Origin: Prasinococcaceae sp. CCMP 1430
Lineage: Eukaryota > Plantae > Prasinodermophyta
Direction of reading: 5' to 3'
DNA length: 55,775 bases
Assembly: GCA_013416795.1 (NCBI GenBank)
Contig: RQSC01000150.1
Coordinates: 1 to 55,775 of the forward strand
A model generated the notes under the pieces. The model was not told the origin of the DNA. It ran no database searches and was given only the letters and a program-made list of their open reading frames with translations. A program made the position numbers and the translations under genes. Positions 1 through 55,775 of the stretch are shown one piece after another. Within the stretch, counting starts at the first letter, position 1. Every line of letters starts with the position of its first letter.

Positions 1-888
1 CGCGACGTCGTCGAAGTGGTGGTGGCCGTCGCGCGTCCGGCTGCACGCGATGAGCGCCGCCCCCAGGAACGGCGGCGCGGCGGCCGCCGTCGAGGCGGCC
101 TGCCCCCACCAGGCCCGCGGACCCGACGCCGTGCTCACCGCCCACGCCCAGTACAAGCCCAAAAATCCCAGGCCGCAGAAGCTCATGGAGGCGTGCCCGC
201 TCGGGAAGCTCAAGAGGGCCTGCGGCGAGTACGCCGAGGGGTCCGCCAGGCACTTGGACAGGTGCCCCGGCGCGCCGGCGCTCGTGGCCTCGAGGTACGC
301 GTCCATGCCCTTGGACGCAAAGCCGGCGTAGTCGCAGGCCGCGTAGAAGTGCGGCCTCTGCCGCCCCACGTAGACCTTGAGGACGTCCGTGACTGCCATC
401 GTGAGCAGCACCGACGAGAGGAGATGCACCGCCAGCGCGAGAGCGTTGACCTGCGCGGCGGCCACGCGCTGCGACGCCCGCGCCAAGGCGACCTGCGTCC
501 CCCACACGGCGGCGACGGGCAGGAGCATGGCAAGCACCCAGAGCGCCGTGGCGCTCACGATGCTGCCCTGGACGCTGGGCCACGACAGATTCGGATCCCT
601 TTCGACGAAAGGCCGCTGGAAAGCCGGCAGCATGCCCAGCTCGCCGCCGACGGTGGGCACCAGCCCAACCACGAGCGAAGTGCCCAGCATCGCGAACGCC
701 CGCGCGCGCTGCACGCGCTGCGGCTGCGGGGCGCCGCGTTCGCGCCGCGCCGGCACCGAGTGGCTGTGCATCCTCACGAGGACCTCGTCCGCGTCGGGAT
801 CGATGCTTCCGGAGGTGCCGCCGAGCGCGCCGGAGCCGGCGCCGCCCGCCTCCATGAGCATGGAGCCCTCCTGCGACGACGCGCCCAT
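1..888 (-). CDS. PAP2-family lipid phosphate phosphatase (3' end runs off window)
   Basis: Minus frame from ATG 888 is open to the window edge. All three PAP2 motifs are present: KVYVGRQRPHF, SFPSGHAS, SRTRDGHHHFDDV, plus hydrophobic TM segments. Confidence 0.87.
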   Translation of the reverse strand, partial: MGASSQEGSMLMEAGGAGSGALGGTSGSIDPDADEVLVRMHSHSVPARRERGAPQPQRVQRARAFAMLGTSLVVGLVPTVGGELGMLPAFQRPFVERDPNLSWPSVQGSIVSATALWVLAMLLPVAAVWGTQVALARASQRVAAAQVNALALAVHLLSSVLLTMAVTDVLKVYVGRQRPHFYAACDYAGFASKGMDAYLEATSAGAPGHLSKCLADPSAYSPQALLSFPSGHASMSFCGLGFLGLYWAWAVSTASGPRAWWGQAASTAAAAPPFLGAALIACSRTRDGHHHFDDVA

Positions 889-1041
889 GTCGACTGCTCG
901 CGCACTCGGGCGCACGCGCGCGCGCCGTGGGGCGCGCCCGACGCCCGGCGCCGCTCCTCTGCGCCGCGCGCCCGTTGTGGCGCCCGCCGCGCTCCGCACG
1001 CACCGCCCACGCAGTGACCGCGCGCGCCAGCCAACGGCAAA

Positions 1042-1049
1042 TAGGGTTT
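1042..1049 (-). promoter_or_regulatory. Telo-box (AAACCCTA) in the PAP2/ERG2 divergent spacer
   Basis: TAGGGTTT at 1042-1049. Another perfect copy is at 37180-37187, AACCCTA occurs at 25269 and 37092, and a degenerate run lies at ~9324-9348; all are intergenic. Confidence 0.45.
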
Positions 1050-1261
1050 GCGTTCGCATCGTAACAAAATGCAAGTGTAAAGCGCGCAATGTGATGGGTT
1101 AGGGGTGTATCAAACCTGAAATACGTTAATGGCGTGCGTTTTGATGTGGACTGGGGCCTGGACGCGCGGCGCGCCACAGCGCACGCGCCCTGCGCGGCAG
1201 CCGCGCCCCCCGCTCGCCCCGCGGCCATTCCATCCCCCATCTGCCGACCCTGTGTGCGAGG

Positions 1262-2250
1262 ATGAAGGGCGCGCTCTTCGGCGCGTTCGTGGTGGGCGCG
1301 CTCGCCGTCGCGTCCCACCAGCTGATCGCGCATGAGCGCAACTACGTCTTCGACCAGGTGCGGGCGCGGGGTGGCGGCGCGGCGGGGCTGGCCGCTGCGT
1401 GCAGGCGGCCGCGCAGGGGTGACGCTGCTGACGCGTCGCCACGCGCGCTGCCGCCTCTGTCTCTTCCCCCTCCTCGCCCGCCTCTGCGCGCGTATACCTG
1501 CACTTGCGCACGCTTCGCTTGGCGCGCCTGCTCTGCGCGCACAGGTTGTGATGCAGGAGATTGCACAGGCGGCAGTCGCAGCGCACTCCGAGGAGGGGGC
1601 TGACGCCGTCGTCGGCGCGGTCATCGCGGGGCTGCGCGAGCGCTATCCGGAGCATGTCGCCAACGACGAGCAACCGGAGTGGCTCTTCAACAACGCGGGT
1701 GGCGCGATGGGCGCGATGACGGTGCTGCACTCGAGCCTGTCCGAGTACGTCATCATCTTCGGCACGGCCGTCGGCACCGAGGGGCACACCGGCCGCTTCC
1801 TCGCGGACGACTACTTCACCATCCTGGACGGCGAGCAGTGGGCGTTCGCGCCGGGGAGCCTCACCAAGGTGAGCTGCGCCACACGCAACGTCTCAATCGA
1901 ACGCCAACGCGAGGAGCTGCATGCGCGCGCGCGCGCCATTGGGACACGCTTGCGCGGGGCGAGATCGCGTGGCCAGGCTCTCTGACACCTACGCCTACGC
2001 GCGCGCGCGCTCTGTGCAGGAGGTGTACGGCCCAGGCGATCAGCACCACCTTCCCCTGGGCGTAGCGAAGCAATACAAAATGCCGGACCAGTGCTGGGCC
2101 CTCGAGTACGCGCGCGGCAACATATTGTCGATGATGCCCTTTGGCCTCGCGGACCTCTTCTTCTCGACGCTCGACCCGGTGGCGCTCGTGCAGACCGTCA
2201 AGGTGAGCGGCGGGTACATGCTCCAGAACATTCTTCGCGGGAAATTTTAG
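1262..2250 (+). CDS. ERG2: C-8 sterol isomerase / sigma-1 receptor family protein, 3 exons (1262-1357, 1545-1868, 2020-2250)
   Basis: WLFNNAGGAMGAMTVLHSSLSEYVIIFGTAVGTEGHTGRFLADDYFTIL and CWALEYARGNILSMMPFG motifs. GT-AG introns restore the frame. Confidence 0.92.
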
Positions 2251-2591
2251 CATCTGCACTGGCGGGCAAGGACGGGCCGGCAGGGCGCGCGCGCGCGCGT
2301 GCGCGCCGCGGCGCGTGTAGCGACAGTGCTTGTTGCGCTCATCCTTCTTGACGCGACTAATTTCCTGAATGCTCGATGCGACGGTCGATCGGTGCCCCCC
2401 CGAGCCGTCCGCGGTGTGCTGCGCCCTCGCCCGCCCGCCTGCGCGCGTGCGGCGGCTGCACTAGCAGCGTCAGACACTCCAGAGCCAGCCCAGTAGATAC
2501 ATAGGCGGGCCTACCCGAGCCTCGCCGGCTGGATCGAGTGCTTCTGGGGCTGCTCAAGACTCGTCCTGAGCTCTAGATGGTTCGAAAGAGA

Positions 2592-2596
2592 TTACA
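2592..2596 (-). terminator. Green-algal TGTAA polyadenylation signal of the MFS gene
   Basis: TTACA ~25 nt past the stop. The same signal follows MSI4 (7554-7558, -), EamA (28214-28218, -) and the UreH-like gene (53428-53432, +). Confidence 0.5.
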
Positions 2597-2620
2597 CTAT
2601 GTGTACAACAGGCCCGCGCG

Positions 2621-4460
2621 CTAGCGAATCGCTAGCCTCGGGTCAGCCGAGAGCCAGGCGTTGGATGCGCCACACGCAGCGAGCAGCGTCACCGCGCCGA
2701 CGAACACGGCGCCCTCGGGCACGGATGGCGCGAAGGCGAGGATCGCCACGAGCATGCCGTTGAGGGGAATGCGGAAGAGCGACATCGTGGCTGCGCGCTC
2801 GCCGTCATCGACGAGATGCGCGCGCAAAACGGCGATGGTCTGAAGCACGCGCGCACATCCGCATCGCGTGCCCGGCGCGCGTGGGCACAGAGCGCGTCAG
2901 CGTCGCACATAGCGCGAGCTCGTAGTGCGGGTACAGGCCGGGCAGTAGATGCATCTACAGCGCGACGCACCGGCCAGTAAACGCCAAGCGTGAGCTCGAA
3001 GATACAAAAGGCCAGTAGCGTCGGAGCATACATGGACGGCAATGCAACCGGCACAAGCAAGCAGGGCACCGCCACACCGAAGACGCCCGCTAGCGCGGCC
3101 TGTGGGCTCAGCCTGTTCGCCAGGGCGCTGTAAATCTGCGCACCCGCCATCTTGGAGAGCATGAATGCGCTGAAAATGAGGCCGTGCGGCACTCCGCCAC
3201 CCGAGAGGTCGCTGCCATGCACGGCTACGCGCGCAGCTCTCTTTTCAAGCGCAGGCGTCCACATGAACACAAACGTGTACATGGCGGCCTCGTAGAGCGC
3301 ATTCATGGTGCCCAGCGCGATCAGCGCGGGATCACGCCGCAGCTTGCGCAGGGCCTCGCGCAATGACGCCAGTGCCGCACGCCGGTGGCGGCGCGTGGGC
3401 AGCTCGGGCTTGCCAATGGCGACGACTATGCCCTTGCTGTTGCCATCGCCGCCGTCGTCGGTGCCCTCAGCCGCCGCGCTCTCGCCACTACGCGCGTACG
3501 CCCGCTCCGCCGCGTGCCACAGCGTGCTCGCGCCAGCAAACGTCGCGCCGAGCGACAGCAGTGCGATGACGAACGGCGCCACGAAAGGATTGACGCCCGC
3601 GCGCACAGCGGCCTCGGCACTGTCGTAGCCGCGCGCGGCGACAGCGGTGTTTACCGCGAGCTGGCCCACAGCGCCGGCGACAACGGCAGTCGCAGCATTC
3701 GCCTGCGGAGGCCGTCCACGCGAGGCCCCACGCCGCACACCAGCGTCAGCACCAAAGTGAGTGCAAGCCAAACAAGAGCGCGCGCTCTCTATCTCTATCG
3801 CCCCATCCCTCACGCACCGTCGTCGCGTCGGAAAACACCTGTTCTAGCACGCGGGCCTGCGAAGCCGCCCCCCCCGGAAGCATACGACGGCTCTGCTCGA
3901 CTGCCCAGCTCTCGAAGCTGCTATAGAGAATGCTGTACGCCAGCCCACCGCACAGTCTGCCCAAGAGAAGCACACAGTAGCTGCTTGAGAATTTGCTCAG
4001 GCTGCAAAGCCGCGTGCGTGTGCGACAAGTCGCGCGCGCGCGCGTCAGCCACGAGTGGTCGGAATCGGTGTGTCGTGCAAGAGCGCTGGCATCGCCACCC
4101 TCGAGCGCACACGATGCGCAGCCTCGGCGGAGCGCCAAACCCGGAGCGCGCGACCGCACGCACCAGCACAAGCAGTACGTCAGCGCGTACACGAGAACGC
4201 TCCGCCTGTGGCCGTACGAGTCGCCGAGTGACGCGACCACAGTCCCGACCACCGCCGACGCAGCGTAGCCCGCCATGAAGATGTGCGCAATCGCCGTCAT
4301 GTCGAAGCCATACGCACGGTAGAGGGCGTACAGGTATGGCCCCTGTATCCAGTCGGCAAGCACGGCCGGCAGATACACTGCCAGGTAGCGCGACCGCAGC
4401 GCGCGGATCGCCGCTCGCTCCTCGCCCGCGTCGCCGACACCTCCGCCGCCGCCGCCGCCG
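2621..4460 (-). CDS. MFSD5: MFS molybdate-anion transporter (MFSD5/MOT2 family), introns 4002-4163, 3703-3817, 2840-2970; 5' end unresolved
   Basis: RYLAVYLPAVLADWIQGPYLYALY, SFESW, YEAAMYTFVFMWTPAL, FSAFMLSKMAG and TMSLFRIPLN motifs. No credible ATG or first TM upstream of the (GCC)n tract at ~4443-4460. Confidence 0.85.
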
Positions 4461-4650
4461 ACGCGGTCGCCGAGGCGGCCACGCGGCGCGTGTACGCCGC
4501 GTGCGAGGCCGAGGCGGCCAAGGGCACCAAGCGGGGGCTCGTCGAGGCGGACGCGACGTGGGACACGACCAAGGAGCTGGCGAGCAAGACCTACTACACC
4601 GCCATGAAGACGTGCGTCGCCGCCGAGCGCGCGCCCTCTGCCCTGTTGAC
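4460..4650 (+). other. Orphan plus-strand coding-like segment, unidentified
   Basis: DAVAEAATRRVYAACEAEAAKGTKRGLVEADATWDTTKELASKTYYTAMKTC has strong GC3 codon bias and ends at a GTGAGG donor. It abuts the antisense MFS CDS. Confidence 0.35.
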
Positions 4651-5010
4651 GGTGAGGTACGGTGCCAACTTGTGTACCGGTCGGTGGAGATGAACCTGAA
4701 CCCTGATCCCGAAACCCTGCTGTACACGCGCACGGTGCGGCGCCGGAAGCGCACGCGCCTCGAGTGTGTGTGGGGGGTGCGGTGGCATGCGGGTGCGTGC
4801 GGGGCGGGGTGGGTCACACCGCGAGCGCGGGGCCTCGTGTGTGGTGCTGGGGAAGGCGTTGGGTGTGTGACGGGGGCGGTCCAACGCTGCGCTTCCTCAC
4901 CCGTGCCGTCGCCGCGCCGCCGCGCGGCGCTGCATCAGCAGCGGCGCGAGCATCCGCTGCGCGGCACACCCAACCTGGCACCCAACGCACACCCTCCCCG
5001 TGGGTGCGCG

Positions 5011-5222
5011 ATGGAGGACGCACTCGCGCTGCACGCGGCGCTGTCGTCGGCCAGCGCGCCGCCGGTAGCGCGCTCGGCGCTGGCAGTGCTGTCGGATGCG
5101 CTGCGCATGTATGGCCCGCTCGACGTGGTCGTGTCATTCAATGGCGGCAAGGACGCCACCGTTGTCGCGCACCTCTGCCGCGCCGCGTTCGCCGCGCACG
5201 CGCGCGCAGCTGGCGTCGCCTA
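5011..5222 (+). CDS. FAD synthase (PAPS-reductase fold), N-terminal fragment cut by a gap
   Basis: MEDALALHAAL...VVVSFNGGKDATVVAHL matches the SFNGGKD signature of eukaryotic FAD synthases. Confidence 0.78.
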
Positions 5223-5239
5223 NNNNNNNNNNNNNNNNN
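5223..5239. other. Scaffold gap
   Basis: Run of N. Confidence 0.99.
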
Positions 5240-7396
5240 CGGCGCGGCGGGCGTCGGCCGTCGAGACGGAGCAGCTCGTGGCCGCGGCGGCCGTGGCCGC
5301 GGCCGCGCAGGCGTCGTTCTCGAGGTCGTTCACGAGCACCACCTCCCCCCTCGCCAGGCCCAGCTTCGAGGACGAGAGTGGTGGGAACGGCGACAGCGAA
5401 GACGACGACATGTTCAAATCGGAGGTCGAGCGATCCGTGGACGACGTCGTCTCGACGTGGCGCGCGGGTGGCGCGCGAGCGGCTTCGAACGGGGGCGGGC
5501 ACGGCCGCGGCCATGAGGGGGATGCGGGCGGGCCCGGCGCGCACGGCCAAGGCGGGGCGCGCCAGGACCAGGCGCCGATCTCCCGCTTCTCGAGCGCCTT
5601 CTCGCAGCTCTTCTCCAGGAGAGACAAGAAGCCTGGCCAGAGGAGGGAGCTCAAGACTGGCACCACGCGCAGGCTCAACACGACGAAGGGTGGCCGCGTG
5701 CAGCAGACGCGCCGCGAGAGCGCGCTGACCGTGAGGCTGCTCAGGCAGGGCGTCTTTGCCAAGCCCCCCGCGGAGAGGACGCACGAGGACATCGAGGAGG
5801 CCCACCGCCGCCTGCAGTGCCTCCACAACGACTTCTTGCGGCGCTGTGGCGACGATGTGGTGCGCAGCCTGTCGCGCACCGTCGAGCTGAAGTGCTTCCA
5901 CGCGGGCGACGTCGTCTTCCGCCAGAACGACTGGCCGGCGGAGAAGTTCTACATCATCGTCACGGGAAGGGTCAGAGTGAGTGTGCAGCAGATCGGCGGA
6001 GACAGGCCCTTGAACAAAATGGCATCGCTGCGCGGCTCGTCACAGGGCGACGTGGCGAGGGCGGGTGCGGTGTCGGCGGCCACCGAGGAGGCGCTCGCGC
6101 TGCGAGCGGCGCGCGCGGGAGTGGCGCGCTACGTCGGCGGGCGCAGGCCATCGCGGGTGGCCGCCAGTTCGGCGGAGGTGTCGAGGCAGGCCACAACCTC
6201 GAAGGGCGGGAACGGGCGGGGGGGAGGGGGTGCGGGCGATGAGATGAGTAAGGCTGGCGTGGCGGGTGCTCCGCGCGCGCTCGGCGCCAAGTCGCACACT
6301 GTGGCCGAGCTTGGTGACACCGACTCCTTCGGCGAGCTCTCGCTTCTGAACGACGCACCGCGCAGCGCGACGGTCACTTGCATGACGGAATCGTCCATGC
6401 TTGTCGTGAAGCGCCACGATTTCGATCGCTTCATGAAGGCCGCGGAGCAGAAGCTGTTGAGTCAGAAAGTCAAGACGCTGCGCGGGCTGAAGCAGTTCGC
6501 GGTGTGCGACGACACGCATTGCCGCGAAATCGCGCAGTTCTTCGCCGAGCATGAGTACGCCGAGGGCGACATCGTCGATCTGGACTCGTCCGAGCTCGTG
6601 CACTTCATAATCAAGGGTGACGCGCGCCTGTGCGTGCGGGCCATCGCGGGCGACGAAAGCAGGCCCGTCGGAGCCGCTGTCGCGGCAAAGAGGGGCAGGA
6701 AGGACAAGCATGTGCGCCTCATGGAGGTGCAGACCGTCGGCGTGGGCTCAAACTTTGGGGAAACGGGCATCTGCCTGGAGCACCGCCGGGGATGGGTGCT
6801 GCAGGTGACGAGCCCCGTGCTGCGCACGTATGCGATCAATCGCGTGCAACTGCTCGACCACGTCGACCCGCGCGTGCTGTACGCGATACAAGAGGAGATT
6901 GCCTTTCGCACGAGCTACTTGGACGACTTCTACGACGGGGCTGTGGATCGCGTCGCCAAGGTGCGTGCATGTGCGGCGCGTGCCCGCGCGGCCGCGCGCG
7001 CGCGCTATTTCACTGACCCAAGCGCACGCGCTCGCGTAGCTCAAAGAGAGCCAACCGGAGCTCGTGGAAGTTCTCAAGGACCGCGAGGCAGTGTACGACG
7101 GACACCGTCGGTCTTCAATCGAGGCACAGAACGCCACCAGCCTGCTCAAGGCCGGCGAGGCGGCGGAGGGTGGCCGTGCGCAATCCTCGTGGCGGCACCC
7201 ACCGACGGACGCGCCGCCGGATGCGGCGGCACGAGACAAGCGAGTGTCGACAGGCGATCTGGCCCAGGGCACTGCGGGCGGCAGCCGCGGACGCAATGGC
7301 AGCATTTTGGGGGCGCTTGGATTCGGAGAGCACGTGGACGGCGAGGACGCCCCGCTGCGCTTCCCGCTCGCCATGCAGAAAGCCAGACGAGACTAG
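5240..7396 (+). CDS. Protein with two cyclic-nucleotide-binding domains (5' end in gap), intron 6961-7039
   Basis: FHAGDVVFRQND..KFYIIVTGRV and FGELSLLNDAPRSATV (domain A); FIIKGDA..FGETGI (domain B). GTGCGT...CGTAG intron joins in frame to the 7064-7396 ORF. Confidence 0.85.
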
Positions 7397-7599
7397 GCGC
7401 CGACGATGCAAGCGAATGCCGCGGTCAGGCGTGAGGCGCGCGCCGTGTATCCATGAGCTATCTCACTCCCAACGCCTCGTTCTTCGCCTCCTGCGCCGCG
7501 GTCGGGCGCGCTGCTGCGACGGCTGGCCAAGGCACGATCGGCAGCCGCAGAGCTTACAGTTGCGCAGGCGAGGTCGAGCTCGCGCGACGAGCAGTCAAT

Positions 7600-9048
7600 C
7601 TACGCATCCATCTTGGCCGCCTTGTCGTCGCCCTTTGCCGCGTCCTCCGCCTCGAGGAGCTCCCGAAAGCCTTGTATCTCCTCCCGCATCTCCTCCTCGG
7701 GTCTGTACAGGAGATCGCTCACGCGCCACATCTGCATGGTTGAGCCCCCGTTTCGCTCGGTGTCGTTCGAGACGCTCAGCATCGTCCACGCGCTGTATGG
7801 ATTCCAATGGAAGTCCACAACCTCGGCGCGGTGCCCGTTGTGCTGGAAGAGAACCGCGGGGGGCGGGCTGCTCCCGGCGCCGTCCTGCGTGCCGGGGGGG
7901 CGCGCGCCGTCCTTGGAGGTGTCCCAGATCAGTATGCGCCCATCCTGGCCGCCGCTGGTGAAGAAGCCCGCCGCATCCGGGTTCCACTGCACGCGGAGGA
8001 TGGGCTGGTCGTGGTACTCGTACGCGCCAACGCAACCCTTGCCCAGCGAGCGGCGGTCCCACACCTTCGCCACCCCGTCCGCTCCGCCCGTCACGATCAG
8101 GTTTGCGTCATGGGGCGACCAGTCTACTGCGTGCACATCTTCTGTGTGCGCCTTGGGCGCGCTGTCAGCCATGCTGTCGCCCCCCGCGCGCTCGTCCCAC
8201 AGCGCGAGCATGCCGTCGTCCCCCACCGACGCGAGCAGCCGCGAGTCGTCTGCGCAGAAGCACACGTCCTCGATGCTGGCGGTGTGGCCGCGGAAGAGCA
8301 TGCGCGCGTCCAAGCGCGGTCCCGGCGGGTCACCGCCGGCTTTGGCCGGCGCGCGCGCCTGGGGATCGACGGCCGTGGCGCACAGCGTGCTGGTGTGGTC
8401 CGAGACGTCCCACAGCGCTACCAGCGCGTCGGCGCCCCCCGACGCCGCCTTGTGGTCAGCCGCCGCGGTCGCGAGCGCAAAGGGCGCCGCCGCCGTGTGA
8501 CCCGCCAACACGAGGTCCGGACAGGAGCATTTCACCTCGACGCCTTGGCGCGTGGCTTCCTTGGCGCGGTCGTCCTGCGTGCTCGTGTTCCAGAGGTAGG
8601 CCTCGGGGCTGTCGGTGGACGTCGCTATGAGCGAGGGGTGGCACGCGAACTCGCGGATCTTGTTCACCTCGCCCGGGTGGATGAGCGTCTTCGACTTGGT
8701 CACGAACGGCGAGCGCGTCTCCTCGGAGAACGTGCTGATGTAGTCGGCCTGCGCCACGCGCGGCTGGAGCACCTGCATGGAGGCGACGATGAGGGTGTTG
8801 GGGGTGGTGCCGTCGGTCTGCTCCGCGAAGTACGCGCGCTGCTTGGTCTTGTGGGCCGACTTTTCGAGCACCGCCCCCCAGCGGCAGCTGAGCGAGGGCC
8901 ACGCGCGGTTATCGTTGGAGAACCAGTCGTACATGTAAGGGATGAGCGCCTTCCACTGGGCGTACAGCCGCGCCGCCGCGCGCTCCCTGGCCTCCGCCTC
9001 GGCTTCATCCTCTGCAAGGCCCGCGTCGACCTCCATGTCGGCGGCCAT
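7600..9048 (-). CDS. MSI4: MSI4/FVE-type WD40 histone-binding protein (RBBP4 family), intronless
   Basis: WKALIPYMYDWFSNDNRAWPSLSCRWG, HPGEVNKIRE, LFQHNGHRAEVVDFHWN, MQMWRVSDLLYRPEEE. Confidence 0.9.
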   Translation of the reverse strand: MAADMEVDAGLAEDEAEAEARERAAARLYAQWKALIPYMYDWFSNDNRAWPSLSCRWGAVLEKSAHKTKQRAYFAEQTDGTTPNTLIVASMQVLQPRVAQADYISTFSEETRSPFVTKSKTLIHPGEVNKIREFACHPSLIATSTDSPEAYLWNTSTQDDRAKEATRQGVEVKCSCPDLVLAGHTAAAPFALATAAADHKAASGGADALVALWDVSDHTSTLCATAVDPQARAPAKAGGDPPGPRLDARMLFRGHTASIEDVCFCADDSRLLASVGDDGMLALWDERAGGDSMADSAPKAHTEDVHAVDWSPHDANLIVTGGADGVAKVWDRRSLGKGCVGAYEYHDQPILRVQWNPDAAGFFTSGGQDGRILIWDTSKDGARPPGTQDGAGSSPPPAVLFQHNGHRAEVVDFHWNPYSAWTMLSVSNDTERNGGSTMQMWRVSDLLYRPEEEMREEIQGFRELLEAEDAAKGDDKAAKMDA

Positions 9049-9386
9049 CGCCCGCGCGGCGCGCGGCGGCGCCTGCTCCTCCCCCACCCCCCTCACCCGC
9101 GTGCCCTTTCACCCACGTGCCCTTTCACCCGCCCGCCCGCCCGCCCGCCCGCCCGCTCTCGCGCTCGCCGCCCGCGCAGTGGCGGCCTTCTCCCACCGCC
9201 GCGGATGGGGCTCGGGCGCCCCTCGCGATCGCGCGCGGAGGCGCGGCGCCTCCCCCCCCAAGGAAACGAGCCGGTTCTCCCCGCGGCGCGCGCGAGAGAG
9301 AGCCGCCGCGCGTCGCGCGTTGCGGGTTTGGGTTAGGTTTTGGGTTTGTATTTGGACCCTTTTGTTCGGTGGGCCGGCGGACGCCC

Positions 9387-9466
9387 TTCCCGCCGAAACG
9401 CGCCGCGCGATTTTTCGGCGCGCGGCGGCGCCATCGAAACGCATGCGCGCGCGCGGTGGCGGGAAA
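9387..9466. promoter_or_regulatory. E2F/DP-like sites in the MSI4-MCM7 bidirectional promoter
   Basis: TTCCCGCCGAAA at 9387-9398 and GCGGGAAA (reverse complement TTTCCCGC) at 9459-9466. Confidence 0.6.
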
Positions 9467-9551
9467 AGCGCGCGCGCGGCCGCCCGGCGCGCGGGCGATT
9501 TCTGCCAGCCACACGCGCCTGCGCACGCGCGCCGCGCCGCAGCGAGCGGCG

Positions 9552-11744
9552 ATGGCGGCCCCCGCGGCCGTTGCGGTCGACTATGGCGACCTGCGCGAGA
9601 AGGCCGGCGAGTTCCTCACCCAGTACCAGCCGGCCACCGCCCCGGTCGACACGGACCCCAAGTACCGCGTCATGATGCAGGAGGTCGCGAACCGCTCGCT
9701 GCGCGCCTTCGACGTGTCGCTCGAGGACCTCGAGGACTTTTGCGAGAGCGACACCACGCTCATCGACGCGGTGACGACCAACGCGCGCCGCATGACCACC
9801 ATCTTCGAGCAGGCCATCGAGGAGCTGCTGCCGCCGCCGTCCGTCAGCGGCGCGGAGATCGAGCGCGACACGATCGACGTGCTCAACGAACAGCGCAAGC
9901 AGGTGCAGGCCGACAACGAGGAGAACGGGGAGGTCGTGCCCGGCAAGGCGGAGACGCAGCTGCCGTCGGCGCTCACGCGCCGCTTCGAGGTGTACTTCGT
10001 GCCCGGCAGCATGGGCAAGGTCAAGGCGCTGGCGCTGCGCGACGTCAAGTCGGAGCACATCGGCCAGCTCGTGACGGTCAAGGGCATCGTCACGCGCGTG
10101 ACCGACGTCAAGCCGCAGCTGGCCGTCGCCACGTACACGTGCGACGAGTGCGGCGCCGAGGTGTTCCAGGAGATCACCGCGAAGACCTTCACGCCCACGC
10201 CCAAGTGCCCGAGCTGCGGCACGGCCGTGCCGCCGAGCCTGCAGGCGCGCGGCTGCGCCCTCGTGAAGTACCAGGAGGTCAAGATTCAGGAGATGACCGA
10301 GCACGTGCCCATGGGCTCGGTGCCCCGCTCGATGATGGTGCAGCTCACCGGCGAGCGCACGCGCACCGCCTACCCGGGCGACGAGGTCTCCATCACCGGC
10401 GTCTACCTGCCCGTGGCGTTCTCCGGCTGGAAGGGCATGCGCGCTGGCCTCATCGCCGACACCTACCTGCACGCCACGGACGTGTACCAGCACAAGGGGC
10501 AGGTGACGGCCCACATCAGCGAGGAGGAGGCCGCCGAGGGTGTGGCCGCCCTGCGCGACGACGTCGACCGCTACGACAAGCTCGCGCTGTCCATTGCGCC
10601 CGAGATCTACGGGCACGAGGACATCAAGAAGGCGCTGCTGCTGCAGATGGTGGGCGCGCCCACGCGCGTGATGAAGGACGGGATGAAGCTGCGCGGCGAC
10701 ATGCACATCTGCCTCATGGGCGACCCCGGCGTGGCCAAGTCGCAGCTGCTGAAGCACATCTGCCGGCTGGCGCCTCGCGCAGTGTACACGACGGGCCGCG
10801 GCAGCAGCGGCGTCGGTCTCACCGCGGCGGTGCACAAGGACCCCATCACCAGCGAGTTCGTGCTCGAGGGCGGCGCGCTCGTCCTCGGCGACAACGGCAT
10901 CTGCGCGATCGATGAGTTCGACAAGATGGAGGAGGGGGACAGGACGGCAATCCACGAGGTGATGGAACAGCAGACCGTGTCGATCGCCAAGGCGGGCATC
11001 ACGACGCGCCTGAACGCGCGCACGGCGGTGCTCGCGGCGGCGAACCCGGCGTACGGCCGCTACGACCTGCGCCGCACCCCCGCGGAGAACATCGCGCTGC
11101 CCGCGGCGCTGCTCAGCCGCTTCGACCTGCTCTTCCTCATCCTCGACAGGGCGGACCCCGAGCTTGACGGCATGCTGGCACGCCACATCCTGCACGTGCA
11201 CCGCAAGAAGGCCGCGCCGCCGCTCGACTTCGAGCCGGTCAACGAGCACGCCATGCGCGACTACATCGCGGCCGCGCAGGAGATCAACCCGACGGTGCCC
11301 GAGGAGCTCGCCGACTACCTCGCGGCGACCTACGCCAACATGCGGAGGGAGGAGGTGGACGCGGGCGCACAGACGGCCACATACTGCACCGCGCGCACGC
11401 TGCTGTCAATCCTGCGCATGTCGGAGGCGCTCGCGCGCCTCCGCTTCAGCGAGGTGGTGGAGCAGGGGGACGTGGACGAGGCGCTGCGGCTCGTCAAGAT
11501 GTCGAAGATCAGCCTCGCCTCTGACGAGGACGAATCGCAGGCGGTCGACTACGTGAGCGCCCTCTACCGAATCATCCGCGATCACGCCGTGCTCAAGGAT
11601 GGCGCCGTGCCGTACTCCACCTGCAAAGAGCTCGCCATGCGCTCCAACTACGCCGAGGAGCAGCTCAACGAGACGCTCGACATCTACGCCAACCTGAACG
11701 TCTGGCACTTGGGCGCCGCTCGCGACGTCACGCTCGTGAACTAG
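9552..11744 (+). CDS. MCM7: DNA replication licensing factor MCM7, intronless
   Basis: YTCDECGAEVFQE Zn finger, ICLMGDPGVAKSQLLK Walker A, CAIDEFDKM, ALLSRFDL, CTARTLLSILRMSEALARL. Confidence 0.97.
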   Translation: MAAPAAVAVDYGDLREKAGEFLTQYQPATAPVDTDPKYRVMMQEVANRSLRAFDVSLEDLEDFCESDTTLIDAVTTNARRMTTIFEQAIEELLPPPSVSGAEIERDTIDVLNEQRKQVQADNEENGEVVPGKAETQLPSALTRRFEVYFVPGSMGKVKALALRDVKSEHIGQLVTVKGIVTRVTDVKPQLAVATYTCDECGAEVFQEITAKTFTPTPKCPSCGTAVPPSLQARGCALVKYQEVKIQEMTEHVPMGSVPRSMMVQLTGERTRTAYPGDEVSITGVYLPVAFSGWKGMRAGLIADTYLHATDVYQHKGQVTAHISEEEAAEGVAALRDDVDRYDKLALSIAPEIYGHEDIKKALLLQMVGAPTRVMKDGMKLRGDMHICLMGDPGVAKSQLLKHICRLAPRAVYTTGRGSSGVGLTAAVHKDPITSEFVLEGGALVLGDNGICAIDEFDKMEEGDRTAIHEVMEQQTVSIAKAGITTRLNARTAVLAAANPAYGRYDLRRTPAENIALPAALLSRFDLLFLILDRADPELDGMLARHILHVHRKKAAPPLDFEPVNEHAMRDYIAAAQEINPTVPEELADYLAATYANMRREEVDAGAQTATYCTARTLLSILRMSEALARLRFSEVVEQGDVDEALRLVKMSKISLASDEDESQAVDYVSALYRIIRDHAVLKDGAVPYSTCKELAMRSNYAEEQLNETLDIYANLNVWHLGAARDVTLVN

Positions 11745-12019
11745 GCAGGAACACACAGAGGCGGGCGCGCCGCCCGCCGGCGCGTCGGCGCGGCAGCTGG
11801 GGGGGTGATTATATGATAGAGTAAATACGGACTTGTCGACACCGCGCGGCTGCTGCGCCCGGCGGCGGCGCCCCTCTCGATGCCGCAGACCTTGAGAGCG
11901 AGCGGACGGACCAGCCACCGCCCGCGGCGGATTCGCAGCATCAGGTGTGCGTGCCCCCCCCCCCCCCTCCCCCTGAGGGGGCGAGGACAGGCGCCTCGCA
12001 CCGGCCGCCGTCGGTGTAG

Positions 12020-12200
12020 CTTCCCATCCATGGTCAAGGTCGTCGAGGCCGACGCCAACGCCGGCTGGAACCAGTTCAAGAGCAAGGCGGCGCAGTTCCC
12101 CGACGGCTGGACGGTGCAGGACACGCTCACGGGCACGCTCTTTGCCGCCGAGCTCTACGCGTGGTCGTGCGTGGGCGAGTGCGTCGGCCGTGGTGCGTAG
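12020..12200 (+). CDS. ATP20: Mitochondrial ATP synthase subunit g, central/C-terminal exon only
   Basis: SFPSMVK...TLFAAELYAWSCVGECVGRG resembles the plant-type subunit g C-terminus (ALF..E.YAW.C.GE.VGRG). An AG acceptor lies at 12018-12019. The N-terminal part and the final ..TGY are not found nearby. Confidence 0.72.
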
Positions 12201-12323
12201 CGCCGGCCCTGCGAGCCGCTCAACTCCCCACGCGCGCGGCCTGCCCGCACCCCATTGCCTGCCGCCGGTGCCATTGGCCCCACCTGGCTTCGGCGCGCGC
12301 GCGCCGGCGGGCGCCGCGCGCAG

Positions 12324-13130
12324 CGGGCGGCAAGACCGGAGTGCTGTTTGTGTGCTTGGGCAACATCTGCAGGTCGCCCACGGCGGAGGCGGTCTTCACG
12401 TCGGTGGTGCAGCGCGCTGGCCGCGAGGAGGAGTTCGACATCGACTCGTGCGGAACCGGGGGCGGCTCGAGCAATTGGTGGCAGCAGGGCGGCTTTAGCT
12501 ACCACGAGGGAGAGAGCGCCGACGCGAGAAGTGCGTGCGCAAGAGAGGCGCACTGGGAGCGCGTGCGGGCGCGCATGCGCGCGGCGGGCATGCCTCTGAC
12601 GCGCGCGGACCGCGCGCTGTGTGTGTCGTAGTGACCGACGCAGCCTCGCGGCGCGGTGTGAAGCTCACATCGCGCTCGCGCCCGCTGTGCCCGGAGGACT
12701 TCGACCGCTTCGAGTACATCGTGTGCATGGACGCGAGCAACCGTACATCGGTGATGCGCGCAGCGGATGGATGGGAGGGCGAGGGGCGCGCTGCCAAGGG
12801 CGAGCTCAGGGCCAAAGCAGAGGAGAGGACGCGCATGATGCACACGTTCTGCTCCAAGTACAACGTGGGCGAAGTGCCCGACCCCTACTATGGTGGCGCC
12901 CAGGTGCGACGGCGCGTGTGCGCGAATGCGCGCGCGGGGACGCTTGCCCGCGCAACGACGTGTGGCAGTGCACGCATGTCATGCGCAGCGCTGACAGCTT
13001 CTACCCCACTGCCTGCTACGGCGCACTCGCATCGGTATGGCCTGGGTAGGGTTTCGAGACCGTGCTCGACCTGCTCGATGACGCCGGCGAGGGGCTGCTT
13101 GCCCACATCGACTCCGAGCGCGCGCAGTAG
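12324..13130 (+). CDS. Low-molecular-weight protein tyrosine phosphatase, introns 12531-12631 and 12904-13049; no own ATG
   Basis: VLFVCLGNICRSPTAE active-site loop, IDSCGTG, VCMDASN, VPDPYYGG..GFETVLDLLDDA. Confidence 0.92.
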
Positions 13131-13654
13131 CTGGCCAGCATGTCCTCATCTCCCACCCCCCACACCCCACCGAGCCGCAGTTCGTCGGTATTTGCAGGCG
13201 CGGCCGCGCGCGCGCGCGCTGTGCTGTGCTGCTCGCAGTAACTCTGAGACAAAAGCAGGCCCGCGGTGCGCGCCGAGCAGGGCGCGTTCGGCTCGGCATG
13301 TGCCCTTGCTGGCGACGCACGCTGTACCCGTTCCGCTGCGTGCCGGCGTGCCGCGGACGCCGCATGCGCACAGCGTCAGCATCAGCGCCGCAGCGAGATG
13401 ACAGGCGCCGCATCGCAGTCACGCCGCCTCGCGGGTGGTCGGGCGCCTGTCCGCGCGCAGGTCCTCCCTGCCTCGCCATCCTTGCCATTGTCCACCCTCC
13501 CGATGCCGATGCGGGGAGCACTTTGGCCCAGCGCCCCGCAGTGTTTCAATTCGGTGCGTGCTGGGAGACATGAGCTGGGCGGGTGCCACACCTGAACGGG
13601 GTGGTGGTGGTGGTGGTAGTGGCGACAACAGGACGGGCGCGCGCGGCGGATGCG

Positions 13655-15745
13655 ATGTCGACCGACGTGGGAGCGCTCCTGGAGAGAGTGAGGAAGCTGC
13701 GCAGCGCGGCTGTGTCGGCTGTGGAGTCTCCACCGCCATCGCCGCATCGCGCGCCACCATCGCCGCTGCGGGCGCCGCTGGCGCCGGTGCCGGCCGCCAG
13801 CAGCGCCAGCCTCAGCCCCGCCGCGCAGTCGCGTGCGCGCGTGGAGGCGGCGCTCGCAGCCCGTGCTGCCACGAAGAAGGCAGAGGCACCTGCGGAGGCG
13901 GAGCTGCGTGCCTCGGCAGACGCCGCAGCAGCGTCGCATGCACGCGTTGATGCGGCGCTCGCCGCACGGGCGGCGGCGCGGCGTGTCGCGCAGACGACGT
14001 TCACAGCCGCGCCACCCCGGCGCGATCCCAACGCGTCGCGGCAGCCCGAAGCGAGCTTTGCGATTGTTGCGCCAAGACACCGACCTCCATCCGCTGGATC
14101 CCGCCCGCGATCCGTGCCGGCGCCCGCGCCGAGCAAGGCGCTGCTGCGCCTCGTCCAGGCGGAACCCGCGCATACCAGCAGCAGCGGAGGTGAAGAGGAG
14201 CTGCTCGCAATGGAGTGGTCCGAGGTAGTCAAAGCGAATGGTGACGAGCGCGCTTGGGCCGCGATTGGCAATGGCGTGTACGACTTGTCCGCTCCGTCGT
14301 CGAACGCGGCCGTACTGTCGCTTGCACCTGGCGCAGTCGAGGGGCTGCAGCGATACGCTGGCGGCGATGCCACATCCGCATTTCTCGAATACACGCGCGG
14401 CGCGGAGGAGGCGGGTGTGGCCGAGGCTCTGCGCGGCATGCGTTGTGTGGGTCGACTTGTAGCGCCGCGCGCGGGGGCTGGTGGCTTTGCAGTCGCGCAG
14501 CGCACGCTCGGCGCTACTGCGCGCGCGCTCGCTGCGCTGGAGAACGACCAGGCCGTGAGCACAAGAGGCGGCACGAAACGCTCCCATGACACCGACTCGG
14601 CGCTTGCAACACATCGGCGGCTCTTGGCCGCCCTTCGGTCGCCGCTTTTCACGCACGACCTTGCGTGCGTGCACGTCTCGCTGATGGCCCCAGACCCCCC
14701 GACGGCGCACATCGACATCCTCACCTTGATTCAACGTTCCACTGCGGGCCTGCCGGCTGATCCTGCGCGCGCGCGCCCGCATGACGTGGTTGCGGCGCTT
14801 GCGGCCGGAGCACGCCTCCTGGCTGATACCAAGCGCGCGCTTGTGGAGGCCCTCTGCTCTCTTGAAGCTGCCGGCGCAGGCGAGAGCCGACGCGACGGCA
14901 CACGAACGGCGAGGCGCCGCCGTGGGGCAGCGCTCGCGCGCGCGTGCCGCGAACTCGAGCGCGTCCCGGCCATCGTTGAGGCAGGCGTGGCAGACATCAT
15001 GCGCGCGATGCGCCCGCCGACGAAGGTGGCAGAGCAGGAGGGCACGGCGCGCGAGGGCACGGAGCAAGAGGGCTCGGCGCGCGAGGGCACGGAGCAGGGG
15101 CGCCCGCGGCAACAGAGAGCACACGCCACTCAGAGAGCGCGAGGGCAGCGAAAAAGCCAAAAACACCAACACAAGCAGCGTGTGCCGCGACTGACGAAGC
15201 TAGAGGGGATCGTGCGGCTGGTGGCCCATGCGTTGGACAAAGCAGAGGCGCGCGCTCGTGGCGGCCCACACTCGGCTGCTCTGAGCGTGCTCGGCCGGTC
15301 GGAAACGAGTGCGAATGACGGACTCGAACGTGACACGGAAGTGCTCTTCGCGGCGTGCGGCACGCTCGAGACCGCCGCGCCGGGGGCGCTGCGGCGCAGG
15401 CTGGGCCCGTTCGGAGCCGAGGCAGCTAGCCGCGTGGCGGATCGCGCGCAACTACGCGCGCTCTGGGACTCCCTTGACACTCGAGGCAACGGCACGCCCA
15501 CGCGTGCCGCTGTCGGCGCGCGTCTAGCGGCGGGTGGCACGTTGAGTCGCCGTGCCGAGGACGCGCTAGGCTTCACCTACCGTCGCTTTGGCGTGCTCGA
15601 CACAGCTGCGCGCGCGGCCGGTGTGCCTCTTTGGGACGCTTTCTTCGCTGCGTACGCGCGCGAGCCGCGAGAGCGCGCCGCGCGAGCCGTGCAGCGCTCC
15701 TTCCGTGGCGCGCGACCACGGCGGCGAGCGCGGGCGCTCTTCTGA
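13655..15745 (+). CDS. Low-complexity protein with cytochrome b5-like domain, C-terminal EF-hand-like and IQ-like motifs
   Basis: WSEVVKANGDERAWAAIGNGVYDL...YAGGDATSAF (b5-like); LWDSLDTRGNGT (EF-like); AARAVQRSFRGARPRR (IQ-like). Confidence 0.62.
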   Translation: MSTDVGALLERVRKLRSAAVSAVESPPPSPHRAPPSPLRAPLAPVPAASSASLSPAAQSRARVEAALAARAATKKAEAPAEAELRASADAAAASHARVDAALAARAAARRVAQTTFTAAPPRRDPNASRQPEASFAIVAPRHRPPSAGSRPRSVPAPAPSKALLRLVQAEPAHTSSSGGEEELLAMEWSEVVKANGDERAWAAIGNGVYDLSAPSSNAAVLSLAPGAVEGLQRYAGGDATSAFLEYTRGAEEAGVAEALRGMRCVGRLVAPRAGAGGFAVAQRTLGATARALAALENDQAVSTRGGTKRSHDTDSALATHRRLLAALRSPLFTHDLACVHVSLMAPDPPTAHIDILTLIQRSTAGLPADPARARPHDVVAALAAGARLLADTKRALVEALCSLEAAGAGESRRDGTRTARRRRGAALARACRELERVPAIVEAGVADIMRAMRPPTKVAEQEGTAREGTEQEGSAREGTEQGRPRQQRAHATQRARGQRKSQKHQHKQRVPRLTKLEGIVRLVAHALDKAEARARGGPHSAALSVLGRSETSANDGLERDTEVLFAACGTLETAAPGALRRRLGPFGAEAASRVADRAQLRALWDSLDTRGNGTPTRAAVGARLAAGGTLSRRAEDALGFTYRRFGVLDTAARAAGVPLWDAFFAAYAREPRERAARAVQRSFRGARPRRRARALF
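15032..15097 (+). repeat. 30-bp coding tandem repeat (EQEG[TS]AREGT), ~2.2 units
   Basis: GAGCA(G/A)GAGGGC(A/T)CGGCGCGCGAGGGCACG repeated. Confidence 0.85.
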
Positions 15746-15870
15746 GGCGCACGGGCGGACGATGCAAGCTCGGGCAGTCGCGGGGCTCCGGGGGGTGGGA
15801 GCGTCAAAAGTTGTCGCAATCGTTCTTATTTATTATTGTCCCCTCGCACGTTGCCGCGTGCCCGTCGATG

Positions 15871-17745
15871 TCACCTGAGAGGTATGCGCCCCGCGCGCCG
15901 CGTGTCGTCGAACAGCCTGCTTACGTCACCGGCGCGTGCAGTGAGTGCCGCGCGGGCGCGCCGCAATCCCTCGCCGTACACTGGATCTGTGTTCGCGCGC
16001 ATCGCTTCCAGCCGAACACGTGCAAGACTGGCGTCCTCCGGCAGCCGCGCGCGCGACGCGCGCTTCTCCAGCCACAGCGAGCAGAGCAGCTCGCAAAGCC
16101 CCTCCTCATCCACGGCCGCCAACGCGGGAAAGTGCGACGTGAACATGTGCACATGGCCCAATTCGTGCGCAAACACGGCTGCGGCGTGCTCGGTGGTAAG
16201 GCCCTCCCAGAGGTACACGCAGCGCACGCGCTGCGTGCATCGGGAGGTCGCATGCCGTCGCAAGCGTCGGCGCCGATGCGCGTCGTCAGCATGACGAGAG
16301 GAGGCAAAGACAAGGCGTCCAAAAGGCACGCGCGACGCGCGCGATGCGCACTTGGGCCAACGTGCGTGCCTCACCTTGACTACCACCACACCGCCCTCTC
16401 GCTCGGACTGCGTCACCGTGAGACCAAGGCACGGCGCAGGGACAACACTCGGAGCGTCATGGCCAGAGCCCGCGTACGAGAACCCACGGGTGTGCTGCCG
16501 TTCGCGCGCGCTTGTCGCAGTGACGTCGAGCGCGTCGCCGCCAAAGAGCCCGACCCCCCTGCGCCCGGGCGAGTGGTTCGTGAGCAGAGAAGTTTGTCGC
16601 GTGCGACCGGGTGCGTGGAGGCGCTTGGAATGCGCGAAGCTTCCCGCCAAGCGCTCGGGTGCGCTTCCGTCTCCGAGTTTCGTGAGCGGCGCGCGGCCGT
16701 GGCCCGACGCAGAGACGGTGCCGCCGCTGGCATGCTTTCGCATCAGCTCCGCGAGCGTGTCGAGCGATACCAACTCGACTGGCGCTGCCTGAACCATTGC
16801 GACGCCTGTGCTACCGCCGCCGCTCCCCGCGCGCACATCGTCCTGTGCGCACTCGAACGATGTGCACATGCTGAGCCCCACCTCCTCGGTGAGGAAAGCT
16901 AGGGCGTTGTGGACGACCTGTGCGAGCGATCGCGCGCGCTCCGCCCGCGGCATGTGCGCGAGCGCGCCTGCGACGCAGTGCTCGCAAAGCCGACGGCCGT
17001 CGTCGTGGGCATCGCCTCCCACCAGCGCACGCGCGCGCGCGCTGCCGCCACCACCATGGCCCGCCGCGGCGCCCCGCCCGCCCGCGTGAGGCGCGCCTGG
17101 CAGCGGCAGGAAGCGGCTGCAAGCAAAGCACTCGAAGGCGCGCCGCGCTCCGCTGGTCGTGTGGCGCACGCTCCCGGCCTCCTGCGGGCCAAAATCCCCG
17201 CTTGGAGCGCGCGCAGCGCGCTCCGCTCGGACGTGCTTGGCGCACGCCACCTGCCCCCAGCCGTTGCGCACGACCTTGCAGTTGACCAGCGGGCTGTCGC
17301 ACACGGCGCAGCGCCGGGCGTGATTCGAGGCGTGGCAGCCCACGCACACTGGCGCGCCGGGCGCGCCCTGGGGCGCCGGGCGGCGCACGAAGGGCGTTGG
17401 CTCGCCTGTTCGCGCGTCGGTGCCGCTCAGGAGCGCGCCGCAGTCCGCACAGCGGAAATGCGATGGCTTCCACGCGCCCCCGAGCGCGAGCACGCGCTCG
17501 CCGGGCACCGGCTCGTCGCAGCCGCATGCGCAGCGCGGCGCGAAGAGCTCCGCGTAGTCCTTGGCGCAGTACGGGAGCCCTCCGTGCCGCACGAAGCCCT
17601 TCTCCAGCGAGCGCCCGCAGTGGCTGCAGCGGAAGCACCCCCGGTGGTAGCGGCGGCCGCAGTCCACCAGGTAGCTCGTCCCTGGCTCGAAGGGCGCGCC
17701 GCAGCCGCTGCACGCGCCCGCGCCGGTGGGCGCCCCCGCGCTCAT
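15871..17745 (-). CDS. LIM-domain DA1-like zinc metallopeptidase, intron 16231-16374
   Basis: Three LIM domains (CSGC..HRGCFRCSHC..YCAKDY; CACGC..WKPSHFRCADC; CAVC) and a Cys-rich linker. DA1 C-terminus AVFAHELGHVHM..EEGLCELL..TDPVYGEGLR. Start could lie upstream (frame open to 18054). Confidence 0.85.
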   Translation of the reverse strand: MSAGAPTGAGACSGCGAPFEPGTSYLVDCGRRYHRGCFRCSHCGRSLEKGFVRHGGLPYCAKDYAELFAPRCACGCDEPVPGERVLALGGAWKPSHFRCADCGALLSGTDARTGEPTPFVRRPAPQGAPGAPVCVGCHASNHARRCAVCDSPLVNCKVVRNGWGQVACAKHVRAERAARAPSGDFGPQEAGSVRHTTSGARRAFECFACSRFLPLPGAPHAGGRGAAAGHGGGGSARARALVGGDAHDDGRRLCEHCVAGALAHMPRAERARSLAQVVHNALAFLTEEVGLSMCTSFECAQDDVRAGSGGGSTGVAMVQAAPVELVSLDTLAELMRKHASGGTVSASGHGRAPLTKLGDGSAPERLAGSFAHSKRLHAPGRTRQTSLLTNHSPGRRGVGLFGGDALDVTATSARERQHTRGFSYAGSGHDAPSVVPAPCLGLTVTQSEREGGVVVVKVRHARWPKCASRASRVPFGRLVFASSRHADDAHRRRRLRRHATSRCTQRVRCVYLWEGLTTEHAAAVFAHELGHVHMFTSHFPALAAVDEEGLCELLCSLWLEKRASRARLPEDASLARVRLEAMRANTDPVYGEGLRRARAALTARAGDVSRLFDDTRRAGRIPLR

Positions 17746-18527
17746 GCCGTCCGCGCCATAGGCTGGCTGGTCGCGCCGGGGGAACGCACCGCGATGGCCC
17801 GGCGCGGGCGCGCGCGCGCGCGTTCCCGGCGCCCGCTCTGGCTCTGGCTCTGATCCGGACCCCCCCTCCTCCTCCTCTCGATCGATCGAGGACGCGCCGC
17901 CGCTCCCGTGATTGCTACGAGCGCGGTGGCTGCCGCAGCGGCAGCGGCGGGCGGCGCAGAGCGGCGGGCCGCGTGGGACGGCCCTGGCAGCGGCGCACCC
18001 GTTCCGTTCCCGTTCTGGCCACAGCAGGGGGAACGGCGTTCCATTCCATTCCATTCCAGCCAGGGTTTATTTTTTTCCACTCCCCCTTTCCCGATTTCTT
18101 CCAAGGGAGGGAGTGCTTCGGTCCCGGATGTGAGGATCTTTCAAAGCTCAGAGTAGCTAGATGCTGCGAAAGAACCAACCATTTGGGGCTTCGTATGCTG
18201 AGCGGGGGAAGAGGGTGTGCGCCCCGCGTCACACGCGCAACGCGAGCGCTCGGGGAACGGCGCACCATCAAAACGCATTGGGGATCTGCGCGCATTTGTT
18301 TTGTTGCATGCGTGCCGTCAAGGGGGCGGGGGGGGGGGAGGATGGGCGCTCGGGTAGCGTGACACGTATGTGAGGTGGTGGTGGTTTTAAATGCGGCGAG
18401 CTGTCGACGGCAGCGCTGGGCGGCGGAGGCTGCGGGGGTGGCAGAGGGGGCGGAGGGGGCGGGGCGGCCGCAGCGGGGGGGGGTGCGCGCGTATGCACAA
18501 GAGAAAGAAAGGGAGGCGGCGGCCGCG

Positions 18528-20519
18528 ATGGGCTTTAGCCGGAGCGAGGTGCTCGTTTACCTGCCCGCACTCGGCCTGCGGCTAGCACTCGCCACGTGCG
18601 CGTGGTGGGCGCTCGGCTGCCGCCTCGCTGGCGCAAAGAGCGCGCTCGCTGCCGCGCACCGCGGCGCGCCGCCCGCGGCCGCAGCCGCCGTGCGCACCGC
18701 CGCGTTCGGTTTCTTAGCGGTGTCGTGCGTAGCTGAGCAGCTAGGCAGCCTGGCGCAGGTGCCGGCGGAGATGCTGCACCCGCCGCCGCCGTTCTTCCAG
18801 GCGATGTACGCTCTGCCAGGGGCGGGCGCGCTGCTGGGCGCGCCCGCAGTGTTGGTGGCGCTTCATGCTGCAGGTGCGTCGCGGCGCCGCTCTTCGAGAC
18901 GTGTGTGCGTCCGCGCGTGTGTGCGCGCGCAAAATAAGCCCCCCCTCCTCGGCGCCTCTGATGGGTGCGTTGGATGACATGGTGCTCCAGTATTCTGACA
19001 CGGTCGGCCGATCGACGCACGCACGCACGCACGCACGCATTCACACACGCAAAAACGCACGTGCGCACGCGCGCACGCACACTCTATCACAAATCCAACC
19101 ACGCACCGACACGCAAACGGACCGACTCTGCGAGCAGCGCTCATGGCGTGTGTCGCTGCGGCTGCCGGCTGGCGCTCGCGCTTGTCGCTTCCTGCCGCAA
19201 CCATGCTCTACTTTGTGTTCGGCGGGCTCATCCGCGTGCCGTTCAAGTTCTTCCACGAGGGGCTCACACCCATGCTGATTGCTGCAGTCCTCGCATGTGA
19301 CGCCGACGCAGCGGCTGCCACCTTCAGCGCGGATGCCCTCGCGCGGCGCGTGGCCGTGGGCGATCACAGCAACTGTGGGTATCGTGCTCGGCCCATCGCG
19401 AGCACGGAAGAGCTGCAGCGGCGCTGTGGATGGCTCAAGCTCGCCGCGGCGGCGCTTGTGGCGTGGCTGTACCTGGCAGCGGGCGTCAGCAAGCTGGTCA
19501 ACGGCGGCCCTTTCTGGTTCGCCGCGGACAACATGCGTAACCTGCTGTTGCGCGACTCGTCCGAGCCCATGGGCTGGGACTGGGGCGTCGGGCCTTCCGT
19601 GAGCCGCCTGCCAGACGTGATACTCAACGTCATGGGACTGGGCGCGATGTGCGCCGAGCTAGGATACGTCCTTGTGCTAGTGCCGTGGCTGCCTGACATG
19701 GTGAGGCTCATCCTGCCGCTGGCCATGGCGGGCATGCACGTGGGCATCTTCTTCGCGCAGAACATCCTCTTTGGCGATATGCTCGTCCTCAACGCGCTGA
19801 TGGTCTTCTTATTGTGGCTTGAGCGCAAAGAAGCAGCAGTGAAGGCTCATCGAGGCCATGTGGACCAGTCGAGCACAGAGGCGAAAGGTCGGAGCCTCTT
19901 TGCGGTCGAGGAGGACGCCGTGGAAAAGGTGGCGCAGGACACAGACGATCAGCTTCCGCACTCCGACGTTGAGCACGCGGTAGAAGTGGGGGATAGCGCG
20001 CGCAAGGGCAAAGGCAACTATGGGGCAGGATCGAAGCACGAGCATGCCGAAAAACCGGCGACGTTGGCGGCGCGCGCGCTTTTCTGGATGCTGCTGGCGC
20101 TCGGTGCCTCGGCGGCCGTCGGCTTGGAGGCGTACCCGCTGACGAGCGTGCAGATGTACAGCTTCAAGGATGTGAGCGGCACGGTCTTGTACCATGAGCT
20201 GCTAGAGATGCCGGGCGAGGTCAAGTCGCGGCCCGAGGAGTCGGTGGCCATCCTCAAAGACGGCCGCTACCGTCGCGCGCTCCGCTCTTGCTTTGAGGAT
20301 GGCAGCGGCGAGGCTGCAGTACGCGGCACTGAGAGGGACGGTACGGACGGCGGCGGCGCCGAGTGCCGTGCACTGCTGGAGCTAGCAGCGCGCACCTCGC
20401 AGAGCCACGGCACGACCTGGGTCGAGGCGAGGCAAGTCCGGTGGGTCTTCCGCTCCGATCCCTACGGTGACAATCGCGAGATAGTGGCGCGCCGAATCCA
20501 ACATACACACACACAGTAA
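18528..20519 (+). CDS. HTTM-like polytopic membrane protein, intron 18874-19137
   Basis: YLAAGVSKLVNGGPFW, MHVGIFFAQNILF and EAYPLTSVQMYS resemble the HTTM/VKG-carboxylase-like clan. The intron restores the frame. Confidence 0.65.
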
Positions 20520-20858
20520 CACTATCATTCTCAGCAGCGCTACGAACAGAAAAGGATAGACATACAGTAATTCATTTTTATTTTATTTTCATCAAGACTT
20601 CGCTTTTCACCTCCCTGGCTCCCTGCACAGCTCTTTCGAGGCGAAGTCGGCACCAAAAAAAAACTCCCACGGGCGTGCGTTTCTCGAACCCTCTCTGGCT
20701 GCAACTCCCTCCTGAAAAGCTGACTGATGAAGATGAGACCCTTTGTGTCCGACCGACGTTTTGATTTACGAGGCCTCACCCGCCCGGCCCCGCTGCGAGC
20801 GCCGATCCCCGGGTTCGACTGGGGCGGGGCGCGGGCGCGCGCCGCGCGGGGCGGCCAC

Positions 20859-21104
20859 NNNNNNNNNNNNNNNNNNNNNNNNNNNNNNNNNNNNNNNNNN
20901 NNNNNNNNNNNNNNNNNNNNNNNNNNNNNNNNNNNNNNNNNNNNNNNNNNNNNNNNNNNNNNNNNNNNNNNNNNNNNNNNNNNNNNNNNNNNNNNNNNNN
21001 NNNNNNNNNNNNNNNNNNNNNNNNNNNNNNNNNNNNNNNNNNNNNNNNNNNNNNNNNNNNNNNNNNNNNNNNNNNNNNNNNNNNNNNNNNNNNNNNNNNN
21101 NNNN
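20859..21104. other. Scaffold gap (likely hides the first TOP1 exon)
   Basis: Run of N. Confidence 0.99.
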
Positions 21105-21345
21105 CGGCGCGGGGTTCGCGCGCGGGGGGCGGGGCGCGGCGCGCGGGGGAGAGCGCTGCAATCGGTGCGGAGGTTGGGATCGGAGGGGTGGGGGGGGAGG
21201 AGGAGGGAAGGGCCGCGGGCCAGGCGCGCCGAGCGAGCGCGAGAACGCCTCCCCGACTGCGCCTCGTGCGGCCGCCGTGCCGCGCCTCGCGCGAACGCTC
21301 GCTGACTCGCGCGGCGCCGCACACCGCCGCCGCCGCCGCCGCCAG

Positions 21346-23649
21346 ACTCGTCCGATGACGACGTTCCGCTCGCGGCGCGCATGAAGAGCGCGCCGAAGCC
21401 CAGAGTGAAGAGCGAGGAACCCGACTCGGACGATGACGTGCCGCTGGCCACGCGCGCCAAGGCGGCCGCGGGGACGAAGCGGCCCGCCCCGCCGAACGAT
21501 TCGGACAGCTCCTCGGACGACGACGTGCCCTTGGCCTCTTTCATGAAGAAGGTGCGCTCGCCTGCCCGCATCGCCCGCCGGCCCGCTCGCGTCGCCTGCG
21601 CGTGCGCTCGCGGGAGGCGCGAATGCCCTTGCGCGCCGCGCTCGCATGGGTTAGGAGGGGTGGGCGTCGGGTGAGGTGGGGTGGATGGGTGGGTGGGTGG
21701 GTGGGTGGGCAGGTTTGCGGGGGGCAGGTTTGCGGGTGGAGGAGAGCGCGAGCGCGCGAGCGGGAGAGGGAGCGCGCGGCCCGCGTCGGCGCTGACGCCG
21801 TCGGCGGGCAATTGCGCGCGCGCGCGTCGCCCGCTCATTGCAGGCGCCGGCGCCTGCCAAGAAGAAGGCGCCAGCCGCCAAGCGCAAGCGCGTCGAGGTT
21901 GCCGCGGCCGTGAACAAGAGGGCCAAGGGGTCGGCCAAGAAGAAGGGCGCGAAGCTGGCCAACGGGCGCAAGCTGCCGGAGTCCTCGTCCAGGCAGAAGA
22001 TGTGGACGACCCTCGAGCATCAAGGCGTGCTCTTCCCGCCCGAGTACGTGCCGCACGGCGTGAAGATGAAGTACGACGGCAAGGAGGTCACGCTCACGCC
22101 TGCGCAGGAGGAGGTGGCCACCATGTACGCGGTGATGCTGGAGACCGACTACGTGCGCAAGCCGGCCTTTAACGCGAACTTCTGGAAGGACTGGAGCAAG
22201 CTGCTGGGCAAGAAACACGTCATCAAGGCGCTCTCCAAGTGCGACTTCAAGCCCATCCACGCGTGGCACGTCGCGGAGCGCGAGAAGAAGAAGCAGATGA
22301 CCAAGGAGGAGAAGCTCGCCATCAAAGAGAAGAAGGAGGCCGACGAGAAGCGATTCAAGGTGTGCCTGGTGGACGGCAAGCCCCAGGACGTGGGCAACTT
22401 CCGCGTGGAGCCCCCCGGCCTCTTCCGCGGCCGCGGCGAGCACCCGAAGATGGGCTGCCTCAAGCGCCGCATCGGCCCGCGCGACATCACGCTGAACCTG
22501 TCGAAGAAGCGCGCGGACGGCTCCAAGCAGGACCCACCGCCGTGCCCCATCGCGGGCGCCAAGTGGGGCTCGGTGATTCAGAACGACAAGGCGACGTGGC
22601 TGGCCACGTGGGACGACCCGGTGATGAAGGGCGCGACCAAGTACGTGTACCTGGCGGCCAACTCGGACTTCAAGGCGGACAGTGACATCGCAAAGTACGA
22701 GAAGGCGCGAAAGCTCAAGGACCACGTGGGCGCCGTGCGTGCGGACTACTGGAAGCGCATCTCCAAGTGCAAGGACACGGCTGAGGTGCAGATCGGAGTG
22801 TCGTGCTACTTCATCGACAAGTTCGCCTTCCGCGCGGGCGGCGAGAAGGACACCGACGAGGAGGCCGACACGGTGGGCTGCTGCAACCTGAAGTCGGAGC
22901 ACGTCACCCTCGGCGAGGGCACGAAGATCGTCTTCGACTTCCTCGGCAAGGACTCCATCAGGTACTACAACGAGGTGGAGATCGACGAGCGCGTGCACAA
23001 GGCGCTGGCCGCCTTCCAGAAGAGGCGCAAACCGGGCGACAACCTGTTCGCCAACATGGCGGTCGGCGACCTCAACGACTTCCTCAAGCAGCACATGCCC
23101 GGGCTGTCCGCCAAGGTGTTCCGCACGTACAACGCGAGCATCACGCTCGACCAACAGCTGCTCACCACCAACGAGAAGATGTCGCTCGACCAGAAGGTGG
23201 CCGACTACAACCGCGCCAACAAGGACGTAGCCGTGCTATGCAACCATCAGCGCTCCGTGCCGGCAGCGCACGGCTCGCAGATGGAGAAGATGAAGGGGCG
23301 GCTGGGCGACATCAGGAAGGAGATGAGGGCTGCGAAGAAGGACCTCAAGGCGGTCAAGGCTGGCACATACGTGAAGAAGGAGGGCCAGAAGACCACCCCG
23401 AGCGAGGAGCGCCTGAAGAAAAAGATCCAGACGCTGTCGGCGCGCGAGGCGAAGATGTCGCTGCAGATGGAGGTGAAGGAGGACCTGAAGACGGTGGCGC
23501 TGACCACCTCGAAGATCAACTACCTCGATCCGCGCATCACCGTCTCGTGGTGCAAGAAGCACGACGTACCCATCGAGAAGGTCTTCAACAAGTCGCTCTA
23601 CAACAAACACCACTGGAGCATGACCATCGAGCCCGACTTCCGCTTCTGA
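21346..23649 (+). CDS. TOP1: DNA topoisomerase IB, intron 21552-21843; first exon(s) missing
   Basis: Three SDDDVPLA repeats, [64 protein letters not shown] (catalytic Tyr). Confidence 0.97.
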
Positions 23650-23953
23650 GTGAGTGGGAGGAGGACGGCGCTGGGTGATGCGCGCGGAGGCGCGGCCGGC
23701 AGCAGCGGGCGGCGGGGCGAGGGCATCGCAGGTGACATCGCATGCACATACGGCAGCATCGGGGGGATCGATCGCATTTGCCGCGCCGCGCCGCGCCAAG
23801 TAAATACACGCGCGGGGCGGGACATTCTCACAGCAGCTCATCACGACCACCGAAGCTCCAATTATCACATAGGTTTATTGTATAGGGGTGGCCTCGAGCT
23901 GCGGCAGCACAAAGTCGGCGCGCGCACAGAAGCTCGTTATTAAGTGGGCCCGC

Positions 23954-24757
23954 TTAGAATACCAGGTCGTCGTCCTGGTGCGGCTGCAGAAGGTCGACGA
24001 AGGACTCCGCACTGCCACCGGCGCCGAGCGTCACGGGCGCGCCAATCTGACCCGATGCCAGGCGCGCCTCCTCGGCCTTCTTGGCCTCCTCTTTGGCTTT
24101 GGCGATCGCCTCCTGCTTCTTCGCCTGGATCTTCTTCAATCGGAAGAACTCCTCGCGTTCGAGCTCGTCGAGCTCGCCCTTGATGTACGAGATGGTGTTC
24201 TCGAGCTTCGGCGTCACGACGTTCTCCAGCGCATTCACGCGGCGATTGGTCGTCTTGATCGCCTCGTCGAGCGTCAGGAAGGACGTCTGCAGGCTCGCCA
24301 GCTTGATGAGCTCCTCGACAGCCTTGCCGTATTTCTCCTGCGCGCGCCGCACCTGCTGGCCGCCACGAGCGAGCCCATGCAAGCCACTGCGGCTCTTGAG
24401 ATCGTCCGGATCGGTGGCGTCTGCAAAGGCCGCCAGCCTGACTCCCGCCACGTTCTCGGTGCTCGCCTTGACCTTTACCACCGCCTGGCCCACGTTCTCG
24501 AACGCTGCGTGCTTGACGTTGTCACCCGCCGCGTACTGCACCTCGGTGAGCGCAAACGCCGCCTCGCGCATGTGCTCGCCCATCGCTTGCTTCGCGGCGA
24601 CGATCTCTTTGAGAATCTGCCGGAAGCGCATGGTCAGCGCGTCGCTCTTCTTCTTGAGCAGCTGGAAGCCCTTCTTCGCCGCGGCGAGGCGGATCTTGAT
24701 GCCCGCCAGCACCGTCACCGTCGGCACCACATTAAGGCGCGCCCCGGCCCCGCTCAT
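23954..24757 (-). CDS. ATP6V1D: V-type proton ATPase subunit D, intronless
   Basis: LLKKKSDALTMRFRQIL, LASLQTSFLTLDEAIKTTNRRVNALENVV, ELDELEREEFFRLKK. Confidence 0.97.
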   Translation of the reverse strand: MSGAGARLNVVPTVTVLAGIKIRLAAAKKGFQLLKKKSDALTMRFRQILKEIVAAKQAMGEHMREAAFALTEVQYAAGDNVKHAAFENVGQAVVKVKASTENVAGVRLAAFADATDPDDLKSRSGLHGLARGGQQVRRAQEKYGKAVEELIKLASLQTSFLTLDEAIKTTNRRVNALENVVTPKLENTISYIKGELDELEREEFFRLKKIQAKKQEAIAKAKEEAKKAEEARLASGQIGAPVTLGAGGSAESFVDLLQPHQDDDLVF

Positions 24758-25809
24758 CGCGCCTGCCGGCGGTGTAGCAACAAAAACGCCGCCGCCCCTG
24801 CGGCCGCACGCGGGCGGCGCGGACGACTCTGCAGCGGGTCTTCCCCGCCCACGCGGCGCTCAGATTGCACTCGCGCGTCCGACTCAAGAGCCACGCAGCG
24901 GCCCCGGGCGTCGCCACGCGCGCGCGCGCACGCCGGCCTCACCCGAGCCCGGGCCCGCCCGTCCGCTCGCCACACCGCCCGCCCCAAAAGCGCGCTCGCA
25001 GTCGGGAGCGGCGCCAGCCGCTGGGGGCGCGCGGCAGCCGCCCCTGCCGCCGCGTCCGCGGAACGGTGGCCTCGCTCGCCTCCTGATCGCTCGATTCACC
25101 AGCTCTCGCCCCTTAGCGCCTCCCCCGCACACGCGCAGGCGCACACCCACGCACGCGCCGCGCGCCAGGTGTGGCTGCACGCCGCCCCCTCGCCCCTCCG
25201 CGCGCTCTGCTGCGATCGCCCTCCGCGGCGAGCGGTGCTCACGCCAAAAAAAAAAACTCGAAAACTCGAACCCTAGAATACATAGGGGAAGGACGCCTCG
25301 CGTCGTCGCGGCGAGCCACAACAAAAAGTCAGAACCGGATACAGATCAAAAACTGGCGCGCGCGCCCCAACACCCCAGCACGGCAGAGCCAAAAAAAAAA
25401 AACGTTGGAGTGTGTGCTGAGTGCTCATTGGCCGTGCGTAATCCAAGGGCAAAACGTGGGAGTCGGTGCTGGGCGTCCCACGCCCGCACAGATCCGAGCC
25501 TGTGCGTTTGACGTCGTCAACGAACGTTGGGCGCAGCACAGCACATCGCAGTCGGTCGCGGTCGCGGTCGCGTCGCCTCGCTCGCCACCCTCTGCGGCGG
25601 CACAGTGCGGGCGGGCGGCGCGGCGAGGCACAGGGGTGGGGTGGGGGGAAGGTGCCCGAGCGGAGCCGCAGGCGTACGAGGTGGAGGTGCGCATCGATCA
25701 CACACCACCACCACGACCACCCCACACGCTCACACACACGCGCGCACGCGCACGCGCACGCAGGCGGGACGGAGGGCACTGCCGGCGGACGCCCGCCCTC
25801 GCCGCACGG

Positions 25810-25903
25810 CACCGCAGCCACCGCAGCCACCGCAGCCACCCCAGCCACCGCAGCCACCGCAGCCACCGCAGCCACCGCAGCCACCACAGCCACTGGCACT
25901 GCG

Positions 25904-25946
<43 letters not shown>
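25810..25946. repeat. (CACCGCAGC)9 minisatellite (25810-25890) followed by a ~43-nt poly-C run (25904-25946)
   Basis: Read directly from the sequence; two units carry single substitutions. Confidence 0.92.
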
Positions 25947-26152
25947 ACCACCTGCGCGCGCGCGCGCGCTTTTTGGCTTTTCGCGCGCACCCGATCCCCT
26001 TCGGACGCACCTCGGCCGCCAGTTCCAGTTCCCGCCATGATGGCGAAAATTCGAGTCACGGCCCCACACAGCTTCACAGCCACTCGCGGCTCGCACTCCC
26101 ATCCATGATGATGATGATGGCGGTGTGTCCACGTGTGTCCGATGGATTCGAA

Positions 26153-26352
26153 TCTCGGGTGCGATATTGACCTCGGATATGAACCCTGTTTATGGGGAAT
26201 GAAACCATAAATGAGGCGCTGGTGTACGGCGTCGTAACCTCAACTCGCGCGCACTCCCGTGGTGATGGTGGCGTCTCGGTGCGATCTGACCGCATATTAG
26301 AACCCTGTTTATGGGAACGAACCGTAAAGGAGGGCATGATGTAACCTGAACC
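26153..26352 (+). ncRNA. Diverged ~121-nt-period direct repeat with a conserved hairpin; candidate structured ncRNA pair
   Basis: Both copies share TCTCGG(G)TGCGAT..TGACC..AACCCTGTTTATGGG..CC(A/G)TAAA..GAGG..GTAACCT. Confidence 0.3.
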
Positions 26353-26497
26353 TCCACGCGGGGAAGGGGGAGGGGGCGGCCAGCCGCCGGCGCGGCGCGG
26401 CCGAGGCCGCCTCTCGCGCGCGCTCGCGCGACTGTGCTCGTGCGCGCGCGGTGTGGGGATCGCCAACGGGGGTGAGGGTGCCGAGGGGGACGAGGAG

Positions 26498-28039
26498 ATG
26501 GACAGGACACTGCGCAAACGCGCGACCGTGGAGTCGCGCCCGCTGTGCTCGCTGCGCACCAACGGGGTCGCGGCCGAATGCGACACCAGCGCTTCGGGCG
26601 CGCCGTCGGCCGTGGCGCGCTCGCAGTCGACGACTGGCAGCTCGCAGCTCGAGCAGTCGGCGGACCCAGGGAGGGGACTGGCGCGATGGCGGCGCGGGTG
26701 GAAGGAGGTCGACAAGGCCTTCTTCTGGGATGTGGTCTCGGGAAAGACGTCGTGGGAACTGCCGCGCGGCGAGAGGGTCGCGGCGGTGGCGACCAGCGAC
26801 GTCGCTGTCGGCCTTCGACCCACGCGGAAGGGCGCGCCGTGCCGCATCGTGCGCGCGACGAAGAGCTTCCGGCTGCCCGCGCGCGCGCGCGACGCTGGTC
26901 CCCAGGGGGATGCGGTCGGCGTCGGGATCAACGGCGGTGCGCCCGACCCCGCCGCTGCCGAAGAGACGGCGGAGCGCCTCATGCACGAGCTCGCGTTGTA
27001 CTCGGCCGATTTGATGCACGTCGCGCACCTCTTCGAGATTGTGCTCGTGAGCGACCTGCACTATCGCTCGCAGCGACGCTTCGACGTGCCGGACCTGGCG
27101 AGCGGCATGCTCTTCATCGATGTTCAGCGCAAGTTTCGCTGGCATCTGTGCCACTCCTTCCACCATGAGCTCTGGCACATGATTGACTTCAGGCTCCATG
27201 GGAGGGCCTATGCAGACGACGACGCGGAGTTCGCCCGGCTCAACGCTGTCGAAACAGACGCGCCTGCGGCCAAGACTGGCAGCTGCGCGGCACAGAAACG
27301 AGGGCGCGGTGAGGGAGGAAGCAGTGTGCGCGCCGTGTGCGACAGCGACGGCATCGTGGATGCGTCGCCTGCGACGCGCACGCTGGACTGCTGCAAGAAG
27401 TCCCTGCCCGCAGGACTGCAACGCGCGGCCAAGGACGACCGGGAAAGATGCAAGGCCTACTACGGCTTTGGCGCGCTGGCGGGCACGCAGGCCGCGAGCG
27501 CAATGCGCGACGCGCTCTTCGAAAAGCGGTCCCCCCCGCCGCCATCGGCTGCGTTCCTGAACATGTACAGCTCGTCGTCGGTGCGTGCGCGCGCGTTTGC
27601 CTGCGAGGCCTGCCGCTCGCGGCATCTGCACTGCTCCAGGCTGTGCGTGCGCGTTCACGATGCCCGCGCTCACCCGTCTCTCGCTTTGCGCCCCACCCAT
27701 CCCCTCACCACCCCGCGGGCGCCCGCGCGCGCGTGCGCGCGGCAGGTCGGCGAGGACAAGGCGGAGGTATGGGCAGCGCTGGTGCTCTACCCTGAGCGGC
27801 TGCTTGGTTCGACCGCGCTGATGCACAAGGCCGGCCTCCTGCTCGCGCGCGTCCTTAAGGCGGCGCCGGCCGGCGGCATGGACGCGTTCGCAGCCAAGCT
27901 CGACGCCGCGCGCGCGCGGCGTCTGGAGGTGTACGGCCAGCCCACGCTGCCGTCGCACTACAAGAGCAACAGTGGCGACGGCAAAGCGACAGACGAAGCA
28001 CGCGTCTCTCCGCCCAAGAGGCGCAAGAGCAAGGACTGA
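26498..28039 (+). CDS. WW-like domain fused to a putative zincin metallopeptidase, intron 27581-27745
   Basis: GWKEVDKAFFWDVVSGKTSWELP (WW-like); SFHHELWHMID (HExxH). After splicing, FLNMYSSSSVGEDKAEVWA supplies the downstream Glu. Confidence 0.68.
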   Translation: MDRTLRKRATVESRPLCSLRTNGVAAECDTSASGAPSAVARSQSTTGSSQLEQSADPGRGLARWRRGWKEVDKAFFWDVVSGKTSWELPRGERVAAVATSDVAVGLRPTRKGAPCRIVRATKSFRLPARARDAGPQGDAVGVGINGGAPDPAAAEETAERLMHELALYSADLMHVAHLFEIVLVSDLHYRSQRRFDVPDLASGMLFIDVQRKFRWHLCHSFHHELWHMIDFRLHGRAYADDDAEFARLNAVETDAPAAKTGSCAAQKRGRGEGGSSVRAVCDSDGIVDASPATRTLDCCKKSLPAGLQRAAKDDRERCKAYYGFGALAGTQAASAMRDALFEKRSPPPPSAAFLNMYSSSSVRARAFACEACRSRHLHCSRLCVRVHDARAHPSLALRPTHPLTTPRAPARACARQVGEDKAEVWAALVLYPERLLGSTALMHKAGLLLARVLKAAPAGGMDAFAAKLDAARARRLEVYGQPTLPSHYKSNSGDGKATDEARVSPPKRRKSKD

Positions 28040-28237
28040 TGCGTGCCTCGGCCCAACGCCGATAGCGAAGCACCCTGATGCGCGCCTCGAGAAGCCACGG
28101 GCGCCCGTCGCGCGGAGCGACGAAGCGACGCGTAGCGCAGCGATGCAAGGGGGCTCTCGCGAGCGCATTCGCGTCCCCGCTCGCCTGCTTGTACACTACA
28201 AGTAATTTCTTTTTTACAACATGCAGCAGCAACGCGG

Positions 28238-29371
28238 TCACGCCTCGGCGTCGGGGCTCGCGCCCGAACCCATCGCCTGATATCCCGCGGCCGCCATGAT
28301 GAGCGCGGCCCCCAACACCTCGCCACTGTTCAGATTCTCGCCGAGCGTCGCCGCGCCAATGGCCGCTGTTGCCACCGGCGTGAGCGTGTAGCTAAGCTGC
28401 GCCTCCTGCGGTGACACGGCGCGCTGCGCGCGTGCCTGCGCGAGCTGCGCCAGGCACCCGCTCAGCGCGCACGACAGCATGATGGAGACCCACAGGTCCG
28501 TGTCGAACGCGCCGGCGGCCGCGGATGGCCACATCGCGGCTCCGCCGCCCGCAGAGGCGTAGTCCTTGGCCACCCACAGCCCGCAGAGCGCCGCGAAGAC
28601 CACCGTCTTGCGGCTGAGCAGCGCTGGGGCGGGGAGCGTGCGCACCGCCTTGGACAGCCCCACCGTCGCGGCCGAGTAGGTGAGCGCCGCGAAGAGCAGC
28701 TCGCAGTCTGCGAGCGACACGCCCGCGTCGCTGACCGCGCCGTCGGCAGCGGAGGGAGCGCCGCTGAGCAGCACGTAGGACCCGACCATCGCGACCGCGG
28801 CAGCTGCGCACTCCCTGCGTGTGGGCATGAACGCGCCGTCGATCGCGGCCACGAGTGGCACGAACACGGAGGTCGTCTGTATGAGGAACGCCGCGCGCGT
28901 CGCGGTCACGCTCGCCAGCGCGTCGGCCTGCGCGGCGGTGCCCGCGAAGTTGAGCACGCCGAGGAGTACGGCGTATCGGGCGAGCTCCGACGCATCGTAG
29001 GCCTGCGCTTGGCCCGAGGTGTCGGCGGCGTCGCCTTGCGCCGCGCCCCGCGAGCCCCCGCCGCCCGCGCGGTCCTGCGCGACCTCGACGGCCGCCAGCA
29101 TGGCCGCGAGCACCGCGGCGCGCACGGCGGTGAGCGAGCTGGGCGCGGGTGGCACGGGCATGGCGTAGATGTGCCGCATGGTGGGCGCGTACGTCGACCA
29201 CAGCAGCGGCACCGACAGCAGCGCCGCCCGGTCGCCCGCGGTGGGCGGCGCGCTCGCGCGCACGCGCGCGCGCGCGAGGTCCGCGGAAGCTCCCGCCGCC
29301 GGCCGGCCGGCCGGACGGACGAGCGCGGCCACACGAAGGCTGATGCGGATGAGGCCATATGACATATACAT
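28238..29371 (-). CDS. EamA/DMT-family transporter with likely plastid transit peptide
   Basis: PLLWSTYAP, LGVLNFAGTAAQADAL..RAAFLIQTTSVFVPL, AQLAQARAQRAVSPQEAQLSYTLTPV..LGE. Start (29371/29365) is uncertain. Confidence 0.8.
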   Translation of the reverse strand: MYMSYGLIRISLRVAALVRPAGRPAAGASADLARARVRASAPPTAGDRAALLSVPLLWSTYAPTMRHIYAMPVPPAPSSLTAVRAAVLAAMLAAVEVAQDRAGGGGSRGAAQGDAADTSGQAQAYDASELARYAVLLGVLNFAGTAAQADALASVTATRAAFLIQTTSVFVPLVAAIDGAFMPTRRECAAAAVAMVGSYVLLSGAPSAADGAVSDAGVSLADCELLFAALTYSAATVGLSKAVRTLPAPALLSRKTVVFAALCGLWVAKDYASAGGGAAMWPSAAAGAFDTDLWVSIMLSCALSGCLAQLAQARAQRAVSPQEAQLSYTLTPVATAAIGAATLGENLNSGEVLGAALIMAAAGYQAMGSGASPDAEA

Positions 29372-29693
29372 GGGGGAACGAACCCGACCTTGGATGCAAA
29401 TTTGGAATTGGATGGGACCAACCAAGCCACGAACCAAGGAGATGGGACGAACACGAACCGAATTCCCGAATCGAATTCGGATGCACTACGGGGCAGATGC
29501 GGTACGGGCGGCGCCTCGGAGTGTGCGTGGCGGATGCGGTGTGGATGCGGATGCGGATGTGGTGTGTGCGGCGGAGCGGTGCGCGCGCGCGCGCGCACCG
29601 GCGCTCGCAGGTTCGACTTCGGTGGCGCTAGTGATCACCCCGGACGACGTGCTACGTTGCGAGGCGGCCGACTCGGTGTCCGTCTCATCGTCN

Positions 29694-30202
29694 TCGGCCG
29701 CGCGCCGGTGTCCGCGGAGGACGCCGCCGAGGCGGCGCGCGCCACCGCGCGCATCGCCGAGGAGGCGGCGACAGGTGGCGGAGGCGGCGCCTTCGACGCC
29801 GTGCTGGTCGATGGCGGCGTGACCGCGCTGCAGCTGGTCGTCGGATTCGTCGTCGGAGTGTTCCCCTTCGCGTGGGCGAGCGTCGAGTTCGGCAAGCGCA
29901 TACTCATTCAGCGGCGGTGCGAAGGGTGCGGCGGCTCCGGGCTCGTCGAGATCGGGAGCAAGGGGCTCAGGCGCAAGGTGCGCTGCCGCGCGTGCGGTGG
30001 ATTCCTGCCCTGGGAGAGCTGGGAGAAGTTCTTCCTCGGCACCGGCACGCCGGGCACCGGCGGGCCGCTCCTCGTGCCCCGGGGGCAGACGGGCCGCCTC
30101 ACGTACAAGGTGCCGCCGAGGCGAGACGCGGCCGGCGGCGGCGGGCGCGCCAAGGAGGCGGCGGTCGGCGCGCGTGCGAGCGCCGAGGACTCGGAGGCGT
30201 GA
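29694..30202 (+). CDS. DnaJ-like CxxCxGxG zinc-finger membrane protein (plastid type), 5' part unresolved at an N
   Basis: TM VGFVVGVFPFAWASVEF followed by RCEGCGGSGLV..RCRACGGFLPWESW. Confidence 0.72.
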
Positions 30203-30968
30203 GGCTCGCGACGCTGAGCGGGGCCGAAACTGTCACACAACCCTGTATTGTACCCCCGTCATCCTGCTCCGGCGCGCGCGTCGCGATGCGGCCGCGAACG
30301 AGGGGGGGGGCGCCCGTCGGACGCCCCCCGTCGCCAGGCGCGCTCACGCGAACCTGTCGGTCGGCGGGCCGCCCTGGTCGCCAGGAGCGTTTGCAGGGTC
30401 GCGCTTCGCGCGCGAAGCGAGCGAGCGAGCGAGCGAGCGAACGCGCCAGCGGAATGCACGCGAAGGGGGACGGGAATGAGACATGTGCGCGTGCGACCGA
30501 TGGCAGGCGCACTCGCGCTCGCACCCGCGCTCGCGCTCGCGCGCTGCGTTCGCGTGCGGTCGGAGCGAAGGCGCCGGCCCAGGCGGGAGGGATGGCCGCA
30601 TTTGCCGCTGGTCGGTCGGTCGCGGTTCCCCGTGACCATTCCCTGCGGCCTCTGCCGCCGCGCGCGCGCGGGCGAGCCGGCCCGGCGGTTGCGGCGCGCC
30701 GAGGGGGAACGTGCGCGCGAAAGGAAAAAACGGCCGTGCCTCTTCGGCCGCCCGCGCAAGCGGCGAGCGGGGACCGGGGACCGAGGCGTGGGCGTGGGCG
30801 TTGGCGTGGGCGGGCGGGCGCCACTCTCGCAGCCCCCAGCGTGCGCGCGGCCAGAAGATTCGCGGGTCAGAGCGCTCAGCCGCGATCCATCAACCCCTCG
30901 ACCTCCCGCCACCGCCCGCCCACCTGCGCGCGCGCGCGCGCGCGCGCGTCGCCAATCGCCGATTCGCC

Positions 30969-32274
30969 ATGGTGGGCGTGAAGTGGGAGGGCGAGGGCGT
31001 GGTGGTGGGCAAGGGCGAGCGGGAGTGGCCGTACACGGCGTACGAGCTGCCGTACCAGACTTTCGCGTTCATGTACGAGCAGCAGCCAGAGAGGACAAAG
31101 TGGTTCGGCACGCGCGCGCGCTTCAACATGCACTTCCGCCGATTCCTCGTCGTGGCGACCTGGACGGGGCCGCGCAAGGAGCTGCCGCTCGATAAGGTGG
31201 AGGCGGCCATCGAGCTCTTCAACGAGGGCAAGACGGCCAAGGATGACATAGTCGACGTCGTCGTCGCGCCGGCCGACCGCTACCTCGAGCACTGCAAAGA
31301 GAAGCTCGACGAGCAGAAGTTTGCGCTCGGCACGCACGACGTGCCCCTGGACGACTCGGTCGCCGACTACTCGGCGGAGGACCGCGCGGACATCGGCTGC
31401 AAGTACGCCATCCTGGGGCACCCGCTGCGAAGGGCCAAGCTCAGGGAGACGGACGAGATCGTCGCGGCGAAGATCCGGAAGGCGCGCGGCCTCGGCATGC
31501 GCGCGGTGGTGTGCGTGGGCGAGCTCGAGGCGGGCATGGACCGCCACGCCACCCGCAATGTGGTGCTCGCGCAGCTCGCGTCGGCCGTCGGAGCGCTCAG
31601 GGAAGAGTGGGGCGAGACCGACACGAAGAGCGGGCAGGCGTGCATGCCCGAGGTGAGCTTCGCCTATTGTCCCGCGTGGGCGGTCGGCACGGGCGTCGCG
31701 TGCGAGCCCGCGGTCGTCAACGACGTACTTTTCGCCATGCGCAAGTGGCTCCTGGACAACTGCGGCGAGATCGTGGCACGAAACGTGCGGCTGCTGTACG
31801 GGGGCTCGGTCACCAAGGATAACTGCTCCGACTACGCCGACGAGTTCGAGGTGGACGGCTTCCTAGTGGGCAAGGGATCGTACGCCAAGGAGGTGAGGCC
31901 GCTCAGGCCGCGGCTGCGCGCTCCCACAGGCCCGGCCGCTCCACAGGCTGGCCCTCTGCCCCTGCTGTGCGCGCACGCACAGCAACGCGCCCTTCCGTCT
32001 GCAAGCGCCCGCGGGCGCGCGAGCGCGCGCGCGCGCGCGCGCGGGCGCGCACTGACGCGTGCGCGAGCGCGCGAGCGGCCCTCAGGGCCTGGGCGACGAC
32101 TACGGCGCCTTCTTCGACATCGCGGCGCAGTGCATTCGCCACTGCTTCCGCTACGTTCGCCATGAGGACGAGCTCAATCGCAAGGCCCAGAACCTCATGC
32201 TGACGGACCGGCGCGACGCACGGCTCGCCAGAGAGGCAGCCGAGAAGGCCGCGCTGGAGGCTGCCGCCGCGTGA
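30969..32274 (+). CDS. Triosephosphate isomerase-like protein with substituted catalytic residues, intron 31893-32085
   Basis: TIM motifs in order: VVVAP, AILGHPLRR, VVCVGE, AYCPAWAVGTG, RLLYGGSV, DGFLVG. N- and C-terminal extensions are present. Confidence 0.88.
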
Positions 32275-32577
32275 TGCGACGCCACCGCGGTGGGCGGCCT
32301 CGTGCATGCGCCGGCCGGGAGACAGGACGGCAGCAGCCGTCCATGTGCCCCCGTCATGCTCCCCTTCGGACCCGCGTGACAGCCACGATTGAACTCAATT
32401 TTTGGGAAAACCGGGTTCAAAGGGGCCGGTCTGTATATTGCGTCACAGTGTAAAAATGAAACCCACGCACGCTTTGGGTACGCGTTTGGCCAGTCGGGCC
32501 AGTCGGGCATTGCGCCACACACCGCGCGCGGCACGGCGCGCGGCAGGGCGCGGCGGGGCGGCGCTGCGCCTCGCGCC

Positions 32578-34026
32578 ATGCCGGGCGGCGCTCCGGCCGT
32601 CGGGGGTGCCGGCGAGTGGCGCCACGCGGTGCCAGCCGAATACTCCACCGTCTTCGCGGCCGCATTCCCGTGCGGCGGCGAGCGCGTGGCAGTATCTACG
32701 GCGGCCGGCGGAGTGCACGTGCTCCGCTGCGCGGATGAGGAAGAGGAAGAGGCCGAGGAGGGCTCTGGCGCGAGCAGGCCCAGCCCTGTCGGGTCCGTGG
32801 GCGATGAGCACGGACGCGTGCGTGCGCACGAGGGCGCGGCGTACGCGCTCGCGGCTGTCGACCGCACGAAGCTGCTGAGCGGGGGCGCCGACGGCTTCGT
32901 GCGGGTTTGGGACGCCGCCAACGCCGACAAAGAGGTGCGAGGGCGCGTGCGCTGCTGTGGGCACGCGAGGAGCGCACAGGGGTGGATGGGTGGGACGGGG
33001 TCGAGAGGCGCGCGCGGACAGAGGGCGCGCATGATGGTGCGCGTATCCCCATTTCGTTGTGGAGAGCTCCTCTCGATGTCCGCCTTCCACAGCTGCGACG
33101 TGCCCGCTGACGCTGGGCGCCGATCGCCCCGCCCTATCCCGGGCCGCGCCGCGCCGCGCCTGCGGCGCGCGCAGGAGTCCGACGACGGGCTCAAGTGCCT
33201 CAGTGAGTCGCGGTGCCCTGCGGGTGACGTAGGCTGGTCGCAACCCGAAGTGAACGCCGTGGCGTCGCCTGCCAGGAGTGCAGACAGCGCGCTCGTCGCG
33301 ACCGGAGCGATATTGCCCGCCCGCTTCGACCTGAATCTCGGGGAGTTCTGCGGCACGCTCGGCACGACGAGCGCCTCTCCGCACGCAGCGTACCTGCACG
33401 ACATCGCGCAGAGCGCCGACGGGCGGACGTGCGCCAGCGCGTCCGAGGACGGCACCGTCGCGCTGTGGGACACGCGCTCCGATCGTGCGACGCAGGTCTT
33501 CAATGTGGCGGCCGCTTCGCCCGCCCCTGCGAGTGGTGCCGGCGGCGGCGCGCTCGCAGCCGTCGCTCGCCCGCACGCGGGCTACGCGAGCTGCGTGGCG
33601 ATGAGCGCGGATGGAAACTGGGTGGTGGCTGGCAGTGGCGCGCGCTGCGTGACCTTCTGGAGCACGCGCATGGGCGTGGCTACCGCACGTGTGCGCACGC
33701 GCGCCACACCGCAGGCGGTGCTCGTCACCGGCGAAAGTGACGCTCTGGTCGCGTTCGCCGCCCCGTACTTGTCGCAGCTGAGCGTGGCAGGGCGCGAGGT
33801 GTGCCGGCGCAGCGTGGCCCCGCGGAGCGTCTATGCGCTCGCGCGCTGCGACAAGAGCAGCATGCTGTGTGTTGGCGGACACGGCGGGAGTGTGCAGGTG
33901 CTCACGCAGGTTGCCGCGAGGGACGCGTGGGTCGTGGACGATGGTGACGGCATGCGCCCCGACACATGGCGAGTGCCTCCGTGCGAGCCTCGGATGCTAC
34001 CGCCGCAGCCTAATCCAGTCTATTAG
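32578..34026 (+). CDS. THOC6: THO complex subunit 6-like WD40 protein, intron 32935-33174
   Basis: STVFAAAF, AHEGAAYAL..SGGADGFVRVW, PEVNAV, HAAYLHDI..SASEDGTVALWDTRS, CVAMSADGNWVVAGSG follow the THOC6 pattern. Confidence 0.78.
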   Translation: MPGGAPAVGGAGEWRHAVPAEYSTVFAAAFPCGGERVAVSTAAGGVHVLRCADEEEEEAEEGSGASRPSPVGSVGDEHGRVRAHEGAAYALAAVDRTKLLSGGADGFVRVWDAANADKEVRGRVRCCGHARSAQGWMGGTGSRGARGQRARMMVRVSPFRCGELLSMSAFHSCDVPADAGRRSPRPIPGRAAPRLRRAQESDDGLKCLSESRCPAGDVGWSQPEVNAVASPARSADSALVATGAILPARFDLNLGEFCGTLGTTSASPHAAYLHDIAQSADGRTCASASEDGTVALWDTRSDRATQVFNVAAASPAPASGAGGGALAAVARPHAGYASCVAMSADGNWVVAGSGARCVTFWSTRMGVATARVRTRATPQAVLVTGESDALVAFAAPYLSQLSVAGREVCRRSVAPRSVYALARCDKSSMLCVGGHGGSVQVLTQVAARDAWVVDDGDGMRPDTWRVPPCEPRMLPPQPNPVY

Positions 34027-34628
34027 CTAGTCGCGCGCCAGAAGAGTTCGCCCGCGTCGAGCGCGCGCGCTCGCGCGCGCGCGCGCTGTCGCGATTGCGG
34101 CGCCGTGGTTACTGTGCGTTGATGTCGGTGGCGCGCGCGCGTGGGTGGGCGGGCGGGCGGGCGAGCACGCGGGGGGAGAGGGTCCTCTCATCGCCTGTCA
34201 GGAAAGTTGCCCATTCCAACCGTCGGCCTCGCTGCGATGCCCCTTTTCACCAAGGTGGACGGGGGGCGCGCATTCGCGCACTCTCGCGCTTTGAGGGCGC
34301 CTGGTGGCACCCACCGGGGCAGGGCACGCCTGACGCTCGATCGCCGCCAGCGCCGGCAGGAAGCACAAAGAGTGCTGTCTTGGTGCAGTGTACGCATCGC
34401 AAGTAATTTAGGAAGTGTACGTGCGTGTCCCGCAGTACACTACGCAGTAGTAACCAAACAAAGGACCGGTCCGTCGCTCTCCTCAAGGCTTCGTCGTGTG
34501 GCACATGTCGCTTCAAACATTAGAACTGATTTTTTGCGTCTCCTGCTCGCAGCGCGGCACCCGTGGTGCCGCCCTACGCGCGAGCGCGCACGCACGGCGC
34601 GCGCTGATACGCGCGTCGGTATGGTCGA

Positions 34629-36926
34629 TCACGGGCTTGTCGAGTTGCCGCCAGTGATCGCCTGCGCAATGGCGATGACATCCTCGGTGGTGATCGAGCC
34701 ATCGCCGTTCATGTCACCGGCCGACTCGATGCACGGCGATTCAATGACGCCGCTGACCACCGCATTCTGCACCACGATGAGGTCGGCCACGTCAGTGGCG
34801 CCGTCGTTGTTGACGTCGCCGGAGCCGTCTTGCGCACACGTGCCCGCTCCACCTGCAGCGCAAACCTCTTCCGCCTGCGGACAGCAGTCGCCGACGATCG
34901 CGCACGCGGCGGCGTCGCAGCCACAGCCGTTCGACGTGTACGCGCCGCAGTCGGCAGACCCGCACGCGGGTGGATCGGCGGGGCACTCCGAAACCTCCGA
35001 CAGCGCCGGCGAGGTCTTGTACGCGTCGCAGCTGGCAGGGTCGGTGGCGGTGTTGCACGAGCCGTCGCCGTCCCTCTCCGTGGGCGCCTCGGCGACCTTG
35101 TACACTGAGGTCGAGCCCGTGGCGGCGTTGGCGACGACGAGCATGTCGGCGCAGATGGGCGAGGCGGCGGCAGGCACGAAGACCATGCTCTCAGGGCGGA
35201 CGTCGAGCGAATTGAAGGTGAAGTCGTTGTCATCCTCCTGATCGGAGATGTCCACGTCGCCAAAGTTGCGGCGGTTGAGGTAGTCGTTGAAGACGGGCGC
35301 CGTCGGATCGGTTACGTCGTACGTGATGACGCCGCTCTGGCGCTCCAAGGCGATGAACGCGGCAATCTTGCCGCCGGCGAGCCTTCCGACGGTCGCGGCA
35401 ATGGGCACGGGGCCCTTGTCATCCCCGCGGTCGTCGAAGTTGTTCCTGAAGCTGTCCGAGTTGAAGAAGTCCGGGTTCAGGACGGCGATCATCTCCTCGA
35501 AGTCCGACCCGCTGTCGTACACGAGCTCGAGGCCGTCGGGGTTGGCCCTGTAGACGGAGAAGGAGCGGCTGCCGAACGCGTTGATGGTGGAGCACTCGAG
35601 GTTGCCGCTGGCGTCGAACTGGGCAGGGTACGCATTGGTCACTCGGAGGCGGCCGAGCTTGGCGTCGTCGCGGATCAGCGCATCCGTCGGGCAGTTCGTG
35701 GTCAGCTCGCCCAGCCGCACCCTCTCTGCGAAGTTGGCCACGTCGATCGATCTCCCATCGTTGGAAGTGACGAGGTAGTCAACGCCGCCGAGCGAGAAAG
35801 GCGCCACGCTGTCGGGCTGCTGCATGAACGTCACGTTGACGCCGTCCCAGCTCCCCGCGATGTTGATGCCCCCGTCCTCGTCGGACGGGTCCATGACTGC
35901 GGTCGGGTACGCGAGCCCGTCGACGTACGCGAACGTGCGCGACGCCATGTCGAAGGCAGCGGCGGCGTTGTTTTTCTGCAGCATGACGTAGAGGGTCTGG
36001 CCGTCGTCGGAGAAGGCGCAGTCCTCGGGCTCGAGGTTGGCGGAGGCGTTGTTCGCGTTGGGGCCGAAGAGGCGCACGCCGCGGGCGAGCAGATCCTCCG
36101 AGTCGAACCCGTCGAAGGTGTAGGTCTCGTCGGCGATCACGCTCACCGACGCCACCGGCTGGGTGGTGATCTGCACGTCGACGACGGTCACGCCGCCCAC
36201 CGGATCCTCGTCGCCAGGGGTGTAGAAGAACTCTCCCTCGTTGACGCACGCCACCGCGGTCTTGTCGCCGTTGACGCTGATGGCCCCGGGGTGCGAGCCG
36301 GTGTTGACCGAGGCGAGGAGGAGCCCCGTGATGGAATCGACGAACGTGAGTTTGCCCCTGGCATCCCTCGGGTCTGCCCGGACGGTGGCGACGAGGACCC
36401 CGTCGACGGCATGGACGCGCCTCACGCTATCGCCGGTGAAGGTGGGATCGGCCGCTTGCGTGAGCGCGATGACGTCGATGGAGCTGACGTTCTGCGGGTT
36501 TGTGGGATCGACCAGCGAGATCACGTCCACGCGCCCGCTGTCCCCGTTCGACACGTACGCGCGGCGCGTCGCGGCGTCGTAGGTGACAAACTCCGCGGCG
36601 TCCTCTGCGTACACGCCGCTCTCGTAGGTGCCAATCCACTGCAGCTGGATGACCTGCGCGGCGGCGAGGCTCGCGGCCGCCGCGGCGAGCGCAGCGGCGA
36701 GCGCAGCGGCGAGCGCATCGTCGCGCGCGCGGACGGATAGCGCTGTGGCGCGCCGCGCGCGAGCGAGGGCCACGAATCGCCAATCGATTGGGCCGCCGGC
36801 CGCCGCGGCACATCGCGTTCGCGCGTGGCCGCCCAACTGATCGCCAGGTGGCGGGGCGCGTGCCCAACGGGCGTGTGCCGGGCACACGCCCTTTGGGGAA
36901 CGCGGCGCCAGCATCGTTGCCTGCAT
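34629..36926 (-). CDS. Secreted choice-of-anchor I (alkaline-phosphatase-associated beta-propeller) protein with somatomedin-B-like and type I dockerin C-terminus, intronless
   Basis: IGTYESGVYAEDAAEFVTYD, NLEPED, LQKNNA, LGRLRVT, AFGSRSFSVY, YDSGSDFE, FDDRGDDKGP, FIALER; then CGCDAAACAIVGDCC and GDVNNDGATDVADL..AGDMNGDGSITTEDV. Signal-like ALAAALAAALAAAAASLAAA|Q. An out-of-frame ATG at 36718 just before it suggests a 1-nt error or an upstream start. Confidence 0.83.
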   Translation of the reverse strand: MQATMLAPRSPKGVCPAHARWARAPPPGDQLGGHARTRCAAAAGGPIDWRFVALARARRATALSVRARDDALAAALAAALAAAAASLAAAQVIQLQWIGTYESGVYAEDAAEFVTYDAATRRAYVSNGDSGRVDVISLVDPTNPQNVSSIDVIALTQAADPTFTGDSVRRVHAVDGVLVATVRADPRDARGKLTFVDSITGLLLASVNTGSHPGAISVNGDKTAVACVNEGEFFYTPGDEDPVGGVTVVDVQITTQPVASVSVIADETYTFDGFDSEDLLARGVRLFGPNANNASANLEPEDCAFSDDGQTLYVMLQKNNAAAAFDMASRTFAYVDGLAYPTAVMDPSDEDGGINIAGSWDGVNVTFMQQPDSVAPFSLGGVDYLVTSNDGRSIDVANFAERVRLGELTTNCPTDALIRDDAKLGRLRVTNAYPAQFDASGNLECSTINAFGSRSFSVYRANPDGLELVYDSGSDFEEMIAVLNPDFFNSDSFRNNFDDRGDDKGPVPIAATVGRLAGGKIAAFIALERQSGVITYDVTDPTAPVFNDYLNRRNFGDVDISDQEDDNDFTFNSLDVRPESMVFVPAAASPICADMLVVANAATGSTSVYKVAEAPTERDGDGSCNTATDPASCDAYKTSPALSEVSECPADPPACGSADCGAYTSNGCGCDAAACAIVGDCCPQAEEVCAAGGAGTCAQDGSGDVNNDGATDVADLIVVQNAVVSGVIESPCIESAGDMNGDGSITTEDVIAIAQAITGGNSTSP

Positions 36927-37091
36927 TCATTTGCTGGTCGGAGGCGCGCGGCCCAATGCCAGGAGGCCGCGAGCATTACCAGCGAGGCCCGATGAGTGAG
37001 GCGCGATGATTGGATCGGCCGTCATTTAATTCATGTCCAGACGGACCGGTGGCGAACGTTCGCGTTTCGCGCAATTTCGGTGGTCTGTGTC

Positions 37092-37262
37092 AACCCTAAC
37101 TGAAATACCTTAATTCGCGGCTCCTCCCCGTACCCGATCTGTGCGCCCCCTCCCCGCCCCGTTCGAGCGGCGCCTGTGGAAACCCTACATGAAATCCCTA
37201 ATTCGCGGCTCCTCCCCGTACCCGATCCGTGCGCCCCCTCCCCGCCCCGCCCGAGCGGCGCC
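37092..37262 (+). repeat. Two ~83-bp direct repeats, each starting with a telo-box
   Basis: AACCCTA..TGAAAT.CC(T)TAATTCGCGGCTCCTCCCCGTACCCGATC.GTGCGCCCCCTCCCCGCCCCG..CGAGCGGCGCC at 37092-37174 and 37180-37262. Confidence 0.9.
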
Positions 37263-38174
37263 GATCCCGGATCGCGCCGATCCGGCGCGGGAGCGGGAGC
37301 GCGGCGCGTCCCCGAACCGGGCGACGATGATGCTGACTGATGACGGGGAGGCTCCAACAACACCAAAGGTGGGCCCCGCTGCGGGCGGCGGCGTGCCCCT
37401 TGCGGCGCGCGCGGGGCACCGCCCGCCTCGCCTCATCCGCGCGAGGGAAGGGAAATTCCGACGCACGCGCAAATCCGCGGTGCGCGACGACGGAGTGGGT
37501 CCGCCCGCGCACCGGTGTACTCTCAGGTTGAATTCAATGTGTGTACGCGCGAAAAGAACGGAAAACGAAAAGTCCAGAAATCGTTTCGTTTTTTCGGTCC
37601 GTCTCGCCGGGATCTCCGGATGATGATGCTGTCTGTGGCTGGACGGTGCCCCCGGAGGGGGGGGGACACATGGGCTCGGCCGAGCGTAACAGGGCGTGCC
37701 GCGGCGCGTGCCGCGGGCCACGGCTGGGTCCGCATCGGGCCGCCGCGGCCGCGGCTGGCGCGGGGGCGCGCGGCGCAGCCCTCGAACCAACCGACCCATC
37801 CAACCAACCAACCGACCGACAACTCTCCCCCGCCTGTCTCCCTCGCCCGCGACCCCCGCAGGCCAGCCCGGGAGCCAGAAAGGAGTCCCGCGGGCCCGCG
37901 GCGCCGCACCTCTCTCTCGCTCCACCCACCCACCCCGAACCTCCTCCCCTTCCCTTCCCCTTCAGCCCGCGCCCGCCCTGCGCGGCTCTGATCTGCTCTG
38001 CCCTGCTCTGTTGGTTCATTCGTCGCGTTCGTCGCGTTGTGCGCTCGGCCGCGGTTCTGAGGCGCGCCGCGAGGCGGTGGGGTGCGCGGCCGAGGAGTGT
38101 GCTGCGGCGGCGGCCGAATTCTGGCCCCAACCAACGCAGCGCAGGCGAGAGGGGGGACGGGGGGGGGAGGGGAN

Positions 38175-38901
38175 CGAAGAGTGGGTGGCCTTCCGCGCAG
38201 CGCAGGAGGCCGCGTCCAACGCCGAGGTTTCGGCGGCGCAGCTCGTCATGCACGCCGCGCTAGGCGCGGGCTCCATGGTGGGCTTCGGTTTTTCGGACAA
38301 TTTTGTGATGCTGCTGGCAGGCGAGGCGATCGAGGCGCAGCTGGGGCCGCGCTTCGGCCTGTATGGCCTGGCCGCCGCCGCGGCGGGCAACCTAGTGGCC
38401 GATGTGGTCGGCTGCCTCACGAGCGGCACGGTGGAGCGCATCAGCGAGGCCGTGCTCCCCGATCCCGGGCTCTCGCTGCAGCAGGAGGCCCAGCCGGCTG
38501 CGCGAGCGGCGGACACGATCGGCCAGGTCGTGGGCATCTCGGCGGGCTGCGTGCTCGGCTGCGTGCCGCTGCTGTTTGGCGTGGGCACAACGGCGGAGGA
38601 GGTGGGCACCGTGGGCACCGTGGGCGCCGCGCGCGCCTCAAAGCGCGCACTCCGTCGAGCGCGCCTCGGCGTGCGCCACGGGGCAGGCGCAACCGCGCAG
38701 CGGGCCGCAAGAGGCCGCGTCGCGCTCGCGCAGATGGCCGCCGCGCTGCAGGAGCGGGCGCCGCGCGCGCCAGTGCGGCTGGGCGTGCGCGCGCCGACGT
38801 TTGGCGCCCACGTGCTCCTTGTGGCGTCGGTCGCAATGGCCGCACGGAGGCTCGTGCAGCGACGGCGCGAGGGAGACGAGCGAGTGCAAATGACGCAATG
38901 A
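38175..38901 (+). CDS. TMEM65: TMEM65-like membrane protein (5' part unresolved at an N)
   Basis: MVGFGFSDNFVMLLAGEAIE..AAAAAGNLVADVVG..GISAGCVLGCVPLLF. Confidence 0.8.
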
Positions 38902-38967
38902 GTGCTGGCGCATGCGCGACACACATCCGCCCCCAGTAGATACATGTACAAAACATCTTAATGGACA

Positions 38968-39444
38968 TCAGTCACTATCGTACACGACTGCATTGAAGCG
39001 TGGGCGGCTGTGAGCCATCCCTCGCCCCGCCCTGCCCGCCCCGCTTGCGCGCTCCCCGCCGGCACCGGCGTCATCGTCATCGAGCTCGTGCCCCGCGTCC
39101 TCGAGACCGCGCTCGTTGTCGATGCCCGCAAGGTCGTCGCGGTCACCGTCGCTTATGACCTCTACGGCATCCTCGGCGCCCCCCCCAAGCGCGTGCGCTC
39201 TGCTTCGAGCCGCGCGGTCCTCGGGCCAGCACGACTCCTCCACGTCGCCGCCATCGCACGGCGCCTCGCCCATCGCCGCGGCCGTGGCCGCCGGCGCGAC
39301 GGGCATCGTGCCCAGCGTGACGGGCAGGCGATCGTCGCTCGTCGCGCGCGGCCGCGCCCCGAGCTTCTCGGCGCTCGACCCAACGAGCGCCGCCCTCCTG
39401 GGCTGCTCGCCCTCGGCGTCGTCGGACGCGGCGGCGGCGGCCAT
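38968..39444 (-). CDS. Acidic low-complexity ORF/fragment of unknown function, head-to-head with AP2/ERF
   Basis: Asp/Glu-rich reading ([35 protein letters not shown]). The plus frame here is Ser/Ala-rich, typical of an antisense shadow. ATG at 39444 is in a GCCGCCATGG context. Confidence 0.45.
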
Positions 39445-39925
39445 GGCGGCCGCCGCCGCGGGCGGCGCGGCGGGCTCGGGCGGCAAGGTGTCCACCGCCA
39501 AGAACAGCTGCAAGTACCGCGGCGTGCGCCAGCGGCCGTGGGGCAAGTTCGCGGCTGAGATCCGCGATCCGACGCGCGGGGTGCGGCTGTGGCTGGGGAC
39601 GTACGACAGCGCCGAGGAGGCCGCCTACGCGTACGACGCGGCCGCGCGCACGATCCGCGGGGCCAAGGCGGTCTGCAACTTCGACCCGCCTGCGGACGGC
39701 ACCGTGTACGCCGCGTGCGCGGCGGCGGCGGTGCGCACGGTCGAGCTCGGGCCTGAGGCGGCTCCGAACGCGGGCGGGGGGCCGAACGACAAGACGAAAC
39801 CGCCCGTGGGCGTGCCGGGCATGGGCGGCGCGGATGGCATGGCGCAAGGACAAACTTCGCAGGACTCGGGCGGTTCCGCAGAGAGCGCGGAAGAGGCAGA
39901 GCTGCTGCTCGGCCTGGCGGGCTGA
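39443..39925 (+). CDS. AP2/ERF transcription factor (single AP2 domain)
   Basis: [57 protein letters not shown]. Confidence 0.93.
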
Positions 39926-40720
39926 GGAGGGCGCGGAGTGCGCCCAGCCAGCGAGGCGCACGCCGTGCGTGGTGGCGCGGTGGCACGGCGGGGGACTGGG
40001 TTTGGGGTATGGGCTTCTTTGGGGTCGAATGGGATGAGGTGGGATTGGGTGGGTGGGCGAGCGCGGCGAGGCGAGGTGCGCGCGGGAGGAGGAGCTCCTT
40101 CCGCGTGGCGCGGCCGGGCGATGCGCGCGCATTCACTCGCGCGCCCAGCCAGAAACAGCTCGGGTGAGCACGCCTGGCCCGCCGCCAAGAGGGCGGCGGC
40201 TCTCCGCGTCCCCCGCTCCCGCGGTTATATAAAATGACTGCGGTCGGTAGAACTCTGCGCGCTACCTCGCGGCCGCCGCTCCAGGATGAGGTGTGCTCGT
40301 CCGCGTCGGTAGCCTTGATAGTGCGCCGCGCGCTGTAGTGTCGGCGTCCGCCCGACCCGTGCGCGGCTGCAGTGCATCCCGAAACCCTCAACGTCGTCGT
40401 CCCTCAAATATCGCCAGGTCAATTCGCATCCCCCTTGTAGCTATCGAGCGAGGAGCCGACCAACCGACGCCGTTGCGGCTCGCGCCCTGGACGCTCCGCA
40501 CGGATTCGAACCGCCCTCCGCAGCGAGCCCCCCTCGAGAGCTCGCCAGCTAGGGGGGGAGGCGACCGCCGGGCGCGCGCGGGCGCACGGCACAGTAATGT
40601 AATCTCCAGATTTGGCCTGGACGCGACATTCTCTCTCTTGGCCGCTGACGCCGGCGCCGCCGGCGCCAGCGACCACGCCGGCAGCGGCAACGCCGGCAGC
40701 GGCGGCGCCGCAGGGGAACC

Positions 40721-42973
40721 ATGGTGCTCACCCAGCTCGTCGACACGCACGATGAGCCGGTGAACTACTTCCTCTCGTCCAACTGGACGGGCAAGTCGGG
40801 CGCCACGGAGGCGGCCGCCGGCGACCGTGCCGGCACCAGTGGAACGGCCGCTGAGTCCGGGCGGGGCAGGCGAAGGGCCGGTGCGGTCGACCCGTCGCAG
40901 CCAACCGTCTTTGCAGGGAAGCCGTCCACCACGTACCTCTGCCCGGTGTGCCACGACGTGATGGAGCTGCCCACGGTCTGCGAGGACGGCGTGACGTACT
41001 GTCGCGCCTGCGTGCCGCTTGGCGCCGCCGGCGGCGGCAAGAGCGCCGACCTGGCGCTCGACGAGTCGCTGCTCAACATGACACGCCAGCTGCCTATCGT
41101 GTGTCGCAACGCGCTCACCCGCAGGCGCCGCGGCGATGGCGACAGCGGCAACGCCACGTGGGTGTACGACTACGCGGGCTGCCAAAAGACGCTCACCATC
41201 GCGGGCCGCGCCGCCCATGAGGCCGAGTGCAGCTTCGCGCTCGAGCAGTGCAACCTGCCCTTCGCCGACTCGCCCATGGACAACTGCCCGCTCGTGCTTC
41301 GCAGGGTGACGCTCGAGCAGCACAGGAAGGTGTGCCCGCATCGGCTTGTCGAGTGCCAGCACAAAGGCTGCGGCCGGCGAGTGCAGGCGCGCAAGCTCGC
41401 CGACCACGAGAACGTGTGCTGGCACAAGCCCATGACCTGTCCCAACCCGCCGTGCCTTTGGCGCGGCACGCGGCGCGAGCTCAGCTCGCACCTGGACGTC
41501 TGCCCCGAGGCCGAGGTGGTCTGCGGCATGGAGGACACGGAAAACCCCACGCAGAGCTGCAAGCACACGTGCCGCCGGCGCATGCTCGATTTTCACCGCC
41601 CGCAGTGCGAGCTGCGACACGTCCCGTGCTCCTTCTGCCAGACGCCCGTGTCGTACGCGCACCTCCAGGAGCACGAGGAGGCGTGCGAGTACCGCAAGGT
41701 GCTGTGTGGCCAGTGCGGGCAGATGGTGCCAGTGCAGCGCTACGGCGAGCACGTGCGCTTCTTCTGCGCAGCGGGCAGGCGGACGTGCGAGTTCAAGGAC
41801 TACGGCTGCTCGGAGAGGTGCGCTCCCGGCGAGCTCGCGTCACACATGATCGAGAATGCGCACGCGCACCTGCGGCTGGTCATGCTGCAGCTCGAGCGCG
41901 TCAAGGGGGACACGGACTCGTGGAGCGCGGAGGTGGCAGACGTGCGCGCCGCGGTGGTCGCGTCCGTGCAGCGCTCCGCGGAAGAGCTCGACGGGGTGCG
42001 CGAGGCGGTGGCGCAGATGCGCGAGGAGGGAGAGCGAGAGACGGTTGACCTGCGCACGCGCGTGGACGCGCTTCAGAGGCTCTACGATGACATGGCGGCC
42101 ACCGTGCGGCGTCGACTCGCCGAGGTCGATGAGGAGGTCACACAGCGCGCGCACCTCATCGTCAATGAGAACCGCTTGCTTCGCGAGGCGCTCGCGAAGT
42201 GCCTCACGCGCGAGGAGCTGCAAGCCGCGCTGCGCGACGTGGAGAGTGGCCGCGCGCTCGCCGCCGAGGAGGTCGCCGAGGTGCGCCGCAACGTGGAACG
42301 GCACAGCCTGCAGTGGGAGGCCGACGCCGCCAAGCTCACCGAGCTCGCCACCGATTCGGCCGCACAGAGCCGCGCTGAGGCCGAGGCCCTGCGCGAGCAG
42401 TGCGTGGACTTCGCCGTGGGTAACAAGGAGAAGTGGGGGCACCTGTGGGCGACCGTGCGCGAGGTGGGGCGCGCGTTCGCGACGGAGGCGACGGCGACGC
42501 ACGCGCGTGGCGCGGCTCTCGAGGAGCGCGTGTCTGCGCTCAACGAGAACCACAACCCTCACCTGGTGCGGTCGCAGGTGGAGCTCGCGGCGATGGGCGG
42601 CGAGCACACGTTCTCGCGCAAGCCGGGTGCCGCGCGGGGCGACGCGGCGGACTCGGCCAGGGGGCGCGGCGGCGCAGACAGGTGCGACTTCCTTCGCGCG
42701 CTCGCGCGCCCGCGCGCGCGAGCGCGAGCCCCCACGCGCCCGCGCGAGGGACTGAGCGCCTGCACGCAGGAAGGTGCGCAGCTGACGAGAGCACCGCAGC
42801 GCCCAGCGAGCGGAGACCAACGCCATGGCGGCCTTGACCGGCAGCCATCGCAGTCGGGCGCCGGCCGCCGCGCCGAGGGCGGGCGCTGGCGGCGTCTTGA
42901 GGAGCAAGCGCTCGCACGGCCAGCCGTCGGCGGCGGGGCCCAGACGCGCGTGGGCGTGACGTCGCGCGCGTGA
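40721..42973 (+). CDS. RING/U-box-like + multiple TRAF-type zinc fingers + coiled coil (probable E3 ligase); 3' end may be spliced
   Basis: YLCPVCHDVMELPTVCEDGVTYCRAC; repeated HxxxCxxxxxxCxxxxC units (HRKVCPHRLVECQHKGC, HLDVCPEAEVVC, HEEACEYRKVLCGQC); long heptad-rich tail. Confidence 0.8.
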   Translation: MVLTQLVDTHDEPVNYFLSSNWTGKSGATEAAAGDRAGTSGTAAESGRGRRRAGAVDPSQPTVFAGKPSTTYLCPVCHDVMELPTVCEDGVTYCRACVPLGAAGGGKSADLALDESLLNMTRQLPIVCRNALTRRRRGDGDSGNATWVYDYAGCQKTLTIAGRAAHEAECSFALEQCNLPFADSPMDNCPLVLRRVTLEQHRKVCPHRLVECQHKGCGRRVQARKLADHENVCWHKPMTCPNPPCLWRGTRRELSSHLDVCPEAEVVCGMEDTENPTQSCKHTCRRRMLDFHRPQCELRHVPCSFCQTPVSYAHLQEHEEACEYRKVLCGQCGQMVPVQRYGEHVRFFCAAGRRTCEFKDYGCSERCAPGELASHMIENAHAHLRLVMLQLERVKGDTDSWSAEVADVRAAVVASVQRSAEELDGVREAVAQMREEGERETVDLRTRVDALQRLYDDMAATVRRRLAEVDEEVTQRAHLIVNENRLLREALAKCLTREELQAALRDVESGRALAAEEVAEVRRNVERHSLQWEADAAKLTELATDSAAQSRAEAEALREQCVDFAVGNKEKWGHLWATVREVGRAFATEATATHARGAALEERVSALNENHNPHLVRSQVELAAMGGEHTFSRKPGAARGDAADSARGRGGADRCDFLRALARPRARARAPTRPREGLSACTQEGAQLTRAPQRPASGDQRHGGLDRQPSQSGAGRRAEGGRWRRLEEQALARPAVGGGAQTRVGVTSRA

Positions 42974-43189
42974 CGTCGCGGGCGTGCACTCGCGCACGAG
43001 CTCGCGTGCCCCGAGGGGCCCGGCGACGGCCGCGCGCGCTCTCTGCGAGGCGTGGCGCGGCGCGGTGAGCCACCATGTATCCATATGTATGTTACGCCGC
43101 TCGTACACGCGCGCTACTGGTACAGAATTACTGAGACAAGGGTCGCGGGCCCGGGTGCATCCTTGCTCCTCGGCCCCGGCGCCCGTCTC

Positions 43190-45271
43190 TCATGGCGGAG
43201 GTATCTTGTCACACGGCACCATGCCGCACTCGCCCGGGCACTCTTTGCCGCAGTCTTGCAGCTGCGGCAGCCCTTCGATCACCGCGTTCATGGTGGAGAG
43301 CAGCAGCGTGAGCGCGTCGTGCAGATCCTGCGTCACGGGCGTGAAGCTGGGGAACTGGCGATTGAGTCCCGTGAAGTTCGCGGGCGGCAGCTTGAAGGTA
43401 GCCGGCTTGAGCGCGAAGGGCATGCCGCCGTATTGTCGCTTGTCCCATTCCCACACCACCTTCTTGTCTGGCACGGTCAGGTACTGCGTGGACCACGTGT
43501 AGTGGAACATAGACGCCTCGCCCACCCGGTCATCGGCGGGCAGTTGCGAGATGAGGCGCGTCTGGTAGCGCTCGTGGTCTTCGAGGTCGGTGGGCACGCG
43601 CGCGTCGGCCACGGCCATGGACCATGCGTACATCTCACGCACCCACCCCAGCTCTTTCTTGGCCTGGAGGGCAAGGCGCGGCCGCGCGAGGAGATCCGCG
43701 TGAAAGGGTCAGCCGCACGCACGCGCGCGCGCGCGCGCGCGCGGGCGCGTGGGCGCGCTGGGGGGAGGGGGGGGGGGGTGCGGAGGGTGCTACTGACGTC
43801 CTTGACAGTGCCGCACCTTCTCCGAGTCTTCGATTGCATGAGTGTACACCTGCCACCCGTCGGCGACTCGCCCGAAATCCTCGAAGCGCATGAGCACCGG
43901 CGCTGGCCCAGAGCACGGAATGTCGTCGATGTTGCCCTCGTATCCCAGCTCGCGCCACAAGGGCGGCAGCCGGGGGTAGCGCGTGTTGATGTACTCGAAG
44001 TGGAAGGCGTAGCTGGTGCGGGAGTCCCGAGGCGGCATGGGTATGGGTTTGACGAACACATAGTCCGTCTCAACCAGCAGGATCCACTCGCCGCGCCGCG
44101 CGTCGTCGGTCTCGAGCCAGCGCTTGATGGCGTTTGGACGGTCCTTGACGGGGAAGTCACACCACTCGTCGCACTCCCCGTCGGACCGCGGGTGCACGCG
44201 CACGGTGGGTACCTCGTCCATGAGGATGTCGGCGCGCGAGCGATGGAGCACGCGGGTGAAGTGGCGCATGGCCTCTCCACCCGGCATGGCGCGCGCGCGC
44301 AGGTACGTGCCGTACATGATGCGAGTCTGGTAGTTGCTGTAGGGGTTGCCGTTGGACGTGCAGACGGTGTGGATGCCACCGCCCTTGCGAAATGAGTCCA
44401 GCGTGGGGGGGTCGTACGGCTGCGCGCCGCGGGAAAAGGGGGAGGCGGTCGGAGCGCGCGCGCAAGTCAGCGATCGCCCGCGCCGGGCCCTCTTCCTCGC
44501 GCTCGCGCGAGACGCTCGCGCTCGCGCGAGACGCGTGCGCCGCACCTTTGCCCCGTTGTCGTCGGGCGCCTGCTTGGTGCCCGGCCTGGGGTTGAAGCCG
44601 CTGGTCCACGGCACGCTGGGGCCGTACGCCTGCGTCTCGTACGTGTCGATGTCATGCCCGGCCTGCTCCTTGAGCCAGCACTCGTGGTAGTGCTCGCCGC
44701 ACTCCTTCTTGGAGCGGCCGCAAAATACCCACGCGTCGCATCGCCCTGCCTTGCCCTGCGTCTTCTCATTATGTGCCGCGCACGACGCGCAGCAGGCCGC
44801 GGCGCTGTCCTTCTTGTTGTGCGGCCCCCAGCCGACGACCGCGCCGGTCATCTCGGTGTTCTCGCGGCTGTGGCACGAATCGGTGGACAATCGTCCGAAG
44901 GGGTGGTACAGCAGCGCGCCGTCGGTCGCGGCAGCGGGCCCTGCGCCCGCGTCGCCCGCTCGCAGCAGCTGCACATCGTGCGCATCGGCGGTCGCGCCCG
45001 CGCTCGCGGTGCTGCCGGCGTCACCGGTGACGCCGTAGTGCTTTGCGACGAGCAGGTCGCCGACGGCCTCGACCTTGCTGCGCCCCGAAGCGGCGGCGGC
45101 GAGCGCGTTGCGGTGCACGTCCCGCGGAGGCGCGAGCATCGCGGTCACAAGCGCGTACGACACCATGAATGACCCGCAAGCAAGCGCGGCCATCGGCGCG
45201 TACCGCACGGCCGCGCCGCCCAGCCCTTCCGACGAGCGCTCGCCATCGGGGGCGCGCCGCCACCGCGCCAT
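43190..45271 (-). CDS. HPAT: Hydroxyproline O-arabinosyltransferase-like glycosyltransferase with PAN/Apple-like domain, introns 44420-44545 and 43664-43816
   Basis: Type II TM; CHSRENTEMTGAVVGWG..CCASC..CDAWVFC..CWLK (PAN-like); HTVCTSNGNPYSNYQTRIMY, FTRVLH, DFPVKDRPNA, ETDYVFVKP, LGWVREMYAW, FHYTW. Confidence 0.85.
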
Positions 45272-45417
45272 CGCGTGCCGCCGTTGGCCGGCCGATCGCG
45301 AGCCGGGCGGGTGGGGCGTCGCGCGGGAGGTCGGGTGGGCGCGCAGCGCTACGGGATGGGTGGATGGTGTGGTGTGGGGCGGGGTGGGTGGGGGTGGGGG
45401 GGGGTATTCGGGGGCTA

Positions 45418-45717
45418 GCGCTGCCCCGCGCGCGATGTGGCGCCCCCCGCTTGGGCGCTGTGATCGTCCCGAGCCCCCCTCCCCTTCCCATGCACGCGTC
45501 CGTACCCCGCGCGCTCGCGCGCTCGGCGCGGCTCCGCGCGCTCGCGCGATCGGCGCGGCTCCGCGCTCCCCCCGCGGCGGCGCCACGGCCGCCCGGGGAA
45601 CGGCCCCGACCGACCGAGGAGCGAGCCGAGTCCCGGCCGACGGGGAACCGACGGATCGAGTGGGCGACCGAAGTGCAAAAGATGTGATCTGGCCTTCCTC
45701 CCTTTCGCTTTGAGTTT
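45418..45717 (-). repeat. Copy 1 of a shared upstream element (5' of HPAT)
   Basis: Colinear with 48523-48719, e.g. GCGCTGCCCCGCGCGCGATGTGGCGC and TGGGCGACCGAAGTGCAAAAGATGTG..TCCTCCCTTTCGCTTTGA. This copy has an extra ~90 nt at ~45480-45570. Confidence 0.88.
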
Positions 45718-45824
45718 GCCGTGACGAAACAACCGACATCTTACTGTACATGCGTCTCTCAAGTGTCGCCTAGCTCGACGACCACAACAGAGGGCGGCCC
45801 TCTGAGCACAACACTCGTGGTGCG

Positions 45825-48363
45825 TCAGCTGGCGCCGCCGCGCACCTGTTGCACCGCTGGCACACGCAGCGATTCCAGGCGCTGCTGCTGCGGCTGCTCG
45901 TGCGCCCCCTCAGCGCCACCCTGGCGTGGGCCGCCCGGGCGCATGGCATCGTTCCTGCGACGGCGGGCGTAGAAGCGCGCAGCTGTGCTCGGGTCCGGAC
46001 CATCGTAGCCCGATGTCCGCCGCGAGGTCGCCATTCCGTCGAGGCACGGGTCAGCACGACGCGCGTGATCTGCTGCTGTGGGCGACTGAACGCGCACCCG
46101 ATGGTCGTGGCATGGCACGTAGTCTGCGATCGCACGTACCTTGCGCTGCGCCGCCTCTGTTCGTCTCTATGAGAGCGCTCGCCCACATGTCCACCCAGAA
46201 CTCCGGCAAGCCCTCCTCGCAGTAGTGGGAGCAGTCACCCAGGCCGGCGATCACGCCCGCGCCGTGCGGCATCACAGGGCGTGCGCCGGCGCTAGCCAGC
46301 GCAGTGGGCTCCCACACGCGCAGGACCTGCCCGCGAGCACGTGCGCGGGCGACCCCGGCCGTGTGAGCACGCGCGCGGGACGCACACTCGCAATGCGTCT
46401 GCGCAGCACGCGGGGCGCGCGCGCCGCGCACGCACCTCGATGCCAGCGGCCTCCATGACGTCGTTGGCGATGTCGTTCCTAAAGTTCCCAGTGCCGCGCG
46501 CAGCTTCCATGTCGAGCGGTCGGCAGCTCTTCATGTGCACCTTCTCTTCCGGGGGCATCTCGTCCTTGATGTAGACGCCGTCGCTCGTGTTGAAAAATTG
46601 GGGCGAGGCCTCGCGCCACCATACGCGCCCGCGTCGTGGCAGTGTGTCTGCGAGGTAGCGTCCAGCGCAGTGTCAGACGAAAAGGTTCGCACGCGCGCTT
46701 GCGCACGCGGGCACTCAAAGCATGGCAAGCAGGCGCCCTCACGCGCAAACCCTTCCATCGGCGCCTCGACGTGTGTCGCCACTCGCGAGAGCTTGGGGGC
46801 TCAAAAGCGGGGCGCCGCACCTTGCATGGGCCCATCGCTGCGCTCCCCGGAGGCGAGGCGACGACGCCTCGCCTCCGCCCACATAGACTGCACCTCGTCC
46901 GCGAACGCACGCACGTCTTGCTGCAGGAGGGCCCGGTCGTCCGCGTTGTCTTGGTACCACAGTCCCACATTGGCGATGAGCACGTCCGATTCGGTGACCG
47001 GTGGGTCGGAGCCGCGGCGCTCTGGCGAGAGCATTTCGCTGAGATAACCAGGGTACATTTTAGGCACGAAGGCGCAGCGCACCAGGACCTGCAGTGCAGC
47101 GCGCGCGCGAGGGTGCGCGTGCCGAGAACGTCGGCACGCAGGCGGGCGAAAAGTGATAGGGCGGTCGGGCGAGGCGCCGCACGGGCGGTCAGCTGTCAGC
47201 GCGACAGTGCGTGCGGTGCTGGCCGGGCGTGTCGCGTTTGGTTGCCTATGAAAAGCCGCGCACCTCATCTTGTGCCTCCGCCGGTCCACCTGGCCGGGGC
47301 ACGAAGAACTTCACAGCCAGGCGAAATGGGTTGGCGTACACCGAGTGCGGCCCCTTACTAAGCGAGCACTTGCCGCCCCTCTCGCGGCCGTGGAGTCCTT
47401 GGGCGACGGAGCGTGCGCGCCGGCCGCACCACGCGCACGAGAGGGCGCGCGCGACGGTGCGTCGAACACGTAAGCACGGCGTGTCAGCGACGATTGCTCC
47501 CGAAGAATTCCCGTGTCCGCTGGCCCCGCCACCCAGGGCCCACGCGCGCCCTCTGGCATGCCACGCGCGCGCTCACCGTCGGTGCAGACCGGATAATAGT
47601 TAGTTGGCAAGTCGTCACGCCGTGATTGCTCCTCGAGCAGCCAGTCGACCGCCACAGCCTCCCACTCGTGCGACTCGAGCTGCGATGCGAGCATGCACAC
47701 CAGCACGGCCCAGAATTGCATGGACACGCTGTCGCCGAAGATGAGCACCTGCCTCGCGCCCGATTCCGCCAGCGCTCGGAGGAGCGCGCGCGCGTCGAGC
47801 GCGGGCAGGGTGCAGCCGTCAGCGGGCTCGAAGCGCAGGCCGCGCACGGCGACGGGGTCAACCTGCGAGGGCGAGCGCGACCACAAGCCCGGACGCCCGC
47901 GGGGGTGTGGCAGAGAGTGGCGGGGAGCGTGCGTGGGTTTGTGGACGGGTGCGCGGAGTGGGTGGGCGAGGGAGGGGGGGAGGGGGGGGGGGGGGGGGGG
48001 GGGTGAGGCGAGCCGCCTACAAGTTGGCGAGCTCAGCAAGGCTGTGCTCGCGCAGGGCGCGGACGTTCCTTGAGGCGGCAGGCGACGCACCTTGGTCAGC
48101 CCCATCCATTCGCACGACATCCTGGAGCGCGTGAAGGGGCAGCTCATGTTGCGGTAGCCGCGCACCCTTGCCATGTCGGCCGCGCTGCCGCGCACCCAGC
48201 GTCCGCGGAGCGGCGCGGAGCGGCGTTTGGCTGTGGCCATGCAGCCCTCGGCCTGGCGCGCCTCCGCGCTGCCCCGGCTGCGCGCGACCTCAGCGGCAGC
48301 AAGCGTCGCCGCGAGCGCCAGCAGCGCCGGCCGCCAGCGCCGCGCACCCCGGCGCCGCGCCAT
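45825..48363 (-). CDS. TBL/PC-esterase-family O-acetyltransferase-like protein, multi-exon
   Basis: Signal/TM, LRGRWV..CPF..SC (PMR5N-like), LIFGDS, VLIANVGLWY, and GDCSHYCEEGLPEFW (DxxH). Introns include 47863-48090; the remaining boundaries are approximate. Confidence 0.75.
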
Positions 48364-48522
48364 TCCCAGAGCGTGAGAGCACGCAGCTCTTCGCGCCTAT
48401 TCCGGCTTGCGGAGGCAGGCGCCGGCGCGCGGGCGACGCCTCTCACGTGTGCGTGCGTGCGTGCGTGCTTCGCCAAAGGCCTGGTGCTCTCCAAGGGCCC
48501 TCGGCGCATTGCAGACCCCGCT

Positions 48523-48719
48523 GCGCTGCCCCGCGCGCGATGTGGCGCGCCCTGCTTGGGCGCGATGGCCGTCTCGAGCGCTTCCCCCGCGGCGGCGCCG
48601 CGGCCGCCCGGGGAACGGGAACGACCGAGCGGCCGAGCCCCGGCCGACGGGGCACCGACGGACCGACTGGGCGACCGAAGTGCAAAAGATGTGGCCATCC
48701 TCCCTTTCGCTTTGAATTT
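48523..48719 (-). repeat. Copy 2 of the shared upstream element (5' of TBL)
   Basis: Same blocks and orientation as 45418-45717, at a similar distance (~150-160 nt) from the downstream ATG. Confidence 0.88.
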
Positions 48720-49119
48720 CAAAACGGACTCGATCGCGCGCTCGCGCGGTGTCGCAAAGTCGCCCGTGGGGCGCGGCGCAGGCGACGGGTGGTACACGCG
48801 TGGCGCGCGCGCCCGCGCCGGAACCGCCGAACCGCTCTGGCGGACCGCGGCCGAGCGCCACAGTGCGAGAGTGGCTAAATTCGAGTGCCTTCAAAAAAGA
48901 GCGAGCCTACTGCTCGCGGAGGGGTGGCCGTGGCAGTCGCGCGCGCGCCTCCTGCGTCAACTGGCACCGCCCGCCCCGCCGCCCTACTCTGGGAGGAATC
49001 TATATACTGTACCAGGCACCGTCACCGCGCGATCGCGCGAACGCGCGAACGCTCTCACGGACCCATCACTCAACGGGCGTGCACGCTCTCGCGCCCCCGT
49101 CGGCCCGAGGTGGAGGCGG

Positions 49120-51888
49120 CTACTCTGGAGCTGCAATCTCCTCAATTGCGCACGGGGTGATCTCTTCAGCGGCCGCCCCCTCGATACTTGTATCGCATTC
49201 GGCGGCAGCGGCGCCCGCGTCGACGGCCGTGGCATCGCCCGCGCCGTTGAGGCCGACCGTGAGGGTGCCCCCTTTTGTGTCTGGGACAGGCTTGCCGCCG
49301 CCCTCGGGGTGCCGGGTCGAAGTGCTCGAGCGCAGCCGTCGCAAGGGGCGCTCGTGCTTTTCGCTCGTCTGGGCGAGCGCAGGGTCCATCGTCCCCGTCG
49401 TCGCCGCCGCCGCAGCTGCGGCGGCGGCTGCCCTCGAGCGCGTGGTGCGCACTGCGCCGCCGTCCTGGAGCGCGTCCTTAGATTCGGGCACACCCTCGGC
49501 TGGCGCTCCGGCCCTCGCAGCGGCTGCGGCATCGCCGCTCGGCTCGGCCGCTGGAACAGCGACGGCGCATGCACCGTCGTTGTCATCTCCCGCGGGATCT
49601 TGCGTTGCAATCGGCGAGGCGTCGACGTCCGCGTCCTTCGCATGGACCCCTGCGTCCTCTTGTGCAAGTGTGGCGCCTCCCTCCTCGTCGCCCACCGTCG
49701 CGGCAGCAGTCGCGGCCGCGGCGGCGCCTTCCTCCTCGTCGTCCACCGTCGCTGCAGCAGTCGCGGCCGCAGCGGCGCCTTCCTCCTCGTCCACCGTCGC
49801 GGCAGCAGTCGCGGCAGGGGTGCCTTCGCCGCCCTCGGCGGCGTCCGCAGGCGCATCACCATCGCCGCGCGTTCCCGCGCAGGGGAGTGCGTCACGTTGG
49901 GGATCGACGCCTTCCTGGCGGGGGTGGTCTCCAGATGTCGCCGGCGCGGTCGGAGGAGCTGTCAGGACGACCTCCTCACCGCCACCTTGCCCCTGGCCGG
50001 CGTCGCCTTTCGCCGCTGGATCGCCATCGAGGGGCGCATCGCCGCCTCCTTTGTCGTCGCACACCTGTTGCGCGTCGCCCCCCTGAGCCCCGCCCCTCGC
50101 CCCGAGGCTGACCACGCTCGCAGAGAGGGCTTTCGGTGGCAAATCCTCGTCGGCGCGCTGGTGTTGATCGCCATCGGAGGGCGCACCCGCCGTCGCCTCC
50201 TCGCCGGCGGCAGGCTGCGCCGGCGCCGCCCCCTCCTCCGCTCCCTCCTCCTCCGCGGCGACACCGGGGGCATCCGCGTCGGGCAACGGGGCTCCTTCGG
50301 GCGGGGCTTCGGGCGGAGCCTCGGGCGGAGCTTCGGGCGACGATGGCGCCAGATTCGAGCCCTTCGGTGGCTGCGGCGCGGGGGGCGGTTCGCGCGGCGA
50401 CCCCTCGTCTTGCGGCGGCAGGGGAACGCGGAAGTCGTCGCCGCCCTCCGCGCCGCCGCCCTCGGTTGCATTCGTCGACTTCTTGGCCTTCCGCGCGCTC
50501 ATCTTGTCGTCCAGGTCGGCCAGCTTCTGGCTCATCTCCCTTGCCGCCAGTTGCATCTTCTCGCGGACCGTGGCGGGTTCGGCCTCGGCAGCCGCTCCCG
50601 TCTTGGCGGCATCAGGCTCTTGAGGAGCGCCCGCAGCTTGCGCAGCGGTAGCGTCTCCCGAAGGGGCGTTGGTGCCAGGCTCCTCCCCCGCAGCGCCGCC
50701 GCCCGGCGGGTCTGCTGCGGCGGCGCTCGCGACCTTCGGGTTGCTCGGGCTCGTCCTCCACGCGAGTGCCGCGATCTTGAAGGCCTCCTTGTGCTCGATG
50801 TTGGGGCGGCGCTGCTTGATGCGCACGATTTCGTCGCGCATGAAGAGGTTGTACTGGGAGGCTTGGCGGGGGCGCTTGGGGGTGCTCGCCTGCTCGCCGG
50901 CGCGACTCGGATGGCGTCAGCTCCCGACCCGTCGTAGCAGGCCAGCGGGGCGCGTCGCAGACAGGCATCGGGCGGGCGGTGGCCCAGGGCGGGCCCGCGA
51001 CGCGGCGCGACGAGCGAGCGGCGGCGGCGCGACGACCGAGCGGCGGCGGCGCGACGACCGAGCGGCGGCGCCCCTGGCAATCGAGCAGGCGACGCGCGCA
51101 CGCACCTTGTCCTTGTCCCTGCCCTTGCCGTCGGCAGCCCGCTTGCGCTTGTTCGAGTCGTCGGTCGCTCCCTCCTGCGGGCGTTGCGCCGCCGCGGCAG
51201 ACGCGCCCGCCGCGAGCCCCAGCGCGACGCGCCCGCCCAGCATTTCTTCGAGCGTGGCTCGCATGGCTTGCGTCGCCCTCTCGATGGTCGTCCTCTGCAC
51301 GTTGCCCTGCTCGGCGATGGCCTTTGTGAGCAGGTCGAGCTGCTTCTGCTGCTCGAGGAGCTGCGCCTGCTGCGCGGCGAGGAGCTCGGCGTGCTGCTGC
51401 GCTTGGTGTTGGTGATGATTCTGCTGCTGGGCCAGCTGCGCTGCAAAGTGCTGGGTCTGTTGGGCCATCTGCTGCTGGGCCTGCTGCTCCTGCTGCTGCT
51501 GCTGGTGCAGCTGGTGCTCCGCGGTCGCGGAGGCCGGCGAGGGCTGGTACTGCAGCGTCGGCAGCTGGGACATGGGAGGCGACGGGCCCAGCTGCATCTG
51601 GGGCTGCTGTTGGTGCTGCTGCTGCGGCGGCGGCTGTTGCTGCGCGCCGTCCTCGTGCACTGTGACGAGCAGCAGGCTGTTGCACGACCCGCAGCGCACC
51701 GTGACCGGCTTGGAGCGCTGCGGCGGCGGGATGTTCACCTCGAGCAGGGTGTTGCAGTAGCGGCAGTTGATGTGAAACGTCGACTGCTGCTGCGCGGCCC
51801 CCAGCCCCGCCCCGCCCTCCGGGGGCGCGTGCTCGGCCGGGTGCTGCTGGCCGGGAATGCCCTGCTGGTCGCCGGCGGGCATGGCCAT
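49120..51888 (-). CDS. YABBY transcription factor with poly-Q linker and long acidic tail, intron 50890-51105
   Basis: C2C2 finger HINCRYCNTLLEVNIP..VTVRCGSCNSLL. After splicing, YABBY/HMG-like domain KRPRQASQYNLFMRDEIVRIKQRRPNIEHKEAFKIAALAW. Confidence 0.88.
49678..49816 (-). repeat. ~48-51-bp coding tandem repeat (ATAAATVD[D]EEEGAAA) in the YABBY tail
   Basis: About 2.5 units visible in both DNA and protein. Confidence 0.85.
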
Positions 51889-52432
51889 GGCATTCGAGGG
51901 TGTGGTGGTGGTGTGAGGGGGTGTGGGAGGGGGGGTTGGCAGTAGCGACGGGGCTGCGGCGGTCCACGGGCGGAGCTGCGGCGGTCCAGGGACTCCGTCC
52001 AGGTCACGGGGAAATGTGGGGGAAGGTGTGTCGCTGCGGCGTCGGCACGGGCGAGCCCGGCGAGGCACTCCCCCCGACCCCACCCACCCAACCCGCCCCC
52101 CGTGCGCGCCTGGCCTGGGGCGCGCTCAGTGGCGCGCCCCTTTTTTCGCGCGCTCACTGCGGCGGTGCGGCCGCCCCCTGAACAGCCAAAAATGGCGGGG
52201 CGCGGGACGGAAAACCTCAACAGCTGTCTGTGGGGCCCAGCCGACTTGGGCGGCTGTGTCGGAGTGGCGCGGCGTGCGCGGTGCGGCGCGGGCGAGTCGA
52301 ATTTCCTGATCGTCTGCGGGGTCCGGTCCGTTCGACCCGCGCGCGAGCGAGGCGCGCGGGGCGGGCAGGGGCGGACGCGAGAGGTGAAAGGCTGGCTGGT
52401 GGGGGTCGGGCCGCCCCGCCCGGCGCGGTCGG

Positions 52433-52986
52433 NNNNNNNNNNNNNNNNNNNNNNNNNNNNNNNNNNNNNNNNNNNNNNNNNNNNNNNNNNNNNNNNNNNN
52501 NNNNNNNNNNNNNNNNNNNNNNNNNNNNNNNNNNNNNNNNNNNNNNNNNNNNNNNNNNNNNNNNNNNNNNNNNNNNNNNNNNNNNNNNNNNNNNNNNNNN
52601 NNNNNNNNNNNNNNNNNNNNNNNNNNNNNNNNNNNNNNNNNNNNNNNNNNNNNNNNNNNNNNNNNNNNNNNNNNNNNNNNNNNNNNNNNNNNNNNNNNNN
52701 NNNNNNNNNNNNNNNNNNNNNNNNNNNNNNNNNNNNNNNNNNNNNNNNNNNNNNNNNNNNNNNNNNNNNNNNNNNNNNNNNNNNNNNNNNNNNNNNNNNN
52801 NNNNNNNNNNNNNNNNNNNNNNNNNNNNNNNNNNNNNNNNNNNNNNNNNNNNNNNNNNNNNNNNNNNNNNNNNNNNNNNNNNNNNNNNNNNNNNNNNNNN
52901 NNNNNNNNNNNNNNNNNNNNNNNNNNNNNNNNNNNNNNNNNNNNNNNNNNNNNNNNNNNNNNNNNNNNNNNNNNNNNNNNNNNNNN
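52433..52986. other. Scaffold gap
   Basis: Run of N. Confidence 0.99.
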
Positions 52987-53407
52987 CCGCGGCAGCGGCG
53001 GCGGCGGCGGCGGCCCGCGCACGGGATGGGCCGCGTACGGCGTGGGCGTGCTGCACGGCAGCGCGGGCACGGGCCACCTCTTCGGCGTGCTTCCGAGCCT
53101 CGCGCTGCCGCCGTTCCTGGCGGGCGTCTTCCTCCTGAGCTACCTGCTCGCGGCGGTCGCCATGATGTCCTCGGTGGGCTTCATGCTCGGCCGCATGGTG
53201 CGCTGGGGCGGCGCCCGCGCGATCAGCCTGCTCACGCTGGGCAGCGGCCTGCTCGCGGTGTGCATCGGGCTCTACTGGGTGGCGGCGTCCGTGTCGCACC
53301 CGGCGAGCGAGTTCGACGAGCGCACAGGCGGCGGCGGCGGCGGCGGCGGCGGCACTGCAAGGGACTTCGCCGCCGCGTCGCTGGTGGCGGCGCACGCCGC
53401 TGGATGA
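52987..53407 (+). CDS. UreH/NicO-like nickel/cobalt transporter, C-terminal fragment
   Basis: GVLHGSAGTGHLFGVLPSLALP followed by two further hydrophobic helices; TGTAA lies 21 nt after the stop. Confidence 0.62.
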
Positions 53408-53589
53408 TCGCGTAGGGACGCGCCATCTGTAAATATGTACCGTACTACTGGTGTGTACAGCGCAGACACGTAACACGCATCCGCACGCCACGCATGCCTC
53501 CCCTCCCAGCTCCCCTCGCGACCAGGGGCAGGCTCATGGCCGCCCTCGCAAACGCATGTGCACGCACATGATTCCATTCGAAAGCCTGC

Positions 53590-53684
53590 ATTTTTTTTAA
53601 ATTTAAAAATTAAAAATACTCAAATTTTATATTAAAAAAGTTAAAATATGAAAATATAATTTAAAAGAAATTAAAATTATTATA
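53590..53684. other. ~95-bp almost pure A/T island
   Basis: TTTTTTTTAAATTTAAAAATTAAAAATACTC... embedded in a GC-rich background. Confidence 0.9.
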
Positions 53685-54083
53685 GGGATCTGCGGCTAGG
53701 TAAAACGCATGCGGCGGGTGCGGCGGCCGGCGCGGGAATAAGGGCCTCGCGGGCGGCATTTAGGACCCGGGGGCGGAATTAAGGTCGAGGGGTGGGAATT
53801 AAGGTCGGTCCGTTACGAATTAGGATTGGCGCGCGCGCCGGGGGTGGGTGGGTGAGCTCATGGACGGCGTGCTGTGCATGGCGGGCTTTTTTACCACGTC
53901 GTAAAAGTACCGATTGAGAAGGCTCCTCCGGCTTGGCTGCCGTACAGCGCGGCGTCGGGGCGTGAGCGCGCGCGCGCGCGCGTGCTGCCTGAGAGCACGA
54001 GAGACAGAGAGAGAGAGATAGTCTCACCTTTTGCTCGACGGGGGGGGGGGGAAACCCATCCACGGACGCGAGACCGTCCGTAG

Positions 54084-54292
54084 CTTTCGCGCGGATCCAA
54101 CACGACACTGCAGTCGCTCGACCTAAGCGAAAAAAGATCGGCGCCGTTGGCGCCGCAACAACCGGCACGGTTCTCGGCATCAACTCGACAATGCAGTCGC
54201 TCAACATGAGCAAAAACCGCATAAGCATCAAGGGTATCGCGACAATCTGCAAGGGGCTCGGCTCTAACACGGCGCTGCAGTCGCTCAACCTA
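54084..54292 (+). pseudogene. RNI-like 28-aa LRR segment, truncated
   Basis: SNTTLQSLDLSEKKIGAVGA..INSTMQSLNMSKNRISIKGI..SNTALQSLNL, then the repeat pattern is lost and a stop follows. Confidence 0.7.
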
Positions 54293-54640
54293 AGGGCCTC
54301 GGTACCAACGCGAAGCTTTTGTTGTAAGCCTCAACTGAACGCCTAAGCCACAGTCAGCGCTGCCGTACACAGCCTCCTCGCTACGCGCACCGCCGCCAGC
54401 AGCGCTACCGTCCACGGCACCGAAGCCAGCGCCGTCAGCGACAGCGCCACTAGACGCCCCCGCTTGACTGTTACCTTCCTGGCCCGCACCGCCGCTACCC
54501 GGCCGGCTAACGAGGGCGGCGAGCACCATGTCGAGCTTGCGTTCGAGCTTGTTCATGCGGGCTTGCATGTCTCCGCCAGCGGTACCGGCGCTCCTTTCAG
54601 GCACGACGAGTTCTACGCGCTCGTTTTGCCAGCCTCCTGC
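54290..54640 (-). other. Antisense coding-like fragment with a coiled coil inside the LRR locus
   Basis: MQARMNKLERKLDMVLAALVS.. preceded by an AG acceptor; the stop coincides with the LRR junction. Confidence 0.4.
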
Positions 54641-54872
54641 CTGCTACGCCGTCAAGAGAATCGGCAGAGCGCAGGCGTGCGTCGTGCACAGCAGCCGTGC
54701 TCTCCGCAGGCCCTCCGCTGTGGGGTGGTGGTTGGGCGCGCGCGCGCGGCATTCTTCATTCGGCGACCTGCGCGAGCGCGCGCGGGCAAGCCTCGAGCGA
54801 TGATGTTCATTTATTCTGTGCCCTTCTAGTGATATTCTTCGCTCTGTTTAGATCTCTTTCTACGAAGTTCAG

Positions 54873-55200
54873 TCAACCTCTCCACCCCTCATTGCGTGCG
54901 CCCTTCTTCTTGTTCTCCTTCTTTTCTTTCTTCTTCTTCTTGACTTTGCCGTGGTTCACCTCCAGGTTGCCAAAGTTATTGCCAACGGCGGTGCTGTTGC
55001 CCTTGCTTGTGACACGCTGATTCTTAACCCGCATGCTCCTCCTGGTCGCCTTATCGGAGAGCTCCCTCGTCGCCTCGCCGATGGCAGCGATCACCGCCTC
55101 TTTCAAGGCCTCGACCTCCTTCGCATCGATTCCTGACCCCTCCATCGACGACCTTTCTGCCTGCCTGCTAGCATTCAGATTCAGCTGCTCCAAGGCGCCT
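54873..55200 (-). other. Antisense coding-like C-terminal fragment (Lys-rich) inside the LRR locus
   Basis: LEQLNLNAS..KEVEALKEAVIAAIGEATREL..KVKKKKKEKKENKKKG*, followed by an AT-richer 3'UTR-like stretch. Confidence 0.4.
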
Positions 55201-55211
55201 TCGAGCCTTCA

Positions 55212-55775
55212 TTGCAGTCACTCAACCTCAGCACTAACCACATCAGGGCCGCGGGCGCCGTGGCGATCGGCAAGGACCTCGGCTCCAACACGACACTCCA
55301 GTCCCTAAACCTCGGGAGCAACTACATTGGCAACAAGGGGGCCAAGGCGATTGCCAACGGCCTGAAGTCCGACAAAGCGCTAAAGTCGTTACACCTCTAC
55401 GTCAACTCCATCGGCGCTGCTGGTGCCGAGAAGATCGGCGACGCCCTGCGCTCAAACACGACGCTGCAGTCACTCTACCTCGGTGGCAATTCCATCGGCG
55501 CTGAGGGTGCCACGAAGATCGGCGAGGCTCTACGCTCCAACGTGACGCTGCAGTCACTCGATCTCGGCGGCAACGCTATCTGCAACAAGGGCGCCGCGGC
55601 GATCGGCAACGGCCTCGGCTCCAACACGACGCTGCAGTCGCTCAACCTCAGCGAGAATAACATCGGCGCCGAGGGCGCCGCGGCGATCGGCAACGGCCTC
55701 GGCTCCAACACGACGCTGCAGTCGCTCAGCCTCAGCGAGAATAACATCGGCGCCGAGGGCGCCGCGGCGATCGGC
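55212..55775 (+). CDS. RNI-like/NLRC3-like LRR array (84-bp units), running off the window
   Basis: LQSLNLSTNHIRAAGAVAIGKDLGSNTT.. repeated. The last two units are almost identical in DNA (GGCGCCGCGGCGATCGGC at 55590, 55674, 55758). Confidence 0.88.
   Translation, partial: MQSLNLSTNHIRAAGAVAIGKDLGSNTTLQSLNLGSNYIGNKGAKAIANGLKSDKALKSLHLYVNSIGAAGAEKIGDALRSNTTLQSLYLGGNSIGAEGATKIGEALRSNVTLQSLDLGGNAICNKGAAAIGNGLGSNTTLQSLNLSENNIGAEGAAAIGNGLGSNTTLQSLSLSENNIGAEGAAAIG

Follow-up and report, generated by a model that had tools for sequence, protein, structure and literature searches.

Triosephosphate isomerase (TIM) is the textbook "perfect enzyme" and is counted among the most uniformly conserved catalysts. 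In this enzyme Glu165 acts as the base, His95, Lys13 and Asn11 polarise and bind the substrate, and Thr75 of the partner subunit completes the site; Lys13 is itself a ligand of the phosphate. Single substitutions of Glu165 or Lys13 cost the enzyme several orders of magnitude in kcat/Km. A TIM-family gene of the green picoalga Prasinoderma coloniale encodes a protein from which three of the four catalytic residues are missing, His95 being kept, and the question is what such a protein can still do and why it persists. The gene lies in a stretch of 55,775 nucleotides of contig RQSC01000150.1, referred to here as the window. A first-pass annotation, made from the DNA letters, had proposed a maintained TIM barrel that is not an isomerase and had offered a sugar-phosphate or redox sensor, a Cys-nucleophile enzyme and a structural subunit as possible roles.

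Gene structure

The gene is found on the forward strand and is composed of two exons, with a spliced coding sequence of 1113 nt that gives 370 amino acids and a stop. It starts with the ATG at 30969 and ends with the TGA at 32272-32274. The GC content of the DNA is about 70%. The parts of the gene are as follows.

30969..31892, + strand: exon 1, codons 1-308, with the N-terminal extension and the TIM barrel up to loop 8 (open reading frame and translation)
31893..32085, + strand: GT-AG intron of 193 nt, with the donor GTGAGG from 31893 and the acceptor CAG ending at 32085
32086..32274, + strand: exon 2, codons 309-370 and TGA, with helix 8 and a long C-terminal extension

The spliced product is letter-for-letter identical to an entry of EukProt (EP00793, Prasinoderma coloniale, PRCOL_00004705-RA; P0270); the gene model is thus already publicly available, but uncharacterised. 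An orthologue from a sister taxon (P0002), 371 amino acids long and 75% identical, has no intron; two environmental contigs (L001 and L002) carry its coding sequence uninterrupted. On comparing the DNA of L001 with the window, it was observed that homology begins exactly at the ATG at 30969, stops at 31893 and resumes at 32098, the 193-nt intron segment being precisely absent from the intronless gene. Upstream of the same start Met, L001 has an in-frame stop at a distance of 11 codons, and exon 2 of the window aligns to the C-terminus of the sister-taxon protein. In L003, a contig from Tara Oceans that belongs to the same species (97% DNA identity), the intron is 191 nt long instead of 193 nt, and the read-through frame is therefore not conserved; GT, AG and the spliced product are all intact despite this indel.

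The intron contains a (GC)n microsatellite and sits in a lengthened linker between loop 8 and helix 8. An origin as a repeated introner was considered and ruled out, since its matches elsewhere in the window were confined to (GC)n microsatellites.

Family membership and fold

Residues 77-306 match the Pfam family PF00121 with a score of 145.4 bits, where the gathering cut-off is 20.1 (E 2.6e-42). Among proteins of solved structure, the best matches are ordinary TIMs, at E of about 1e-34 and about 35% identity. By these scores the protein is a member of the TIM family far beyond chance. Both it and its orthologue miss the cut-off of the TIGR00419 'tim' equivalog (130.6), with 117.1 bits for P. 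coloniale and 98 bits for the sister taxon. One cluster member from the sister taxon carries the automated JGI/IMG name 'triosephosphate isomerase'.

AF2 models of the window protein and of the sister-taxon orthologue give a complete (beta/alpha)8 barrel, with overall pLDDT values of 82.6 and 79.6 for the two models and values above 90 over most of the barrel in both. When the orthologue model was compared with TIM crystal structures by Foldseek, target-normalised TM scores of 0.86-0.92 and an rmsd of about 2-4 A were obtained. The best 50 of at least 500 Foldseek matches in the PDB, and all Atlas rows, are TIMs or TIM fusions, with no structural neighbour of another kind among them.

The former active site

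Two alignments, with 97 and 89 canonical sequences, respectively, served to compare the protein with canonical TIMs. The positions at which the former active site can be recognised are listed below, all from the alignments.

31158..31166, + strand: T-W-T in place of N-W-K (Asn11 to Thr, Lys13 to Thr), codons 64-66
31416..31433, + strand: GHPLRR in place of GHSERR (Ser96 to Pro, Glu97 to Leu; His95 kept)
31662..31694, + strand: AYCPAWAVGTG, strand 6 and loop 6, Glu165 to Cys (TGT at 31668-31670)
31797..31811, + strand: YGGSV, the phosphate gripper of loop 7, retained
31866..31880, + strand: VGKGS, loop 8, with G232 kept, G233 to Lys and A234 to Gly

These sites had been located by the first-pass annotation from the letters, and every one of its positions (the ATWT site, GHPLRR with the His codon at 31419, AYCPAWAVGTG with TGT at 31668-31670, and YGGSV) was found to be correct. 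The replaced residues are otherwise close to invariant, the canonical rows having N at position 11 in 96%, K at position 13 in 98% and Glu at position 165 in 99%. Codon 66, the Lys13 site, encodes Thr in every variant of the two taxa. At codon 64, the Asn11 site, the reference strain has Thr; Ser is found there in 14 of the 15 variants of P. coloniale and in the sister taxon. The equivalent of His95 is His151 (CAC at 31419-31421), and the GHPLRR motif around it is invariant across all variants of both taxa. At codon 234, which corresponds to Glu165, all 15 P. coloniale variants have TGT (Cys) and all 11 variants of the sister taxon have ACG (Thr), the two codons differing at all three nucleotides.

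In total, the replaced near-invariant residues are Asn11, Lys13, Gln64, Gly72, Gly76, Ser96, Glu97, Glu165, His185, Gly233 and Ala234. Those retained are His95, Arg98-Arg99, Glu104, Lys112, Cys126, the loop 6 motif P-x-W-x-x-G-T-G, the loop 7 motif Y-G-G-S-V and L-V-G of loop 8. The gripper motifs were thus kept, whereas five of six proton-transfer or second-shell residues changed. Asn11, Lys13, Glu97 and Glu165 are gone in both orthologues. In a profile-guided scan of the 269 TIM-family proteins retrieved in this analysis, this joint loss was observed only in the protein's own cluster, and complete sequences were almost never without a catalytic residue.

The replacement in loop 8 is of a different kind. 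VGKGS, which the first-pass annotation had set beside the other losses, is indeed present, and its Lys (K302) is conserved in both taxa, position 303 being Gly in one and His in the other. The same scan also found TIMs that have every catalytic residue and carry Lys, Arg or Ser at position 233, and the motif is therefore not diagnostic of inactivity.

Errors of base calling, against which the annotation had warned, are excluded, because the same residues, T66, H151-P-L, C234 and K302, occur in independent Tara and Logan contigs (L003, L004) and in each of 13 other environmental variants. On comparing the two orthologues, the loops of the catalytic face were found to be 73% identical, against 77% for the remaining barrel (p = 0.5). 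This extra conservation, which would be expected of a live pocket, was not seen between the two, and these loops do not point to the maintenance of a ligand pocket.

New ends and remodelled loops

Outside the former active site, the protein differs from canonical TIMs in the following segments.

30969..31136, + strand: N-terminal extension of 56 amino acids, aromatic-rich, absent from canonical TIMs
31335..31376, + strand: loop 3, the dimer-interdigitating loop, three residues shorter and without G-A-F-T-G-E, Thr75 included (alignment)
31611..31646, + strand: insertion of 12 amino acids, GETDTKSGQACM, in the loop from helix 5 to strand 6, on the non-catalytic face (alignment)
32131..32145, + strand: C-I-R-H-C motif on helix 8, conserved in both taxa (alignments)
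32152..32271, + strand: charged helical extension of about 40 amino acids beyond the canonical helix 8 (alignment, AF2)

The aromatic N-terminal extension of about 55 residues and the helical C-terminal tail noted at first reading are both borne out. The N-extension has no hydrophobic, signal-like stretch, and over residues 19-56 it shares 82% identity with the orthologue; AF2 models it at low confidence, first as a weak sheet of three strands and then as a disordered stretch. At the other end, 54 residues follow Phe317, where the median of 89 canonical TIMs is 12 and the maximum 25. The C-terminus is predicted as one uninterrupted helix over residues 312-369, with a pLDDT of 74-96 in the extension, which is 80% identical between the two taxa. 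For the N-extension and the C-tail, a search of Pfam at E <= 1 for known domains gave chance-level matches only. Feature and structure searches of the ESM Atlas with residues 1-58 gave scores below 0.9, TM below 0.5 and no lead, and an Atlas search with the whole protein, the PF00121 clusters being removed, gave nothing usable.

Loop 3 has 12 residues, where canonical TIMs have a median of 15 (range 14-27), and the equivalents of Gln64, Gly72 and Gly76 are all replaced in it. Loop 1 has three extra residues. The span from W214 to A232, which holds the insertion, has 17 residues against a canonical median of five, and the insertion with its flanks (residues 214-228) is identical to the orthologue at 13 of 15 positions. 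The linker from loop 8 to helix 8, in which the intron is located, is longer by eight residues. In a TIM barrel the N-terminal end of strand 1, the loops leading from helices to strands and the C-terminal end of helix 8 lie opposite the catalytic face; by this topology the N-extension, the insertion and the C-terminal helix would all emerge from the same face, away from the old active site.

Distribution and phylogeny

An exhaustive phmmer search against 1.84 billion representatives was chosen since the novelty of the protein rests on the absence of relatives. The orthologue's own cluster was recovered at E 1.8e-252. The next match (E 1.8e-41) was an unrelated tandem TIM that is catalytically intact (P0121), followed by ordinary TIMs at E 1e-27 or weaker; except for the tandem protein, nothing among the 1.84 billion representatives lies between the cluster and ordinary TIMs. 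A word-indexed search placed only two proteins above ordinary TIMs, namely the sister-taxon orthologue and an unspliced call of the same gene (P0001). The relatives are thus field variants of P. coloniale and the 75%-identical, intronless orthologue. They form two clusters at 90% identity, with 15 P. coloniale variants and 15 sister-taxon sequences, of which 11 cover the key sites, and nearly all members come from marine metagenomes. The protein is confined to one genus-level cluster, P. coloniale and one close relative.

In a maximum-likelihood tree, the stem of the pair is 2.27 substitutions per site long, compared with 0.36 for the median tip, and the pair's own tips after the split are 0.07 and 0.22 substitutions per site. 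Because of this long stem the placement of the pair among eukaryote-type TIMs was not resolved, and the naming of a parent clade was dropped.

Selection and expression

Between the two taxa, a dN/dS of about 0.29 at a dS of 0.62 was obtained by the Nei-Gojobori method, a conservative value because GC3 is about 0.92 and, in consequence, dS is probably underestimated and omega overestimated. By segment, the ratio is 0.33 in the barrel, 0.53 in the N-extension and 0.09 in the C-tail, exon 2 being the segment with the lowest value (0.09), and with two taxa only any site-wise inference is weak. Within P. coloniale, 0.8% of exon sites differ (five nonsynonymous and four synonymous changes), compared with 3.1% in the intron and 10% in the 3' flank. 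The reading frame, described as intact at first sight, is unbroken in 26 environmental variants of the two taxa (15 from P. coloniale and 11 from the sister taxon). The dN/dS ratio, which the first-pass annotation had proposed as a check, indicates purifying selection, and given also the lower divergence of exons than of intron and the intact frames, this is a real nuclear gene of P. coloniale that is maintained by selection.

Expression was checked by comparing one stretch of 1651 letters with RNA libraries. Three seawater metatranscriptome runs yielded short contigs that match 31639-31983 at about 100% identity. All of these contigs cross the donor site into the intron and none has a spliced joint; they are therefore unspliced RNA or DNA carry-over, and could represent pre-mRNA, intron retention or carried-over DNA. 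The earlier statement that the gene is properly spliced thus stands on comparative evidence, that is, on the intronless orthologue, the indel in L003 and the identity to the EukProt protein, and spliced RNA was not seen.

Function

A pseudoenzyme is defined, in two reviews, as a homologue of an enzyme family that lacks key catalytic residues (PMC5106787, PMC10211241). The present protein lacks such residues, and its open reading frame is intact and under purifying selection across taxa. The most probable explanation, given a probability of roughly 0.6, is that it is a genus-restricted pseudoenzyme derived from TIM, kept by selection and acting by binding rather than by catalysis. According to this explanation, a copy of an ancestral eukaryote-type TIM would have passed through a burst of change, in which the proton-transfer machinery (Asn11, Lys13, Glu97 and the base Glu165) and the loop 3 contacts that build the canonical dimer were lost, and the N-extension, the 12-residue insertion and the long C-terminal helix were gained. 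The protein would then have evolved slowly. A long stem followed by short tips, the appendages and the remodelled dimer loop fit a pseudoenzyme recruited for binding.

From the roles of Glu165, Lys13, Asn11 and Thr75 in textbook TIM enzymology, it is inferred that the protein cannot isomerise triose phosphates and is not a triosephosphate isomerase. An altered oligomeric state is likewise predicted. The proposal of a maintained TIM barrel without isomerase activity thus holds at the level of sequence, with the residue losses, the purifying selection and the intact predicted fold all in agreement.

The protein may bind a phosphorylated ligand, which His95 and the phosphate-gripper loops 6 and 7, all of them retained, would hold in place. 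Since the gripper motifs survived the long stem, such binding is possible, and a phospho-metabolite as the ligand is put forward tentatively; the loss of the phosphate ligand Lys13 and the lack of extra conservation in the catalytic-face loops speak against it, and the glycine-rich loops could also have been retained for purely structural reasons. The new appendages may, in addition or instead, serve in binding a partner or in self-association. In a more speculative version, loops 6 and 7 and His95 would form the gripper of a triose-phosphate or phospho-acid sensor, the closure of which would be read through an oligomerising C-terminal helix and the N-terminal arm on the opposite face, and the protein would be the first natural pseudoenzyme of the TIM family. 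A conserved role for Cys234 is not part of this explanation. The suggestion of a Cys nucleophile, or of redox or methylglyoxal sensing through the Cys, was weakened by the comparison proposed along with it: the Cys is found only in P. coloniale and the site is Thr in 11/11 sister variants, so that Cys chemistry is ruled out as the conserved function. The other two roles suggested there, a sugar-phosphate sensor and a structural subunit, may still apply.

The protein could instead be a regulator or scaffold that needs no ligand, for example a dead subunit that pairs with the active TIM of the cell and tunes its activity or location. Modulation of an active twin by a dead paralogue is the commonest documented fate of metabolic pseudoenzymes (PMC3663545, PMC6221367, bioRxiv 10.1101/717082). 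TIM would lend itself to such pairing as an obligate dimer, and the barrel core and many residues neighbouring the interface (the equivalents of R98, R99, E104, K112 and C126) are kept. The shortening of loop 3 by three residues, with the loss of Thr75, Gly72 and Gly76, speaks against it, as does the loss of Asn11 and Glu97 on the partner side; taken together, these make it unlikely that a canonical TIM-type heterodimer interface survives, and a role of this kind is considered rather unlikely here. A new enzyme, in which His95 and a small polar residue (Cys or Thr), or migrated residues, catalyse another reaction on a phosphorylated substrate, would explain the retention of His95 and the gripper loops, and a long stem followed by constraint fits neofunctionalisation. 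Apparent pseudoenzymes do sometimes have migrated catalytic residues, according to one review (PMC10211241). The replacement of the base nevertheless varies between Cys and Thr, three nucleotide changes apart, the Asn11 site is polymorphic (Thr/Ser), the catalytic-face loops have no extra conservation and no candidate acid or base was identified, which leaves a new catalytic activity improbable.

Two further explanations concern the state of the gene itself. Decay of a duplicate into a pseudogene with little or no expression would agree with the unspliced contigs and the lack of observed spliced RNA, with the drift at former active-site positions and with the within-species ratio of nonsynonymous to synonymous changes of 5:4. 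It is hard to reconcile with an open reading frame that is intact in 26/26 variants from two taxa at a dS of about 0.6, with a dN/dS of 0.29 overall and 0.09 in the C-tail, or with exons that are four-fold less diverged than the intron and splice sites that are conserved; decay is accordingly considered quite improbable. A still-working triosephosphate isomerase, as the automated name of the one sister-taxon cluster member implies and as the strong PF00121 match might suggest, is the least credible of all, with Glu165, Lys13 and Asn11 all replaced and the score below the TIGR00419 equivalog cut-off.

Comparison with known systems

The Prasinoderma protein shares with canonical eukaryote-type TIM (EC 5.3.1.1, e.g., the cytosolic enzyme of Arabidopsis, 6cg9) the predicted (beta/alpha)8 fold, about 35% identity in the barrel, His95, R98-R99, the P-x-W-x-x-G-T-G motif of loop 6, YGGSV and most core residues. 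It differs in the replacement of Asn11, Lys13, Ser96, Glu97 and Glu165, in the cut in loop 3, in the three residues added to loop 1, in the 12-residue insertion, in the eight residues gained in the linker and in both extensions. Among the Foldseek matches listed is PDB 1ttj, the engineered monomeric TIM known as monoTIM. The shortening of loop 3 in monoTIM reportedly abolishes the canonical dimer (Borchert et al.). Both proteins are TIM barrels with a shortened loop 3, but in monoTIM the loop was shortened by design and the catalytic residues are still present, together with residual activity, whereas the shortening in Prasinoderma is natural, smaller (three residues) and joined by the loss of catalytic residues.

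Unusual PF00121 architectures are also known from other protists, namely the TPI-GAPDH fusions of stramenopiles and the 640-residue double TIM found in the phmmer search (P0121). These keep Lys13, His95 and Glu165 and are presumably active, unlike the single barrel described here, which has neither Lys13 nor Glu165. In being a lineage-restricted, catalysis-deficient duplicate under selection, the protein resembles the AdoMetDC and DHS prozymes of trypanosomatids and PDX1.2 of plants, which form hetero-oligomers with their active twins and activate them (PMC3663545, PMC6221367, 10.1101/717082). The Prasinoderma protein differs in that its canonical interface loop is remodelled. No TIM pseudoenzyme, and no link between Prasinoderma and TIM, was found in the literature searched.

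Significance

The finding is a probable pseudoenzyme derivative of a well-known enzyme family, and its weight is limited by a narrow distribution in one genus-level cluster of picoalgae. A selected TIM barrel that has lost its base, Lys13 and Asn11 and has kept its gripper loops would be a natural experiment, in which ligand-driven loop closure would be separated from catalysis. With it, TIM would join the enzyme families from which pseudoenzymes are known to have arisen. In metabolic reconstructions of Prasinodermophyta, and in marine metagenomes, the label 'triosephosphate isomerase' on such a protein would cause the capacity for glycolysis and the Calvin cycle to be miscounted.

Gene order around the TIM-like gene

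A small Cys-rich gene adjoins the TIM-like gene both in Prasinoderma coloniale and on L001, an environmental contig of a sister taxon. In P. coloniale, a second neighbour follows downstream.

29864-30181, + strand: small Cys-rich gene of P. coloniale
L001 2072-2410, - strand: small Cys-rich gene of the sister taxon
32389-34026, + strand: long ORF encoding WD40 repeats (PF00400, E 9.5e-13), downstream neighbour of the TIM-like gene in P. coloniale

The Cys-rich proteins of the two taxa are 71% identical and carry motifs of the C-x-x-C-x-G-x-G type; no Pfam match was found for the gene product. In P. coloniale, the gene lies upstream of the TIM-like gene on the same strand, whereas its sister-taxon counterpart follows the TIM-like gene and is encoded on the other strand. 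Since both side and strand differ, comparison of the two contigs indicates that the arrangement was locally rearranged between the taxa. No functional link between the WD40-repeat ORF and the TIM-like gene was evident.

The intron and its sequence environment

P. coloniale has the intron at 31893-32085, and the sister taxon lacks it at the matching place, L001 ~1718-1730; hence, the intron was gained or lost after the two taxa split. No introner-like repeat copies of it were found elsewhere in the window. It contains a (GC)n microsatellite, the length of which differs by 2 nt between strains. At the gene itself, extended runs of (GC)n / (GCGCGC)n occur in two places.

30925-30955: directly upstream of the start codon
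32001-32080: within the intron

Tracts of a similar kind are dispersed across the window, and they interrupt the placement of reads and contigs. The GC content of the window is about 70%, except at 52001-54000, where it falls to 0.49.

Contigs of three seawater "metatranscriptome" runs (window 31749-31983) span the donor site and reach 54-91 nt into the intron; a retained intron, pre-mRNA or carried-over DNA could each account for this.

Tandem TIM domains and the helix 8 motif

The database protein P0121 (640 aa, encoded outside the window), an unusual double TIM, has two TIM domains in tandem behind an N-terminal region. Each domain retains N-W-K, G-H-S-D-R-R and A/S-Y-E-P-V-W but shows the variant motifs Y-T-G-S and G-E-G.

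Helix 8, the last barrel helix of the TIM-like protein, carries the following motif, which is kept in P. coloniale and the sister taxon.

32131-32145: C-I-R-H-C, with Cys at i, His at i+3 and Cys at i+4

The motif could form a putative metal or redox site, provided that the long helices pair.

Follow-up and report, generated by a model that had tools for sequence, protein, structure and literature searches.

The window analysed here is a stretch of DNA of 55.8 kb. The motifs discussed below and the gene that contains them lie on its minus strand, in a single-exon open reading frame of 765 amino acids (34629-36926, stop codon at 34629-34631) that is colinear with its Tara orthologues L001 and L002. 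Read from the N-terminus, a hydropathy scan revealed an Ala/Leu-rich hydrophobic segment that ends in AAA/Q (aa 71-90, 36657-36716). It is followed by a choice-of-anchor I (COA-I, MSP130-type) beta-propeller domain (aa 105-611, 35094-36614) recognized by PF22494 and NF038117, and by a Cys-rich linker (aa 616-700, 34827-35081) whose 12 cysteines are invariant across all orthologues. Cysteine spacing and a sub-threshold match to Pfam Somatomedin_B delimit a somatomedin-B-like (SMB-like) core of eight cysteines at aa 655-690 (34857-34964). The protein closes with a dockerin module (aa 703-756, 34659-34820) that is composed of a first loop-helix, a short linker helix and a second loop-helix and was recovered with PF00404, a PDB profile search, AF2 and Foldseek. 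A 3' untranslated region extends over 34384-34628 on the same strand, as seen from the X2 metatranscriptome contig (34384-34938) and from X1 contigs (34420-34764). The architecture is that of a COA-I/MSP130 beta-propeller, then a conserved cysteine knot with SMB-like spacing and finally a terminal dockerin of the bacterial type (Pfam type I).

Pfam as well as sequence and fold searches of the PDB identified the last 65 residues of the protein as a dockerin. The preliminary description had reported calcium-binding repeats with dockerin spacing at the C-terminus, and both loops were found at that place: loop 1, DVNNDGATDVAD, at aa 704-715 (34782-34817) and loop 2, DMNGDGSITTED, at aa 738-749 (34680-34715), both on the minus strand and with starts 34 residues apart. 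Each carries D, N and D at positions 1, 3 and 5 and Asp at position 12. The resemblance is not fortuitous: in the HMM check that had been proposed, Pfam Dockerin_1 (PF00404; gathering score 22.9 bits) reached 29.3 bits with the whole protein (E 1e-6) and 32.9 bits when only the tail was submitted. The same model matched all four of four orthologues (best E 7.3e-10). In the PDB profile search, 17 dockerin chains ranked first with E values down to 2.5e-6 and EF-hand proteins yielded partial matches only (E >= 0.02). The AF2 model of the dockerin, built on an alignment that contained bacterial dockerins, reached a pLDDT of 85.5 with helices at aa 713-725, 733-736 and 747-758, and superposed on solved dockerins at an rmsd of 1.4-1.9 A over 55-65 residues. 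When this model was compared with the PDB by Foldseek, ranks 1-41 were all dockerins (target-normalised TM up to 0.85), and EF-hand proteins started at rank 42 with a TM of 0.24. The nearest ESM Atlas clusters all carry PF00404. A plain EF-hand pair serving as a calcium sensor or buffer would fit the weak matches of single-loop EF-hand models. However, these models (EF-hand_1, _5 and _6) reached 9.6-13 bits where about 25 bits are required, both loops have Asp and not Glu at position 12, and dockerins were far ahead of EF-hand proteins in the PDB sequence and fold searches. As far as these tools can tell, this very improbable explanation is rejected. The tail is confirmed as a genuine bacterial-type dockerin, and the original assignment to the type I dockerins is upheld, against a plain EF-hand pair, by Pfam (where the family is labelled 'type I') and by both PDB rankings.

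The algal module has the tandem loop-helix pair, the D-x-N-x-D-G...D calcium loops 34 residues apart and the terminal position on a secreted protein in common with the type I dockerins of bacterial cellulosomes (PF00404; for example PDB 1ohz_B, 2ccl_B, 4fl4, 6kgc_B and 8x39), but it resides in a eukaryotic alga and its cargo is no glycoside hydrolase. At positions 10-11, the usual cohesin contacts, repeat 1 has V-A and repeat 2 has T-E, so that the two repeats are not symmetric there. Dockerins of C. thermocellum have Ser-Thr at these positions, a pair present in neither algal repeat. Unlike the cellulosomal type I modules, the algal dockerin also features a conserved cysteine before loop 1 (C697) and an S-P-C motif in the linker (C732), and the two cysteines suggest a disulfide clasp of the domain. 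The same pre-loop-1 cysteine and an 'SPC' in the inter-repeat linker occur in Cys-bracketed multi-dockerin proteins from uncultured bacteria (for example P0112, which stems from a Sandaracinaceae MAG of the Myxococcota, P0079 and P0146) that were among the best single-domain matches with 33-36 bits. These bacterial proteins differ in containing 5-10 tandem dockerins and no propeller, and their identity to the algal dockerin amounts to about 30%, a similarity so low that they do not qualify as a recent donor. Likewise, the best bacterial single-dockerin score of 37 bits, compared with 119-136 bits for the orthologues, speaks against any recent donor.

Across all six reading frames of the 55.8-kb window, our own dockerin profile found exactly one match (E 4e-23) and no second dockerin. 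An exhaustive profile search returned 1034 matches, the best 150 of which were bacterial-looking multi-dockerin proteins. As these outrank single-dockerin proteins, algal paralogues are not visible there. Among the matches listed, the SMB-like module and the dockerin were covered by the orthologue cluster only. Word-index protein searches for dockerin paralogues with aa 640-765 and aa 696-762 (E up to 10) likewise gave orthologues only. Among the 5.8 billion proteins of that database one dockerin by itself is never a significant match, and these blank searches are therefore uninformative on paralogues.

The eight cysteines of the region upstream of the dockerin (aa 655-690) follow the spacing C-x4-C-x7-C-x-C-x4-C-x5-CC-x6-C. 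Pfam Somatomedin_B (PF01033) aligned with profile positions 3-38 of 40 at 10.8-14.4 bits, the cut-off being 23.1 bits, and none of the four orthologues attained this gathering threshold (best E 0.048). Up to an E value of 10, the PDB profile search listed no SMB chain, and with the Cys-rich region the Atlas feature search gave no usable match. The AF2 model of this region, based on an alignment of four sequences, was unusable (pLDDT 41.6). Somatomedin B domains as in vitronectin and ENPP resemble the algal module in having eight cysteines per about 35 residues with near-identical spacing and in sharing C-x-C-D and the CC pair, but one spacing is x4 in the alga and x3 in Somatomedin B. The PROSITE signature of SMB domains includes D/N-F/Y after the CC pair, which is missing from the algal module. 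Of the SMB-like module proposed in the preliminary description, the CGCD..C..GDCC stretch (read at aa 668-682, minus strand, in the C-terminal part of the 765-residue frame) and the near-SMB spacing hold, but the Pfam score stays below the cut-off of the family. On its cysteine pattern we describe the module as SMB-like; membership of the somatomedin-B family is not established.

The preliminary description had missed the cargo. The propeller (aa 105-611) scored 213.3 bits with PF22494 (cut-off 32) and 321.9 bits with NCBIfam NF038117 (cut-off 300). The match runs over the full length of the COA-I domain and exceeds both of the curated thresholds; as judged from these profiles, the propeller is a member of the choice-of-anchor I/MSP130 family. 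Pfam and NCBIfam searches with the protein detected no glycoside hydrolase or carbohydrate-binding module. With a cargo that is no carbohydrate-active enzyme, the analogy with cellulosomes is limited to the tether. The closest bacterial propeller homologues are 34-37% identical, and a scan of JGI metagenomes with the full-length alignment found a bacterial protein, L003, as sole relative. The notion that the protein was assembled from bacterial and eukaryotic parts is too simple, since the propeller family is itself mostly bacterial. MSP130 proteins have been described as a cell-surface family that is already reported in diverse algae, has been proposed to bind Ca2+ and is GPI-anchored in sea urchins; the word 'dockerin' occurs zero times in that paper (PMC11878542).

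Among the bacterial relatives of the propeller protein, P0008, P0005 and P0007 have a sortase signal (LPATG or LAYTG) at the C-terminus and L003 has PEP-CTERM there. The algal protein stops 9 residues past the dockerin; the hydropathy scan detected no C-terminal hydrophobic tail, and transmembrane, GPI-type, LPXTG and PEP-CTERM tails are all absent. Where the sea urchin members of the MSP130/COA-I family have a GPI anchor and the bacterial ones LPXTG or PEP-CTERM, the alga has a dockerin behind a cysteine knot. By this comparison of C-termini, the dockerin occupies the very site at which COA-I/MSP130 relatives bear their membrane or wall anchor.

The propeller and dockerin families are both mainly bacterial and the window gene has no intron, as would be expected for a bacterial contaminant or a chimeric assembly. 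Such an origin is nevertheless exceedingly improbable. The GC content is uniform around the gene at about 0.66-0.72, and a Pfam scan identified eukaryotic neighbours on both sides (WD40, TMEM65, TRAF/Sina and a plant-type hydroxyproline O-arabinosyltransferase), with no cohesin match among the neighbouring ORFs scanned. The independent Tara metagenome scaffold L001 shows the same arrangement and is colinear with the window over the gene and into DNA with a WD40-like neighbour. Three orthologues were found in ocean assemblies (99, 76 and 67% identical), all of which keep the 13 C-terminal cysteines and both calcium loops, and the orthologue L004 has a spliceosomal GT-AG intron. A close bacterial homologue is lacking, the best propeller and the best dockerin being as distant as given above. 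On these grounds contamination and chimerism were rejected, and the gene is shown to be native to a GC-rich marine picoalga of the green lineage. dN/dS was 0.2-0.55 in every module (L004 was entered with exon 2 only), the dockerin being as constrained as the propeller; by this measure purifying selection has conserved the gene in three or more relatives. The tail is also represented in ocean RNA, by an X2 metatranscriptome contig that spans 34384-34938 with 98.7% identity. Contigs from X1, which is an RNA run by guess only, extend over the ORF and are identical to the window.

The 5' end of the gene needs separate consideration. Going upstream, the frame stays open as far as the ATG at 36926, which is probably not the true start of the ORF. 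Comparison with L001 located a breakpoint at 36716-36719 (minus strand), where L001 has 101 nt with an in-frame ATG and the window only 3 nt, an ATG that is out of frame, and the gap is flanked by direct repeats of CGCGACG. Probably about 98 nt are gone, either by assembly collapse or by strain deletion between the repeats, and the gene start in the window is probably mis-assembled. In P0001, P0002 and L004, the hydrophobic segment follows Met by 6-17 residues and the N-termini resemble signal peptides by inspection; by homology, aa 71-90 correspond to the predicted signal-peptide core of the orthologues. As the start codon of the orthologues is out of frame in the window, secretion is read from them and not from this exact copy. 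An alternative that we consider improbable is that the copy of the sequenced strain is 5'-damaged, with the start and 98 nt truly deleted, and is an unsecreted product or a recent pseudogene while wild relatives are intact. The 3 nt in place of 101 nt, the out-of-frame ATG and the repeats bordering the deletion are in line with such damage. Against it, the remaining ORF is intact, X1 contigs cover it, and an X9 contig with the same organism label matches down to 36719 and then continues with 131 nt unlike the window. This overrun is as long as the 101-nt insert of L001 and a 30-nt k-mer overlap combined, suggesting that the organism does have the segment and that the assembly lost it.

What could a dockerin contribute to such a protein? 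Our working model, to which we assign an even chance, is that it tethers the secreted propeller on the algal surface via a cohesin-like module and so replaces a covalent anchor. The protein would be secreted through a signal peptide of the type seen in the orthologues, the dockerin would fold around two Ca2+ ions, and the cysteine knot would form a rigid, protease-resistant spacer. Standing in for the covalent anchor used elsewhere in the COA-I/MSP130 family, the dockerin would then bind a putative cohesin-like module on a protein that the same alga anchors in its wall or membrane, and hold the propeller non-covalently at the cell surface. Many bacterial and archaeal dockerins reportedly have no known cohesin, and it is possible, though we think it rather unlikely, that the algal domain is an orphan with a true dockerin fold and no cohesin partner. 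As a Ca2+-stabilised terminal module it could bind a different target, for example a polysaccharide or a further protein of the wall, or itself, or it could merely stabilise the secreted protein in Ca2+-rich seawater. This would agree with the blank word searches for paralogous dockerins, subject to the significance limit of that database, with nearest relatives that are multi-dockerin proteins of uncultured bacteria without a known cellulosome-like partner, and with the Ca2+ binding proposed for the cargo family itself (PMC11878542). It is at odds with the location of the dockerin exactly at the surface-anchor site of the relatives and with a constraint as strong as that on the propeller. More tentatively, and at less than even probability, Prasinoderma-type picoalgae may run true cohesin-dockerin display, in which a secreted set including the MSP130-like propeller plugs Ca2+-dependently into cohesin-repeat scaffolds of the cell wall, with dockerins in place of GPI- or sortase-type anchors; such display would be of ancient origin, a eukaryotic parallel to the bacterial system and not a recent transfer.

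Cohesin-dockerin pairing is the textbook route for the surface assembly of enzymes in some bacteria and, to our knowledge, is barely documented in eukaryotes. By one account, choanoflagellates and sponges were believed to be the only eukaryotes with cohesin domains, and no dockerin is detectable in vertebrates (PMC6030884). Green-algal cellulases are reported to lack dockerins (PMC6032398), and in the literature searched no paper named both dockerin and Prasinoderma. If the proposed partner exists, it would form a eukaryotic, seawater-adapted cohesin-dockerin pair and would show how the poorly known cell surface of an early-branching green alga is put together. COA-I/MSP130 is a family defined by the need for a surface anchor, and one algal lineage appears to have taken a dockerin for that purpose, a clean and testable case of a dockerin as an anchor. 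The MSP130 family of animal biomineralisation thereby gains an algal member with a putative new type of anchor.

The gene under study lies on the minus strand, where an uninterrupted ORF of 765 aa (window 34629-36926) was read from the DNA. Both Ca-binding repeats and the CGCD..GDCC module reported in the preliminary description were found at their positions, the two calcium loops corresponding to aa 704-715 and 738-749 and the CGCD..GDCC sequence to aa 668-682. In addition, we found a cargo that the preliminary description had not identified: a choice-of-anchor I domain occupies aa 105-611 (Pfam 213 bits, cut-off 32), and NCBIfam NF038117, "choice-of-anchor I family protein", matched the ORF with 321.9 bits (cut-off 300). 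Downstream of this domain, aa 655-690 match Somatomedin_B in Pfam below the threshold (10.8 bits, cut-off 23.1), and aa 703-756 match Dockerin_1 with 29.3 bits (cut-off 22.9). The protein ends nine residues past the dockerin.

The C-terminal tail is a dockerin, as had been claimed from the DNA, and five results concur on this. In Pfam, Dockerin_1 reached 32.9 bits with the isolated tail and matched all four orthologues (best E 7.3e-10), whereas EF-hand models scored only 9.6-13 bits each on the tail, far under their own cut-offs. When the tails of the four orthologues were combined into a profile and searched against all PDB sequences, the first 17 chains were dockerins, led by 2y3n_B (E 2.5e-6) and followed by 4fl4_A, 1ohz_B, 2ccl_B and others; EF-hand proteins gave partial matches only, with E of at least 0.02. 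An AlphaFold2 model of aa 690-765 (mean pLDDT 85.5), whose underlying alignment included bacterial dockerin segments, shows two loop-helix units joined by a short linker helix, as in dockerins. Foldseek against the PDB returned dockerins at ranks 1-41 (target-normalised TM up to 0.85; rmsd 1.4-1.9 A across 55-65 residues), with troponin and calmodulin-type proteins from rank 42 down at TM 0.24. The nearest ESM Atlas clusters were all PF00404, of bacterial or archaeal origin. Together these results argue strongly against a plain EF-hand pair. Position 12 is Asp, not Glu, in both calcium loops. Six-frame translation of the window, searched with the dockerin profile, yielded no second module.

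None of the 13 C-terminal cysteines varies among the orthologues. Two of them, C697 just ahead of loop 1 and C732 within an S-P-C motif of the inter-repeat linker, bracket the first dockerin repeat, an arrangement which suggests a disulfide clasp. Some multi-dockerin proteins of bacteria are bracketed in this way too: in P0079, P0146 and P0112, one of them from a Sandaracinaceae MAG, every dockerin has a Cys ahead of its first loop and a linker that contains S-P-C or T-x-C, and this subclass may represent a disulfide-clasped dockerin type. The somatomedin-B (SMB) module proposed alongside the dockerin fared less well. Eight cysteines at aa 655-689 follow the spacing C-x4-C-x7-C-x-C-x4-C-x5-CC-x6-C, near that of somatomedin-B, and the Pfam match reaches profile positions 3-38 of 40; however, the score was under threshold in all four orthologues (best E 0.048), no SMB chain appeared in the PDB search with the orthologous-tail profile, the predicted model of aa 616-700 was unusable (pLDDT 41.6) and an Atlas feature search for the Cys-rich region came back blank. 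Hence we name the module SMB-like and do not assign it to the SMB family.

The gene is native to the alga and conserved. GC is ~0.66-0.72 around it, and its neighbours encode a WD40 protein, TMEM65, a TRAF/Sina zinc-finger protein and a plant-type hydroxyproline O-arabinosyltransferase. The Tara Oceans scaffold L001 is 98.8% identical in nucleotide sequence and colinear with the window from the gene into the DNA that carries the WD40-like neighbour. Orthologous proteins from ocean assemblies share 99% (P0001), 76% (P0002) and 67% (P0003) identity, and the P0003 locus (L004, GC 0.61) carries a canonical GT...AG, AT-rich intron of ~105 nt at the aa 265 position (L004:2459-2565), which is absent from the window gene. 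Contamination, a possibility raised in the preliminary description, is ruled out by these observations. The closest bacterial propellers are 34-37% identical, and the best bacterial single-dockerin scored 37 bits versus 119-136 bits for the orthologues; there was no sign of recent transfer among the bacterial propeller and dockerin matches. Nei-Gojobori dN/dS values of 0.2-0.55 were alike for propeller, Cys-rich region and dockerin. The L004 locus stems from JGI sample 3300016798 (orthologue 68% identical), and the gene caller had split its gene into two products. Elsewhere in the window, a 750-aa ORF at 40721-42970 on the plus strand encodes the TRAF-type and Sina zinc fingers of a clearly eukaryotic neighbour, and an ORF at 43793-45751 on the minus strand has a PAN_4 domain ahead of the hydroxyproline O-arabinosyltransferase (HPAT) domain, HPAT being a wall-glycoprotein enzyme of the plant lineage. 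GC dips to 0.49 at 52001-54000 and to 0.60-0.63 at 20001-24000 and is otherwise 0.66-0.74.

The choice-of-anchor I domain is the one found in MSP130 proteins. It is reported to form a barrel of seven blades, for which Ca2+ sites are predicted, and to occur in bacteria, bilaterians and "diverse algae"; in sea urchins the family consists of cell-surface glycoproteins with a GPI anchor, and in bacteria PEP-CTERM or LPXTG directs the proteins to the surface (PMC11878542, 2025). Accordingly placed C-terminal signals are seen in bacterial relatives, with LPATG (P0008) or LAYTG (P0005 and P0007) before a hydrophobic-basic tail and a PEP-CTERM signal in the JGI relative L003. In contrast, a sequence scan detected no hydrophobic tail at the C-terminus of the algal protein, and since its chain ends so soon after the dockerin, that module takes the position at which the rest of the family has its surface anchor. 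A real, conserved, native dockerin is present on an algal MSP130-type surface protein; both parts are of known kinds, and what is new is the dockerin in place of the anchor. This position is the main argument for the dockerin as a tether. A cohesin-dockerin display system, in which the secreted cargo would be held on the algal surface by a cohesin-like module, is a plausible but still tentative reading of the sequence. In an exhaustive profile search, the best 150 of 1034 matches were all bacterial-looking multi-dockerin proteins.

At the 5' end, the orthologues have a Met 6-17 residues ahead of an Ala/Leu-rich hydrophobic core ending A-A-A|Q and, by inspection, appear to begin with typical signal peptides. 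The homologous ATG of the window (36718-36716) is out of frame; further upstream, the ORF is open as far as the ATG at 36926, and a start there would lengthen the protein by ~65 residues. Direct repeats of CGCGACG flank a site (36716-36719) at which the window has 3 nt and L001 a 101-nt segment that holds an in-frame start codon, and the distance from ATG to the shared repeat is 5 nt versus 18 nt. In run X9, which bears the same organism label (~55x depth), a contig follows the window up to position 36719 exactly; its next 131 nt differ from the window, and their length is the sum of the L001 segment (101 nt) and a k-mer overlap of 30 nt. Because of this divergence, and because no contig bridges 36711-36719, the window is probably mis-assembled there and lacks ~98 nt, although a real deletion in the strain could also have produced the short form.

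Contigs of two sequencing runs are supportive of expression. A marine metatranscriptome contig (X2) covers 34384-34938, comprising 3' UTR, dockerin and SMB-like module, with 7 differences, and X1 contigs, from a run guessed to be RNA, are identical to the window across the larger part of the ORF and for 209 nt past the stop codon. This support is not decisive, since contigs cannot prove transcription. X1 also contains a variant 90-95% like window 35512-36218 in the propeller gene at a k-mer depth of ~2,700-6,900, versus ~10 for contigs exactly matching the window. The variant is absent from X9 and present in X12; it may stem from an unassembled paralogue or from a close homologue, expressed at a very high level, of a different strain or species.
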